Assembly: GCA_958295785.1 (NCBI GenBank)
Contig: OY282377.1
Coordinates: 2,880,385-2,944,384, forward strand
DNA length: 64,000 nucleotides
Source: an uncultured Latescibacterota bacterium
GTDB lineage: Bacteria; Latescibacterota; UBA2968
Direction: 5' to 3'
In this document: positions 1-64,000 of the stretch, piece by piece
How positions within the stretch are numbered: the first letter of the stretch is position 1
How the letters are laid out: each line of letters opens with the position of its first letter
Program-made: the position numbers and the translations under genes
Notes under the pieces: generated by a model
Seen by the model: the letters and a program-made list of their open reading frames with translations, nothing else
What the model was told of the DNA's origin: nothing
Databases searched by the model: none

Positions 1-368
1 TCGCGCTGCTGATCGAGCGCAAGGTACTGGATGAAGGGACCTTTCTGTTTATCGACGAACCGGAAGCGCATCTGCATCCGGCCTGGCAGGTCATCATGGC
101 GGAAAGCCTGTTCGAGTTGTCCCGCCAAGGCGTGAACATCGCGATTGCCACGCACAGCGTCGATATCCTCAAATGGCTGGAAGTGCGGGCAAAGAAAAAC
201 CCAGAGGATGAGCAACGCATTGCACTCAACCACTTTTCCGCCACTGGCGTTAATCATTTCAATGCAGACAACGAGGACAACGCCAAAGATGATTTTGAAA
301 CCAAAATGGCAAAGATCAAACAAGAATTGACTAAGCCCTTCTCCGACCTGTATCTGGAGGGGCTATGA
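1..368 (+). CDS. AAA-family ATPase (ABC/OLD-type), C-terminal fragment; the gene starts upstream of the window
   Basis: Reading frame is open from position 3. The motif LFIDEPEAHLHPAWQ is the Walker-B/D-loop signature of AAA_21/OLD-type ATPases. The TGA stop at 366-368 overlaps the ATG of the next gene (ATGA). Confidence 0.6.
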   Translation, partial: ALLIERKVLDEGTFLFIDEPEAHLHPAWQVIMAESLFELSRQGVNIAIATHSVDILKWLEVRAKKNPEDEQRIALNHFSATGVNHFNADNEDNAKDDFETKMAKIKQELTKPFSDLYLEGL

Positions 369-961
369 TCGATCTCGAAAAATTCTTGCAGTTGATTGAA
401 CTTGCAGGTACACCGCTTCAAAACCACCATGCCTATCTTATGGATGGCACTTCGCCGCGTCCTGATATGAGAAAAGATGTGGACTTAGGGACTTGTAATT
501 GCTGTGATTATTTTTCGATCATCAATGGGGTTGTCGTCTTGATTGAAGAAACCCAACTCTTGAGACAAATTGAGGATTTGAAAAACGAGTACAATTCTCT
601 TAGAGGCACTGACCAAAATGACCAAATGAAATTTGTCTATAAGTACATTCGGCAAGAAAATCGGCTGAAAGCTTATGGGTCAATGCTCGTCTTATGTCGC
701 TTGGCTGCGGTATGCAAAGATGCGAAAGACCTTTTGGGATCAAAAAAGTATAAGTTTTGGCTCGTCGTTAGCGGCATAAATATGACAGATGCCGAGGAGT
801 TTGAGGCCAAAAGAATTTTTGATAATCTGAAAGACCATTTATACAGCGACCTGAAAAGCGTCTTAGGAAAAGAAATGGTAGATGATGTCGAAATCGTACC
901 CTCCCATGTATTTGTCGGCAAATTGCCAACGCAGGCTCCATTTTACCAAATGACGCTCTGA
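365..961 (+). CDS. hypothetical 198-aa protein, translationally coupled partner of the upstream ATPase
   Basis: Start and stop overlap the ATPase gene (ATGA). GC content is lower than the surroundings. No motif recognised. The size and position resemble the small partners of ATPase-based two-gene defence modules (RloB/PtuB-like), but that is inference. Confidence 0.5.
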   Translation: MIDLEKFLQLIELAGTPLQNHHAYLMDGTSPRPDMRKDVDLGTCNCCDYFSIINGVVVLIEETQLLRQIEDLKNEYNSLRGTDQNDQMKFVYKYIRQENRLKAYGSMLVLCRLAAVCKDAKDLLGSKKYKFWLVVSGINMTDAEEFEAKRIFDNLKDHLYSDLKSVLGKEMVDDVEIVPSHVFVGKLPTQAPFYQMTL

Positions 962-1019
962 AACCGTCGAATAGGGAGAGAGGTTTAAGCGAATTTGAGG
1001 CAATAATCTCGGGGACTAT

Positions 1020-3113
1020 ATGTATCGAAAAAAATGGAGCATGTCATGCTGGACGACAACAAGTTATTGGAGGAAATCCGCTTTGAACAGTATCAGAACA
1101 TTGTGCCATAGAACGCAGCACGGCTTTCGGCCCGTGTTCCGGCTTATCGCGCTCGTCCTACTTGGAGTTCTCGTAGCCGCCTGCTCTGAGGACCCAGCGG
1201 TGACGGCCACTCCCGAAGAGGGGCCGGCTCTCACCACTCATCTGTACGCGCTGGAGAGCGAGTCCGTCAGACTCGAAAGTTTCGACGGAAACGGCGGGGC
1301 CATTGAAAGCATAGGTGAGGACCTGCTTGTCGTTACGCCGAAGGGAAGGTTTGCCCTGGTCTTCCCGGACACTGTGGAATATCTCGACGGTCTGGTTCCT
1401 ATGAATTATACGGGGCTGCAATCAAGCCCAATCAGCGAGCATCCTGATTTCGACCTATACCCATTTCGAGTCGCCGATATTCTGCTGAAAGAGATTGAGG
1501 AAGGGTACATACTATTTGCTACCCATCACTATTTCACCGGAGAATGTGTCCGGTTCAGGTTGTCATCCACGACGCTGGTTCGGGAAGGACAGAGGTTGAC
1601 AGTCCTGCCGGATTGGAGAACGATATTCGATGCGGAGCCATGTTTGGAACAACTTGATGGATGGCAGAATGCAGGCGGGAAGATGCTGACGGATGGAGAA
1701 GAACACTTACTCGTAACAATCGGCAACCATAAATATGGACAGTGCCTCATTCCTTCTAACCTGCATATAAGCAAACTCGTTCGCATTGAAATCGAAACGG
1801 GAGAATCGGAGATATTTGCCACCGGTATTCGCAACTCACAAGGGCTGGCGCGGGACTCGGAAGGCAACCTCTGGGCGACGGATCACGGGCGGCAAGGGGG
1901 GGACGAACTGAACCTGTTACGGGAGGGAGCCGATTATGGCTGGCCGCTGGTCTCTTATGGCATTGACTACGGCGGTGTCGCTCTCCGGCTGGTCGAAGAC
2001 GAGATGGTGGGCCGGCACGACGGCTCCCTGCGGCCGGCGTTCGCATGGGTCCCAAGCATAGCCGTTTCCGCCATCGCCATCAACGACGAGGAGCATCTTC
2101 CCTTGTGGAAAGACGACCTGCTGGTTGCTTCGCTGGCCGGTCAATCCCTCTTCCGAGTCCGCCGCTACGGGACGGACGTGCAGTATGTCGAAAGGATCGA
2201 ACTCGGCTATCGGATACGAGACATTACGGTTATGCCGGACGGACGCATAGCCCTGCTGCGCGATGGGGGGTGGGTCTATTTTCTGAGCCGTTCCGCGAGG
2301 TACTGCAATGAAGAAGCGTGGAATCAGCGCAATGTGTACTCAGTCAACTGCGATTCCATCGCCGCATCGCCAGCACTGGACTCACCGGGCGCGGGAGACT
2401 CGGGGCCGGCAGTTCCGCCCTTACGCGGAAATCTGGGGAGATACACGGCGGCCGGCGCTCAGCTATTCGACCAGCACTGCCGCAACTGTCACAACCTGAA
2501 CGCCGAGCAGCACAGCACCGGGCCTCACGGCGCCGGGCCGCACCTGTTTGGCGTCATCGGGCGGCGAGCGGGCGAGGTCGGAGGCTACCGATTTTCGGCT
2601 GCGTTCAATTCGCTGGACGTCGTCTGGACGCAGGAACGCATCAAGCAGTTTCTCACTGACCCGGAGCAGTTCGCTCCAGGCACGTCCATGTCGTCGTCTG
2701 GCATTGGCGAAGCGGAAGCCCGCGCCATAGCCAACTACATCAGCACCCTCAACGACCTGGAGGAGGTGGTCAGAAATCGCGAACCGGCAGTCCGCTCCGA
2801 CTTTGACGTATATCTCAGCGAAAACATGCTGGTCTATGCCAGGGAGCCGTGCGCCCGCGCCGACACGGAGGCGATGTTCTTTCTGCACGTCCTCCCCATC
2901 AACCCAAATGACCTCCCAGACCATCGCAAGCAGTACGGCTTTGACAACCTGGACTTCGATTTCGAGGGGCACGGCATGAGAATTGACGGGAGATGTATGG
3001 CGACGGTGGCTCTCCCGGGGTATGACATTATCCGCATCATGACCGGCCAGTACGTGCGCGTGGACAGCGATTTCGATAACCTCTGGGCAACGGAAATCCA
3101 CTATGAACAGTAA
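1020..3113 (+). CDS. PQQ-dependent sugar dehydrogenase (soluble GDH-like beta-propeller) fused to a class I cytochrome c domain and a novel C-terminal ~105-aa domain; putative lipoprotein
   Basis: Lipobox-like LLGVLVAAC lies near the N-terminus; the true start codon is uncertain. Propeller motifs NSQGLARDSEGNLWATDHGRQGGDELN and GADYGWP. CRNCH haem-binding motif at about nt 2476-2490. The C-terminal block (RSDFDVY...YGFDNLDFDF...TGQYVRVDSDFDNLW) is shared with three downstream membrane proteins. Confidence 0.7.
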   Translation: MYRKKWSMSCWTTTSYWRKSALNSIRTLCHRTQHGFRPVFRLIALVLLGVLVAACSEDPAVTATPEEGPALTTHLYALESESVRLESFDGNGGAIESIGEDLLVVTPKGRFALVFPDTVEYLDGLVPMNYTGLQSSPISEHPDFDLYPFRVADILLKEIEEGYILFATHHYFTGECVRFRLSSTTLVREGQRLTVLPDWRTIFDAEPCLEQLDGWQNAGGKMLTDGEEHLLVTIGNHKYGQCLIPSNLHISKLVRIEIETGESEIFATGIRNSQGLARDSEGNLWATDHGRQGGDELNLLREGADYGWPLVSYGIDYGGVALRLVEDEMVGRHDGSLRPAFAWVPSIAVSAIAINDEEHLPLWKDDLLVASLAGQSLFRVRRYGTDVQYVERIELGYRIRDITVMPDGRIALLRDGGWVYFLSRSARYCNEEAWNQRNVYSVNCDSIAASPALDSPGAGDSGPAVPPLRGNLGRYTAAGAQLFDQHCRNCHNLNAEQHSTGPHGAGPHLFGVIGRRAGEVGGYRFSAAFNSLDVVWTQERIKQFLTDPEQFAPGTSMSSSGIGEAEARAIANYISTLNDLEEVVRNREPAVRSDFDVYLSENMLVYAREPCARADTEAMFFLHVLPINPNDLPDHRKQYGFDNLDFDFEGHGMRIDGRCMATVALPGYDIIRIMTGQYVRVDSDFDNLWATEIHYEQ

Positions 3114-3294
3114 CGGGAACGACCTACAAGGCTTCGCACTAAACAATGGGAACTATATACTTGCCAACCCTAAACATTCTTGTTATATTTATCCAAGTTA
3201 CGAATTAACAAGGGGGTGTATGATGGCAAAGCAGCTTAGTTTCGTCGCGTTCACACAGAAGTTTGCCACGCCTGAAGCGTGTATTTTGCACCTT

Positions 3295-4387
3295 TAGGAC
3301 TTACGCAATTTCCATTGGAATATGAGGTGCTTTGAGTTGTTGTCTCAAGAAGTCAGCCACCCCCCGGTATTTGACTTGATAAATGGTTTGTCCTGTTTGA
3401 TAGGCCACCTGCGCGAGTCGAATCCAAACTAACATCGCACACCCAATATGATTTCGTACCATGCGTGCCAACCGGCATTGACACTTTTCAAGCCCGGTCA
3501 CCTGTTTGACTTCGCGGTGAAATTGCTCAATTTTCCATCGTTGGTGACACACCTGTTGTACCCCTGAAGAATCGTTTTGAGCATGGTCGTTAGTCACGAC
3601 ATACGCCGTGCGTCTATCAGAAGACGCCACCCGGAATAATTTCACTTTGTGGTCTTTGGGGAACCCTCTGATTTTAATTGACTTGCCTTGTTTGCGTTGC
3701 GCTTTCGTCCAAGTTAAGCTATCTACGCGCTGGTAGGGGATTGTGCCTGCCGAATCGTCCACGCGCCGGTTCGTCTTGAGGGGATAATAATAGGTTTTTT
3801 GCATCTGCTCTATGTGTAGCATGACCGTTTTAGTCGCATACCCACTGTCCATCAAGACCCCGGTAAAAGGAAGGCGCTTCTGATAGACCAACCCAGAGAG
3901 CATGTCCTTGAGATGATCCAATTTGGTTTTGCCATCGCCTTGCGGGTCATAAATCCGATAGTCAATCAGCCAGAACCGATCCTGTTGCGGATTGACATAG
4001 ACACATGTGACCACCCCGATGCCGTTGATGACGCCTTGGGCGTTGCCGCTATATTGACGGCGCACTAACGCGATCTTGCGTGCGTGTCGCTTGTCTAAAA
4101 CCGTGTCATCAAAGATCACATAGCCTTCAGGCGTCAACGCGATGGGGGCTTTGACGTGTTCCCACACCAAGCGGGGGGGGGATACGCGCACCGGCGAGAT
4201 AGCGGTTGATCCTATCATGACTGAACCCTTCGCTATGGTCGGCGAAATGGGGCAGGGTATCGTTGAGGGGACTGCTAAGCAGATACTGACAGTAATCCAA
4301 ACGCGTCGGTTGGCGCATTGACACCTCCTCAAAGTGATAAATTTTACGGAATTGCACCCTTTTTTAACTCAGCATGCGTAAGTCCTA
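3295..4387 (-). mobile_element. IS701/IS4-like insertion sequence nested inside the IS1595 element, 5-bp TSD ACCTT
   Basis: Terminal inverted repeats TAGGACTTACGC (3295) and GCGTAAGTCCTA (4387). Flanking direct repeat ACCTT at 3290-3294 and 4388-4392. Removing the element restores a perfect in-frame junction of the IS1595 transposase. Confidence 0.6.
3301..4357 (-). pseudogene. IS701/IS4-family DDE transposase, frameshifted at a G9/C9 homopolymer (~4173-4181)
   Basis: The N-terminal part (ORF 4127-4357, LDYCQYLLSSPLN) and the C-terminal part (ORF 3301-4200, with WKIEQFHREVKQ...CRLAR as the IS4-type C-terminal motif) are in different frames. They are joined across a GGGGGGGGG run. Confidence 0.6.
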
Positions 4388-5522
4388 ACCTTGAAAAGAT
4401 ACGCTTTAAGGATGGCGAGTCTTGTCCGCATTGTGGTAGTATGGGAAAAATCTATCGTCGTTCTGATTTGGCGTATCGGTGCTCGGATTGTGGGCGTAAT
4501 TTTCATATGATTTACGGAACGATGTTTGGCGCGTCAAAAATCAAGATGTTGCCTAAATGGTTCGCCGCAATATGGATTGAAACGAACCCCTCAAAAGGTA
4601 TTTCAAGCGTTCAGTTGGCTAAAATGATCGGTACAACGCAAAAGACCGCTTGGTTTATGCTTCAAAGAATACGAAACGCTTTTGGCAACAAAGACGATGA
4701 TGATGATGATTTTCTGTCTGGTATCGTTGAAATTGATGAAACCTACATCGGTGGCAAAGAAAAGAACAAACATAAATCCAAAAAGTTGAATGCGGGTCGC
4801 GGAACAGTAGGTAAATCGGTTGCTTTCGGAATGCGGGAAAAAGGGGAAGATGGTGAGGCAATGGCGGTTCATGTACAGGACGCAAAAGGGGCAACATGAC
4901 ACGAGAAGATGTTGAACCGGGTATTGACGGGCGCAACTATTCATGCAGACGAGAACCGCGCATACGGCGCGTTGAGGGATGATTACGAAGGGGAACAAAT
5001 CAATCATTCTGCCGACGAATATGAACGCGATGGTGTCCATACGAACGCCATTGAGAGTTTGTGGGCACGGGTTAAGCGTGTCTATATGGGTATTCATCAC
5101 CACGGGTCAGACAAACACATGCAAAAGGACCTGAATGCTTGCGTGTTTCGCATCAATCGAAAAAAGGGTGATACCTTAAGTCGTGTTGATGAGATGTTGA
5201 ATATGGCGATGGGCGCACGGTTGACTTACAAGCAACTTATAGCCAGTGAGGGGGTTGCATGAACAACCTTTATGGCACAAGCGGGCGATATGGAAGTCAA
5301 CGGGAAATGTTATCCACGCATGCAAATGTTATCCGTTCCTGAAAGACTCGAAGGAAAACGTTTTAAAACGTTAGATGTTAGGGGCAGGCATGCCGAAAAT
5401 CAGAGGTCGCTTGCATTCAACACCAAAAACCCGTGATTACTTTAACAAGAAGATTTAGGTTGTCAAGTATATAATCCCCTAAACAATCTGTGGCGCGCCC
5501 TGATTGTGCTCTATCAGAACAT

Positions 5523-6735
5523 AAGTACTCTGTAAATTAAGTTATTTTAAGTTTTGAATTGTCTGGATAAACGCGTTGATAATGGGCATTCATCTTGTCT
5601 CTGGCCTTGGGCAAAGTGAACTGCCAATTCAAGGGAATGCCCTTGGCCTCCCGCTCCTGAAAGAAGGCCAAAACTTCCCGGCGCAGTTCCGCCTGCGTCG
5701 CAATGCGCCTATTCAAACATCCTCGCGCCAGAGCCGAAAATTCGATCTCGATCATGTTCAACCAACTCGCCGACTTGGGAGTAAAGAAGAACTCAAACTT
5801 CTGCGCGAGGGCAAACGCCTCATCGGCCGGCAAGGAACGATAGAAGGCATGGCGGGTATGCGTGTTGAGATTGTCTTGCACCAAGCGGATTTTCTCCGCT
5901 TGTGGCCAATGCTGTGTCAGGGCCTGACAAAAGTGGGTGTATTCCTTCATCGTGCGCCGAGGATAGATTTCGGCAAGCCGTTTGCCGCTTAAAGGCTCAA
6001 TGGCGGCCAACAGCGCACACGAGCCGCGATCTCATCGCCGCCCACTTCGCCTGCGCCCAGCTTAAAGGCTCAATGGCGGCCAACAGCGCACACGAGCCGT
6101 GTTTGGTATAGGCATCATGTTCTTTGGTCACTTGGCCTGTTGTCAGGGGCAAGGGATCAAGGACTTGTCCGATGAGAAAACAGGGACGTTCATCAAAGCA
6201 GACCACAGGAACATTGGGATCATGAGGTTGGTCATACAGCCAAAGCAAGGCTTCCATGCGTGCGAGAAAGGACGCATTCACTTTGCGGATACACCATGTT
6301 TTCTTCAAGTGGGGCTTCAATTCGTTTTTTTGAGACTCGTTTTAACATGCGTGTGTGAGAGATGCTCACAAGAGCCCAATGCCACGCAGTGATCCGCCAA
6401 GAGGCGCAACGTCCATCTGCCATGGCCTGCCGGGGGGGTTGAACAGGCCAAGGCGGTGATTTGGGCCCGTTGCTTGCCGGTCATCTCCACCGGGCGTCCC
6501 GGCCGCGGGGCATCTTTGAGGCTGTCCAAGCCGAGGGTGCGGTATTTCTTTGCCCAATGACTCAGGGTCTGCCCGGTCATGCCGAGGGTTTGAGCCCCTT
6601 GGGTGTAGGTTTTGCCTCGGTCGAGTTCAAGCAAGCCCAAGGCGCGTTTGTAGATTCGGGCTTTTTGGTTGCCTTTGGTGATCAAGGCGGTCAAATGGAA
6701 ATAACAAATTATTTAATTTACAGAGTAATAAGTAC
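5523..6735 (-). mobile_element. IS630-family insertion sequence, degenerate
   Basis: Inverted repeats at about 5523-5545 (AGTACTCTGTAAATTAAGTTATTT) and at about 6703-6735 (reverse complement GTACTTATTACTCTGTAAATTAAATAATTTG). The internal transposase is split into three ORFs. Confidence 0.5.
5537..6694 (-). pseudogene. IS630-family transposase, frameshifted, with an internal 38-bp tandem duplication
   Basis: HTH N-terminus (ORF 6317-6694), middle part with CFDERPCF (ORF 5997-6320) and DDE_3 C-terminus (ORF 5537-6010) lie in three frames. A direct tandem repeat TTAAAGGCTCAATGGCGGCCAACAGCGCACACGAGCCG sits at 5989-6026 and 6062-6099. Confidence 0.6.
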
Positions 6736-9103
6736 GGGGGGCCTGCCTCCCCGGCTACGCAACGCGCTGTTCGTCCTGTTCATCGGGGGCATCCTGGCCT
6801 ACGGGGCCGGGTTTGCCTGGTACATGCTCGCCCGCTTCGATCTCGTCAACCTGATCCGCGATGTGAACGGAGACGACTCCTTCTATTACTTCCAGATCGC
6901 CCGCAACTTGGCCGAGGGGAAGTTCTCCACTTTCGACGGCGGCATCACGCGCACCAACGGCTACCATCCCCTCTGGCTATTTCTGATCACGCCGTTCTAC
7001 TGGGTATTCGACAAGGAAGCGGTGCTGTTCGCCATCAAGGCGTTCGAGATCATGCTCATCGCCGGCGGCGTGGCCCTCGTCGCCGCAGCCGCCCGGCTGG
7101 CACGCATGCCCTATATTCTGCTGTTCGCCGCGCTGCCGATGCTCTACCACCAGCACCACGCCTTGATTGCAGGAATGGAAGCGGCGGCAGGACTGTTCAT
7201 GCTCGGCCTGTTCACTCTGGCCGCCTGTCTCTTTGCGCGAAGCCCGGCGCGGTGGAAGTGGCCGCTGGCCGCGGTCACCTTTGCCCTGCCCTGGGTGCGC
7301 TTGGAGTACATCGCCATATCGCTGGCGGGGACTGCGGTGCTGTGCCTCGTCGAGTGGTCGAGGCAGGAGCGAGCGCCCGGCGCGCCACTCGGAGAACGGG
7401 CGCGTTCCGCACGCTCCGTCAAGGCGGCCGCCCCGTTTCTCGGCACGGTCGGCGGCATCCTGGCGTACTTCGCCTACAACAAGCTCGTCTTCGGGGGCGT
7501 GACGCCTGTGAGCGGCGCGACCAAGCAGATGTGGTCGGAGCGGTTATGGGAGCAGGAAGGCGGGTACAGCTTCGTTCAGAACTTCTGGGATGTCTTGCAG
7601 ATTCCCGCCTTCGACTACGAGCTGCTGGTCGCGCTGGAGGTCTGCGCCTACGTCGTTCTGGTCTGGTGGTCCTCCCCCCCCCCACGTTCCAGGGGCTGGA
7701 CAGACCGGTTGCTGTTGGCCTTCCTGGTGTGCGTGTTCGGCTTGGCGGTCGGCCACCTCGCCAAGTTCGCTCAGACCGTTCTCACTGTGCATCCCAACTG
7801 GGGGAGTTATGCCTGGTACTTCGTCCCGGCATACCTGATGATGGTGCTTATTATTCCCGTAAGGTGCTATGTCGCCATCCACTTCATCCGCCGTTTCCTC
7901 GACCCGAAGTCGCCCCGGATAGCCAACCTCCTGAGCATGGGCATCGTTGTTGTCGGAACAGCCTTCCTGTTTACCAAGGCGGACTTCACGGGGCCATTCC
8001 GGTTGGTTGACCGTCTTGGCAAGTCAACCCGCCTCAAAATGAAGGTTATTTCTTATATGGGTGTGCAGGTTATGGACCGTGTGCTGCCCGAGGACAGCGT
8101 GGTCGGGGCGTGGGACGCCGGCGTCATCGGGTATTTCTCTCGCTATCCGGTGGTGAACCTGGATGGCCTGGTCAATTCCTACGAATACCTGCGCGCCCTA
8201 AGGGAAGGAACCGAGGCCACGTTCCACCAACGATACGGGATTACCCATTTCGCCATCGTCGAGTTCCTGCAGGAAGGAACCGAGGTCCACGTTCTGCCAG
8301 CAGTACGGGATTACCTGGCTCGAAAACGTCGAGAGCGCCCGGCCGTGGGTGCGATCCTGTTCGAAGGCTCGCAATATCGCCATAACAGAAAGAACGTACT
8401 GTACAAACGCCAATTCAGACTCCTGGCTCCCAAGCCGCCGGAGATGTCATCGGGCGGGATCAATCGTCCCGACTGGTTCTGGCAGCGGATGGCACCGCAC
8501 TTCGACCACTGGTCGGACAGCGTCGGGCTGATTGTGGACGGACGGATGGCGCAGGCGTTCGTCAGAGATTGCACGCCGGACGAACTGGCAGTGTGGTCCT
8601 GGGCCGGACCAGGGGATGGAACGGCCGCCAGCGTCTGGACGCAAACGGGGTTGTGCGTCACCGCCGCCGTTCTGCCCCCCACCATATCGAGTCCGGTTCG
8701 GTTAGAGACAATGTCAGTAAGCGATTGGGGGTCGGGGCAGCTGGGTGGCGGCCGGCCGATCATCCGCTCCGACTGGGATGTGTATGTTGTCGGGAACAGT
8801 CTCATCTACAAGAAGGAGCAGTGTACCCCGGAGGACGTGGAACCAACCTTCTTCCTCCACCTGTATCCGGTTGACATGAACGACCTCCCCAGCCATCGCA
8901 AGCAGTACGGTTTCGACAACCTGGACTTCGCTTTCAGGAATCACCGTATCCCCATCAAGGGAGAAGTCTGTGCAGCGGTACGGGCACTGCCCGATTACGC
9001 CATCGCCGCGATCCGCACCGGCCAGTTCACCGGCGAGGGCCTGATCTGGGAGGGCAGTTTCGATGTTGTCGAGCCGGCGGATGACGGGAAAGCCGCGCAA
9101 TGA
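6695..9103 (+). CDS. GT-C-fold polytopic membrane glycosyltransferase-like protein (ArnT/PMT-like), paralog 1, with the novel C-terminal periplasmic domain
   Basis: Multiple TM helices. First-loop acidic motif NGDDSFYYFQIARNL, typical of GT-C enzymes. About 90% nucleotide identity to paralog 2. The only in-frame ATG before the homologous region lies inside the IS630 terminus, so the native 5' end was probably displaced by the IS. Confidence 0.55.
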   Translation: MEITNYLIYRVISTGGLPPRLRNALFVLFIGGILAYGAGFAWYMLARFDLVNLIRDVNGDDSFYYFQIARNLAEGKFSTFDGGITRTNGYHPLWLFLITPFYWVFDKEAVLFAIKAFEIMLIAGGVALVAAAARLARMPYILLFAALPMLYHQHHALIAGMEAAAGLFMLGLFTLAACLFARSPARWKWPLAAVTFALPWVRLEYIAISLAGTAVLCLVEWSRQERAPGAPLGERARSARSVKAAAPFLGTVGGILAYFAYNKLVFGGVTPVSGATKQMWSERLWEQEGGYSFVQNFWDVLQIPAFDYELLVALEVCAYVVLVWWSSPPPRSRGWTDRLLLAFLVCVFGLAVGHLAKFAQTVLTVHPNWGSYAWYFVPAYLMMVLIIPVRCYVAIHFIRRFLDPKSPRIANLLSMGIVVVGTAFLFTKADFTGPFRLVDRLGKSTRLKMKVISYMGVQVMDRVLPEDSVVGAWDAGVIGYFSRYPVVNLDGLVNSYEYLRALREGTEATFHQRYGITHFAIVEFLQEGTEVHVLPAVRDYLARKRRERPAVGAILFEGSQYRHNRKNVLYKRQFRLLAPKPPEMSSGGINRPDWFWQRMAPHFDHWSDSVGLIVDGRMAQAFVRDCTPDELAVWSWAGPGDGTAASVWTQTGLCVTAAVLPPTISSPVRLETMSVSDWGSGQLGGGRPIIRSDWDVYVVGNSLIYKKEQCTPEDVEPTFFLHLYPVDMNDLPSHRKQYGFDNLDFAFRNHRIPIKGEVCAAVRALPDYAIAAIRTGQFTGEGLIWEGSFDVVEPADDGKAAQ

Positions 9104-9149
9104 ACGGCGGGGGCGAAACAGCGCTACTGGTTTGCGCCACATCAGGGAC

Positions 9150-11621
9150 ATGGACATGAACAAGAAGATGACCACGCCGGATGCCGCCCGTTGTCTGAAT
9201 CCGGGGGTAACACTGTCCTCTCGGTTGCACAACGCGCTGTTCGTCCTGTTCATCGGCGGAATCCTGGCCTACGGGGCCGGGTTCGCCTGGTACATGCTCG
9301 ACCGCTTCGACCTCCTCAACCTGATCCGCGATGTGAACGGGGACGACGCCTTCTATTACTTCCAGATCGCCCGCAACTTGGCCGAGGGGAAGTTCTCGAC
9401 CTTCGACGGCGGCATCACGCGCACCAACGGCTACCATCCCCTCTGGCTACTGCTCATCACGCCGTTCTACTGGGTATTCGACAAGGAAGCCGCGCTGTTC
9501 GGCATCAAGGCGTTCGAGATCATGCTCGTTGCCGGCGGCGTGGCCCTCGTCGCCGCGGCCGCCCGGCTGGCGCGCCTGCCGTGGGTTCTGATGTTCGCCG
9601 CGCTACCGATGCTCTACCAGCAGTACGGGTTGCTTCTGGGGATGGAAGCGGCCGCTGCTCTGTTCATGCTGGGCCTGTTCACTCTGGCCGCCTGTCTCTT
9701 TGCGCGAAGCCCGGCGCGGTGGAAGTGGCCGCTGGCCGCGGTCGCCTTTGCCCTGCCTTGGGTGCGCCTGGAGTACATCGCCATATCGCTTGCGGCAACC
9801 GCGGCGCTGTGCCTCGTCGAGTGGTCGAGGCGGGAGCGAGTGCCCGGCGCACCACTCGGAGAGCGGGCTCGTTCCGTGCTCTCCGTCAAGGCGGTCACCC
9901 CGTTTCTCGGCGTGGTCGCAGGCATCCTCGTGTACTTCGCATATAACGGTATCGTCTTCGGGGGCGTGACGCCGGTGAGCGGCAAGGCCAAGCAGATATG
10001 GTCGCAACGGTTATGGGGGCAGGAAGGCGGGCACAGTTTCGTTCAGAACTTCCGGGACGTCTTGCAGATTCCTGCCTTCGACCACGAGTTGCTGGTCGCG
10101 CTGGAGGTCTGCGCCTACGTCGTTCTGGTCTGGTGGTTCGCCCGCCGTTCCAGGGGCCGGACAGACTGGCTGCTGTTGGCCTTCCTGATGTGCGTGTTCG
10201 GCTTGGCGGTCGGTCACCTCGCCAAGTTCGCTCAGACCGTTCTCACTGTGCATCCCAACTGGGGGAGTTATGCCTGGTACTTCGTTCCGGCATACCTGCT
10301 GAAGCAGCTTATCATTCCCGTAAGGTGCTATGTCGCCATCCACTTCATCCGCTGTCTCCTCGAACCGAGGTCGCCCCAGGCAACCAACCTCCTGAGCATG
10401 GGCATCGTTGTTGTCGGAACAGCCTTCCTGTTTACAAAGGCGGACTTCACGGGGCCATTCCAGTTAGTTGACCGTCTTGGCAAGTCAACCCACCTCAGCA
10501 TGAAGGTTATTTCTTATATGGGTGTGCAGGTTATGGACCGTGTGTTGCCCGAGGATAGTGTGGTCGGGGCGTGGGACGCCGGCGTCATCGGGTATTTCTC
10601 TCGCTTTCCAGTGGTGAACCTGGATGGCGTGGTCAATTCCTACGGCTACCTGCGCGCCCTAAGGGAAGGAACCGAGGCCACGTTCTACCAGCGATACGGG
10701 ATTACCCAGTTCGCCATCGTCAAGTTCCTAAGGAAAGAAACCGAGGGCCACGTTCTACCAGCGATACGGGATTACCTGGCTCGAAAACGTCGAGAGCGCC
10801 CGACCGTGGGCGAGATCCTGTTCGAAGGCCCGCCATATCTCCATAACAGAAGGAACGTACCGCACAAACGCCAATTCAGACTCCTGACTCTCGAGCCGCC
10901 GGAGATGTCATCGGGCGGGATCAATCGTTCCGACTGGTTCTGGCAACGGATGGAGCCACACTTCAACCACCGGTCGGATGGCGTCGGGTTTCTTGTTGAC
11001 GGGCGGCTGGTACAGGCCTTCGCCAAGGAATGCGATCCGGATGAACTGGTCGTGTGGCCCTGGGCCGGACTAGGGGATGGAACGGTCGCCAGCACCTGGA
11101 CGCAAACGCAGACGAGGTTGTGCGTCACCGCCGCAGTTCTGCCCCACACTATATCGAGTCCGGTTCGGTTCGAGACAATGTCAGAAAGAGATATTCTGTT
11201 TCGTCTGACGGGTGGCAACCCGCCGGTAATCCGATCCGATTGGGATGTGTATCTCGTCGGGAACAGCCTCATCTACGTCAAGGAGCCGTGCATCCCAGAG
11301 GACGTTGAACCAAGGTTCTTCCTCCACCTGGACCCGGTTGACAGGAACGACCTCCCCATCTATCGCAAGCTGTACGGCTTCGACAACCTGGACTTCACTT
11401 TCAGGGATCACGGCTTCGACAACCTGGACTTCACTTTCAGGGATCACCGTTCTCCCATCGAGGGAAGAGCCTGCGTAGCGATACGGGAGTTGCCTGATTA
11501 CGCCATCGCCGCGATCCGCACCGGTCAGTTCACCGGCGAAGGCAGGGTCTGGGAGGGCAACTTCACCTACAACTCTCTGTCCGATAAATCGGAGGCACTA
11601 CACATGGAGGATCCCCAATGA
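9150..11621 (+). CDS. GT-C-fold membrane glycosyltransferase-like protein, paralog 2 (tandem duplicate of paralog 1)
   Basis: NGDDAFYYFQIARNL motif, many TM segments, and a C-terminal domain with a 33-bp internal tandem duplication (GFDNLDFTFRDH x2). Its stop overlaps the start of paralog 3 (ATGA at 11618-11621). Confidence 0.6.
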   Translation: MDMNKKMTTPDAARCLNPGVTLSSRLHNALFVLFIGGILAYGAGFAWYMLDRFDLLNLIRDVNGDDAFYYFQIARNLAEGKFSTFDGGITRTNGYHPLWLLLITPFYWVFDKEAALFGIKAFEIMLVAGGVALVAAAARLARLPWVLMFAALPMLYQQYGLLLGMEAAAALFMLGLFTLAACLFARSPARWKWPLAAVAFALPWVRLEYIAISLAATAALCLVEWSRRERVPGAPLGERARSVLSVKAVTPFLGVVAGILVYFAYNGIVFGGVTPVSGKAKQIWSQRLWGQEGGHSFVQNFRDVLQIPAFDHELLVALEVCAYVVLVWWFARRSRGRTDWLLLAFLMCVFGLAVGHLAKFAQTVLTVHPNWGSYAWYFVPAYLLKQLIIPVRCYVAIHFIRCLLEPRSPQATNLLSMGIVVVGTAFLFTKADFTGPFQLVDRLGKSTHLSMKVISYMGVQVMDRVLPEDSVVGAWDAGVIGYFSRFPVVNLDGVVNSYGYLRALREGTEATFYQRYGITQFAIVKFLRKETEGHVLPAIRDYLARKRRERPTVGEILFEGPPYLHNRRNVPHKRQFRLLTLEPPEMSSGGINRSDWFWQRMEPHFNHRSDGVGFLVDGRLVQAFAKECDPDELVVWPWAGLGDGTVASTWTQTQTRLCVTAAVLPHTISSPVRFETMSERDILFRLTGGNPPVIRSDWDVYLVGNSLIYVKEPCIPEDVEPRFFLHLDPVDRNDLPIYRKLYGFDNLDFTFRDHGFDNLDFTFRDHRSPIEGRACVAIRELPDYAIAAIRTGQFTGEGRVWEGNFTYNSLSDKSEALHMEDPQ

Positions 11622-13708
11622 AGGAGAATGCCCTCCGAAACGCGCGAGTCATTCTGCTACATTTGCCGTGGTTGGCGCTGCTGGGATGGTTCTCCTCTGT
11701 CGCGTGGTTCCTGTGCGACGACGCGTTCATCAGCTTCCGCTACGTCCGTAACCTGCTCAAAGGCCACGGCCTGGTGTTCAACCCCGGCGAATATGTCGAG
11801 GGCTATTCCAATTTCCTGTGGGTGCTGGAACTGGTCGCCATCTGGTGGGCGCTGGACGTGGCCCCGGAGGACGCGGCGCCGTGGCTGTCGGTCGCCTTTA
11901 CCGCCGGCACCATCGCCGCGATGATGTGGTGGATCGCACGTCTGCCGTTGCTGTGCCACCGGGGGCTGGTCGCATGGATGACTCAGGGCCTCGTGTGCGC
12001 CAGTGCCACCTTCGCGGTGTGGACGTCCGGCGGCGGACTGGAGACGCGGCAGTTCACCTTCTTCATCGTCCTGGCCGTGGTGTGCCTGAGCCTTTACAGA
12101 GACAGCCGCCGGGGCCTGCTGGTGGCGTCGTTGAGCCTGGCGGCTGCCGCCTTGACGCGGCCCGAAGGCCCGCTGTTGGCGGCGTTGTGCTTCGGCTGGT
12201 TCGTCATCCAGCGGATGGCGGACACGGGGCGTCTCAATCCGGACTGGCGGCGGTTGATCTGTTTGGCAACGCCCTTTGTCGTCCTGGTCGGCGCCCATTT
12301 CCTGTGGCGATACTCCTATTACGGCGAATGGCTACCCAACACCTACTACGCCAAGCATGTGCGGCCCTGGTATGAGTCGGGTGTTCGCTACTTGTGGGCG
12401 GCGGCGCTGGAGACCGGGCTGTATCTGCTGATCCCCTTGGCCGCAGTCGCCATGCGGAATCGCTGGCGAGCATCCCAGGACGGGATATGGGCGCTGGTGC
12501 TGCTCCTGGTCGGCGTCCACATGGCCTATGTGATGCGGATCGGGGGCGACCATTTCGAGTACCGTCCGCTGGATTTCTACTGGCCGTTACTGGCTGTCCC
12601 CGCGTCCATGGGAATCGTGTACCTCGGCTCGCGGATTGCCAACCACCGGTGGTTGCGACGATTCTCCCCCCGTTTGGCAGTGGGGGCGCGAACGTGCGCA
12701 ATCGTTCTCTTCGTGCCGGTATTGTTCTACACCAGCGCGATTCAGGGCGCCCTGTTATTCGAGGGGGCCGCAATACGCGAACGCATCAAGAGGCTGCACA
12801 TAGAACTCGATGACGACAATGCGGGATGGTTACTTGCCGCGCCGGGGATGCCGATGCTCGTCGCCGTCTCAAATGACCTGCGCCACCAAACGTCCCGGCA
12901 GTTCGTCGCTTTGCCTCTCGCGGAACACCGCGAGTTCGCCAACTGGCAATTGCGAAGGTGGAAGCCCTACGAGAACATGGAGAGGGGAGTGATTCCCGAT
13001 GACGCGCTGATGGTTGGCGGTTCGGTTGGAATCCGCTTCTATTATCTTCCCGACCTGAAAGTCATCGACTCCCTTGGCTTGACCGACGCGACGGTGGCGC
13101 GCAACCCGGTCGAAACCCCCAACCACCAGCGCCTCATCGCCCACGACCGTCAACCACCACCCGGATACCTCGAAGAGCGGGGCGTCAACTTCACTATACA
13201 CCCGCAGGCACCCAGCGCATTCAAGGCGCTTGTCCGTGCGGAATACGCCGTAAAGGTCGGCCCGGATCTGTGGATGCCCTTTGACTCTCCCGACCAGCAG
13301 TGGGTCTTCGACCGTTTTGCCGGACGAGACTTGCGGGTGGCTGATCTCGATTACTGGACAGAGCTGCTCGGAGACCACCAACCGGCAATCCGCTCCGATT
13401 GGGAGGTGTATCTCTTCGGGAACAGCCTCATCTACAAGAAGGAGCAGTGTAACCCGGAGGACGCTGAACCAACATTCTTCCTCCACTTGTACCCGGTTGA
13501 CGTGAACAACCTCCCCAGTCGCCTCAGGCAGGTCGGCTTCTTCAACAAGGACTTCGCTTTCAGGGATCAGCGTATTCCCATCAAGGGAGAAGTCTGCATA
13601 GCGAGGCGGGAACTGCTTTCTTACGGCATCGCAACGATCCACACCGGCCAGTACGTGCGCGTGGACAGCGGTTTTGAAAACCTCTGGAGTGGAGAGATAC
13701 GCCGATAA
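11618..13708 (+). CDS. GT-C-fold membrane glycosyltransferase-like protein, paralog 3 (divergent N-terminal membrane domain, same C-terminal domain)
   Basis: DDAFISFRYVRNL first-loop motif, TRPEG motif, more than 10 TM helices. C-terminal AIRSDWEVYLFGNSLIYKKEQC...TGQYVRVDSGFENLW matches the C-terminus of the PQQ-DH/cytochrome c protein. Confidence 0.6.
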   Translation: MKENALRNARVILLHLPWLALLGWFSSVAWFLCDDAFISFRYVRNLLKGHGLVFNPGEYVEGYSNFLWVLELVAIWWALDVAPEDAAPWLSVAFTAGTIAAMMWWIARLPLLCHRGLVAWMTQGLVCASATFAVWTSGGGLETRQFTFFIVLAVVCLSLYRDSRRGLLVASLSLAAAALTRPEGPLLAALCFGWFVIQRMADTGRLNPDWRRLICLATPFVVLVGAHFLWRYSYYGEWLPNTYYAKHVRPWYESGVRYLWAAALETGLYLLIPLAAVAMRNRWRASQDGIWALVLLLVGVHMAYVMRIGGDHFEYRPLDFYWPLLAVPASMGIVYLGSRIANHRWLRRFSPRLAVGARTCAIVLFVPVLFYTSAIQGALLFEGAAIRERIKRLHIELDDDNAGWLLAAPGMPMLVAVSNDLRHQTSRQFVALPLAEHREFANWQLRRWKPYENMERGVIPDDALMVGGSVGIRFYYLPDLKVIDSLGLTDATVARNPVETPNHQRLIAHDRQPPPGYLEERGVNFTIHPQAPSAFKALVRAEYAVKVGPDLWMPFDSPDQQWVFDRFAGRDLRVADLDYWTELLGDHQPAIRSDWEVYLFGNSLIYKKEQCNPEDAEPTFFLHLYPVDVNNLPSRLRQVGFFNKDFAFRDQRIPIKGEVCIARRELLSYGIATIHTGQYVRVDSGFENLWSGEIRR

Positions 13709-13718
13709 GGAGAATAAT

Positions 13719-15191
13719 ATGAGCGATACTGCTGACCTCGGCCGGGGAGTGCAAGGGGAACCCTCTCGCAAGAAAAGTGTCCGGTTCCCTGCTTGGACAG
13801 CAGGCAGGCGGCCCGATCGCTTCACCCTGCTCCTCGCCGCCCTTGCAGTGCTGGGCGCCGTACTCATCCTGGCGCGGCAGGTCACCTATGGGGTGGGGTT
13901 GCACGGGGATTGGGTCACCTATATTTCTGTGGCCCGAAGTCTGCTGGCGGGAGAAGGCTTCGTTCAAATTCACGGTTGGCCCTATCTGCACTGGCCGCCG
14001 CTGTATCCGATGCTGCTCGCCGCGGCCAGCCTCTTTGCGTTCGACCCCTACGACGTCGCCGGGCCGTTGAATGCCGCTGTCTTCGGCCTGACTCTATTCG
14101 TCGCCGGTCAATACTTGCGGCGGCATGTGCAACACCCTTTCCTGGTCCTTTGGGCTTGTCTCGCCCTCATGCTGGCAATCCCCTTGACCCGGGTGGCCTC
14201 TCACGCAATTTCCGAGGCGCCCTTCATCCTGTTCGTGACGCTCTCTCTGGCGGACGTCCACATTTCTGGATACCGGCAAGCGGTCGGACCTGATTTGGGC
14301 CGCGGCGTTCACTTCCCTGGCTTTTCTGACCCGCTATATCGGCGTCACCTTGATCATCATCACCACGTTACCCCTGCTGCTGTTTCAGCGCGGCGGCGTG
14401 CCATTGGAGAAAGCGAAGCGCATTGGCTCGTACCTGTTGATTGCCGCGTTGCCGGTGGCGCTGTGGCTGTTGCGGAATGTCCTGGTCCACGGAAGATACC
14501 ATGGGCGCAGAAACCCGCCGCCGTGGACGTTGCTGGAGATTCTGGACAAGTTCCTGAGCGATCTGGCCGGGTGGGTCTTCCTCTACTTGCCATCTGGGAG
14601 TGTCAGAGTAGCCGCCGCGGCACTGGGCGGAGTGTGGCCCTATTGGCACTGGCAATGTCCGTCTGCCATGCGGTCGTCCGCTCGTGCCGGAAGGTAGGGA
14701 ACGGCATCGGAGGGAGCTCTTTCCACTTGTTCGGCGGCTTTGCCCTGGTGTACCTCGTCTTTCTCACCGCCTCGCAAGCGACCACCGAAATCCTCCCCTT
14801 GGGCGAACGCTATCTCTCTCCCGCATATATCCCGCTCCTGTTCGCGGCGGTGTTCGCGCTGGACAAGTTCCTTGAGAATCTCCGGCGGACTGCCGATGAT
14901 TCAGAACAAAATAGTTGGAGGAGAGGGGGAACGGCGAGCCTGCTATTGGTTGCCCTGGCGACAACCCTTTCCCTTTGGCTGGCTTGGCAGGTGGTGCTGA
15001 ACGTGCGTGAAATCAGACAGAATAATGAGGGCCGAGGCCTGGGAATAGCCGCGATGTGGGTCAACTCGGAAATCTTGCGGTACATCGAGGAGCATCTAAT
15101 GGCGGAGCGGATATTCAGCAATGTGTCATCTGCCATATACCTCCGCACGGATCATGCGGACCTTCACTATCTCCCCCCAAGCCTACGATGA
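13719..15191 (+). pseudogene. GT-C/ArnT-like membrane protein, paralog 4, with two compensating frameshifts (candidate pseudogene or sequence errors); lacks the shared C-terminal domain
   Basis: RBS TAAGGAG precedes the ATG at 13719. The N-terminus (frame 0) and the tail are membrane-like. The middle part of frame 0 (about 14260-14650) is Arg/His-rich and reads as wrong-frame sequence. The frame +1 ORF 14350-14697 carries the membrane-protein continuation (LIWAAAFTSLAFLTRYIGVTLIIITTLPLLLF). Confidence 0.45.
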
Positions 15192-15667
15192 GAAGGGAGA
15201 TAGAAAATGTTGTGCCCGGCGATTATGTCGCTTGTATGGATCCGAAGAAGTACCCCCGACATATCGCTGTGTTGAGGAAATTGCTGGGACTGGAGCCGGT
15301 GGCCGATCTGTCCGACGGTTCAATCTATCGCGTAACCCGCAGCGGCGCCGATCCCGCTCCTGCCTCTTTCATCAGCATCGTCGCTTCGATAGCAGGCGAG
15401 TCGTTCGTCGTCAAGTTGTCCGGCGGACATGCCAGATACGAACCATGGCAATGGGAACGGGGCAGCGATGCGACTGGCTGGACCAAAGTCACGCCCCGCG
15501 GGGCAACCTACCAATACACACCCACCGCCGCGGACGTTGGCCATCGCCTGAGGGCCTCCGCGGACTGTACGGACAAAGACGGGAAGACAATCAAAGCGAT
15601 GACCGCGCCATCCGAACCCGTACAGGCGGGCACTTCCGAAGCGGGCTATGTACCTCCGCGGAAATAA
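15188..15667 (+). CDS. hypothetical protein (~160 aa)
   Basis: ORF with ATG at 15188 in the frame of the longer 15056 ORF. No recognisable motif. Confidence 0.35.
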   Translation: MRREIENVVPGDYVACMDPKKYPRHIAVLRKLLGLEPVADLSDGSIYRVTRSGADPAPASFISIVASIAGESFVVKLSGGHARYEPWQWERGSDATGWTKVTPRGATYQYTPTAADVGHRLRASADCTDKDGKTIKAMTAPSEPVQAGTSEAGYVPPRK

Positions 15668-15953
15668 GGATCTATGAGAACCGGAGCTACATCTGGAAAG
15701 ACGAGTGAGGCTTTGCAGACGGCGTTGACGGATGTGTTGCAGGGCTATTGGGTTGCGCCTTTGCGTTTGGCGCGTCTGACCGGCTTTGGCTGGCGGCTAA
15801 AGGCACTCGAAACTATCAGGACATTGTAATTGCATTTTGGTCTTACGTCTGCTGTCTAATTGACTTTTCTTTGGCGACGCGCTATATTACGCGGTTTCCA
15901 AAACAGATGGGATGATCGGGAGATGGCATAAGGGCTTCAAATAGGGAGGGCCT

Positions 15954-16997
15954 GTGAAAGCAGCACAGATTGTCGCCCGCAGGCGCGTTGTGGTTGTCGA
16001 GGTGGATGAACCGCAACTCACAGGTGCCGGGCAAGTGAAAATTCGGTTGGAACGCGCGTGTTTGTGCGGTTCAGATGTGCCTTTGTGGGATTACGATCAC
16101 AATGAATTGGCGGAAACCGTGCAGCGCGATCCGCGCAGCGCAAAGTGCGTGCCGTTTGTCGATTACGTTCATGGCGATCCGTATCCCTTGCGCGTTGGTC
16201 TGTCGATTCACGAATGCCTGGGCACGGTGGTCGCATCCACGTCCGACAAATTTCAAGCGGGCGATTTTGTGCTGGCATTGCCCGATGGGCAAACCGGGTT
16301 GTGCGAATATATTTGCGCGCCCGATAGCCGAACCATTCCCTTGCCCAAAGGCGTTGTGCCCGACGAGCAAATTTTGATGACGCAACCTTTGGGCACGGTG
16401 GTTTGGGCATGTCAAAAACTGGGCAATATCGTCGATTGCGATGTGGCTATTGTGGGGCAGGGGCCGATGGGTTTGATGTTTGCGCGCATGCTCGGCAATT
16501 TGGGCGCGCGAAGCGTGATTGGGCTCGACAAATTGGATTATCGCCTGCACGCGGGAAAAAAAATGGGCGCGACCCATGTGGTCAATGTCGATAAGGCCGA
16601 TGCGGAAGAAGCCGTGCGCGAGATCACGGGCGGCAAAATGGCGGATCTGGTTGTCGAGGCGGTCGGGCATCAGACCAAAACCTTGAATGCGTGCATGAAA
16701 CTCGTGCGGCCTCTGGGTACGCTGCTGTGCTTTGGCGTGCCGGATGATGTGTATTATCCCTTTGCGTATGCCGAGTTTTTCAGATTAAATCTCAATTTGA
16801 TTTCCACGGTGGGGCCCAATGCCGTGCCCAATTTTTCGCTCGCCCGCGATTTAATCGCACAAGGTCGGGTGGATGTGGCGCCGCTGGTGACGCATGTGTT
16901 GCCGTTTGAAGAAATTCAGCACGGGTACGAGTTGTTCACCGACCGCGGGGATGGGGCCATCAAAGTGGTGATCGATTACGATTCGTTGAGTACCTGA
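15954..16997 (+). CDS. zinc-dependent alcohol/polyol dehydrogenase (MDR superfamily)
   Basis: CGSDV catalytic-zinc motif. Rossmann motif VAIVGQGPMGLM. RBS AGGGAGG before a GTG start. Confidence 0.8.
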   Translation: MKAAQIVARRRVVVVEVDEPQLTGAGQVKIRLERACLCGSDVPLWDYDHNELAETVQRDPRSAKCVPFVDYVHGDPYPLRVGLSIHECLGTVVASTSDKFQAGDFVLALPDGQTGLCEYICAPDSRTIPLPKGVVPDEQILMTQPLGTVVWACQKLGNIVDCDVAIVGQGPMGLMFARMLGNLGARSVIGLDKLDYRLHAGKKMGATHVVNVDKADAEEAVREITGGKMADLVVEAVGHQTKTLNACMKLVRPLGTLLCFGVPDDVYYPFAYAEFFRLNLNLISTVGPNAVPNFSLARDLIAQGRVDVAPLVTHVLPFEEIQHGYELFTDRGDGAIKVVIDYDSLST

Positions 16998-17015
16998 CAA
17001 AAGGGGGTTTTACCT

Positions 17016-18602
17016 GTGGCAGCAATGTTTGAAAACGGCGCAGTGGTTGGACAACCCGAATCCGATTCTGCTGCTGTGAGTATCTTAAAAAAGGGTGGCA
17101 ATGCCGTGGATGCGGCTGTAAGCGCGGCATTTCTCGCGTGCGTTGCAGCACCCAAGTCTTGTGGCATTGGCGGTTATGGCGGCGCGATGACCGCCTACAT
17201 TGGCGGCGAAGTCGTCTGCGTTGATTTTAATACGGTCGCGCCTCGCGCGGCCCATGCGCGGATGTTTCGGGTGACGCGCTCAGACGGGCGGTTTGGATCT
17301 GTGGTCGGGGGGTATGCCAATCAAGTCGGGTACAAAGCCATTTCCGTGCCCGGGGTGCTGGCAGGCCTGGGGTTGGCACTGGAGAAGTTCGGCAAGATGA
17401 CCTTGGCCGATGTGCTCGCGCCCGCGATTCGCACGTGTAAAAACGGGTTTCGGGTGTCGGCAAATTACGCGGCAGGTGTTGCCCAAAGCGAAAGGCGTAT
17501 CCGGGAATTTCCAGAAACCGCACGGTTGTTGCTGAACGAAGGCGAATTGCCCAAAAGCGGGGACCGGGCAAAAAACCCCGATTTGGGCGACTTGCTCAGT
17601 CAGATTGCGGACAAGGGCGTGCGCGAATTTTACGAGGGGAACATCGCAGAGTGCATCGCCAAACACGTTCGGGACAACGGCGGGGTCTTATCGCGCAATG
17701 ATCTGGCAAAGTACGAGGCGCGCGTGGTCGATCCTGTACACGCGATTTGCCTGGAATACGATGTGTACAGTTCGCCGCTTTGCAGCGCGGGCTTGAGCTT
17801 GGCGCAGATGTGTGCCATTGCCGACGAGGCCGAATTGGATCTCTACGCACGCGACTCGGCCCGTTTGGCCCATGGCATGGTCGAAACCATTCGCGCAGCG
17901 TGGATGGATCGCTACCGGCATTTTGGCGATCCAAAGTTCGTCACTGTGCCCACAGACATGCTGATGTCGGATATCCACTTGGGCGCGACCGCAAAAGAGG
18001 TCGCCACCTATATTGCCGACGGCAAACGCGGTCAATCCCTGTTGCGACCATTTTACACGGGTGGCACCACGCATATTTGCACCGCGGACGCGCAAAACAA
18101 TCTGGTCTCGCTGACCCTCACGCACGGGCCGGGCTTTGGGTCTTTTGTCACCATCCCGGGCATGGGCTTGCTGATGAACGCGGGCATGTCGCGGTTCGAT
18201 CCCGGTTCGGGGTTGAAAAATTCCATTGGCCCCGGCAAAGCGCCGATTATGAACATGTGCCCGGTCATTGTGTTGCGCGATGGCGAGCCTATCATGACCT
18301 TGGGCGCGTCTGGGGGAACGCGCATCCCATCGTCCGTTTTTCAGGTTTTGGCGCGCAGACTGGTGCTCGACGAAGACCCCGAGTGGTCAATCACCGCGCC
18401 GCGGGTGCATTCAGAAGGCAATGAGTGGGTGCGTCTGGAAGAAGATTTCGGAGAAACCGCCCCGGAATATCTCAAGTCAGTCGGGTACAAGATAAACACC
18501 AAAGGCGCGGTGGCCGCCCATGTTCGGATGATCGAGATCACGGACGATGGCCTGCTGGCAATGTACGACCCGCGCATGAAGGCACGCGAGAAGGGGTATT
18601 GA
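17016..18602 (+). CDS. ggt: gamma-glutamyltranspeptidase family protein (no signal peptide)
   Basis: Ntn-hydrolase nucleophile motif GGTTHICTAD. GGT-family C-terminal motifs GASGGTRIPSSVFQV. Confidence 0.8.
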   Translation: MAAMFENGAVVGQPESDSAAVSILKKGGNAVDAAVSAAFLACVAAPKSCGIGGYGGAMTAYIGGEVVCVDFNTVAPRAAHARMFRVTRSDGRFGSVVGGYANQVGYKAISVPGVLAGLGLALEKFGKMTLADVLAPAIRTCKNGFRVSANYAAGVAQSERRIREFPETARLLLNEGELPKSGDRAKNPDLGDLLSQIADKGVREFYEGNIAECIAKHVRDNGGVLSRNDLAKYEARVVDPVHAICLEYDVYSSPLCSAGLSLAQMCAIADEAELDLYARDSARLAHGMVETIRAAWMDRYRHFGDPKFVTVPTDMLMSDIHLGATAKEVATYIADGKRGQSLLRPFYTGGTTHICTADAQNNLVSLTLTHGPGFGSFVTIPGMGLLMNAGMSRFDPGSGLKNSIGPGKAPIMNMCPVIVLRDGEPIMTLGASGGTRIPSSVFQVLARRLVLDEDPEWSITAPRVHSEGNEWVRLEEDFGETAPEYLKSVGYKINTKGAVAAHVRMIEITDDGLLAMYDPRMKAREKGY

Positions 18603-18779
18603 AGCGATTGGTTATCAAGTGATCTCACCTGTGAGGGAGAATCTATCGAAACGATTGATCAGAAACGATGGAAAGTGGAGACGTTTCACAAAACGCTCAC
18701 GTCTCATGCTCCGTTGGTCAAGTCGCCTAAAAAATAAATATCTGCGACACGCCCTGTATATGCCAGTTGAGGAATCCTT

Positions 18780-20192
18780 ATGGTCGCACGCGAACACACC
18801 TTTAAGCAAAGCGTTGACCTCATGTTTGAACGGGCCGCGGCAACGCTCGATTTGCCCTCCGGATTGGCCGACCAAATCAAGGCCAACAACAACATTTATA
18901 TGGTGCGTTTTTTTGTCAAATGCCACGGCAGTTATCAGATTTTCACGGGCTGGCGGTCGGTTCACAGCGAGCATCGCCTGCCGGTAAAAGGCGGCATCCG
19001 CTTTGCCCCCACAGTCAATCAAGACGACGTGGAAGCACTCGCAGCCCTCATGACGTACAAATGCGCCATTGTCGATGTGCCCTTTGGCGGCTCCAAAGGC
19101 GGCTTGTGCATTGATCCACGCGAATACGACGAGGAGGATCTCGAACGCATTACCCGGCGGTTTGCACAAGAACTGATCAAAAAGGGATATATCAACCCCG
19201 CCCTCAATGTTCCGGCACCAGACATGGGAACCAGCGACCGAGAAATGGCTTGGATTGCCGACACCTATCGCAACATGCACCCCGAAGACATCAATGCCAT
19301 TGCTTGCACGACGGGCAAACCCTTTTCCCAAGGCGGGATTCAAGGGCGGCTCGAAGCGACCGGGCGGGGGGTTTTTTACGGGATCAAAGAATTTTTCAAT
19401 CACCCGCAAGACGTCAAAGACGCGGGTTTAGAAGGCAATTTGGAAGGCAAGCGCATCATTGTGCAGGGCTTGGGCAATGTGGGCTTTCACGCGGCAAAAT
19501 TTTTGGAAGAAGAAAGTGGGGCGCGCATCATCGGCATTATTGAACGCGATGGCGCGATCTTGTGCGAGAAGGGATTCTCCGTTGAAGATGTCGCAGCGTA
19601 CCGCGCAGAACGCGGTTTGGCGAAAGGCTTTCCGGGTGCGACTTATGTCGCAGATGGCAAACGCATCCTCGAAGAGGAATGCGATGTGCTGATTCCCGCC
19701 GCGGTTGAAGGTCAGATCACGCTCGAAAATGCACGGCGCGTCAAAGCCCCGGTGATTGCAGAAGCCGCCAATGGCCCGATCGCGTTTGAAGCCGATGACG
19801 TGCTGCGCCAAGCCGGCAAGGTCATCATCCCCGACGCCTACCTCAATGCGGGCGGCGTCACGGTTTCGTATTTTGAGTGGATCAAGAACCTCTCCCACAT
19901 CCGTTTTGGACGACTCGACAGGCGGCTCGAGGCGCACCGCGGCGTGCAAATCATCGACGCCATTGAAGAGATGGTCGGCAAACCCGTTCCCGACCATCTC
20001 AGATCAAAACTCTCCTACGGCGCAGATGAATTGGATTTGGTGCGTTCAGGACTCGAAGATACGATGAGCACGGCCTATCAAACCATGCGCGAAATTCGCA
20101 ATTCGCGCGACAATGTGCCGGATTTACGCACGGCTGCTTTTGTGATCGCCATTGAAAAAATCGCACAGGCGTATATTGAAATGGGGCTTTAG
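18780..20192 (+). CDS. Glu/Leu/Phe/Val dehydrogenase family (glutamate dehydrogenase-like)
   Basis: Signature KCAIVDVPFGGSKGG. NAD(P)-binding motif GLGNVG. Confidence 0.85.
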   Translation: MVAREHTFKQSVDLMFERAAATLDLPSGLADQIKANNNIYMVRFFVKCHGSYQIFTGWRSVHSEHRLPVKGGIRFAPTVNQDDVEALAALMTYKCAIVDVPFGGSKGGLCIDPREYDEEDLERITRRFAQELIKKGYINPALNVPAPDMGTSDREMAWIADTYRNMHPEDINAIACTTGKPFSQGGIQGRLEATGRGVFYGIKEFFNHPQDVKDAGLEGNLEGKRIIVQGLGNVGFHAAKFLEEESGARIIGIIERDGAILCEKGFSVEDVAAYRAERGLAKGFPGATYVADGKRILEEECDVLIPAAVEGQITLENARRVKAPVIAEAANGPIAFEADDVLRQAGKVIIPDAYLNAGGVTVSYFEWIKNLSHIRFGRLDRRLEAHRGVQIIDAIEEMVGKPVPDHLRSKLSYGADELDLVRSGLEDTMSTAYQTMREIRNSRDNVPDLRTAAFVIAIEKIAQAYIEMGL

Positions 20193-20214
20193 GAGAGACC
20201 CTTCCCGGCCGAGT

Positions 20215-20290
20215 GGCGAGGCCGCCGATTCGGGCGAGCACGGAGGCATCGCCCCTACGTTTCTATCCTCGCATCTTACCTCTGGAGCGC
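20215..20290 (+). repeat. short intergenic repeat module of the 'GGGCGAGCACGGAGGCATCGCCCCTACGTTTCTATCCTCGCATCT' family
   Basis: Near-identical copies at 26440-26500 (-), 54905-54970 (-) and 36225-36300 (+, variant), and a partial copy at 42400-42450. Three copies lie between convergent gene ends. Confidence 0.6.
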
Positions 20291-20962
20291 GTTATGAGCC
20301 GCGCAGACTATCGCATCGACGGCCCCATCAACGCTTAGCAAGCCGGTATTGACCATGAGGTGATACAGGTTTGGATCATCCCATTCCACCTTGTAGTGGC
20401 GTTTGATATACGTTTTGCGGCGATCATCCACTTCGCGCATGCGCCTTATCGCGTCTTCGTCACAGGTCAATTGGTCGCGCGTTTTCACCACATCGAGCTT
20501 AAAATTTTGCGTGCTCACCACGCGCACATGCAGCGCGTCCCGCCGGTCTTTTAACATGGCTTGCCCGCCTCTGCCCAGCAAAACCACATCGCCTTGATCC
20601 GCCAACTGCTCTGCCACTTCTGCGGTCAATTTCGCGTACACCTCTTCATCCATTGTGGTCAGGGCTTGATCCTTGTGCTCTGACAACTCGGTCACAGTGA
20701 CCGTTGCCCACCATTCGTATTCCGACAAGCCCGTCAATGTATCTGCGTATCCGGGGGTGAGAAATTTACGCAAAATTCTCAGCGCGGGGTGTTCGGGTTG
20801 TTCGTCATAGCGTTCAACCTCTGATACGGGGACTTTGGCTTTTCGCGCCACCTCGACGAGCAATTCTTTGTCGATATTGTGGTAAGACAGTGCCTCGGCA
20901 ACGCGCGTTGCAACCGTGCGACCGTCACTGCCGTATTCTCTTGAAATGGTGATAACGCCCAT
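20276..20962 (-). CDS. cytidylate kinase-like family protein
   Basis: N-terminal ITISREYGSDG motif, the hallmark of the Cytidylate_kin2 family. RBS AAGGAGA. Confidence 0.7.
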   Translation of the reverse strand: MGVITISREYGSDGRTVATRVAEALSYHNIDKELLVEVARKAKVPVSEVERYDEQPEHPALRILRKFLTPGYADTLTGLSEYEWWATVTVTELSEHKDQALTTMDEEVYAKLTAEVAEQLADQGDVVLLGRGGQAMLKDRRDALHVRVVSTQNFKLDVVKTRDQLTCDEDAIRRMREVDDRRKTYIKRHYKVEWDDPNLYHLMVNTGLLSVDGAVDAIVCAAHNALQR

Positions 20963-21124
20963 GGTGGTCTCCTTTCTGAGAATCAGCTATCAGTTCCCTC
21001 CGCAGATGTGCGATCCCATCCGCATCCCTAAGAGGCTGTCTTAAAACTAAAGATGACCCCTCCCCCGACCGGCCCCTCCCCATTGCTTTAACACAACTTC
21101 TAATTATCCGCTAGTTGCTAGTTG

Positions 21125-22312
21125 CTAACCGCTCATCGCTTGCTTTAATCGATCCGCTATCGGTTGAATCATGTCGTCGGACAGGCAAACGGGACTGAAG
21201 ATCAATATGCCGTCGTAGATGTCCGAGGTGCTGACGTGGATGCTCGGATCACCTTCCATCAATTGCCGCGCCAAATCCATCCCCATTTCCGCATGAGCAA
21301 GCGCGAGGCGAAGAACGGGGATGGCGCGATGGTGGTCAATGCGAATGTCGCACCCCGGCAAGTCGCGGATGGCGTCCGCCAAGTGCTCCATGCGTTGCAA
21401 CCAGCGGGCGTATCGCGTCTCGTCGCTTTCGGCAACGAATTTTTTCAGCGCGACCATCAGGCCCGCGATCTGCTCTTTCCCCACTTTGCACGGTCGCCCA
21501 ATCCCGTGCTGCGGCGCGCCCGGCAGAATGGCCTTGTGGATCAGCGCGGGCGGGGGCGTCCACAGGTCAAAATGCACATCCATGTCTAAATGCTGCAATG
21601 CCACTGCGGTAATCAATTCGCTGCGCCCGCACAAAATGCCCGTGCCCTGAGGCCCGCCAATGGTTTTCCCGCCGCTAAAACACACCGCATCGGCGCCCTC
21701 GCGGATAAACCGCTTCAAATTTGCCGCAGGGGGCAACTGACCCGCCGCATCGACGATGACCGGCACGCCGTGGTCGCGTGCTGCTGCGGTCACTTGCGAC
21801 AAAGGCGGTTGTGCGAAGGATTGGGCGACATAGACAATCGCCGCGGTCTGATCCGTGATGGCATCGGCGATTTCCCACGCCTCTGTATCGCGCACGCCCG
21901 CGCCGCTAAACCGATCCGAAATGCCCACTTCCACGAGTGTGATGCCCACCGAGCGCACCGCGTGATCGTAAAAATTGCGATGCGACCGGGGCATGATCAC
22001 CTCATTTTTCATGCCCGCGGTATCGGGCAATCGGTTCATCTTGCCCGGATCCATCTCTGTAACGCATGCCGCTGTTGCGAGCATCAGCCCCGCCGCCGCG
22101 CCCGATGTCACATACCCGGACTCGGCGCCTGTTATGCCGGCAATCAACTGACCTGCCGCGGCCTGCATCTGTGCAATATCCACGCAAACCCGTGCGGCCT
22201 CGCCCATCGCATCGATCACATCCGCGTCCATGCATGCGCCGCTCAAGCGCGTGACCGGCCCCGCGGCATTGATAATGGGACGCACGCCCAATTGTTCGAG
22301 AACAGATGCCAT
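21125..22312 (-). CDS. SelA/DgaE-like PLP-dependent enzyme (L-seryl-tRNA selenium transferase-related fold)
   Basis: CFSGGKTIGGPQGTGIL matches the SelA-family lysine motif FSGDKLLGGPQ. Start chosen at the ATG at 22312 behind RBS GGAGAAAAAT; the longer ORF reaching 22471 is unlikely. Confidence 0.6.
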   Translation of the reverse strand: MASVLEQLGVRPIINAAGPVTRLSGACMDADVIDAMGEAARVCVDIAQMQAAAGQLIAGITGAESGYVTSGAAAGLMLATAACVTEMDPGKMNRLPDTAGMKNEVIMPRSHRNFYDHAVRSVGITLVEVGISDRFSGAGVRDTEAWEIADAITDQTAAIVYVAQSFAQPPLSQVTAAARDHGVPVIVDAAGQLPPAANLKRFIREGADAVCFSGGKTIGGPQGTGILCGRSELITAVALQHLDMDVHFDLWTPPPALIHKAILPGAPQHGIGRPCKVGKEQIAGLMVALKKFVAESDETRYARWLQRMEHLADAIRDLPGCDIRIDHHRAIPVLRLALAHAEMGMDLARQLMEGDPSIHVSTSDIYDGILIFSPVCLSDDMIQPIADRLKQAMSG

Positions 22313-22507
22313 ATTTTTCTCCGTCAGTTTTATACATCCAATCAGAATACACGACAAAAACGCGCACAGGCGCAACACCAGATTACGGCACGCTAGCGCA
22401 GGTGCTACAACCATGTGCCGAGAGGGGTTAGTCAGGGTCAGTAGAGCGCGGCGAGTAATCCCGCCCCTCAACCGTTGCGATCTCCGATGAACTGGACTGA
22501 GAAACGG

Positions 22508-22780
22508 TTACTTGGACGTGTGCAACAAAATGGTCACTGTCGCGCCCAAAATGGCAATCAGGATAGTAAAGAGGATGCCGACAAGCCAACGAAACGATTT
22601 ATGCAGGTAGTCTTCAACCCTTGTAATGCGGTCTCCAACCCTTGTAATGCGGTCTTCAACCCTTGTAATGCGGTCTTCAACGCGCACAAGAGTTTGTGCT
22701 TGTTGTTCAACAATCGCTTCAAGCCTTGCCAGTCTCTCGTTGGTTGTGGCTTGTGACGGATCAATAATGGGAATAGGCAT
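22508..22780 (-). CDS. small membrane protein with coiled-coil repeats, XhlA-like (tandem RVEDRITRV repeats plus C-terminal TM helix)
   Basis: Three 24-bp nucleotide tandem repeats encode RVEDRITRVEDRITRVGDRITRVEDY. C-terminal hydrophobic helix LVGILFTILIAILGATVTILL. Confidence 0.5.
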   Translation of the reverse strand: MPIPIIDPSQATTNERLARLEAIVEQQAQTLVRVEDRITRVEDRITRVGDRITRVEDYLHKSFRWLVGILFTILIAILGATVTILLHTSK

Positions 22781-22973
22781 GGGGGCGCCTTTCGGATAAA
22801 GGGTTGGGGCCAGTTGTACACCGTTCTGTAGATTCGCACTGCTCGCCTTTCAATATGATCGTCCCCATGCCCGCTGTCAAGCGGAACCTCCCATTGCAAA
22901 TCCCTTGTTCACACAGGTGATATTTTTTACTTTGTGGCGATTCGCAACTCCCATTGATCAATTGAGGTGATAT

Positions 22974-23735
22974 ATGCAAATACTCGAAGCCACGCCAAAC
23001 CGCTTTCAAGGCATCGAATTGGACTCGGCAGCCCTGCCGTGCGACGCAGAGGAATTTCGCACGCGCTTGGTTGCGTCTTTGCGGGAATGGAAACGCGAAG
23101 CCTTTAAGGTCGTTTGGATCACCATTCCCATTGAACGCGCCGCGCTCATCCCGGTGGCAACCCAAGCGGGGTTTTCGTTTCACCATTCGGGATCGGACTA
23201 CCTCTTGCTCACCAAACGCCTCGAACCAGACGCGCTCATCCCGGAATACGCCACGCATTATATCGGCGCAGGCGGGGTCGCGATCAACAGCCGCGACGAA
23301 TTGCTGGTCGTCAGCGAATTGCACCGCCGTTCCGAATCGCCCTATTACAAATTGCCCGGCGGCGCGTTGCACCCCGGCGAACACATCGCAGACTGCGTGC
23401 GGCGCGAGGTTTTTGAAGAAACCGGCGTGCGGACCAAATTTGAAAAATTGGTCTGCTTCCGGCACTGGCACGGGTACCGCTACGACAAATCGGACATCTA
23501 TTTTGTCTGCCGTCTCTCGCCCTTGAGCGAAGACATTGCCATCCAAGCCGAAGAGATCGAAGAATGCCTCTGGCTGCCTATCGCAGAATATTTGTCCAGC
23601 GACAGCGTCAGCACGTTTAACAAACACATCGTCAAAGCCGCACTTGAAAGCCCGGGCGTGGTTCACACAGAGATCAAAGGCTATTCCGACCCCAAACGCC
23701 ACGAAATTTTCATGCCCAATGGCATGGAGGTATAA
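22974..23735 (+). CDS. NUDIX hydrolase with an N-terminal accessory domain
   Basis: Nudix box GGALHPGEHIADCVRREVFEETGV. Confidence 0.8.
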   Translation: MQILEATPNRFQGIELDSAALPCDAEEFRTRLVASLREWKREAFKVVWITIPIERAALIPVATQAGFSFHHSGSDYLLLTKRLEPDALIPEYATHYIGAGGVAINSRDELLVVSELHRRSESPYYKLPGGALHPGEHIADCVRREVFEETGVRTKFEKLVCFRHWHGYRYDKSDIYFVCRLSPLSEDIAIQAEEIEECLWLPIAEYLSSDSVSTFNKHIVKAALESPGVVHTEIKGYSDPKRHEIFMPNGMEV

Positions 23736-23757
23736 CACTCAAAAAATAGGACACCCC

Positions 23758-25245
23758 ATGGCGCATTCAAAACCCAACCTGCTCTACATCCACTCTGACC
23801 AGCACGACCCGCATGTCACGGGTTGCTATGGCGATGGGATCGTCGCAACGCCCCATCTCGACGGCCTTGCGGCAAATGGCGTTGTGTTTGAAAACTGCTA
23901 TTGCCCCTCGCCGATATGCGTGCCCTCGCGCATGTCCATGCTCTCTGGACGCTATCCCTTTGAAAACGCCGTGTGGACAAACGCGCACGCGCTGCATTCG
24001 GGCATTCCCACCTTTGCCCATGCAATGGGCGCGGGCGGCTATTCCCCGGTGCTCATCGGGCGCATGCACGCCAATGGGCCCGACCAGTTGCACGGGTATG
24101 CCCAACGCTTGGTGGGCGACCACGGGCCCAATCACATTGGCGGACGCGGCGTCAACCACGGGATGCTCTCGGGCACCGCAGGGCCTGCCCGCGTCAGCCT
24201 GCGAAAATCGGGGATCGGTCAAAGTGCCTATCAGGTACACGACGAAGATGTGACCGCGGGCACGGTGGCCTATCTCGACCAATTGGGCGTCAAAAAACGC
24301 GCCGGAAAACCGGCAGAGCCGTTCTCGCTGAGCGTGGGATTCATGCTGCCCCACCAGCCTTTTGTCGCGCGGCGGGCAGACTACGACCGCTACGACGGGC
24401 GCGTTCCCCCGCCTGCGGTCTCCGTTCCCTTTTCCGACGACCTGCATCCCCACATCAGATGCTGGCGCGACCACTGCGGCATCGCCCACGTCACAGACGC
24501 GGAAATCCAGCGCGCACGCACGGCTTATTGGGCACTGATCGACCGCATGGATCACATGATCGGGCAAATTCTCGCGGCCCTGCGCGAAAACGAGTTGATC
24601 GACAACACCCTCATCGTCTATATGTCGGATCACGGCGAACAGGCCGGCGAGCACGGCTTGTGGTGGAAGCAGACGTTTTACGAACATTCCGCCAAAGTGC
24701 CCGCCATCCTCTCGTGGCCCGGCCACTTGCCCAAGGGCAAACGCTTTGACCAGGTCATCTCGTCCCTCGACCTCAACGCCACGATGATCGACGCCCTCCA
24801 ATGCCCCGCGCTCCCGCATTCTCGCGGGCGATCCCTCTTGCCCCTCATGCGCGATGAGAGCGCGTCTTGGGACAATGTCGCCTTTTCCGAATTTTGCCAA
24901 GACCGCGCAGGGGGCGGCGGCCCTTTCCCATCTGAAGGCGTGTACCAGCGCATGATGCGCCAAGACGAATGGAAATTCAATTACTACCACAATCAGCCCT
25001 GTCAACTCTTCAATCTGCGAGAAGACCCCAACGAATTGCACGACCGCGCAACCGACCCCGCCTGCCAAAGCCCGATCAAAGACTTCACTGCCCGCATTCT
25101 CGACGGCTGGCACCCCGAAACCATTGCATCGCAACTGGCGGCCCAAAACCAGGACAATCGCATCCTCTCCGCATGGGCGCGCCACACCCAACCCGCAGAC
25201 ACCGTCCGCTGGGACTTGCGCCCGGAGATGGATTATCTGGAATAA
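23758..25245 (+). CDS. sulfatase (formylglycine-dependent arylsulfatase family)
   Basis: C-x-P-x-R signature CVPSRMSMLSGRYP. Motifs LLYIHSDQHD and IVYMSDHGE. Confidence 0.85.
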   Translation: MAHSKPNLLYIHSDQHDPHVTGCYGDGIVATPHLDGLAANGVVFENCYCPSPICVPSRMSMLSGRYPFENAVWTNAHALHSGIPTFAHAMGAGGYSPVLIGRMHANGPDQLHGYAQRLVGDHGPNHIGGRGVNHGMLSGTAGPARVSLRKSGIGQSAYQVHDEDVTAGTVAYLDQLGVKKRAGKPAEPFSLSVGFMLPHQPFVARRADYDRYDGRVPPPAVSVPFSDDLHPHIRCWRDHCGIAHVTDAEIQRARTAYWALIDRMDHMIGQILAALRENELIDNTLIVYMSDHGEQAGEHGLWWKQTFYEHSAKVPAILSWPGHLPKGKRFDQVISSLDLNATMIDALQCPALPHSRGRSLLPLMRDESASWDNVAFSEFCQDRAGGGGPFPSEGVYQRMMRQDEWKFNYYHNQPCQLFNLREDPNELHDRATDPACQSPIKDFTARILDGWHPETIASQLAAQNQDNRILSAWARHTQPADTVRWDLRPEMDYLE

Positions 25246-25275
25246 GCATGCACGGGAGAAATTGACAAAAGAAGA

Positions 25276-26448
25276 ATGTCGAGATTGGGGGTTGTAATCG
25301 CTTCCTCAAAACTGACCAGACTCGATGTGGCATCGTGGGGCGGGTTTATGGTATTTGCCACCAGCGGGGTGGTGACGCCGATATGCCTGCCCGAAATCGC
25401 CAAAACCCTGTCGATTTCCCTCTCTGAAAGCGGGGGCCTGGAAACGGTGCGCCTGTCTCTCCTGCTCGTCGTCTTGATTTTATCCGGCATTCTCGCGCGC
25501 ACATGGGGGAAAAAACACCTCTTGACATGGGGGCAATACCTCACCGCCCTTGGCCTGCTGATGGTCAGCTATGCCGACACCTATTCCGCGTTGCTCCTGG
25601 CGCTCATGGTCGTGGGCATTGGCGGCGGATTCCTCGAAGCCCTCATCAATCCCCTGGTCGTCGACCTCCATCCCAAAAATCCGGGCAAATACCTCAACAT
25701 CACCAATGCCTTTTATCCCATTGGCGTCATGATCTCCGCGCTCCTTTTTGGCGAACTCTTAACCCTCGGCCATTCATGGCGGGTCGCGTTTCGCATTGCA
25801 GCAGCGGGCGCGTTTGCGATGGGAATATGGTTTCACCTGTCGCGTTTTCCCGCGCCTTCAGCGGATCAGCGGTCGTCCATCCGCTTGATCGCGCAAATTC
25901 TCAAAATCCCCAAATTCTGGTTCTTTGCCATTGCCCTGTTTTTGGGCGCGGGCGTTGAAGCTGCATTCACCTTCTGGAGCCGCAGTTATGTGGAAGTCTA
26001 TCTGCGCGATATGCCGCGCGCCGGTGCTATCGCAGTCGTCGTTTTCGCGGGCACCATGGCCATCGGACGCTTGCTTTCTGCAAAATTGGCCCACGAGATG
26101 AGCCAGCAAACACTGATGATCTGTTCGGCCATTCTCGGCGTCGCGATCAGCAGCGGCATTCCCTTTTCTGAAAGCCTGATCGGATTTTACGCGCTGCTCG
26201 TTTTCGCCGGGTTTGCCGCCGCCTGCTTCTGGCCTACCATCCTCGCCGAAGCCGCGGACCGCCTGCCCGTTGACGCGACCATGTTGCTTGTCATGCTCGC
26301 GTGTTTTGGCATTGCTGGATTTGGCATTACCCCGTGGATAATGGGCCTCATCGGAGACAGCGCCGGCCTCAAAGCGGGTTTTGCACTCATTCCCGGTCTT
26401 TTCATCGGCTTGATCGTGGTTCTTGCTATGGCGGGACGAAAAACGTAA
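25276..26448 (+). CDS. MFS transporter
   Basis: About 12 predicted TM helices with two-fold pseudo-symmetry, MFS-like loop motifs. Directly downstream of the sulfatase gene. Confidence 0.7.
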   Translation: MSRLGVVIASSKLTRLDVASWGGFMVFATSGVVTPICLPEIAKTLSISLSESGGLETVRLSLLLVVLILSGILARTWGKKHLLTWGQYLTALGLLMVSYADTYSALLLALMVVGIGGGFLEALINPLVVDLHPKNPGKYLNITNAFYPIGVMISALLFGELLTLGHSWRVAFRIAAAGAFAMGIWFHLSRFPAPSADQRSSIRLIAQILKIPKFWFFAIALFLGAGVEAAFTFWSRSYVEVYLRDMPRAGAIAVVVFAGTMAIGRLLSAKLAHEMSQQTLMICSAILGVAISSGIPFSESLIGFYALLVFAGFAAACFWPTILAEAADRLPVDATMLLVMLACFGIAGFGITPWIMGLIGDSAGLKAGFALIPGLFIGLIVVLAMAGRKT

Positions 26449-26724
26449 GACGTAAGATGCGAGGATAGAAACGTAGGGGCGATGCCCCCGTGCTCGCCCA
26501 AAGATACAAGACGGAAGACGCCCTTTTCTCAATCCCACCGTTTTTCCTCACGCCAGCACGACCACAAAAAGCCCAGCCTCGAATAGAGACCGGGCTTTTG
26601 CTTTTGTGTATTCTTACGTCGTCATCCAGTGACTTTTCCCTCCGCCTCGACATCCCAAGCGGTCAGCGATCAGCAAAACGAGCAATCAGCGGTGGATGGG
26701 CGGGGACTGATAGCCGAAAGCATC

Positions 26725-27444
26725 TTACGCCTTCCCCAAAACATTGCGTTGAATTTGAGAGATCTCGGCGATGCCTTGTTGGGCGAGGGCGATCAAGTGG
26801 TGCATCTGATCAAAGGTGAAGGGATGGCCTTCGGCTGTGCCTTGCACTTCGACAAAGTTGCCCTGACCGGTCATGACAATGTTCATATCGACTGCGGCGG
26901 TTGCGTCTTCGGCATAGCACAGGTCGAGCATGGGGGTGTTGTCGATGATGCCCACGCTGACTGCGGCAACCGAATCCCCGAGAGGGTCTTCGGTGATCGC
27001 GCCTTCATTTTTCAGCCGGTTGATGGCATCGACCACCGCGACATAAGCCCCTGAAATAGAGGCCGTGCGGGTGCCGGCGTCGGCTTGTAGCACATCGCAG
27101 TCAATCCACAGGGTGCGCGTGCCGAGTTTTTCGAGGTCGATCACAGCGCGCAGGGCGCGACCAATCAGGCGTTGGATTTCTTGGGTTCGGCCCTTGGTGC
27201 CGTTTGTTTCGCGCTGGCTACGCGTGTGGGTTGCACGGGGTAGCATGGCGTATTCCGCTGTGATCCAACCCGTGCCTTTGCCCGAGAGGAAACGGGGGAC
27301 GCGGTTTTCAAAACTCGCGGTGCAGATAACGTGCGTGTCGCCCATTTTGATTAAGGCAGATCCCTCGGCGTGTTTCATAAATCCGCGTTCAATGCTCACG
27401 GGCCGCAATTGATCGGCGCGGCGACCATCAATGCGCTGGTTCAT
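26725..27444 (-). CDS. rph: ribonuclease PH
   Basis: [22 protein letters not shown]...[18 protein letters not shown] is classic RNase PH sequence. Confidence 0.9.
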
Positions 27445-27490
27445 GAATGCTCCTTTCTGTCGGGCGGTATAGAGGTCGATAAGGGCGTTA

Positions 27491-28333
27491 TTACTTCAGA
27501 TAAATCCGCTCCGCGTTTTTGTGAAAGAGTTTTTCGCGCTCTGCCGCGTCGGCATGGGCGACGATTTCGCGCGCTATTCGCGCCCATGTTTTGAGATCGG
27601 ATCGCGTGTTGCAAACCGGCCAGTCGCTACCCCACACCACGCGATGCCAGCCGAAACTTTCGAGGCAGTGTTCAACATAAGGGCGAACCGCTTCAAGGGT
27701 GGCATTGCCCGGCGCGCAATAGGCCAGCACGCCAGAGATTTTGCACGCGACATTGGGAAGCGCGGCCAGTTGCGCGATCAGATCGCGCCAGGGATCCAGT
27801 GCGTTATTTGCAATATCGGGAACGCCGCAGTGGTCGAGGACGAATTGGACATTGGGGCACTTTCGCGCCAATGCGCGGGCAATGGGCAGTTGGCGGGCGA
27901 GGAAGCAGAGGTCAAAAGTGAGGTTGAATTTTTCGAGTAGGCGGATGTTTGCGGCAAAGTGATCCGATTGGGAGAGGGCGTCTGGCATGGTGTGCAAGAT
28001 GCGGCGGAGGCCGACGAGTTTGGGATGCTGGATGGATTCGAGATAGGCTTCAAATCCAACGGGGTTTTCGGGACGGCAGTTGGCGATGATGCCTTCGATG
28101 ATCGCATCGGGCTGTTCGGACAATTCGCAGACAAACCGGGTTTCGTCCCGCCAGTGGGGATCATCGGGCGAGGCTTCCATGAAAATGGTGCGCGCAATGC
28201 CACAACCTTCTGCGGCGACCAAATAATCCTCGATATGGAAGACATTGCCCTCGAGCGGCGCGAGCCCATCCGTCCAGGAATAGGGGTACTTGCGCGGATA
28301 GATCAGGTGTTGATGCGTGTCTAAAATGGGCAT
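27491..28333 (-). CDS. amidohydrolase-2 family metal-dependent hydrolase (TIM barrel)
   Basis: N-terminal [10 protein letters not shown] metal-binding motif. RBS GAGGAGA before the ATG at 28333. Confidence 0.7.
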
Positions 28334-28410
28334 GGGGTCTCCTCGGTGAATCGGTGGCGGACTCGATGTATTTCCCACCTTTGACAGAGCCTTGCCGTTT
28401 TACTGCTGGA

Positions 28411-31400
28411 TCAGAGACTGTGACGCTTATCCAGCAATATCTTTCTCAGTCGGTCAAAGGTGGAAGATCCGATGCCTGTGACCTGTTTGAGTTCGTCAAG
28501 TTGTTGAAATGGCCCGTGCTGTTTGCGGTAGGCCACGATGTTCGCCGCGATTTGAGGGGAAATGTCGAGTCGCTCCTCAAGGTTTTTTGCGGTTGCGCTA
28601 TTGAGGTATTGTAATTGTTCAGCACCCAAACCCCATATTCTGGCAAACAAGGAACCCACCAACCCAGGCACTGTCGGCTTTTCAGGCTGTTCAGCGTCGG
28701 TCGGGCTGTATTCCCCACGCAGAACATTCTGCAATCTCTGTCTCAGTAGCAGTAGGTCTCCGATGCCTTTGACCCGTCTGAGTTCGTCAAATTTTTGGAA
28801 TGGTCCGTTCTGCGTGCGGTAGGCCACAATTTTCGCCGCAATTTGAGGGGAAATAACGAGTCGCTCCTCAAGGTTTTTTGCGGTTGCGCTATTGATATAT
28901 CGCAAGACAATCTGTTCGGTCGGGCTGTATTCCCCACGCAGAACATTCCGCAATCTCTGTCTCAGTCGGTCAAAGGTGTAGGATCCGATGCCTCTGACCC
29001 GTTTGAGTTTGTCAAGTTGTTGAAATGGCCCGTGCTGTTTGCGGTAGGCCACAATTTTCGTCGCGATTTGAGGGGAAATGTCGAATCGCTCCTCAAGGTT
29101 TTTTGCGGTTTCACTATTGATATATCGCAAGGCAGTCTGTTCAAATTGTTCCGCGTCGGTCGGGATGTATTTCCCACCTTTGATAGAGCCTTGCCGTTTC
29201 ACTGTTGATCTGCTTGGCGGCGGCGACCCTTGTTCGGACTTTGGGGCAGGGGCAGATGGCGGACGGGTCACTCCTTTGCTACTCTGCGGTCGCAATGACC
29301 AAAAAACTTCATCAACCGCTTTGAGCATGTCTTTTTTGATTTCCTCCATCTTGCCCTTGATTGAGGTAAAATCCTTTTCTTGAGACTTTTTGATATTGTC
29401 AATTTTTTCTGATAGGGCATCCATTTCATCAGGATCGAGCTTGCTATTCTCAAGTACGTTTATATGATGACCGAGATCGTTGAGTCCTTTTCTCAGCAAC
29501 TTAGCGGTATTCTCGTCTTTGCGAATCGCATTCTCGTACATTGCAAAAACGCTTTTAATTTCCCCTTTCAATTCAGCCTCCAAATCGCCTTTCGGCTGGT
29601 TTTCGCTACGGAAAAAGTCATGCAAAGACACCCCATCCTCATCAAATAAGTATTCCTTATGGTGACGGGCACTGTACGCGCTGATACCCACAGGCTCAAT
29701 ACCCTCGTCCTCAAGCGTTTCCTTTACCTCATCCAAAATATCTTCCAACTCGCTTTCGGGCTTGAGATCCGCCTTGTTCAAAACCACATAAAATGGTAAT
29801 CCGTTCAGTTCCATACCTTTTATGAAATCCAGATCGCTCTGTGGGATGGTGCCGGTGGCGTCCAATCCAATCATCCAGATCAGGGCATCTCTGTCTTTTA
29901 GAACCTCGGCGGCGGTTTTCTTGTCCTGGTCGGTATTTCCCCCGGCCGGGTTGTAGCCCGGCGTGTCGATCAGGCAGATATGTTCCAAGCCCTTCATTAA
30001 AGGAACTTCCACAGTAATAGAAGGCATGAGGTCTTTGAGTTCAAAGGGAAATGTATCGACAAAATTGTGGGACAGTTGGCGGTAAAATGCCGGTGCGATA
30101 TCCACTGTGCCCCCATCACGGGAGAATCCCTTGATAGAGACCTCGGTATTGGAAATCACGAAAGAAGGGATAACGGTGGCGGGTTCGACTTTAACGGGCA
30201 TTTTCACGTCGGACTTGGTGATAAAGCTATTGACAAACTCGGACTTGCCGCTGCTGAAGCCCCCACCAATGGCGATGGATTTCTTGGTGAACGTATGGGG
30301 GAAAGCCACGAGCTCTTCCAAGCGTTTCTCGAGACTTTGCAATTTTTCCACGGCGGCAGCCTCCTCGGCCAGCGAGGACTCCTCATTGGCAAAGGCCATA
30401 AACCGCCCTTCGAAGAGTTCCTTAAATCTCTCGAATGCTTCATTTTCAGAACGTTTGGCGTTAAGCAGGTTGGAGACCAGTTCGTATTTCTGATCCAAAC
30501 TATCGTGCTTCTCGCTCAACTTATCGAAGTCTTGACGAGTTGCATCTAAATCGGATTTTGTGCGGGCATGTTCTTCACGCGACTCGGTCAAGGCTGTCTG
30601 TGTCTGATCGTGCTCGCCGCGCAACGCATTGAACTCAGCCGTTTTTGTAGCATGATTCTCGCGCTCCTCGTCCAAGGCCCTCGTCGTCTGATCGTGTTCC
30701 TCCAGCCACGCATTGAACTCAGCCGTTTTCGTAGCATGATTCTCGCGCTCCTCGTCCAAGGCCCTCGTCGTCTGGTCGTGTTCTTCCTGCAACTCATCGT
30801 ATTCTCGACGCACTTTGGGCCAATCTGTCTGCTTGTATTCCTCGTGCAACGCATTGTATTTTTTCTGTTCATCGCGCAAATCCGCCTTTGTTTGCTCGTG
30901 TTCTGTACGCGCCCCGTCCAAGGCGGTCGTCGTGCGCTCCAATTCCACTGTTGTCCGCTCGTGTTTTGCATGCCACTCATGGAGGTCATGCTGTGCCTTG
31001 TCTAAGGCGACTGCTACGCGCTCGTGTTCCGCACGCAGTTCGTCCAAGGCCCCGGTTGTGCGATTCAACGCCGTCGTTATCTGTTCGTGTTCTGCTTGCA
31101 ACTGCTCAACGCGATGCCGCGCCTCATCTAAATCGGCTGTTGTCTGATCATTCTTTTCCGTCAAGGCACCGTACTCTGTTTGCAACTGCTGAAAACGATG
31201 CCGCGATTTGTCTAAGGAGACCTTTGTTTGCTCGTGTTCCGCACGCGCCCCGTCCAAGGCCCCGGTTGTGCGATTCAACGCTGTTTTTGTCTGTTCGTTC
31301 TTTGCTTGCAACTGCTGAACGCGATGCCGCGCCTCATCTAAATCGGCTGTTGTCTGATCATTCTTTTCCGTCAGGGCACCGTACTCTGTTTGCAACTGCT

Positions 31401-31977
31401 GAAAACGATGCCGCGATTTGTCTAAGGAGACTGTTACGCGCTCGTGTTCCGCACGCAGTTCGTCCAAGGCCCCGGTTGTGCGATTCAACGCCGTCGTTAT
31501 CTGTTCGTGTTCTGCTTGCAACTGCTCAACGCGATGCCGCGCCTCATCTAAATCGGCTGTTGTCTGATCATTCTTTTCTGTCAGGGCACCGTACTCTGTT
31601 TGCAACTGCTGAAAACGATGCCGCGATTTGTCTAAAGAGACCTTTGTTTGCTCGTGTTCTGCACGCAGTTCGTCCAAGGCCCCGGTTGTGCGATTCAACG
31701 CTGTTTTTGTCTGTTCGTTCTTTGCTTGCAACTGCTGAAAGTTCTGCCGCACATTTGCCAAATTTTTGGTTGTTCGCTCGTATTCTCCACGCAACCGCTC
31801 GTGATCCTTTTCCAGTTTGTTGAGGGTGTGTTGCACCTCATTCAATTTGGCAGTTGTCCCTTCCTGTTTGTGCCGCGCCTCGTCCAAGTCGGCGGTTGCC
31901 CGCTCGTATGTTGCACGCAACTTCTGATAGACTGGCCGATTTTGAATAAATCTTTCCCAGATAGATTTCAGACTCAT
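28411..31977 (-). CDS. dynamin-like GTPase (DLP-C, 1188 aa): N-terminal ~500-aa tandem coiled-coil repeats, dynamin GTPase core, Pro/Ser linker, and three C-terminal ComEA-type HhH DNA-binding domains
   Basis: G1 GGGFSSGKSEFVNSF, G3 LIDTPGYN, G4 VLNKADL. C-terminus contains three copies of INSATAKNLEERLDISPQIAANIVAYRKQHGPFQQLDELKQVTGIGSSTFDRLR (ComEA/HHH_3-like). The start ATG overlaps the stop of the upstream gene (ATGA). Confidence 0.8.
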   Translation of the reverse strand: MSLKSIWERFIQNRPVYQKLRATYERATADLDEARHKQEGTTAKLNEVQHTLNKLEKDHERLRGEYERTTKNLANVRQNFQQLQAKNEQTKTALNRTTGALDELRAEHEQTKVSLDKSRHRFQQLQTEYGALTEKNDQTTADLDEARHRVEQLQAEHEQITTALNRTTGALDELRAEHERVTVSLDKSRHRFQQLQTEYGALTEKNDQTTADLDEARHRVQQLQAKNEQTKTALNRTTGALDGARAEHEQTKVSLDKSRHRFQQLQTEYGALTEKNDQTTADLDEARHRVEQLQAEHEQITTALNRTTGALDELRAEHERVAVALDKAQHDLHEWHAKHERTTVELERTTTALDGARTEHEQTKADLRDEQKKYNALHEEYKQTDWPKVRREYDELQEEHDQTTRALDEERENHATKTAEFNAWLEEHDQTTRALDEERENHATKTAEFNALRGEHDQTQTALTESREEHARTKSDLDATRQDFDKLSEKHDSLDQKYELVSNLLNAKRSENEAFERFKELFEGRFMAFANEESSLAEEAAAVEKLQSLEKRLEELVAFPHTFTKKSIAIGGGFSSGKSEFVNSFITKSDVKMPVKVEPATVIPSFVISNTEVSIKGFSRDGGTVDIAPAFYRQLSHNFVDTFPFELKDLMPSITVEVPLMKGLEHICLIDTPGYNPAGGNTDQDKKTAAEVLKDRDALIWMIGLDATGTIPQSDLDFIKGMELNGLPFYVVLNKADLKPESELEDILDEVKETLEDEGIEPVGISAYSARHHKEYLFDEDGVSLHDFFRSENQPKGDLEAELKGEIKSVFAMYENAIRKDENTAKLLRKGLNDLGHHINVLENSKLDPDEMDALSEKIDNIKKSQEKDFTSIKGKMEEIKKDMLKAVDEVFWSLRPQSSKGVTRPPSAPAPKSEQGSPPPSRSTVKRQGSIKGGKYIPTDAEQFEQTALRYINSETAKNLEERFDISPQIATKIVAYRKQHGPFQQLDKLKRVRGIGSYTFDRLRQRLRNVLRGEYSPTEQIVLRYINSATAKNLEERLVISPQIAAKIVAYRTQNGPFQKFDELRRVKGIGDLLLLRQRLQNVLRGEYSPTDAEQPEKPTVPGLVGSLFARIWGLGAEQLQYLNSATAKNLEERLDISPQIAANIVAYRKQHGPFQQLDELKQVTGIGSSTFDRLRKILLDKRHSL
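28440..29150 (-). repeat. three near-identical coding tandem repeats (~230 bp) encoding ComEA-like HhH domains; the middle copy is degenerate
   Basis: The nucleotide block TTGCGGTAGGCCAC(G/A)ATTTTCG.CGC.ATTTGAGGGGAAATGTCGA.TCGCTCCTCAAGGTTTTTTGCGGTT recurs at about 28520, 28800 and 29030. Confidence 0.7.
30560..31900 (-). repeat. coding tandem repeat array (~210-bp period, at least 6 units) encoding coiled-coil heptads of DLP-C
   Basis: Near-identical nucleotide units, for example GCTGAAAACGATGCCGCGATTTGTCTAAGGAGAC at about 31190, 31400 and 31610. Protein repeats LDKSRHRFQQLQTEYGALTEKNDQTTADLDEARHRVEQLQAEHEQ. Confidence 0.7.
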
Positions 31978-34175
31978 GGGTTCACCTCCATTTTTTTCAA
32001 TTCACCCTTGAGGCGGCTGATTCGCCTCAATTCCATTTCTTTCTTTTCAATGGATTCCTCAAGCGTGGTAAGTTCCTTTTCGATTTTTTTCAGAAGTTGA
32101 TCATCCAACCGAACTTCTTTCATCCTTGCGGCGAGAACTTTGGGGTACTCGTTTGCCTTTCTAGACAATTCACGGGAGAGATTGTCAAGGTAATTTTTCG
32201 CCTTATCAATAAATTCCTCCGCCGCATCATCCTCCAACACGCCTTGGGGTTTCAGGGAATCCGGCATTCGGCTTTTATACTCAAATTTTGGGATGGATAT
32301 GGAACTAATGGCGTCCCTGATTACCCGTCTGATCATCGAGGCTTCCAAACTCTCATCGCCAAAGTTGTCCCGCAAAATTTTGGCCATATCCCTGATGAGG
32401 TCGGTCCGCCAATCTCCCTTTTTGTCCTCTACTGTTTTGGTTATTGAATACACTAATTCTTCAGAAAACTTCGACAAGCTATGAGAAACAGCACCTGTGC
32501 GTATGGTAGGATAAGATACTTCCCTTTTAAATAGCCAGAAAAATCCCCATCTTTCTGTACGCATTCTCATTTCTTTCCCTTGATCTATATCCGATTCTGT
32601 ACTCTTTTTTTCGCCTTCGATTTTTCTCCGAAATTCCTCCGCCAAAGAGCGGCTGAGATTATCGACCGATTCCTCGTAACCCCACTTGATATCCGCTGAA
32701 GCATTGTAGAGGGCCTTTTCCAAGGCTTCGCGCTGTGCCTTAATTTTTTCAATATCCGTGCCCTCAATTTCGGACTGCCGCTCGTCGGCAAACGCGAGCA
32801 AGCCATCCTTCAAGGCACGCAAAGACTGGCGTTTTGCGTCAACATACTTCGTCTGCCTTTTTTGGATGATGTCGTCCTTTTTCGCGCGCACCTTCGCGAC
32901 AATATTTTGGATGGCCGAGATGTTGGACAACTTGTTCAAACTGATGCGCGACAAGTTCTCGTCCGCATCGGAAAAATAGTCTGGATAACCGGCTAGCAGA
33001 CTACCCCAAGCGTGCCGCATCCCCTCGTCCCACTCGCCCCGTTGCCCAAAGAGTTGCTTCAGACTTTCGCACATTCCCGACGAGTAAATGATCTTGCTTT
33101 GGCCTTCGAGCAACTGATCGTAGGTATTTCCCACCTCGGGATTGCTCTCTTTCAAATTTGTGATCACCTTGTTCAATTGGTCTCCAAGCACCCCGGTGAG
33201 ACTGTCCAGCACGCGATCCAACTGCCCGTCGTTCTCATCCTTCAGATGACCGAAAAGCTGGGTATCCGCCTGGGCCGCCACGACAAACAGTTCATGGATG
33301 CCTTCCTTGCTGGTGATTCGATCCATCAGTTCCAAATCCACATCATTCAAAAACTGCCCCGACGGGCTGAGGATCAACACCACATCGCATTGATTCAAGT
33401 GCTCTTGCGTCCGCGCCTCGCGGGACTGAACCGGATCGTTGAGGCCCGGCGTATCCACAATTTCTATGTCCTTCAGCTTCTCTTGGGAAAGCCGGAGGTT
33501 GACGCTCTTGGTAAAGGGCATGTATTTGCCCTTCGCGCCGACGTAATCATCCAACTTGTCGCCTAAGTCAGAAATACGGTCAAACTTGAGAAGGCGTTTT
33601 TCTTCCAAAGTCCTGATGGACAACCTGGTAGCATCCATTTTGGTGTATTGCTCATGTGCTGCCGAGAGTTCGACTTTCGCCCGCATCTCCCGATAGGCTT
33701 TGCTTTTTGCCAATTCCTCCGGGGATTTTCGGGATCGGGTTTGTCTCTGTCTTCCTTGTGCCAAGAATTTCCTGTATAGATCATCCCGTTGCCTGTTGTA
33801 CTCTTCGTACTGGGCCTTGATATTCTCAAAGTCCTCTTGGGTGAAAAATTCCACTTCTGCCGACGGGGTATCCCCATGCGAAAGCGTGGTCAAGGCCGCG
33901 GTCATCGGGGTGGCCGCCTTGGGGAGAATGCTTTGCCCGTCAAAGAGGAGGGCGTTCAGCAACGAGGATTTTCCGGATTTGACCCGCCCCACAATGCCGA
34001 TTTTCAGCAACCGGCCTTCATCGGCAATGGCCGCCAAATCCGCTTGCAAGTTCTTGCCCGTGGGAATGCTGTATTCCCGGCAGAGGCGTTGGGCCTCATC
34101 CCCGAGAAAGTCGTGGTAACGGCCCATGACTCGTTCCAACTCTTCCCTGAAAGTGACAATTCCGTTCTGGTTCAT
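31974..34175 (-). CDS. dynamin-like GTPase (DLP-B, 733 aa)
   Basis: G1 GRVKSGKSSLLNAL, G3 VDTPGLND, followed by a long alpha-helical stalk. RBS AAGGAGA. Its ATG overlaps the TGA of DLP-A. Confidence 0.8.
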   Translation of the reverse strand: MNQNGIVTFREELERVMGRYHDFLGDEAQRLCREYSIPTGKNLQADLAAIADEGRLLKIGIVGRVKSGKSSLLNALLFDGQSILPKAATPMTAALTTLSHGDTPSAEVEFFTQEDFENIKAQYEEYNRQRDDLYRKFLAQGRQRQTRSRKSPEELAKSKAYREMRAKVELSAAHEQYTKMDATRLSIRTLEEKRLLKFDRISDLGDKLDDYVGAKGKYMPFTKSVNLRLSQEKLKDIEIVDTPGLNDPVQSREARTQEHLNQCDVVLILSPSGQFLNDVDLELMDRITSKEGIHELFVVAAQADTQLFGHLKDENDGQLDRVLDSLTGVLGDQLNKVITNLKESNPEVGNTYDQLLEGQSKIIYSSGMCESLKQLFGQRGEWDEGMRHAWGSLLAGYPDYFSDADENLSRISLNKLSNISAIQNIVAKVRAKKDDIIQKRQTKYVDAKRQSLRALKDGLLAFADERQSEIEGTDIEKIKAQREALEKALYNASADIKWGYEESVDNLSRSLAEEFRRKIEGEKKSTESDIDQGKEMRMRTERWGFFWLFKREVSYPTIRTGAVSHSLSKFSEELVYSITKTVEDKKGDWRTDLIRDMAKILRDNFGDESLEASMIRRVIRDAISSISIPKFEYKSRMPDSLKPQGVLEDDAAEEFIDKAKNYLDNLSRELSRKANEYPKVLAARMKEVRLDDQLLKKIEKELTTLEESIEKKEMELRRISRLKGELKKMEVNP

Positions 34176-35902
34176 GTTCGTTCTCCTTGTTGTGCAAAAA
34201 GCACCGGCGTTGCCAGCAACCGGATGTTCTCTCGAATGCTGGTCAGATCCGCAATCGTTTGCCCAATGTCCTGAAGCGCGTCCTTCTTGGCCTGCTCGGC
34301 TTCGGCGATTTCGCTTTGTTTGGCCTTGATCTGCGAATCCAAAGCCACCGCGTTCTCATTGATGAGGCCGTTCACTTGATCCTCGAAATCTTTGGGCAGT
34401 TCGCTCCGCAGTTTGCTTTTGATGGACGGGATAACGGTTCCAATCAGTTGGTTGCGAATCTGCTCCTCCTGCCGCCGCTTTTGAAAGTAGCCAATAATGT
34501 CGGGCAGGAAGATGATGAAGAGTTCCAAAATTGGCATCACAAAACTGGTGGTAATGGCGAGCGTGGTGGTGAGAACGCGGTACAAATTCCGTCCGCCTTT
34601 GACTGCACCGCCAACCCCTTTGAGAATCGCACTTCCCTCAGAAAGAAGTTGTGGGGCACTGTACATTGCTTTTTCCAACCAATTTTCATTGCTCGTATAA
34701 GAGGAAAGAATGTGGTCAATGCCTTTGACGCTTCTGGACAGGTCTTCGACGATCTGTCTGTTCAACTGCTCCATTTCGGTTTTCACATGGCTCACGAGCG
34801 AAGAGCGCAGGATTTCCGACATGTGCCGCTGAAAAGCATCTTCGCCGCTGGACAGGGCGATGCCGGTCAATTCCTCTACGGCATTGTTCAGGTCCGCGCC
34901 CACGCGCTCCACAATGTCGTTGGCACGGGTCGTGGAATACCGCGAGCGGACGTCCCGAATCATAGCGTCCTTCTTTTGTTCCAAGTCTCGAATGCCCGCG
35001 GCGAGTTCGTCAATGGCCTCTTGGTTCTCGCTCTCGTCCTTTTTCAAGGAACTGATCCATGTGTTCAAGCTGCCGTCGATATCGAAGAAATGCCCCTCCA
35101 AGCTGGGGCGATAAAGCCGGGTGAAAAGCTCCTCTGGGTCAATGGCTCGAAACATTCTGTCCAGACTATCCCCGCCATCCTTGCCCACGGGAACGACCGC
35201 GTCGGCAAAGTCGAAATCGTCCTCGAGCCGATCTTGGATGTTCTGTGCGATTTCTTGAACCTCGGACTCCGAGCGCAAATTCGCCTTGCTCAAAAACACG
35301 GAAAACGGCTTGTCGAACTCGTCAAATTCGGACAACTGCCGATGGGCTGACTGCGTGACTGTGCCCTCCTCCACGCTGATCAAGACCGCATAGTGGCTCC
35401 CTCGGGCGAGGTACGTCAAAATGGCGCGATGGTGCAAATCCAGCGGCGAATCAAACCCCGGCATATCCACGAGCACGAGGGGCGCGATTCCCTTGAGTTG
35501 TTCGCTGTTGAGAAAGACCTCGACATATTGGTATTGCGCCGCCTTCTCTTTGATCGCGCCGATCTCCGCGATGGCGTAGCGATCCGACTCGCCATTTTTC
35601 ATGATGGCCTCAACGCGCTCGCTGTCGGAATAGCGCAACTCGGTTGCCAACGCGGTTTCCGGGGTGATGTTGACGGGCAAGTAATCGGACCCCAAAAACG
35701 AGTTGATCAACGTGCTTTTGCCCGAGCTGAAAGCCCCGACGACCGGCACGACCAACTCGGCCTCGGCAATATCCCGCTTCAACTCCTCTGCGGACTGGAT
35801 GTTTTTCCCAAGTTCTTCAAACACCCCCAAAGCACTCGTCCTATCCAATTCCGCCTTTATCCCATCCAAATAATCGCAAAACGCGCTCTGCGTCTGAAGC
35901 AT
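34172..35902 (-). CDS. dynamin-like GTPase (DLP-A, ~576 aa), first gene of the operon
   Basis: G1 GAFSSGKSTLINSFLG, G3 LVDMPGFD, G4 LSKANL. Start chosen at the ATG at 35902 behind RBS GGAGGGAG (MLQTQ...). Confidence 0.8.
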   Translation of the reverse strand: MLQTQSAFCDYLDGIKAELDRTSALGVFEELGKNIQSAEELKRDIAEAELVVPVVGAFSSGKSTLINSFLGSDYLPVNITPETALATELRYSDSERVEAIMKNGESDRYAIAEIGAIKEKAAQYQYVEVFLNSEQLKGIAPLVLVDMPGFDSPLDLHHRAILTYLARGSHYAVLISVEEGTVTQSAHRQLSEFDEFDKPFSVFLSKANLRSESEVQEIAQNIQDRLEDDFDFADAVVPVGKDGGDSLDRMFRAIDPEELFTRLYRPSLEGHFFDIDGSLNTWISSLKKDESENQEAIDELAAGIRDLEQKKDAMIRDVRSRYSTTRANDIVERVGADLNNAVEELTGIALSSGEDAFQRHMSEILRSSLVSHVKTEMEQLNRQIVEDLSRSVKGIDHILSSYTSNENWLEKAMYSAPQLLSEGSAILKGVGGAVKGGRNLYRVLTTTLAITTSFVMPILELFIIFLPDIIGYFQKRRQEEQIRNQLIGTVIPSIKSKLRSELPKDFEDQVNGLINENAVALDSQIKAKQSEIAEAEQAKKDALQDIGQTIADLTSIRENIRLLATPVLFAQQGERT

Positions 35903-36149
35903 GGCGACTCCCTCCAAAAAATGAAGCCCTCTCTGTCTCAAAAAAGGCCAATGGATCTGTCAAGTCATATTGCCAGTTCGTGAGCCTCCGATCCTTGATG
36001 ACCACGCGGCGAAAGGCGTCTATGGGAGGGGTATCGGTCACGGCATTGGCTTCGGTCACACGAAATTAAAAATCAGCTATCAGCCCCTGTCTATCTGAAA
36101 TGACGTTGCTCCAGCACATGCTTTGCCGACCGCTTGGGGCCTGGGCGGC

Positions 36150-36215
36150 TCTCTCGCGTCTTAGAAGTTGTCTTAAAACGAAAGATGACCCCTCCCCCGG
36201 CCCCTCCCCGCAACG
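36150..36215 (+). repeat. short intergenic repeat module of the 'CTAAGAAGC.GTCTTAAAACGAAAGATGACCCCTCCCCC' family
   Basis: Copies at 21030-21080 (+), 36395-36450 (-), 45785-45840 (-) and 55035-55085 (-). The last two begin exactly at the stop codons of the OMP gene and nadA. Confidence 0.6.
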
Positions 36216-36512
36216 GGGAGGGAGATGTTCTTCCACCTTGTATCTCGCCTTTTCGGGCGGGCACGGGGGCACCGCCCCTACGTTTCTATCCCGCATCTTT
36301 CTTGTAGGGAGATCTTGATTCCCCCCTTCCTTGTAGGCACAGGCGCACGCCGCAGGCATGGCGTAGCCATACCCTACAATGAGCGGAGCGAATAACGGGG
36401 GTTAGGGGGGTAGGTCCCGATAATTTTAAGATGGCTTCTTATATCTTCGGGCCGGCACGGGATCACACCCCTGCGTTACTGAATGACACCGCTTCAGCAT
36501 CTACCTCGCGTT

Positions 36513-37601
36513 TCATCTGCGTTCATCTGTGATTGCTTTTTGGGGCAACGGATTTTGCCGATGGGCTTCTTCCATCACGGCGATTTGCTTTCGCACCTGC
36601 GCCGGGGTGATGAGGAGTTGGCCGTTGTTTTTGAGCGCGTCATAGACGTTGTTGTAAAATCGTTCGGGGCCGCTTTCGGGCTTGGTCTTTTCTGTTTCGA
36701 GCGTCCACGTTTCTTCGACCCAGTCGAGTTCTTCGCGGGTATATTTTCTATCTACAGACCACGTCCACATCTCGTGCTTGGGCGCTCTTTCCGGATCAAA
36801 ATAACGCCATGTGAGCGCAGTCGCGCCGCCGGTCAGGCCGCCGCAGGTGCCGTCGACCGCGTACGTGTCGCGTTGCGGATAATGCAGGTAGTTGCTGACG
36901 ACAATGTCGATTTGGGGGGCCTGCCGGTCCGGGTCGTACAATGTGAGGGTGCAGTGATCATCCGCGTCGCCCCAAAAGGGATTGTTGCAGTCCATTCGGG
37001 CAAATACGTGCGGAGTGCGGTCAAAGCCAAACAGGCAGAGGGCCTGATCAACGGCGTGAGGCCCGGTGTTGAGCAAGCCGCCGCCCCAGTTTTCCTGACG
37101 GGTTTGCCAGTCCCAACGCCGCGCAAACCGGCCCCATGAGGATCGAATATAGACAATTTTGCCCAAAACGCCCGAGTTGATAATTTTTTGCATTTTGTCA
37201 AAAAAGGGTTGCAACCGGTTGTTCTGAAACGGGGCAAAGACGCGCTGGTTGTCTTTGGCTGCGCGCACGATGCGGTCGAATTGCGCCACGGTTTTGCAGG
37301 TGGGTTTTTCGCACACGACATGGCAGCCGGCGTTGAGGGCCGCAATGCTGGCAACCGGATGCAAGGGCTGGGGCAGGGCATTGACAAAGAGGTCGAATCC
37401 CTCGACTTTGATCATTTCCTCCCAGTCCCGATAGGCTTTGGCGCCAAATTGTTCGCGGGCATCGCGCCTCCGTTCGGACAACTGATCCGAAACCGCTACG
37501 ATTTTGAATTTGTCGGGCACTTGGCGCAGCCAGTTGGCGTGAATATTATACCCACTGCGGCCCTGCCCCCCAATGGCAACGCGAATGATGTTGTCAGACA
37601 T
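36513..37601 (-). CDS. Gfo/Idh/MocA family oxidoreductase
   Basis: N-terminal Rossmann motif IRVAIGGQGRSG, plus the EKP motif and the C-terminal dimerisation domain. RBS AAGGAAG at the ATG at 37601. Confidence 0.85.
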   Translation of the reverse strand: MSDNIIRVAIGGQGRSGYNIHANWLRQVPDKFKIVAVSDQLSERRRDAREQFGAKAYRDWEEMIKVEGFDLFVNALPQPLHPVASIAALNAGCHVVCEKPTCKTVAQFDRIVRAAKDNQRVFAPFQNNRLQPFFDKMQKIINSGVLGKIVYIRSSWGRFARRWDWQTRQENWGGGLLNTGPHAVDQALCLFGFDRTPHVFARMDCNNPFWGDADDHCTLTLYDPDRQAPQIDIVVSNYLHYPQRDTYAVDGTCGGLTGGATALTWRYFDPERAPKHEMWTWSVDRKYTREELDWVEETWTLETEKTKPESGPERFYNNVYDALKNNGQLLITPAQVRKQIAVMEEAHRQNPLPQKAITDERR

Positions 37602-37909
37602 GGACTTCCTTTCTCGGTTAAACGCCTCGTCATTTCTGTTTCGGGGCAATCTATTGCGTCTTCAAAGCCCCTGTCAACCCTTTTCTCAAAACAGAATGAC
37701 CGCGAGACGAACAGACGCACAGGCGCAGCCTGCAACAAGGGCGCGCCCGCAGATGACGCAGATGAAATGAACGCAGATAAATGCGGATGAAAAATGAGGC
37801 ATGACGTGTTTTTAGTCAGCCGTGTTATTCAGGAAGTAACCACGTTGACATCAAAAAAAAAGGACGTATATTTGTAAGATGTAAATTCACATGCCATTTT
37901 TGAAAGGAC

Positions 37910-57874: not shown

Positions 57875-58615
57875 ATGAAACGCTATGTGATCGCAATGCT
57901 GATCCTGACAGGTCCTGTCAGCGCGGAAAACGCGGACAAGATGTCGACGGGAGATGGGAAGACCGACGCGATTATGGTCGAGATTCAAAAGCAGGTCAGA
58001 GAAATTGACCGCTGTGCGGGGATGCAAACGACCGTTATTCGCATTATGGATCGGGAATTGACGCTTCGGGCCAACGCGGCATTTCAGCGCCCCAACCTGA
58101 TGCGCCTCGACACGGTGCAAGATCGAGAACTCGTTTCCCAACGCCTGTCTGATGGCGGCCTGATGTGGACGTATGACCGGGCCGAGAAAATCGCCTCCAA
58201 AGTGAACCTGGGGCGCGTCTATCGCATGACCAATCTCGAAGCCGATGCGGACCAAGCCGATCCCCTGCGCCCGTTTCGCGGCTTGGAATGGACGACCATT
58301 CGCTACGTGGGGGACGAGATATTCGACGAACGACCCCACCGCGTCTTTGAGGCCAAACCCAAAGTCAATCTTTTGCACGCGCAATTGAACATCCCGCTCG
58401 TCAAAGCACAACTGACCATCGACGCCGAAAATGGCCTGTTGCGCCGAACCCGGCTTTTTGATGCGTCAGACAACGAGATCATCGCGCAGACGTTTCACAA
58501 CCTGACCGTCAATCCCGACCTGAAAGACGCAAAGTTTGAATTTATCGTGCCTTCGGGCGCGCATATTATCGACGCCACCGACGAGGCGATAAAAGCCCTC
58601 AAAGGGGTTGAGTAG
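57875..58615 (+). CDS. secreted LolA-like (lipoprotein-carrier fold) protein
   Basis: Signal peptide. The size and beta-rich pattern resemble LolA/LppX-like proteins. This is weak motif-level evidence. Confidence 0.4.
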   Translation: MKRYVIAMLILTGPVSAENADKMSTGDGKTDAIMVEIQKQVREIDRCAGMQTTVIRIMDRELTLRANAAFQRPNLMRLDTVQDRELVSQRLSDGGLMWTYDRAEKIASKVNLGRVYRMTNLEADADQADPLRPFRGLEWTTIRYVGDEIFDERPHRVFEAKPKVNLLHAQLNIPLVKAQLTIDAENGLLRRTRLFDASDNEIIAQTFHNLTVNPDLKDAKFEFIVPSGAHIIDATDEAIKALKGVE

Positions 58616-58645
58616 CGGCAGATCCTTACAAGAGAGGATCACAAC

Positions 58646-59821
58646 ATGGTGTCTGAAACCATCGTGAAAGACATATCCCGTGCGGTTGATCGAGACCGGT
58701 TATTATCGACCGCTATCGATCTCATTTCCATTCCCAGCCCGACGCGCAGCGCGGACAAAATCTCGAACAGATTGTCTGAAATTTTACAAAACGACGGTTT
58801 TGCGGTCGAGCGCGTAGAAGCCAACTGGCCCAAAGCCCCGGCCGTGGTCGTGCGGTTCGAATCGGGCAAGCGCGGGCGCACCTTGCAATTTGACGGTCAT
58901 CTCGATACCGTCCACCTGCCCTACGTGCCCCCGCGCATCGACAACGGTATTTTGCGCGGATTGGGTGCTGCCGACATGAAAGGCGGGATCGCGGCTTGTG
59001 TCGAAGCCCTGCGGGCACTCCGCGAGACCCGCGCATTGCCCGCGGGCGAGGTGTTGTTCACCGCTCACGATCATCACGAAGGCCCCTGGGGCGACAAACG
59101 CCAGATCAAAGGGCTGATTGACGCGGGTTATGTGGGCGATGCGGTGCTCTTTCCCGAATACTTATCCAACCGCTTGCCGCTGGCGGGTCGCGGTATGGCT
59201 ATTTTTCAAATGACCATCCATCGTACAGGCGAAGCTATCCACGAAGTTCTGCGCCCCGCCGATCTGCCCGATGTGTTGGGCACAGGCGCGAAACTCATTG
59301 GGCAACTCGGCGCATTGGGCAAACAGATCAGCGCGAACGCGCATCCTTATATGGGCAATGATTCGGTATTTGTCGGGCAAATCTCATCTGGCGAAATCTA
59401 TAACCAATCGCCCGCGCAATGCCACATTCAGGGGACCCGTCGATGGGTGCAACCGGGATATGCCCCTGCCGCTCGCGCCGAACTCGAAACCCTGGTGGAA
59501 CGCCTTGCCGAAACCAGCAACACCCAAATTGATCTCAACTGGCAAACGCGGGCCGATGCGTTCTCAGTTGCAGAAACCGACCCCATTGTTCTGGCCTTTC
59601 AAAATGCCCATCGCGCCATTGCCGGGCATCCACTCCCTTTTGGTGACAAACCCTTTGTCGATGACGGCAATCGCTACGCGGCGCTGGCCGATGTACCGGT
59701 TTTGACACACGGCCCAAACGCACGGGGTGCCCACACCACCGACGAATGGGTGCCTCTTGACGAACTCGTGCGCGTCGCTCGAGTCTATGCCCTCACAGCT
59801 ATCGGCTACTGCAACTGCTGA
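58646..59821 (+). CDS. M20-family metallopeptidase (ArgE/DapE-like deacylase)
   Basis: FDGHLDTVH zinc-binding motif, GAADMKGG, and C-terminal HGPNARGAHTTDEWV. Confidence 0.8.
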   Translation: MVSETIVKDISRAVDRDRLLSTAIDLISIPSPTRSADKISNRLSEILQNDGFAVERVEANWPKAPAVVVRFESGKRGRTLQFDGHLDTVHLPYVPPRIDNGILRGLGAADMKGGIAACVEALRALRETRALPAGEVLFTAHDHHEGPWGDKRQIKGLIDAGYVGDAVLFPEYLSNRLPLAGRGMAIFQMTIHRTGEAIHEVLRPADLPDVLGTGAKLIGQLGALGKQISANAHPYMGNDSVFVGQISSGEIYNQSPAQCHIQGTRRWVQPGYAPAARAELETLVERLAETSNTQIDLNWQTRADAFSVAETDPIVLAFQNAHRAIAGHPLPFGDKPFVDDGNRYAALADVPVLTHGPNARGAHTTDEWVPLDELVRVARVYALTAIGYCNC

Positions 59822-60009
59822 AGAAAGATCGCAGGGACAGGCGTGTGTCCATGGAGGTAGCGCAGCACTTGTATATTAGCTATCAGCGGTCAGCAAAACA
59901 TGTGCTGAAGCGATGCTATTCAGTACATGCAACGCAGTGTCTTGGGGCGGATGAGCAAGGGCTAAAAGCCGAAAGCTGATAGCTGATAGTTACATGAGAG
60001 GAAGGTCTC

Positions 60010-60483
60010 GTGACAACAACACGTTGGCGCGTTGCCCTATTGGGCTGGATGCTCTTGATTTTTTTCGCTTCAGGCAACTGGCTAGCATGGCAAATAACGG
60101 AAAAATTAATCGTTGCTTTGTGGCCTTCAGTTCTGTTCAGCGACGGCCCCCCACAACCACAATCGAGCAAATTCATATTTGTGCATACTGCGATACGCAA
60201 ATTTGCACACATCGTAGAATACGCTATCTTGACCTATTTGTGGTTCCGCTCCCTTTGGACAGTGCCGAGCCGATTTATCTCCTGTATGCGGTGGAGCATG
60301 TTGCTATCCATTCTCTATGCGATGTTGGACGAATGCCATCAATATTTTTTGTTTTTTCGCGATGGTCAATGGGCCGATGTGTTTTGGGACAGTACAGGAA
60401 TCGCAATGATGGGTCTGGTATTGTGGTATGTGAAACGCACGGGAAAGGGAAAGTGGATTTTAGGCGCGAATGGCAGTCAATAG
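60010..60483 (+). CDS. VanZ-like family membrane protein (paralog 1)
   Basis: FAHIVEYAILTYLWFRSLW and LDECHQYF motifs, four TM helices. Confidence 0.65.
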   Translation: MTTTRWRVALLGWMLLIFFASGNWLAWQITEKLIVALWPSVLFSDGPPQPQSSKFIFVHTAIRKFAHIVEYAILTYLWFRSLWTVPSRFISCMRWSMLLSILYAMLDECHQYFLFFRDGQWADVFWDSTGIAMMGLVLWYVKRTGKGKWILGANGSQ

Positions 60484-60518
60484 TCCCTTTGTGGCCTCTT
60501 TAGGCAAAGAGAGATTAC

Positions 60519-60953
60519 ATGACCACAACACATTGGCGCGTCGCCTTGATTGTGTGGATGGGGGCTATTTTTATATTTTCGACCAGCCTGTTATCGGCTG
60601 AAAATACAGCAAAACATTTTGGCGACTTGAATTATTTGGCCCGCAAATTTGCACATATCGCAGAATACGCTATCCTGGTCTATTTGTGGTTCCGTTCTCT
60701 ATGGACGAAGCCGAGCCGATTTATCTCCTGTGTGCGTTGGAGTATGTTGCTATCCATTCTCTATGCGATGTTGGACGAATGGCATCAAACTTTTGTCCCC
60801 AACCGAGATGGTATTTGGACCGATGTGGTTTGGGATAGTATAGGGATCATCGCCATGGGGCTGATATTGTGGTCTGCGAAACGCACGGGAAAAGAACAGC
60901 GAATTTTGGGATCCATTGGCGGTCAAGAGCCTGTTTCTCTGTCTCGTGAGTAG
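60519..60953 (+). CDS. VanZ-like family membrane protein (paralog 2, tandem duplicate)
   Basis: About 70% identical to the upstream paralog: KFAHIAEYAILVYLWFRSLW and LDEWHQTF. Confidence 0.65.
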   Translation: MTTTHWRVALIVWMGAIFIFSTSLLSAENTAKHFGDLNYLARKFAHIAEYAILVYLWFRSLWTKPSRFISCVRWSMLLSILYAMLDEWHQTFVPNRDGIWTDVVWDSIGIIAMGLILWSAKRTGKEQRILGSIGGQEPVSLSRE

Positions 60954-60982
60954 GTTGATCGCCTTTCAACGGGAAACCCATC

Positions 60983-62296
60983 ATGACCAAATCTGGAAAA
61001 ATTGAAAAACCCAATATCCTCTTTATCCTCGCCGACGACATGGGGTGGGGTGACGTCAGCTATCACGGCTCACCGATCCACACGCCCAATATCGACCGCC
61101 TTGCGGCCACGGGCATTGAGCTCGACCAGCACTATGTCTGCCCGATGTGTACTCCCACCCGCACCTGTCTTTTGACGGGTCGCCATCCCGGTCGCTTTGG
61201 ACGCCATGCGACCGTGCCTTCCAACGCGCCCGTCCTGCCAGATGGCTACGAAACTTTGGCCGTATCCCTCCGCAACGCGGGTTATGGAACCGGGCTTTTT
61301 GGCAAATGGCATTTGGGATCATCGCCCGAATACGGGCCCAATGAATTTGGATTCAACACCGCGTATGGCAGCCTAGCCGGCGGCGTTGACCCGTATAACC
61401 ACCGCTACAAATCAGGCCCTTACAGCGTCACCTGGCACCGCAATGGCGAACTCGTGGAAGAGCGCGGTCACGTCACGGATCTCATCGCACGCGAAGCCAT
61501 TCAGTGGATCGAAGCACAAACAGGCCCTTGGTTTTGCTATGTGCCGTTCACCGCGGTTCACACCCCCATCAAAGCACCGCAACACTGGATCGACCGCTAT
61601 TCAGACCGTCGCTACGATTCTGACGATGACAGAGATCGCTCGTTCAAAACCTACGCGGCCTACGCCAGCCAGATGGATCACGCGATTGGGCAACTCGTCG
61701 AAACCCTCGCCCGCACATGCCAGCGCGAAAACACCATCATCATCTTTTCATCGGACAACGGCGCCATCCCTTCAAACCCGATTCACGACACGGACAAATA
61801 TCCCGGCCGCCATGAAGAAATGCCCCGCTTGGGCAGCAACTTGCCCCTGCGAGGCAAAAAATCTCAACTCTACGAAGGCGGCATCCGCACACCCTCCCTG
61901 ATCAATTGGCCCTTTCGCCTCCCGCGCGGCAAATGCTTTCACCCCTTGCACATGACCGATTGGATGCCCACCCTGACCCATCTCGTGGGCTATACCCCGA
62001 GCACCGATCCCCAATGGGACGGACAGAACATTTGGCCCTTGCTCGCGGGCGATCAACCCTTGCCCGACGAACGGTCAATTTTCTGGAACTTCAGGGGATC
62101 GTCCTTTGGCATGCGTACAGGCCCTTGGAAATTGATCTGCGAAGAAGGCCAGGCCCCGGAAGAAACCGAACTTTTTCACATCGGCTCCGACCCTTTTGAA
62201 ACGACAAATGTCGCATCCGAACAGCCCGACCGCGTCTATCGCATGGTCGAACAAATCGCCGATGCGCGAAAACGCGACGACAGTTCAAAAAGGTGA
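60983..62296 (+). CDS. sulfatase (formylglycine-dependent)
   Basis: NILFILADDMGWGD and CTPTRTCLLTGRHP (C-x-P-x-R) motifs. Confidence 0.85.
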   Translation: MTKSGKIEKPNILFILADDMGWGDVSYHGSPIHTPNIDRLAATGIELDQHYVCPMCTPTRTCLLTGRHPGRFGRHATVPSNAPVLPDGYETLAVSLRNAGYGTGLFGKWHLGSSPEYGPNEFGFNTAYGSLAGGVDPYNHRYKSGPYSVTWHRNGELVEERGHVTDLIAREAIQWIEAQTGPWFCYVPFTAVHTPIKAPQHWIDRYSDRRYDSDDDRDRSFKTYAAYASQMDHAIGQLVETLARTCQRENTIIIFSSDNGAIPSNPIHDTDKYPGRHEEMPRLGSNLPLRGKKSQLYEGGIRTPSLINWPFRLPRGKCFHPLHMTDWMPTLTHLVGYTPSTDPQWDGQNIWPLLAGDQPLPDERSIFWNFRGSSFGMRTGPWKLICEEGQAPEETELFHIGSDPFETTNVASEQPDRVYRMVEQIADARKRDDSSKR

Positions 62297-62489
62297 AGAG
62301 GAGAGTGAAGAGAAGCACTGCCTCTAATCCTGAAAATCCTCTAATCCTTCAATTCTGATTCAGAGGGAAGTTGGGCGGGGACTGACCACTGACCCCTGCT
62401 TTTCTTGCTTTTGTGCCTCTTGTGCCTTTTGTGGCGAAATTCACTTCTCACTCCTCGCCTTTTATCCCGATTTCCAAAAGGAGTTATCC

Positions 62490-63809
62490 ATGTCTCACCG
62501 CAACGTTCTCTTACTCATTGCCGACGACTGGAGTCCCATTGCCGGATGTTATGGCAATGAGGTCATCAAAATGCCCAGCGTAGATGCGCTCGCCGCGCGC
62601 GGCACGTTATTTCAGCACGCCTTTTGCACCACCCCGTCTTGTGCGGCCAGCCGCGCCAATTTGCTCACCGGGCACTACAGCCACACGCACGGGCAATACG
62701 GGCACTCGCACGGGATTCACAATTTTCACACGCATCTCACCATGCCGTCCGTCCCCAAAGTCTTGCAAGCCGTGGGATTCCAGACCGGCGTCGTGGGCAA
62801 ACTCCACGTCCAACCCGAGTCGGTGTATCCCTGGCACTACGAGGCCGGCGGCGGGCGCAATGTGCGCGGGATTGCGGACAATATTGCCGCGTTTTTTGAG
62901 ACGATTGACAGGGAGCAACCCTTTTATTTGCACGTTGGATTTTCCGATCCCCATCGGGATTTTGGCAATACCCGAACCTATCCCGGGGTGCCCGAAACCG
63001 CGTATTCGCCCGACGAGGTCATCGTGCCCGATTTTTTGCCCGACCATCCGGACGCGCGCCAGGAATTTGCCGAATACTACCAATCCGTCTCGCGCTTGGA
63101 CACGGGCATTGGCATGGCCGTGCGCGCATTGCAAGACGCGGGCCGCGATGACGATACGATGATCATCGTGATGAGCGATCACGGCATGCCGTTTCCGGGC
63201 GGCAAAGCCTCCTCGTTTGACACGGGCCACCACTGCCCGCTCATCATCGTGCGTCCCAATGCAGAGGCCGTCGTCAGCGATGCCTTGGTCAACTGGAGCA
63301 ACATCGCGCCGACGGTTTTTGACTGGTGCGGCGTCGATCCGCCCGAGGGATTGCCTGAAAAATCCCTGCTGCCCGTTCTCGACCAGGCCCATCCCGAAGG
63401 CTTTGACGAAACCTTTTTTTCGCACACGTTCCACGAAGTCACCAACTACTATCCCTATCGCGTCTTGCGCGGGCGCAAATACAAATACGTCCGCAACCTC
63501 TATCCGGAACTCACCACCCCGTTGCCGAGCGACCTGTGGGCATCGCCCACATGGCAGGCCATTCGCAGGGAAAATTTGAACATGGGCAAACGCCGCACGG
63601 AAAAATTTCTGCACCAAGACGCCGAAGCCCTCTTCGACATTGAAAACGATCCCATGGAATCCACCAACATCATTGACGACCCCGCAGTTCAAGACATCGC
63701 CGAAACCATGCGCCAAAAAGTCCGCACTTTCCGCCGAGAAACCCAAGACCCCTGGTGCCTGGCGTCTTACCACGCTGGCGAACCGGGGATGAGGTCGGTG
63801 GTGAAGTGA
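62490..63809 (+). CDS. sulfatase (sulfamidase-like)
   Basis: VLLLIADDW, SCAASRANLLTGHY (C-x-A-x-R) and IIVMSDHGMPFPGGK motifs. Confidence 0.85.
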   Translation: MSHRNVLLLIADDWSPIAGCYGNEVIKMPSVDALAARGTLFQHAFCTTPSCAASRANLLTGHYSHTHGQYGHSHGIHNFHTHLTMPSVPKVLQAVGFQTGVVGKLHVQPESVYPWHYEAGGGRNVRGIADNIAAFFETIDREQPFYLHVGFSDPHRDFGNTRTYPGVPETAYSPDEVIVPDFLPDHPDARQEFAEYYQSVSRLDTGIGMAVRALQDAGRDDDTMIIVMSDHGMPFPGGKASSFDTGHHCPLIIVRPNAEAVVSDALVNWSNIAPTVFDWCGVDPPEGLPEKSLLPVLDQAHPEGFDETFFSHTFHEVTNYYPYRVLRGRKYKYVRNLYPELTTPLPSDLWASPTWQAIRRENLNMGKRRTEKFLHQDAEALFDIENDPMESTNIIDDPAVQDIAETMRQKVRTFRRETQDPWCLASYHAGEPGMRSVVK

Positions 63810-64000
63810 TAGTCAGCGATTAGCGATCAGTGACCCGCCCATCCGCAGATGGCAGGCAATCTTAGGGGCGGTGCTTCCGTGCCATTTGTTCCAGTTGGGA
63901 AATTGCAACGCGGGTCGGTGCTATCGGCAACCTGCTGTTGGGTCAATTCATTCGCATTGATAGCTGATTTTCAAACAAATTCAAAACTTCACAAAATACA

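Follow-up and report, generated by a model that had tools for sequence, protein, structure and literature searches.

The window, i.e., the whole stretch of 64,000 nucleotides that was analysed, carries four genes on the forward strand whose products end in a common module. Carrier 1 (1020..3113, +) encodes a GSDH/PQQ-type lipoprotein consisting of a predicted beta-propeller (~1560-2267), a cytochrome c domain with a CxxCH motif (~2448-2750), and the C-terminal module. Its label as a PQQ-dehydrogenase/cytochrome c lipoprotein, which the sequence-only reading had proposed, is backed by Pfam matches to GSDH (PF07995; E 8e-46, 157 bits compared to a cutoff of 25) and Cytochrom_C (PF00034; E 1e-7, 33 bits compared to a cutoff of 21.3), as well as by a lipobox (LVAAC, residues 51-55) that is conserved in all five inspected GSDH-type carriers. 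With a GSDH beta-propeller and a CxxCH cytochrome c, the protein has the profile of a quinohaemoprotein, whereby PQQ binding is putative. Three insertion-sequence remnants occupy the segment between carrier 1 and the membrane-protein array (3301..6694, no strand assigned). They show up as DDE_Tnp_1 (3301-4332, -), an IS1595 fragment (4318-4899, +), and DDE_3 (5537-6010, -) with HTH_32 (6317-6694, -). The whole segment is missing from the syntenic locus L074.

The array itself starts with carrier 2 (“GT1”, 6695..9103, +), a polytopic membrane protein of an unannotated family with ~9 transmembrane (TM) segments in the first 430 amino acids, the motif DDSFYYF in the first loop, a soluble C-terminal region, and the module. 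A protein that is 100% identical to it (P0276) is encoded on a 5.66-Mb contig. Carrier 3 (“GT2”, 9150..11621, +) is a paralog of carrier 2 with 80% identity over the whole length in blastp, and carrier 4 (“GT3”, 11618..13708, +) encodes an AftB-like GT-C membrane glycosyltransferase with a module. The suggestion that all three are GT-C paralogs holds for the third one, which by homology qualifies as a GT-C glycosyltransferase: residues 16-261 match AftB (PDB 9dlf) with an E-value of 3e-5 as a single sequence and 8e-6 as a profile, and NCBIfam yields a weak AftB match. For paralogs 1 and 2 the assignment is unproven, since neither scanning 27 orthologues against Pfam nor searching the PDB with a profile gave a match for their N-terminal part. 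Alignment to the profile of paralog 3 with hhalign resulted in an E-value of 4.5e-4 but a probability of only 33%, and the sole features in common are TM1 and the DDxF loop motif, which in paralogs 1 and 2, with their ~9 TM segments, appears as a conserved DD(S/A)FYYF motif after TM1. The AF2 model of this N-terminal part, built with 47 homologues, is too low in confidence to be usable (pLDDT 50). Downstream of carrier 4 lies a decayed fifth carrier-type gene (13674..15691, +), which is composed of 13674-15191 plus a frame-shifted continuation at ~15281-15691, has no module, and is homologous to residues 1-714 of the PMT-like carrier L038 (tblastn 4e-48 and 1e-25). Like the FN3/Ig-like fold, the tandem arrays, the family size, the cross-phylum transfer, and the role of the module in rearrangement junctions, this decayed carrier goes beyond what the sequence-only reading had described.

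That the four open reading frames end in one block could be confirmed: all four are continuous reading frames and the blocks match pairwise at E-values of 1e-25 to 1e-41. In blastp, the block of the GSDH protein matches those of GT3 (2e-28), GT1 (2e-27), and GT2 (6e-25), and GT1 matches GT3 at 8e-41. Apart from the GT1/GT2 pair, blastp among the four proteins aligns the C-terminal block only, so that the N-terminal parts are indeed otherwise unrelated. When all four are aligned, 39 columns are invariant and the mean column identity is 62%; together with the E-values this rules out chance or low-complexity similarity, including a spurious match of the PQQ-dehydrogenase. The span 2787-3113 given for the first copy is correct, and the HMM and the structure model extend the module to ~2781-3110 and include a final beta-hairpin past “TGQ”. 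Copy 1 (2781..3110, +) has a long-hairpin tail of the type “YVRVDSDFDNLW..EI” (HMM score 173-184; AF2 model pLDDT 95.3), copy 2 (8753..9067, +) has the short tail type “FTGEGLIWEGSF” (HMM score 181-190), and copy 4 (13376..13705, +) again has a long-hairpin tail. In copy 3 (11220..11570, +), the one of GT2, 36 bp are perfectly duplicated in tandem (11374-11447), which splits the module, repeats GFDNLDFTFRDH, and accounts for a 12-aa insertion. A tblastn search of the whole window with the block gave exactly four matches (E <= 5e-27), thus the module occurs nowhere else in it. The next best tblastn match, at 63866-63991 with E 0.035, was considered as a further copy but discarded, as a sensitive HMM scan gave no signal there.

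The structure model suggests that the module is an autonomous FN3/Ig-like beta-sandwich of ~105 amino acids with a predicted Cys25-Cys73 disulfide. As the sequence-only reading had supposed, it does not belong to a described family: profile searches yielded no entry in Pfam, NCBIfam, or the PDB sequences, and the family is new to these databases. A Pfam search of 78 members gave no match at default settings or at E <= 10, including fn3 and the fn3/E-set profiles, and the PDB sequence profile search gave no chain at E < 0.005. Recurring Subtilosin_A matches covered ~16 residues and are spurious. The module likewise falls into no existing family of carbohydrate-binding modules (CBMs) among the CAZy families that have a Pfam model or a PDB structure. 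It does form a discrete, confidently modelled fold within carbohydrate-active enzymes, namely GT-C, Wzy_C, deacetylase, GtrII, PMT_2, and GSDH proteins. The best structural matches of the model are FN3 domains, and CBM56, CBM31, and CBM9 are among the top matches. T9SS sorting domains are also Ig-like beta-sandwiches, of 70-100 amino acids, and form the very C-terminus of many different exported proteins. Fold and position are similar, but the present module occurs in tandem on polytopic, integral inner-membrane proteins, and the host phyla are not Bacteroidota and, to our knowledge, lack a T9SS. No model of NCBIfam, which we assume to include T9SS C-terminal domain models, matches the module region, and a T9SS sorting role was rejected.

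The module family comprises at least 2,431 cluster representatives at 50% identity. Because so large a family has no database entry, the present annotation of thousands of envelope enzymes misses the domain at their end. The proteins carry 1 to 10 module copies in tandem, which are nearly always C-terminal; in 149 of 150 proteins the array ends <= 40 amino acids from the C-terminus. Mean copy numbers are 1.6-2.5 in Chloroflexota compared to 1.0-1.2 in other lineages. Across 645 module copies C25, C73, and W103 are invariant, and ~20 positions, including the polar D29, T89, and Q91, are conserved at >90%. D10, H37, D45, and R50 are further conserved polar residues, and residues 92-101 make up a variable hairpin. 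An apparent predominance of small stand-alone proteins could mostly be traced to gene calls that were truncated or split by frameshifts, since in genomes the module ends long open reading frames; genuine anchored stand-alone modules exist as a minority. A location of the module outside the cytoplasm, as claimed before, is supported by the invariant Cys pair, by conserved lipoboxes (in the five GSDH carriers and in most of the inspected ASST carriers), and by stand-alone copies that sit directly behind signal peptides or anchors. In the AftB-like partner, TM segments are followed by a soluble C-terminal region, which we take to lie on the periplasmic side as in the known AftB. Besides this AftB-like GT-C protein and the GSDH-cytochrome c protein, the partners include PMT_2, GtrII, and Wzy_C proteins (the latter, an O-antigen ligase protein, bears the 10-copy array), polysaccharide deacetylases, and lipoprotein arylsulfotransferases, with additional weak matches to GT87, DUF2079, and SGNH/AlgX-like proteins. 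The partners are thus enzymes that assemble or modify envelope or cell-surface glycans.

Recent transfers have taken the arrays of carrier genes across distant bacterial phyla. At the DNA level, carrier genes of different phyla share 88-92% identity, with a dS of 0.19-0.30, and near-identical carriers are present in MAGs labelled as at least seven orders and at least five phyla, including chromosome-level MAGs. Carrier 4 shares 82-89% amino acid and 88-92% nucleotide identity with its orthologs in other phyla. The genomes have colinear 4.3-kb blocks in common, and a comparison of the genes flanking the shared carriers showed that these are not shared between genomes. The GC content is 60-61.5% for the carriers, 57.4% for the GSDH gene, and 54% for the background. 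Judged from taxon labels that are typical of sponge symbionts, the phyla sharing carriers most probably live together in marine sponges. A scan of JGI metagenomes revealed no relatives of the module, and carriage by phages was dismissed as no relatives occurred among the viral contigs searched.

The module is swapped between enzyme classes: for 20 of 125 modules the nearest relative is located on a different enzyme class, with up to 91% identity. The DNA at the ends of all carriers is similar, which makes the module repeats sites of homologous recombination. Compared with L074, a close relative, the window is rearranged at two junctions, both of which fall within modules. One is the switch point in module copy 1 (~3045-3053); the other (~13370) is marked by module copy 4, which at the DNA level shares 96% identity with the module in the arylsulfotransferase gene of L074. 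Beyond it, L074 14331-20339 aligns to window positions 13370-19381 with 96% identity, and this span contains an intact 648-aa gene call in L074 (14677-16623). The module also evolves faster than the attached enzymes. Its omega is elevated (0.5-1.4), which could be due to relaxed constraint rather than adaptation.

Taken together, we propose that the extracytoplasmic module, added in 1-10 C-terminal copies to envelope-glycan enzymes, would bind to a glycan or to some other polymer of the envelope and thereby retain the attached enzyme on its substrate, similar to carbohydrate-binding modules and cell-wall-binding repeats, whereby a higher copy number would give greater avidity. Carrier arrays have spread among co-resident distant phyla, most probably in marine sponges, and recombination at the module repeats removes or adds enzymes and modules and joins them in new pairs. 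The partner list lends strong circumstantial support to a putative carbohydrate-binding role, the first of the two functions that the sequence-only reading had suggested; for the targeting role with its putative ligand binding as a whole, we see an even chance. CBMs and FN3-like “X” modules (CBM56, CBM31, and CBM9; the Ig-like domains of GH2 enzymes and of the chitinase ChiW), which are among the best structural matches, are likewise beta-sandwiches of ~100 amino acids on glycan-acting enzymes and often occur in tandem. The mycobacterial GT-C arabinosyltransferases EmbA/B/C have a C-terminal periplasmic beta-sandwich lectin-like domain that is thought to hold the polymeric acceptor. This resembles the C-terminal beta-sandwich on the GT-C enzyme of carrier 4, a relative of this arabinofuranosyltransferase group (AftB), but there is no detectable sequence similarity, and the present module is portable across unrelated enzyme classes and forms tandem arrays. 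Carrier 1 has a counterpart in the fungal AA12 PQQ-dependent pyranose dehydrogenase PDH of Coprinopsis cinerea, which is built from a cytochrome, a PQQ propeller, and a CBM1. Both combine a GSDH-type PQQ propeller with a haem electron-transfer domain and a small terminal binding module, a putative one in carrier 1, whereas the fungal enzyme is eukaryotic and secreted, has another domain order, and uses a cytochrome b and a CBM1 knot instead of cytochrome c and a beta-sandwich. SLH, LysM, CWB2, and choline-binding repeats are terminal tandem repeats that many envelope enzymes of one organism have in common although they are otherwise unrelated, and avidity rises with copy number. The present module is similarly placed and its copy number peaks in monoderm Chloroflexota; folds and sequences are unrelated, and it also occurs in diderms, where it would be periplasmic. 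Several points weigh against the targeting role. The true CBMs CBM56, CBM31, and CBM9 match the model structurally no better than protein-binding FN3 domains do. In diderms the module would have to stay in the periplasm, where it is less evident which polymer could serve as its ligand, and frameshifts often separate the module from its enzyme, which shows that the enzymes are able to lose it.

In line with the second function suggested by the sequence-only reading, it could also be that the beta-sandwiches bind each other or a common scaffold and gather glycosyltransferases, sulfotransferase, and dehydrogenase in a periplasmic complex. FN3 domains, which typically bind proteins, give the top fold matches, the carrier arrays recur, 21 of 68 loci have at least two complete carriers inside 8.3 kb, different classes adjoin in many genomes, and modules on different enzyme classes in one genome reach 91% identity. 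However, a free C-terminus with up to 10 copies of the same type is easier to explain by avidity for a repetitive ligand than by 1:1 docking. Single anchored modules also occur on their own beside unrelated neighbours, and the fast divergence of modules even between orthologous enzymes would erode a specific interface. We consider docking or oligomerisation rather unlikely. Less likely still is a host-facing adhesion domain of “eukaryotic-like” FN3 type that touches sponge cells or matrix and mediates symbiont recognition. The FN3-like fold, the fast evolution, the seeming limitation of the family to a sponge-type consortium, with no relatives in the JGI scan, and the longer arrays in monoderm Chloroflexota, where surface exposure would follow, fit such a role. 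Yet most carriers are diderm and bear the module on inner-membrane enzymes or lipoproteins that have no evident path to the surface, the module is fused to enzymes and not to adhesin-like repeats, and fn3 is not matched even at E <= 10.

Rearrangement junctions within module repeats, an omega near 1 in several comparisons, and the numerous carriers with frameshifts or decay, along with IS insertions, in the arrays could also be expected of a neutral appendage, that is, a stably folded passive spacer or cap with no ligand that is kept mainly because recombination-promoting DNA repeats spread the cassette. The conservation of ~20 positions, polar ones among them, over the 645 copies argues against this, as do the amplification to 10 copies and the independent anchored stand-alone forms, which point to selection on the protein; we regard it as the least probable explanation, and a very doubtful one.

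Few cues have been proposed that would let sponges separate symbionts from food, and surface glycans are one of them (PMC4453008). Carriers that shape bacterial surface glycans tie the module to this question of sponge symbiosis. As a speculative extension of the targeting role, which we hold to be improbable, a mobile cassette for “envelope glycan editing” may circulate among most bacterial phyla in sponges, with the module retargeting a shared enzyme toolkit. If so, a fast-evolving and freely re-assorted module would direct enzymes to different surface glycans, and unrelated symbionts would converge on, or keep varying, the signature that governs recognition by sponge cells (or phages); the module would then be a horizontally shared symbiosis determinant and not an ordinary accessory domain. 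With the near-identical multi-gene cassettes, recent transfer between phyla inside one host-associated community can be seen unusually clearly, and recombination at the common module repeats is a concrete mechanism for re-assorting enzyme sets. The alignment made here is sufficient to build a Pfam-style model of the module directly.

The block of about 105 residues that ends four proteins of the window, as the sequence-only reading had proposed, is real: the reading frames are continuous in all four carrier ORFs, a tblastn search of the block against the entire window gave exactly four strong matches, and 39 columns are invariant in the alignment of the four copies. A candidate fifth copy near the window end was dismissed (tblastn E 0.035 only, HMM support absent). 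In all-against-all blastp, the similarity between the GSDH protein (1020-3113) and the three membrane proteins is confined to the C-terminal ~100 residues (E 6e-25 to 2e-28); the dehydrogenase match is thus not spurious, and the block is not restricted to the membrane paralogs. GT1 (6695-9103) and GT3 (11618-13708) likewise match only in the C-terminal block (8e-41), so that the N-terminal parts are unrelated in these comparisons, as claimed, whereas GT1 and GT2 (9150-11621) are 80% identical end to end. The GSDH protein and GT3 carry a long C-terminal hairpin variant ("YVRVDSxFxNLW..EI"), GT1 and GT2 a short one ("FTGEGxxWEGxF"). The GT2 module is split by a perfect 36-bp tandem duplication (11374-11447, 2.1 copies, 100% match), which repeats GFDNLDFTFRDH, adds 12 residues and may disrupt the module. 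Since it is absent from P0012, a closely related fragment in the syntenic locus L074, this duplication is recent. At least one further module-bearing gene fragment of the long-hairpin type (P0028, 114 aa) lies on a 5.66-Mb contig that holds proteins identical to those of the window, so that the genome has more carriers than these four.

The GSDH protein was correctly read as a PQQ dehydrogenase/cytochrome c lipoprotein, as it joins a beta-propeller of the GSDH/PQQ type (PF07995, 8e-46) to a cytochrome c domain (PF00034, 1e-7) and has the lipobox LVAAC, which is kept in all five GSDH-type carriers inspected. The GT-C label given to all three membrane proteins is supported for GT3, which matches the solved GT-C arabinofuranosyltransferase AftB (9dlf; E 3e-5, profile 8e-6), but is only plausible for GT1 and GT2. 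The latter have ~9 TM segments, with TM1 followed by a conserved DD(S/A)FYYF motif, which aligns with its GT3-type equivalent CDDAFISF (hhalign E 4.5e-4, probability only 33%). No PDB chain matched them in a PDB search, their family gave no Pfam match in 27 orthologues, and the AlphaFold model of this type reached a pLDDT of only 50. Three IS remnants lie back to back between carriers 1 and 2 (3301-6694; IS4-like DDE_Tnp_1, an IS1595 N-terminal fragment, and IS630-like DDE_3 with HTH). A fifth carrier-type gene, frameshifted and without the module, was recognized at 13674-15191, with a continuation at ~15281-15691, by homology to the PMT-like carrier of locus L038. It covers residues 1-527 and 575-714 of that protein and ends where the modules of the latter start, and the matching region of L074 (14677-16623) contains an intact 648-aa gene call in a 96%-identical stretch.

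L074 belongs to a close relative and has flanks 96-97% identical to those of the window as well as the same downstream ADH-GGT-GDH genes. Two rearrangements distinguish the loci, whereby both junctions lie within modules. The L074 GSDH module equals the window GSDH copy until ~3045-3053 (TGQ codon) and then continues as the window GT1 tail, and through this switch the whole IS block and the GT1 gene are missing in L074. From 13370 on, within the GT3 module, the window matches, at 96% identity, the module of an arylsulfotransferase gene that is present in L074 and absent from the window. The module repeats therefore act as recombination sites that re-assort enzymes. For 20 of 125 modules, the nearest relative is on another enzyme class of the same genome, with up to 91% identity. 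GT3 orthologues are 82-89% identical in the catalytic part and mostly only 55-70% in the module. In each of 12 pairwise comparisons, the module had the higher omega (0.48-1.38, against 0.25-0.43 for the catalytic part), whereby the pairs are non-independent, cover only ~110 codons and are confounded by recombination. The module dN is ~3-4x that of the catalytic part in most comparisons; most also show an elevated module dS, a sign of exchange among paralogous copies. The carrier arrays are also decaying. Within the window, this shows in the fifth gene with its frameshift, in the 36-bp duplication and in the three IS remnants. In locus L075, a 10-bp tandem duplication at ~9870 (window 2705) frameshifts the GSDH-cytochrome c gene just upstream of the module, and the L074 GSDH copy (5814-7633) appears to be a pseudogene, given its ~ten scattered 1-2 bp deletions next to intact neighbouring genes.

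Further carriers, which the sequence-only reading had proposed to look for, amount to 2,431 proteins at E <= 1e-3 (966 at E <= 1e-30) when 1.84 billion cluster representatives are searched exhaustively with the HMM. The best 150 of the 2,431 carry arrays of 2-10 copies, a list in which multi-copy proteins are over-represented due to ranking by total score, and in 149 of these 150 the array ends <=40 residues from the C-terminus. A word-indexed search, with ENA, NCBI and Logan as the only protein sources, retrieved only proteins of 86-193 aa. This short form was rejected as typical, since the genomic loci reveal mostly truncated or split gene calls (splits were seen directly in L074 and L075); in complete genomes, the module terminates ORFs of about 450-1,370 aa. 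Partner families, identified by clustering and Pfam, include the GT1/GT2 type, the AftB-like type, GSDH-cytochrome c, arylsulfotransferase (PF05935, 3e-25), PMT_2 (exceeding the Pfam cutoff), GtrII, Wzy_C O-antigen ligase (on the protein that bears the 10-copy array), polysaccharide deacetylase and a functionally uncharacterized family with 6-8 TM segments, besides weak matches to GT87, DUF2079 and SGNH/AlgX-like proteins. Nearly all partners that could be identified are extracytoplasmic enzymes for building or modifying envelope glycans. The mean copy number is 2.5 in Caldilineaceae and 1.6 in Dehalococcoidia (Chloroflexota), compared to 1.0-1.2 in all other lineages.

The module itself was rightly taken for an undescribed family, as searches of NCBIfam, PDB sequences and Pfam, the last also at E <= 10 with 78 members, gave no match. 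Numbered by the translation of window 2775-3110, C25, C73 and W103 are 100% conserved over 645 copies, and G90, F60, P80, Q91 and L79 are 95-98% conserved. Conserved polar positions are D29, T89 and Q91 and, less strictly, D10, D45, R50 and H37; sequence and length are variable in the loops and the terminal hairpin. The AF2 model shows a predicted FN3/Ig-like fold. Several independent lines place the module outside the cytoplasm, in agreement with the earlier reading: the invariant Cys pair within the beta-sandwich, which probably forms a disulfide; the lipoprotein signals on the five GSDH carriers and most arylsulfotransferase carriers inspected; the position behind the soluble C-terminal region of the AftB-like GT-C, which would face the periplasm, as we assume from what is known of AftB; and stand-alone single modules directly behind a signal peptide or anchor (P0033, P0066, P0095 and others).

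The carrier genes have recently been transferred across phyla. The GT3-type catalytic part of the window shares 82-89% protein and 88-92% DNA identity over 1.7 kb with MAGs labelled in their database records as Latescibacteria, Entotheonella, Gammaproteobacteria, Vicinamibacterales, Pseudomonadales and Nitrospirales, with a synonymous divergence of only 0.19-0.30. Colinear multi-gene blocks are common to distant MAGs; between Latescibacteria and Pseudomonadales, 4.3 kb covering the GSDH-cytochrome c and GT3 genes are 88.7% identical. The GC content is 60-61.5% in the three membrane-protein carrier genes, 57.4% in the GSDH gene and 54% in the rest of the window, and none of the window's flanking genes recurs beside carriers elsewhere. 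A GTDB scan with one genome per species yielded 316 confirmed matches. The best 73 loci of these are all from MAGs, many chromosome-level, with database labels of Gammaproteobacteria/Pseudomonadales, Alphaproteobacteria, Nitrospirales, Vicinamibacterales, Bryobacterales, Ca. Entotheonella, Binatia, Latescibacteria, Caldilineaceae and Dehalococcoidia. No relatives were found in scans of JGI metagenomes and viral contigs. The window also encodes a heparinase II/III-like enzyme (DUF4962 + Hepar_II_III_C; 39006-41312, minus strand) and two sulfatases (60983-62296 and 62490-63809, both plus), a repertoire for sulfated-glycan degradation that fits a sponge-symbiont lifestyle, of which we take it to be typical. 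From the taxon labels we infer a sponge origin of the carrier community, the lineage set being that described for sponge microbiomes (PMC8941161). Some genomes carry two tandem GT3-type paralogs, as in Entotheonella L006 (80-4345, mutual identity ~88%), and L009 and L014 overlap and show a single Nitrospirales array with adjoining GT3-type and arylsulfotransferase carriers.

The module is autonomous, extracytoplasmic, portable among envelope-glycan enzymes, amplified in tandem and part of recently transferred arrays. We give an even chance to the reading that it would tether the attached enzyme to a glycan or another envelope polymer, for which the partner list argues, together with the higher copy number in monoderm Chloroflexota. 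The terminal position beyond the catalytic domain speaks against a stalk, and tandem amplification suggests avidity for a repetitive ligand; both count for tethering. Two precedents favour it as well: the lectin-like C-terminal domains of the Emb arabinosyltransferases, for a binding domain on a GT-C enzyme, and the fungal AA12 dehydrogenases, which join a PQQ propeller, a cytochrome and a CBM. Docking between carriers is a rather unlikely alternative to such a tether, a host-facing adhesion role is clearly less probable than docking, and slightly less probable again is that the module is a largely neutral, recombinogenic appendage.

Beta-sandwich accessory modules on extracytoplasmic carbohydrate-active enzymes are well known. 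What is new is a large, uncatalogued family that favours GT-C, Wzy and sulfotransferase partners and seems confined to a single host-associated consortium. New, too, are the carriers' very recent spread between phyla and the demonstrable part that module repeats take in re-assorting enzymes. It has been proposed that sponges use surface glycans to distinguish symbionts from food and that phages target these glycans (PMC4453008), which would suggest a plausible ecological meaning for the cassette.

Elsewhere in the window, three consecutive dynamin-family GTPase genes (28411-35941, minus strand) encode proteins of 1188, 733 and 589 aa, the largest of which contains extended coiled coils and, at its C-terminus, a helix-hairpin-helix domain of DNA-binding type (HHH_3). 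The sole Rfam match in the window is a tRNA gene (42541-42613, minus strand). An inverted repeat of ~370 nt (45417-45787 and 51057-51400, arms 89-96% complementary) flanks a 5.3-kb segment, which encodes a TPR protein, a lipocalin-like protein and a 2-hydroxyacid dehydrogenase and is possibly a mobile or invertible element. The arm occurs a third time in L075, between genes (1086-1531, 79%), and within the segment lies an imperfect short tandem repeat array (47898-48131; 117-nt reference unit, 21/75-nt spacing, 65-87% identity).

Follow-up and report, generated by a model that had tools for sequence, protein, structure and literature searches.

An array of three ComEA-type helix-hairpin-helix domains at the C-terminus of a minimal dynamin-like protein encoded in a conserved three-gene operon

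Bacterial dynamin-like proteins are known to remodel membranes, but few of their targets in the cell are clear. In the 64,000 nucleotides of an uncultured Latescibacterota bacterium analysed here (the window), the last gene of an operon encodes a dynamin-like protein, DLP3, for which an initial annotation had proposed a C-terminal triple ComEA-like helix-hairpin-helix (HhH) module with a degenerate middle copy, calling such a DNA-binding domain on a membrane-remodelling GTPase unexpected. The locus raises the question of what this tail is and what it might bind. In the library searched, no paper joining a bacterial dynamin-like protein with a helix-hairpin-helix was found, and the fusion is undescribed there; co-occurrences of 'dynamin-like' and ComEA looked incidental as far as titles and abstracts go, and two Pseudomonas papers mentioning dynamin-like proteins concern other things than the three-dynamin operon. 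The features of the locus are collected in Table 1.

Table 1. Coordinates of the three-dynamin operon and of the parts of DLP3 within the window
Feature	Coordinates	Strand	Remarks
DLP1, dynamin-like GTPase, operon gene 1	34172..35941	-	589 aa counted from TTG start
DLP2, dynamin-like GTPase, operon gene 2	31974..34175	-	733 aa; Dynamin_N 79.1 bits
DLP3, operon gene 3 (last)	28411..31977	-	single ORF, 1188 aa + stop
DLP3 N-terminal coiled-coil extension (aa 1-496)	30490..31977	-	tandem repeats
DLP3 conserved core (aa 497-898), GTPase + one helical bundle	29284..30489	-	Dynamin_N 28.7 bits; AF2
DLP3 GTPase motifs	G1 GGFSSGKS 30241-30264; G3 DTPG 29956-29967; G4 NKAD 29767-29778	-	
DLP3 Pro/Ser-rich linker, ending in motif VKRQGSIKGGKYIPTDAEQ ('L')	29146..29283	-	read from translation
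HhH copy 1 (aa 945-1020)	28918..29145	-	HHH_3 54.2 bits, E 1.6e-14, profile positions 8-65
HhH copy 2 (aa 1021-1093)	28699..28917	-	HHH_3 53.4 bits, E 2.8e-14, profile positions 8-55 only
Linker between HhH copies 2 and 3, DAEQPEKPTVPGLVGSLFARIWGLGA	28627..28698	-	KD 1.0; AF2 pLDDT <50
HhH copy 3 (aa 1118-1188)	28414..28626	-	HHH_3 62.7 bits, E 3.6e-17; stop codon 28411-28413
'L-prime', non-coding remnant of linker motif just past DLP3 stop	28351..28408	-	84% identical to 29150-29207

To begin with, three dynamin-like GTPases are encoded in a conserved operon whose genes are translationally coupled, and DLP3 is the third subunit. DLP2 overlaps each of its neighbour genes by 4 nt, the stop of DLP1 overlapping the start of DLP2, and the gene order DLP1-DLP2-DLP3 was found again in about 40 loci from many phyla. 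For DLP1, which scored 67.6 bits with Dynamin_N in the profile scan and carries the motifs GAFSSGKS (G1) and DMPG (G3), an ATG at 35902 is a likelier start codon than the TTG. The hydrophobic membrane paddle of the operon is borne by this protein, whose segment at aa 456-487 (KD 2.2) is the only strongly hydrophobic one among the three. The sequence matches of DLP2 included Cj-DLP (5owv_A, 2.5e-12) and Nostoc BDLP (2j68, 4e-8). Moreover, the GC content of the operon is lower than that of its flanks. A promoter and terminator scan of positions 27300-36700 gave the same counts as shuffled sequence, and therefore the operon boundaries were not informed by it.

DLP3 itself opens with a coiled coil of about 495 aa built from repeats; a dynamin-like GTPase and its single helical bundle come next, and a Pro/Ser linker leads from there to three HHH_3 domains. 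In the coiled coil, TRF detected repeats of 210 nt (31020-31736, 3.4 copies, 90%) and of 84 nt (30602-30797, 2.3 copies, 89%), profile scans returned coiled-coil or SMC-like matches only, and the number of repeats in the relatives L002, L003/L004 and P0191 differs from that in the window. In the core, 16 relatives show no variation in the P-loop, DxPG and NKAD motifs, Dynamin_N gave 28.7 bits for the core alone and 23.7 for the full protein (cut-off 27), and PF00350 appears in the precomputed Pfam assignments of most of the homologues. When a profile of the core was compared with the PDB, Campylobacter DLP (5owv_C, E 1.2e-10) was recovered; this match alone was used, as the search with the profile of alignment A1 was swamped by DARPins because the ankyrin and HhH tail columns were in the profile. 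The AF2 model of the core (pLDDT 80, pTM 0.71) packs helices 17-62 with helices 303-399, thereby containing a helical bundle (neck/HD1) with helices from both sides of the GTPase, and its Foldseek matches were BDLP (2j69, 6.8e-12), mini-mitofusin-1 (2.3e-11), IniA (3.8e-11) and Cj-DLP (2.6e-10). The label 'dynamin-like' given initially was thus borne out by motifs, profile and BDLP-type fold. A search across the protein for the hydrophobic segment of a trunk and membrane-binding paddle found none (maximum KD 1.0, in the tail linker), and neither a signal peptide nor a TM segment was found in the DLP3 of the window. DLP3 is accordingly a minimal dynamin-like protein without a paddle of its own, made of a GTPase and one helical bundle, and its lack of trunk and paddle makes it resemble mini-MFN1; both of its ends carry lineage-specific extensions.

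The tail consists of three atypical HhH domains of the ComEA type, arranged like beads on a string and joined to the core by a disordered Pro/Ser linker. Scanned singly, every copy exceeded the HHH_3 (PF12836) cut-off of 27 bits, while the whole of DLP3 reached 146.3 bits (E 2.8e-43) over three stretches, and TIGR00426, the model of the ComEA HhH repeat region, gave 113-121 bits (cut-off 53.1); judged by these profile scores, the matches are far beyond chance. The ComEA-type tail reported initially was therefore recovered in all three copies. By sequence, copy 3 matched EEPD1 (9yi2), ComEA (8dss, E 3.5e-10; 8dfk, 5e-8) and KIF22 (2edu, E 1e-6), and further matches of the tail were Tex and TEFM. 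The AF2 model of the tail (pLDDT 83.6, pTM 0.44) comprises three independent domains with pLDDT >90 over most of each copy, including copy 1, and in the copies two HhH motifs, connected by a loop, form a compact fold. Its best Foldseek matches were KIF22 (2edu) and ComEA, superposed with an rmsd of 1.3 A over 54 columns (8dss_B) and of 1.9 A over 56 columns (2duy). PsbU or GspK as the true family of the tail was ruled out, their scores being far below that of HHH_3; placement of the repeats in a non-DNA-binding family, named initially as what would refute the reading, was not the outcome of the profile searches. Full-length ComEA membership was ruled out as well: TIGR01259, the full-length comEA model, stayed below its cut-off of 152.35 bits at 124.8-130.7, the lysine essential to ComEA is absent, and the tail follows a cytoplasmic GTPase in a protein with no signal peptide or TM segment, instead of having the extracytoplasmic location of ComEA.

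Of the two GIG hairpins in the pattern quoted initially, the second stood and the first did not. The second reads G-I-G in all three copies, followed by SYTFDRL in copy 1, DLLLL in copy 2 and SSTFDRL in copy 3; the first reads D-I-S, V-I-S and D-I-S, respectively. Degenerate first hairpins also occur in accepted HHH_3 members, such as KIF22 (RIG) and EEPD1 (GLS). The linker between copies 2 and 3 is the most hydrophobic stretch in DLP3, and its PEKP start matches the ancestral linker in the relatives L004, P0001 and P0005.

The tail of DLP3 is a swappable module. A total of 13 DLP3 relatives (52-90% core identity) carry one or two HhH domains, some adjoining IF2_N, and the HhH tail is limited to Latescibacterota-like relatives. 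Across the family, the tail may be one to three HhH domains, ankyrin arrays, IF2_N, MORN-like repeats or FGE-sulfatase, or be lacking, as in the Pseudomonas DLP3 proteins. The fusion is thus less unexpected than first thought, being conserved in about a dozen relatives as one among several interchangeable tails. Some relatives begin with an N-terminal TM helix followed by RKKRRG and still have HhH domains, and the second hairpin is GIG or GIS throughout the HhH domains of the family.

The most conserved lysine of ComEA (Vc K63/Bs K164/Gs K166) is needed for DNA binding and transformation (PMC3879209, PMC9747964), and ComEA variants without either HhH motif lose DNA binding. At the position of this lysine, after hairpin 1, Ile is found in all three copies, and every HhH domain of the DLP3 family has I, V or T there; moreover, the first Gly of the first hairpin is lost in copies 1-3 (D, V and D). 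The position of Bs K193 is occupied by Y, L and S in copies 1-3, and those of Bs K197 and K199 (PMC9747964) by Arg in copies 1 and 3. The net charge of copies 1, 2 and 3 is +8, +6 and +3 (pI 9.6-10.7), as opposed to -2 in true ComEA DNA-binding domains. Given the Ile in place of the ComEA lysine and the D/V-I-S first hairpins, the chances of DNA binding are about even, and the label 'DNA-binding' attached to the domain initially was overstated. From its sequence, the HhH tail most likely binds nucleic acid of the cytoplasm in a multivalent manner, DNA as its ligand being an evenly balanced proposal.

A first alternative is that the array is an adaptor for a protein or another ligand, the tail position being a generic target-recognition slot taken up in this lineage by an HhH scaffold whose DNA contacts are lost. 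PsbU and GspK, relatives within the HHH_3 clan, bind proteins and not DNA. Moreover, the HhH motifs of ComE1 mediate its binding to fibronectin (PMC2601033). The change of the ComEA lysine to Ile and the degeneration of the first hairpin in all copies (PMC3879209, PMC9747964) are what such an adaptor would show, the DLLLL patch is exposed on copy 2, and sister DLP3 proteins have ankyrin, MORN-like and FGE-sulfatase tails at the same position, the ankyrin and MORN-like repeats being protein-binding. However, an adaptor would not need the strong positive net charge of every copy, the second hairpin is conserved across the family, the best profile, sequence and fold matches are binders of DNA or RNA (ComEA, KIF22, Tex, EEPD1), and the profiles of PsbU and GspK score far lower; on balance, an adaptor role appears unlikely, if still a serious candidate.

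The absence of a hydrophobic paddle from DLP3 could also be read as a sign that the basic array binds anionic membrane lipids and stands in for it, given net charges of +3 to +8 per copy, the amphipathic hydrophobic linker GLVGSLFARIWGLG between copies 2 and 3 and the leucine patch on copy 2. We know of no HhH or HHH_3 domain that binds lipid. Such binding is quite improbable, as the hydrophobic linker is absent in L002, L004 and P0191, the relatives with an N-terminal TM anchor retain the HhH domain, and a paddle for the complex is already provided by DLP1.

The HhH array was made by recent intragenic duplication and is still being reshuffled by unequal recombination. Without gaps, over 186 nt, the DNA identity to copy 3, taken as reference, is 90% for copy 1 and 74% for copy 2, and in the codon alignment it is 86% between copies 1 and 2, 85% between copies 1 and 3, and 77% between copies 2 and 3. 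The DNA repeats noted initially are therefore real, although at 77-90% identity 'near-identical' was slightly overstated. Copy number and order vary in L002 (about 97% DNA identity), which has three copies, and in P0191 (90% core-protein identity), which has two, as do L004 and P0003. In P0191 the linker unit VKRQGSIKGGKYIPTDAEQ ('L') is triplicated, and in the window 'L-prime' reads AVKRQGSVKGGKYI in another frame.

The sequence of copy 2 is as it had been quoted, GIGDLLLLRQRLQ, but the claimed loss of its GIG...TF hairpin did not hold: G-I-G is intact, and what is altered is the start of the following helix, where SYTFDRL is replaced by DLLLL (variant codons 28744-28758), two residues shorter, with a net change of -6 nt and in frame. 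The Pfam alignment of this copy ends at position 55 of the 65 in the profile, and its last helix is still built by AF2 (pLDDT 64-75). Two routes fit the lesion equally well, namely a 12-nt deletion with a CTACTG micro-duplication or a compensated +1/-7 frameshift. Since the lesion is an in-frame complex indel, the earlier reading of an internal deletion was reasonable, and unequal-crossover signatures run through the whole tail; the event was, however, not a one-off, as the identical DLLLL allele is found in the ~97%-identical strain L002 at a different position of the array. Copy 2 is not a dead copy but a stable variant allele, in frame and still able to fold, with a leucine-rich last helix.

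These changes could also mean that a repeat amplified not long ago is drifting under relaxed selection and heading to loss, the tail being an appendage that the protein can largely do without. The dN/dS between the HhH copies is 0.66-1.03, a range based on few sites in which relaxed and diversifying selection are not separable. The hairpin-1 glycine has become D in copies 1 and 3 and V in copy 2, with GIS in P0191 and L002, and, judging from these residues, at least two independent losses seem to be implied. Furthermore, copy number and order differ among close relatives (L002, P0191), a TAC to TAG change in L003 places a stop ahead of the tail, and the Pseudomonas DLP3 is tailless. Against drift, all indels are in frame and the ORF of 1188 aa is intact, every copy scores >53 bits with a high-confidence fold, HhH tails are kept in relatives down to 52% core identity, and the HhH copies past the stop of L003 are otherwise intact, so that this stop is recent or a sequencing error; dispensability is therefore hardly probable. 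An assembly artefact behind the triple array or the odd middle copy is conceivable, since repeats of 77-90% identity are hard to assemble and L002, a related contig, is noisy and has frameshifts all along its length. It is extremely improbable, however, as nothing interrupts the ORF in the window, L002, a long-read-style contig, independently has both the DLLLL allele and three copies, and two-copy arrays occur independently in L004, P0003 and P0191.

The neighbours of the operon in the window are metabolic genes; no WYL regulator gene was found within the window, and no defence neighbours at this locus or at the Latescibacterota loci examined. The proteobacterial homologues have a WYL-WCX regulator upstream and neighbours that include BREX BrxL/PglZ, GmrSD and ResIII, as well as an EH-signature-domain gene beside a DEAD/DEAH helicase gene, a pair read as ZorC/ZorD-like, and they are also found on plasmids. 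LeoABC/'Dynamins' (Eleos) anti-phage systems are multi-gene dynamin-like operons in defence islands whose GTPase is required (bioRxiv 10.1101/2022.05.11.491447), and the proteobacterial homologues of the three-dynamin operon likewise lie among defence genes, whereas the number of genes differs. PADLOC gave weak LeoA/LeoBC matches on DLP1 (34-35 bits) and, on DLP2 and DLP3, coiled-coil noise only (JetC, LmuB), with no Leo or dynamin defence model. With Leo matches limited to the weak ones on DLP1 and none of Eleos grade, the operon was not assigned to Eleos.

The HhH array is probably located in the cytoplasm, to judge from the intact motifs of the GTPase, the lack of a signal peptide and the RKKRRG that follows the N-terminal TM helix of relatives. 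There, if the tail does bind nucleic acid, it might act as a sequence-independent tether, most likely of double-stranded DNA, the weak contacts of each domain (second hairpin and Arg/Lys-rich helices) being summed by avidity, and would couple DNA to a membrane-bound, GTP-driven complex, by analogy with the HhH of KIF22, which couples chromosome arms to the kinesin. We regard such a multivalent tether as an even bet. More tentatively, the operon as a whole may serve in membrane surveillance or in defence against incoming DNA, as hinted at by the WYL-WCX and defence genes near the proteobacterial homologues, by their occurrence on plasmids and by the lower GC content of the operon. A wider proposal, which we consider improbable, is that the operon is an unrecognised machine coupling DNA to GTP-driven membrane remodelling: DLP1 and DLP2 would grip and deform the inner membrane, the coiled-coil arm of DLP3, adjustable in length, would carry a multivalent HhH tail fishing for DNA, and exchanging one tail for another (HhH, ankyrin, MORN, IF2_N) would direct this engine to other cargos. 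Phage or plasmid DNA might then be captured at its entry site and sequestered or extruded, or the nucleoid might be anchored or partitioned.

Among known systems, the DNA-binding domain of ComEA (B. subtilis 8DFK, G. stearothermophilus 8DSS, T. thermophilus 2DUY and V. cholerae ComEA) belongs with the tail in the HHH_3/TIGR00426 family; the two share an atypical fold of paired HhH motifs that lacks a connector helix (rmsd 1.3-1.9 A), and both conserve the AYR..GPF core as well as G-I-G in the second hairpin. However, ComEA is a secreted or membrane-anchored periplasmic receptor, whereas the tail of DLP3 is attached to a GTPase inside the cytoplasm, with Ile for the DNA-contact lysine (K63/K164/K166), a D/V-I-S first hairpin and far more basic domains. 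In KIF22/Kid (2EDU), too, a mechanochemical NTPase is combined with a coiled coil and, at the C-terminus, a ComEA-type HhH, and the C-terminal tail binds DNA. KIF22 is, on the other hand, a kinesin of eukaryotes, an ATPase that works on microtubules; it has one HhH only and no homology to DLP3 outside the tail, and serves as a functional analogy for DNA tethered to a force generator. Two or three HHH_3 domains in tandem, as in the tail, are also found in the Bacteroidota 'ComEA family DNA-binding proteins' (P0186, Hymenobacter) and in human EEPD1 (9YI2), with some degenerate hairpins (HPYI, GLS, GVT) and the AYRKQHGPF motif in common with the tail; the Bacteroidota proteins stand alone, N-terminally membrane-anchored, and in EEPD1 the HhH domains are joined to an EEP phosphoesterase domain, neither having a GTPase.

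The proteins that DLP2 and the core of DLP3 matched best, in sequence and in fold, were Campylobacter Cj-DLP1/2 (5OWV), Nostoc BDLP (2J68/2J69) and mycobacterial IniA (6J73). An operon with partner proteins is the organisation of paired bacterial dynamin-like proteins (PMC6104087), as in the three-dynamin operon, although the paired systems have two genes instead of three and, unlike DLP3, none of the solved Cj-DLP, BDLP and IniA proteins has a nucleic-acid-type domain. The dynamin-like GTPase CrfC (YjdA/RdcA) of E. coli is tied to DNA via nucleoid partition (PMC6374313), but its link to DNA is indirect, by way of the beta-clamp and nucleoid-associated proteins, and it has no HhH and no known homology to DLP3 beyond the dynamin fold.

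The locus thus presents a dynamin-like subunit with a nucleic-acid-type domain in a conserved lineage, within an operon that crosses phyla, occurs on plasmids and, in Proteobacteria, lies among defence genes, and in which DLP3 acts as a cassette holder for varied binding modules. It is also a clean natural case of fast change in the copy number and order of both a coiled-coil arm and a domain array, in strains of about 97% DNA identity. Should the HhH tail bind DNA, it would, as a soluble piece of 250 aa, offer a readily testable handle. Such binding would also show directly that there are bacterial dynamins at work at DNA-membrane junctions, for which phage DNA entry, nucleoid anchoring and DNA-containing vesicles would be the candidates.

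The repeats placed by the initial annotation at 28411-29150 were found to be real and correctly located. The region is the 3′ end of a single long ORF on the minus strand, encoding the dynamin-like protein DLP3, and a Pfam scan of the whole protein detected three stretches of HHH_3 (PF12836; 146.3 bits, E 2.8e-43). The three repeats, about 70 aa each, occupied the last 244 residues, and when scanned singly the helix-hairpin-helix (HhH) copies c1, c2 and c3 scored 54.2, 53.4 and 62.7 bits (E 1.6e-14, 2.8e-14 and 3.6e-17, respectively; cut-off 27 bits). Moreover, TIGR00426 (NCBIfam ‘ComEA helix-hairpin-helix repeat region’) scored 113-121 bits against DLP3 (cut-off 53.1). Calling the DNA repeats near-identical was a mild overstatement, since c1 and c2 were 90% and 74% identical to c3 over 186 ungapped nucleotides, with codon-aligned identities of 86% (c1/c2), 85% (c1/c3) and 77% (c2/c3). 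By sequence, c3 matched EEPD1 (9yi2, 2.8e-12) and ComEA (8dss, 3.5e-10; 8dfk, 5e-8), followed by the KIF22 C-terminal domain (2edu, 1e-6), Tex, TEFM and 2duy. The AF2 model of the tail had a pLDDT of 83.6 and a pTM of 0.44, the latter indicating three independent domains on flexible linkers, and its nearest Foldseek neighbours were KIF22 2edu, ComEA 8dss_B (rmsd 1.3 Å, 54 columns), TEFM, Tex and 2duy (rmsd 1.9 Å, 56 columns), PsbU ranking lower. Thus, profiles, sequence matches and fold matches bore out the ComEA/HHH_3 assignment rather than a non-DNA-binding family. The hydrophobic linker between c2 and c3 had no equivalent in the corresponding linkers of the related locus L002, L004 or protein P0191, and could be an amphipathic helix (AF2 confidence there <50).

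Coordinates of the dynamin operon, the DLP3 repeats and the tRNA gene in the window
Feature	Position	Strand	Description
DLP1	34172..35941	minus	589 aa; Dynamin_N 67.6 bits; only strongly hydrophobic segment, aa 456-487
DLP2	31974..34175	minus	733 aa; Dynamin_N 79.1 bits; 5owv_A 2.5e-12, BDLP 4e-8
DLP3	28411..31977	minus	1188 aa; Dynamin_N 28.7 bits (core); HhH tail
Coiled-coil repeats, 210 nt	31020-31736	minus	89-90% identity
Coiled-coil repeats, 84 nt	30602-30797	minus	89-90% identity
HhH copy c1	28918-29145	minus	HHH_3 match
HhH copy c2	28699-28917	minus	HHH_3 match
c2-c3 linker	28627-28698	minus	PTVPGLVGSLFARIWGLGA; most hydrophobic stretch of DLP3
HhH copy c3	28414-28626	minus	HHH_3 match
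L′ (remnant of linker L)	28351-28408		58 nt, 84% identical to 29150-29207; just past DLP3 stop, about 20 nt before amidohydrolase ATG (28333)
tRNA-Thr (TGT)	42538-42613	minus	sole tRNA gene in the window

The middle copy had been described as lacking its GIG hairpin, which did not hold. Its HHH_3 score was on par with that of c1, and its Pfam alignment reached no further than position 55 of the 65 in the profile, two residues beyond the second hairpin. Comparison of the c1 codons GGA TCC TAC ACC TTT GAC CGA CTG (G-S-Y-T-F-D-R-L) with GGA GAC CTA CTG CTA CTG in c2 (G-D-L-L-L-L) showed that G-I-G was retained and that the last helix was altered instead in its N-terminal turn, by a net in-frame loss of 6 nt with a (CTACTG)x2 micro-repeat in the new sequence. 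AF2, using a 39-sequence alignment, still formed this helix (model residues 137-149), with a pLDDT of 64-75 compared with >90 over most of each copy. The identical DLLLL allele was present in L002, a syntenic contig with about 97% DNA identity to the window, so it is inherited and stable, neither an assembly glitch nor a very recent accident. The proposed deletion or recombination scar agrees with an in-frame lesion in a recombining array, but not with a very recent origin.

The order of the copies also varied. Starting from the Pro/Ser linker motif L, the window array reads L, SYTF copy, DLLLL copy, PEKP linker, SSTF copy, stop and L′, whereas L002, of which only the large-scale structure was used because its assembly is noisy, with frameshifts even in housekeeping genes, reads L, DLLLL copy, a GIS/SYTF copy whose tail differs, and SSTF copy. 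In P0191 (90% core identity), linker L was present three times in tandem, there were two HhH copies, and the coiled coil measured only about 190 aa. The remnant L′, found 799 nt from the original L and also in L002, reads AVKRQGSVKGGKYI in another frame and was probably left behind at the junction when 799 nt were duplicated in tandem. DLP3 is a hot spot of unequal recombination at either end, and all rearrangements seen in the window preserve the reading frame. Furthermore, L003 carried a TAC to TAG change (GGK*IPT; 2328-2372, compared with 9309-9353 in L004) directly in front of its two HhH copies, which are in frame and intact apart from this; the change is either a sequencing error or the mark of a variant that naturally lacks the tail.

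DLP3 is a dynamin-like protein of a minimal kind. Dynamin_N scored 23.7 bits against the full protein, under the cut-off of 27, and exceeded it against the core (aa 497-898), whose motifs G1 GGFSSGKS, G3 DTPG and G4 NKAD were invariant in 16 relatives. The core profile matched the Campylobacter DLP chain 5owv_C (1.2e-10), and the AF2 core model (pLDDT 80, pTM 0.71) resembled BDLP 2j69 (6.8e-12), mini-mitofusin-1 5gnr, IniA 6j73 and 5owv_C. Like the ‘mini-MFN1’ constructs, it comprised a GTPase and one helical bundle, without trunk or paddle, and a hydropathy check of the protein revealed no hydrophobic segment. N-terminal to the core lies a coiled coil of about 495 aa, made of 210-nt and 84-nt tandem repeats. 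L002 had one 210-nt unit fewer than the window, and unit number also differed between L003 and L004 (96-97% identity); hence, the length of this arm is strain-variable.

DLP3 is the third and last gene of an operon with one paddle-bearing subunit, both junctions being 4-nt overlaps. The order DLP1-DLP2-DLP3 was found in about 40 genome loci, including Ca. Latescibacterota, Pseudomonas, Dechloromonas, Burkholderia, Marinobacter, Rahnella, Moraxella, Treponema, Fusobacteriaceae, Acetobacterium and Bacteroidales, as well as on plasmids of P. aeruginosa and E. coli, and the DLP3 core family comprised 2122 representatives (E 1e-3 or better, 50%-clustered library). The nearest genomes were Ca. Latescibacterota MAGs (L004 core 78% identical). 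In the window, the neighbours were metabolic (sulfatase, MFS transporter, RNase PH, amidohydrolase and GFO/IDH/MocA oxidoreductase), and the G+C content was 0.44-0.53 in the operon (28400-34000) versus 0.55-0.58 in the flanking genes, which, together with the patchy and plasmid-borne distribution, suggests horizontal acquisition.

Relatives of DLP3 combined a near-constant core with differing tails, which makes the tail a swappable module. HhH domains appeared in 13 of the 246 retrieved DLP3-family proteins, all from the Latescibacterota-like clade (52-90% core identity), mostly as one domain, and as two in P0003, L004, L005 and P0191; the fusion is conserved in this clade. Among L005, L001 (P0003), P0009, P0046 and P0048, one or two IF2_N domains (PF04760) stood between linker and HhH in some, and a Cys-rich stalk insert (YQCRCG...YQCRGCG) was present in others. 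Sister proteins in Latescibacterota genomes (L006-L012) bore long ankyrin arrays, in one case with an FGE-sulfatase domain; two of these genomes had two ankyrin-type operons each, and in L007-L010 a 439-aa ORF followed DLP3. Fusobacteriaceae presented a TM segment with MORN-like repeats, and Pseudomonas no tail. On the E. coli IncF plasmid NZ_CP148580.1 (3872-11475), a short DLP3 stood ahead of a separate gene for an 830-aa ‘CFI-box-CTERM domain-containing protein’, which may be the variable tail as a gene of its own. In several HhH-bearing relatives an N-terminal TM helix precedes RKKRRG, placing the rest of the protein, including the tail, in the cytoplasm.

DNA binding by the tail should not be taken for granted from its sequence. 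The first hairpin, expected as GIG in the pattern proposed initially, read D-I-S in c1 and c3 and V-I-S in c2, and the ComEA lysine following it (G-I/V-G-P-x-K-A) aligned to Ile in HMMER alignments to 8dss and 8dfk. Published support for this lysine (V. cholerae K63, B. subtilis K164, G. stearothermophilus K166; PMC3879209, PMC9747964) is strong: in V. cholerae, K63A lowered transformation about 250-fold, K62/63A abolished DNA binding in EMSA, and the hairpin-1 changes G60V and G60E abolished function as well (PMC3879209), while B. subtilis K164A lowered transformation >100-fold and its authors rated K164 as no less conserved than the HhH signature itself (PMC9747964). In all 23 HhH domains collected from DLP3 relatives this position was I, V or T; their first hairpin was GIG, GIS, SIS, SIC, DIS, VIS or LRS, and their second GIG or GIS throughout. 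On the other side, the net charges of +8, +6 and +3 for c1, c2 and c3 (pI 9.6-10.7; true ComEA DNA-binding domains, -2) and the Arg found in c1 and c3 where Bs has K197 and K199 favour nucleic-acid binding. Since neither the lysine nor the first hairpin is conserved, binding of DNA or RNA was judged evenly balanced. A non-nucleic-acid adaptor role is rather unlikely, lipid binding and drift of the tail are each improbable, and an assembly artefact is hardly credible given the DLLLL allele shared with L002.

The best functional analogy is KIF22/Kid, a motor that combines a coiled coil with a C-terminal HhH of the same type, which holds chromosome arms. CrfC is a bacterial dynamin tied to DNA, though indirectly (PMC6374313). 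Translational coupling and the precedent of Cj-DLP1/2 (PMC6104087) point to a single complex of DLP1, DLP2 and DLP3, in which DLP3 would be the adaptor subunit and its HhH array may bind nucleic acid through avidity.

A defence role of the operon is suggested by distant homologues only (37-45% core identity). Six proteobacterial loci had a WYL-WCX regulator directly upstream, and neighbours in the proteobacterial loci noted (L015, L019, L021, L023, L025, L030, L031, L037 and L056) included BREX BrxL/PglZ, GmrSD, ResIII, integrases, IS elements (IS30) and an EH-signature-domain gene beside a DEAD/DEAH helicase gene, read as ZorC/ZorD-like; the window and the Latescibacterota loci examined contained no WYL gene. 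Anti-phage activity is proven for another dynamin system, which has two genes and is distinct from this one (bioRxiv 10.1101/2022.05.11.491447), and PADLOC did not recognise the window operon as Eleos. Tandem arrays of two or three ComEA-like domains are already known from membrane-anchored Bacteroidota ‘ComEA family’ proteins and human EEPD1. In the paper library searched, no publication connected HhH or ComEA domains to dynamin-like proteins of bacteria. The joining of ComEA-type domains to a dynamin-like GTPase occurs within a three-dynamin operon that is widespread but uncharacterised, and whose tails are interchangeable.
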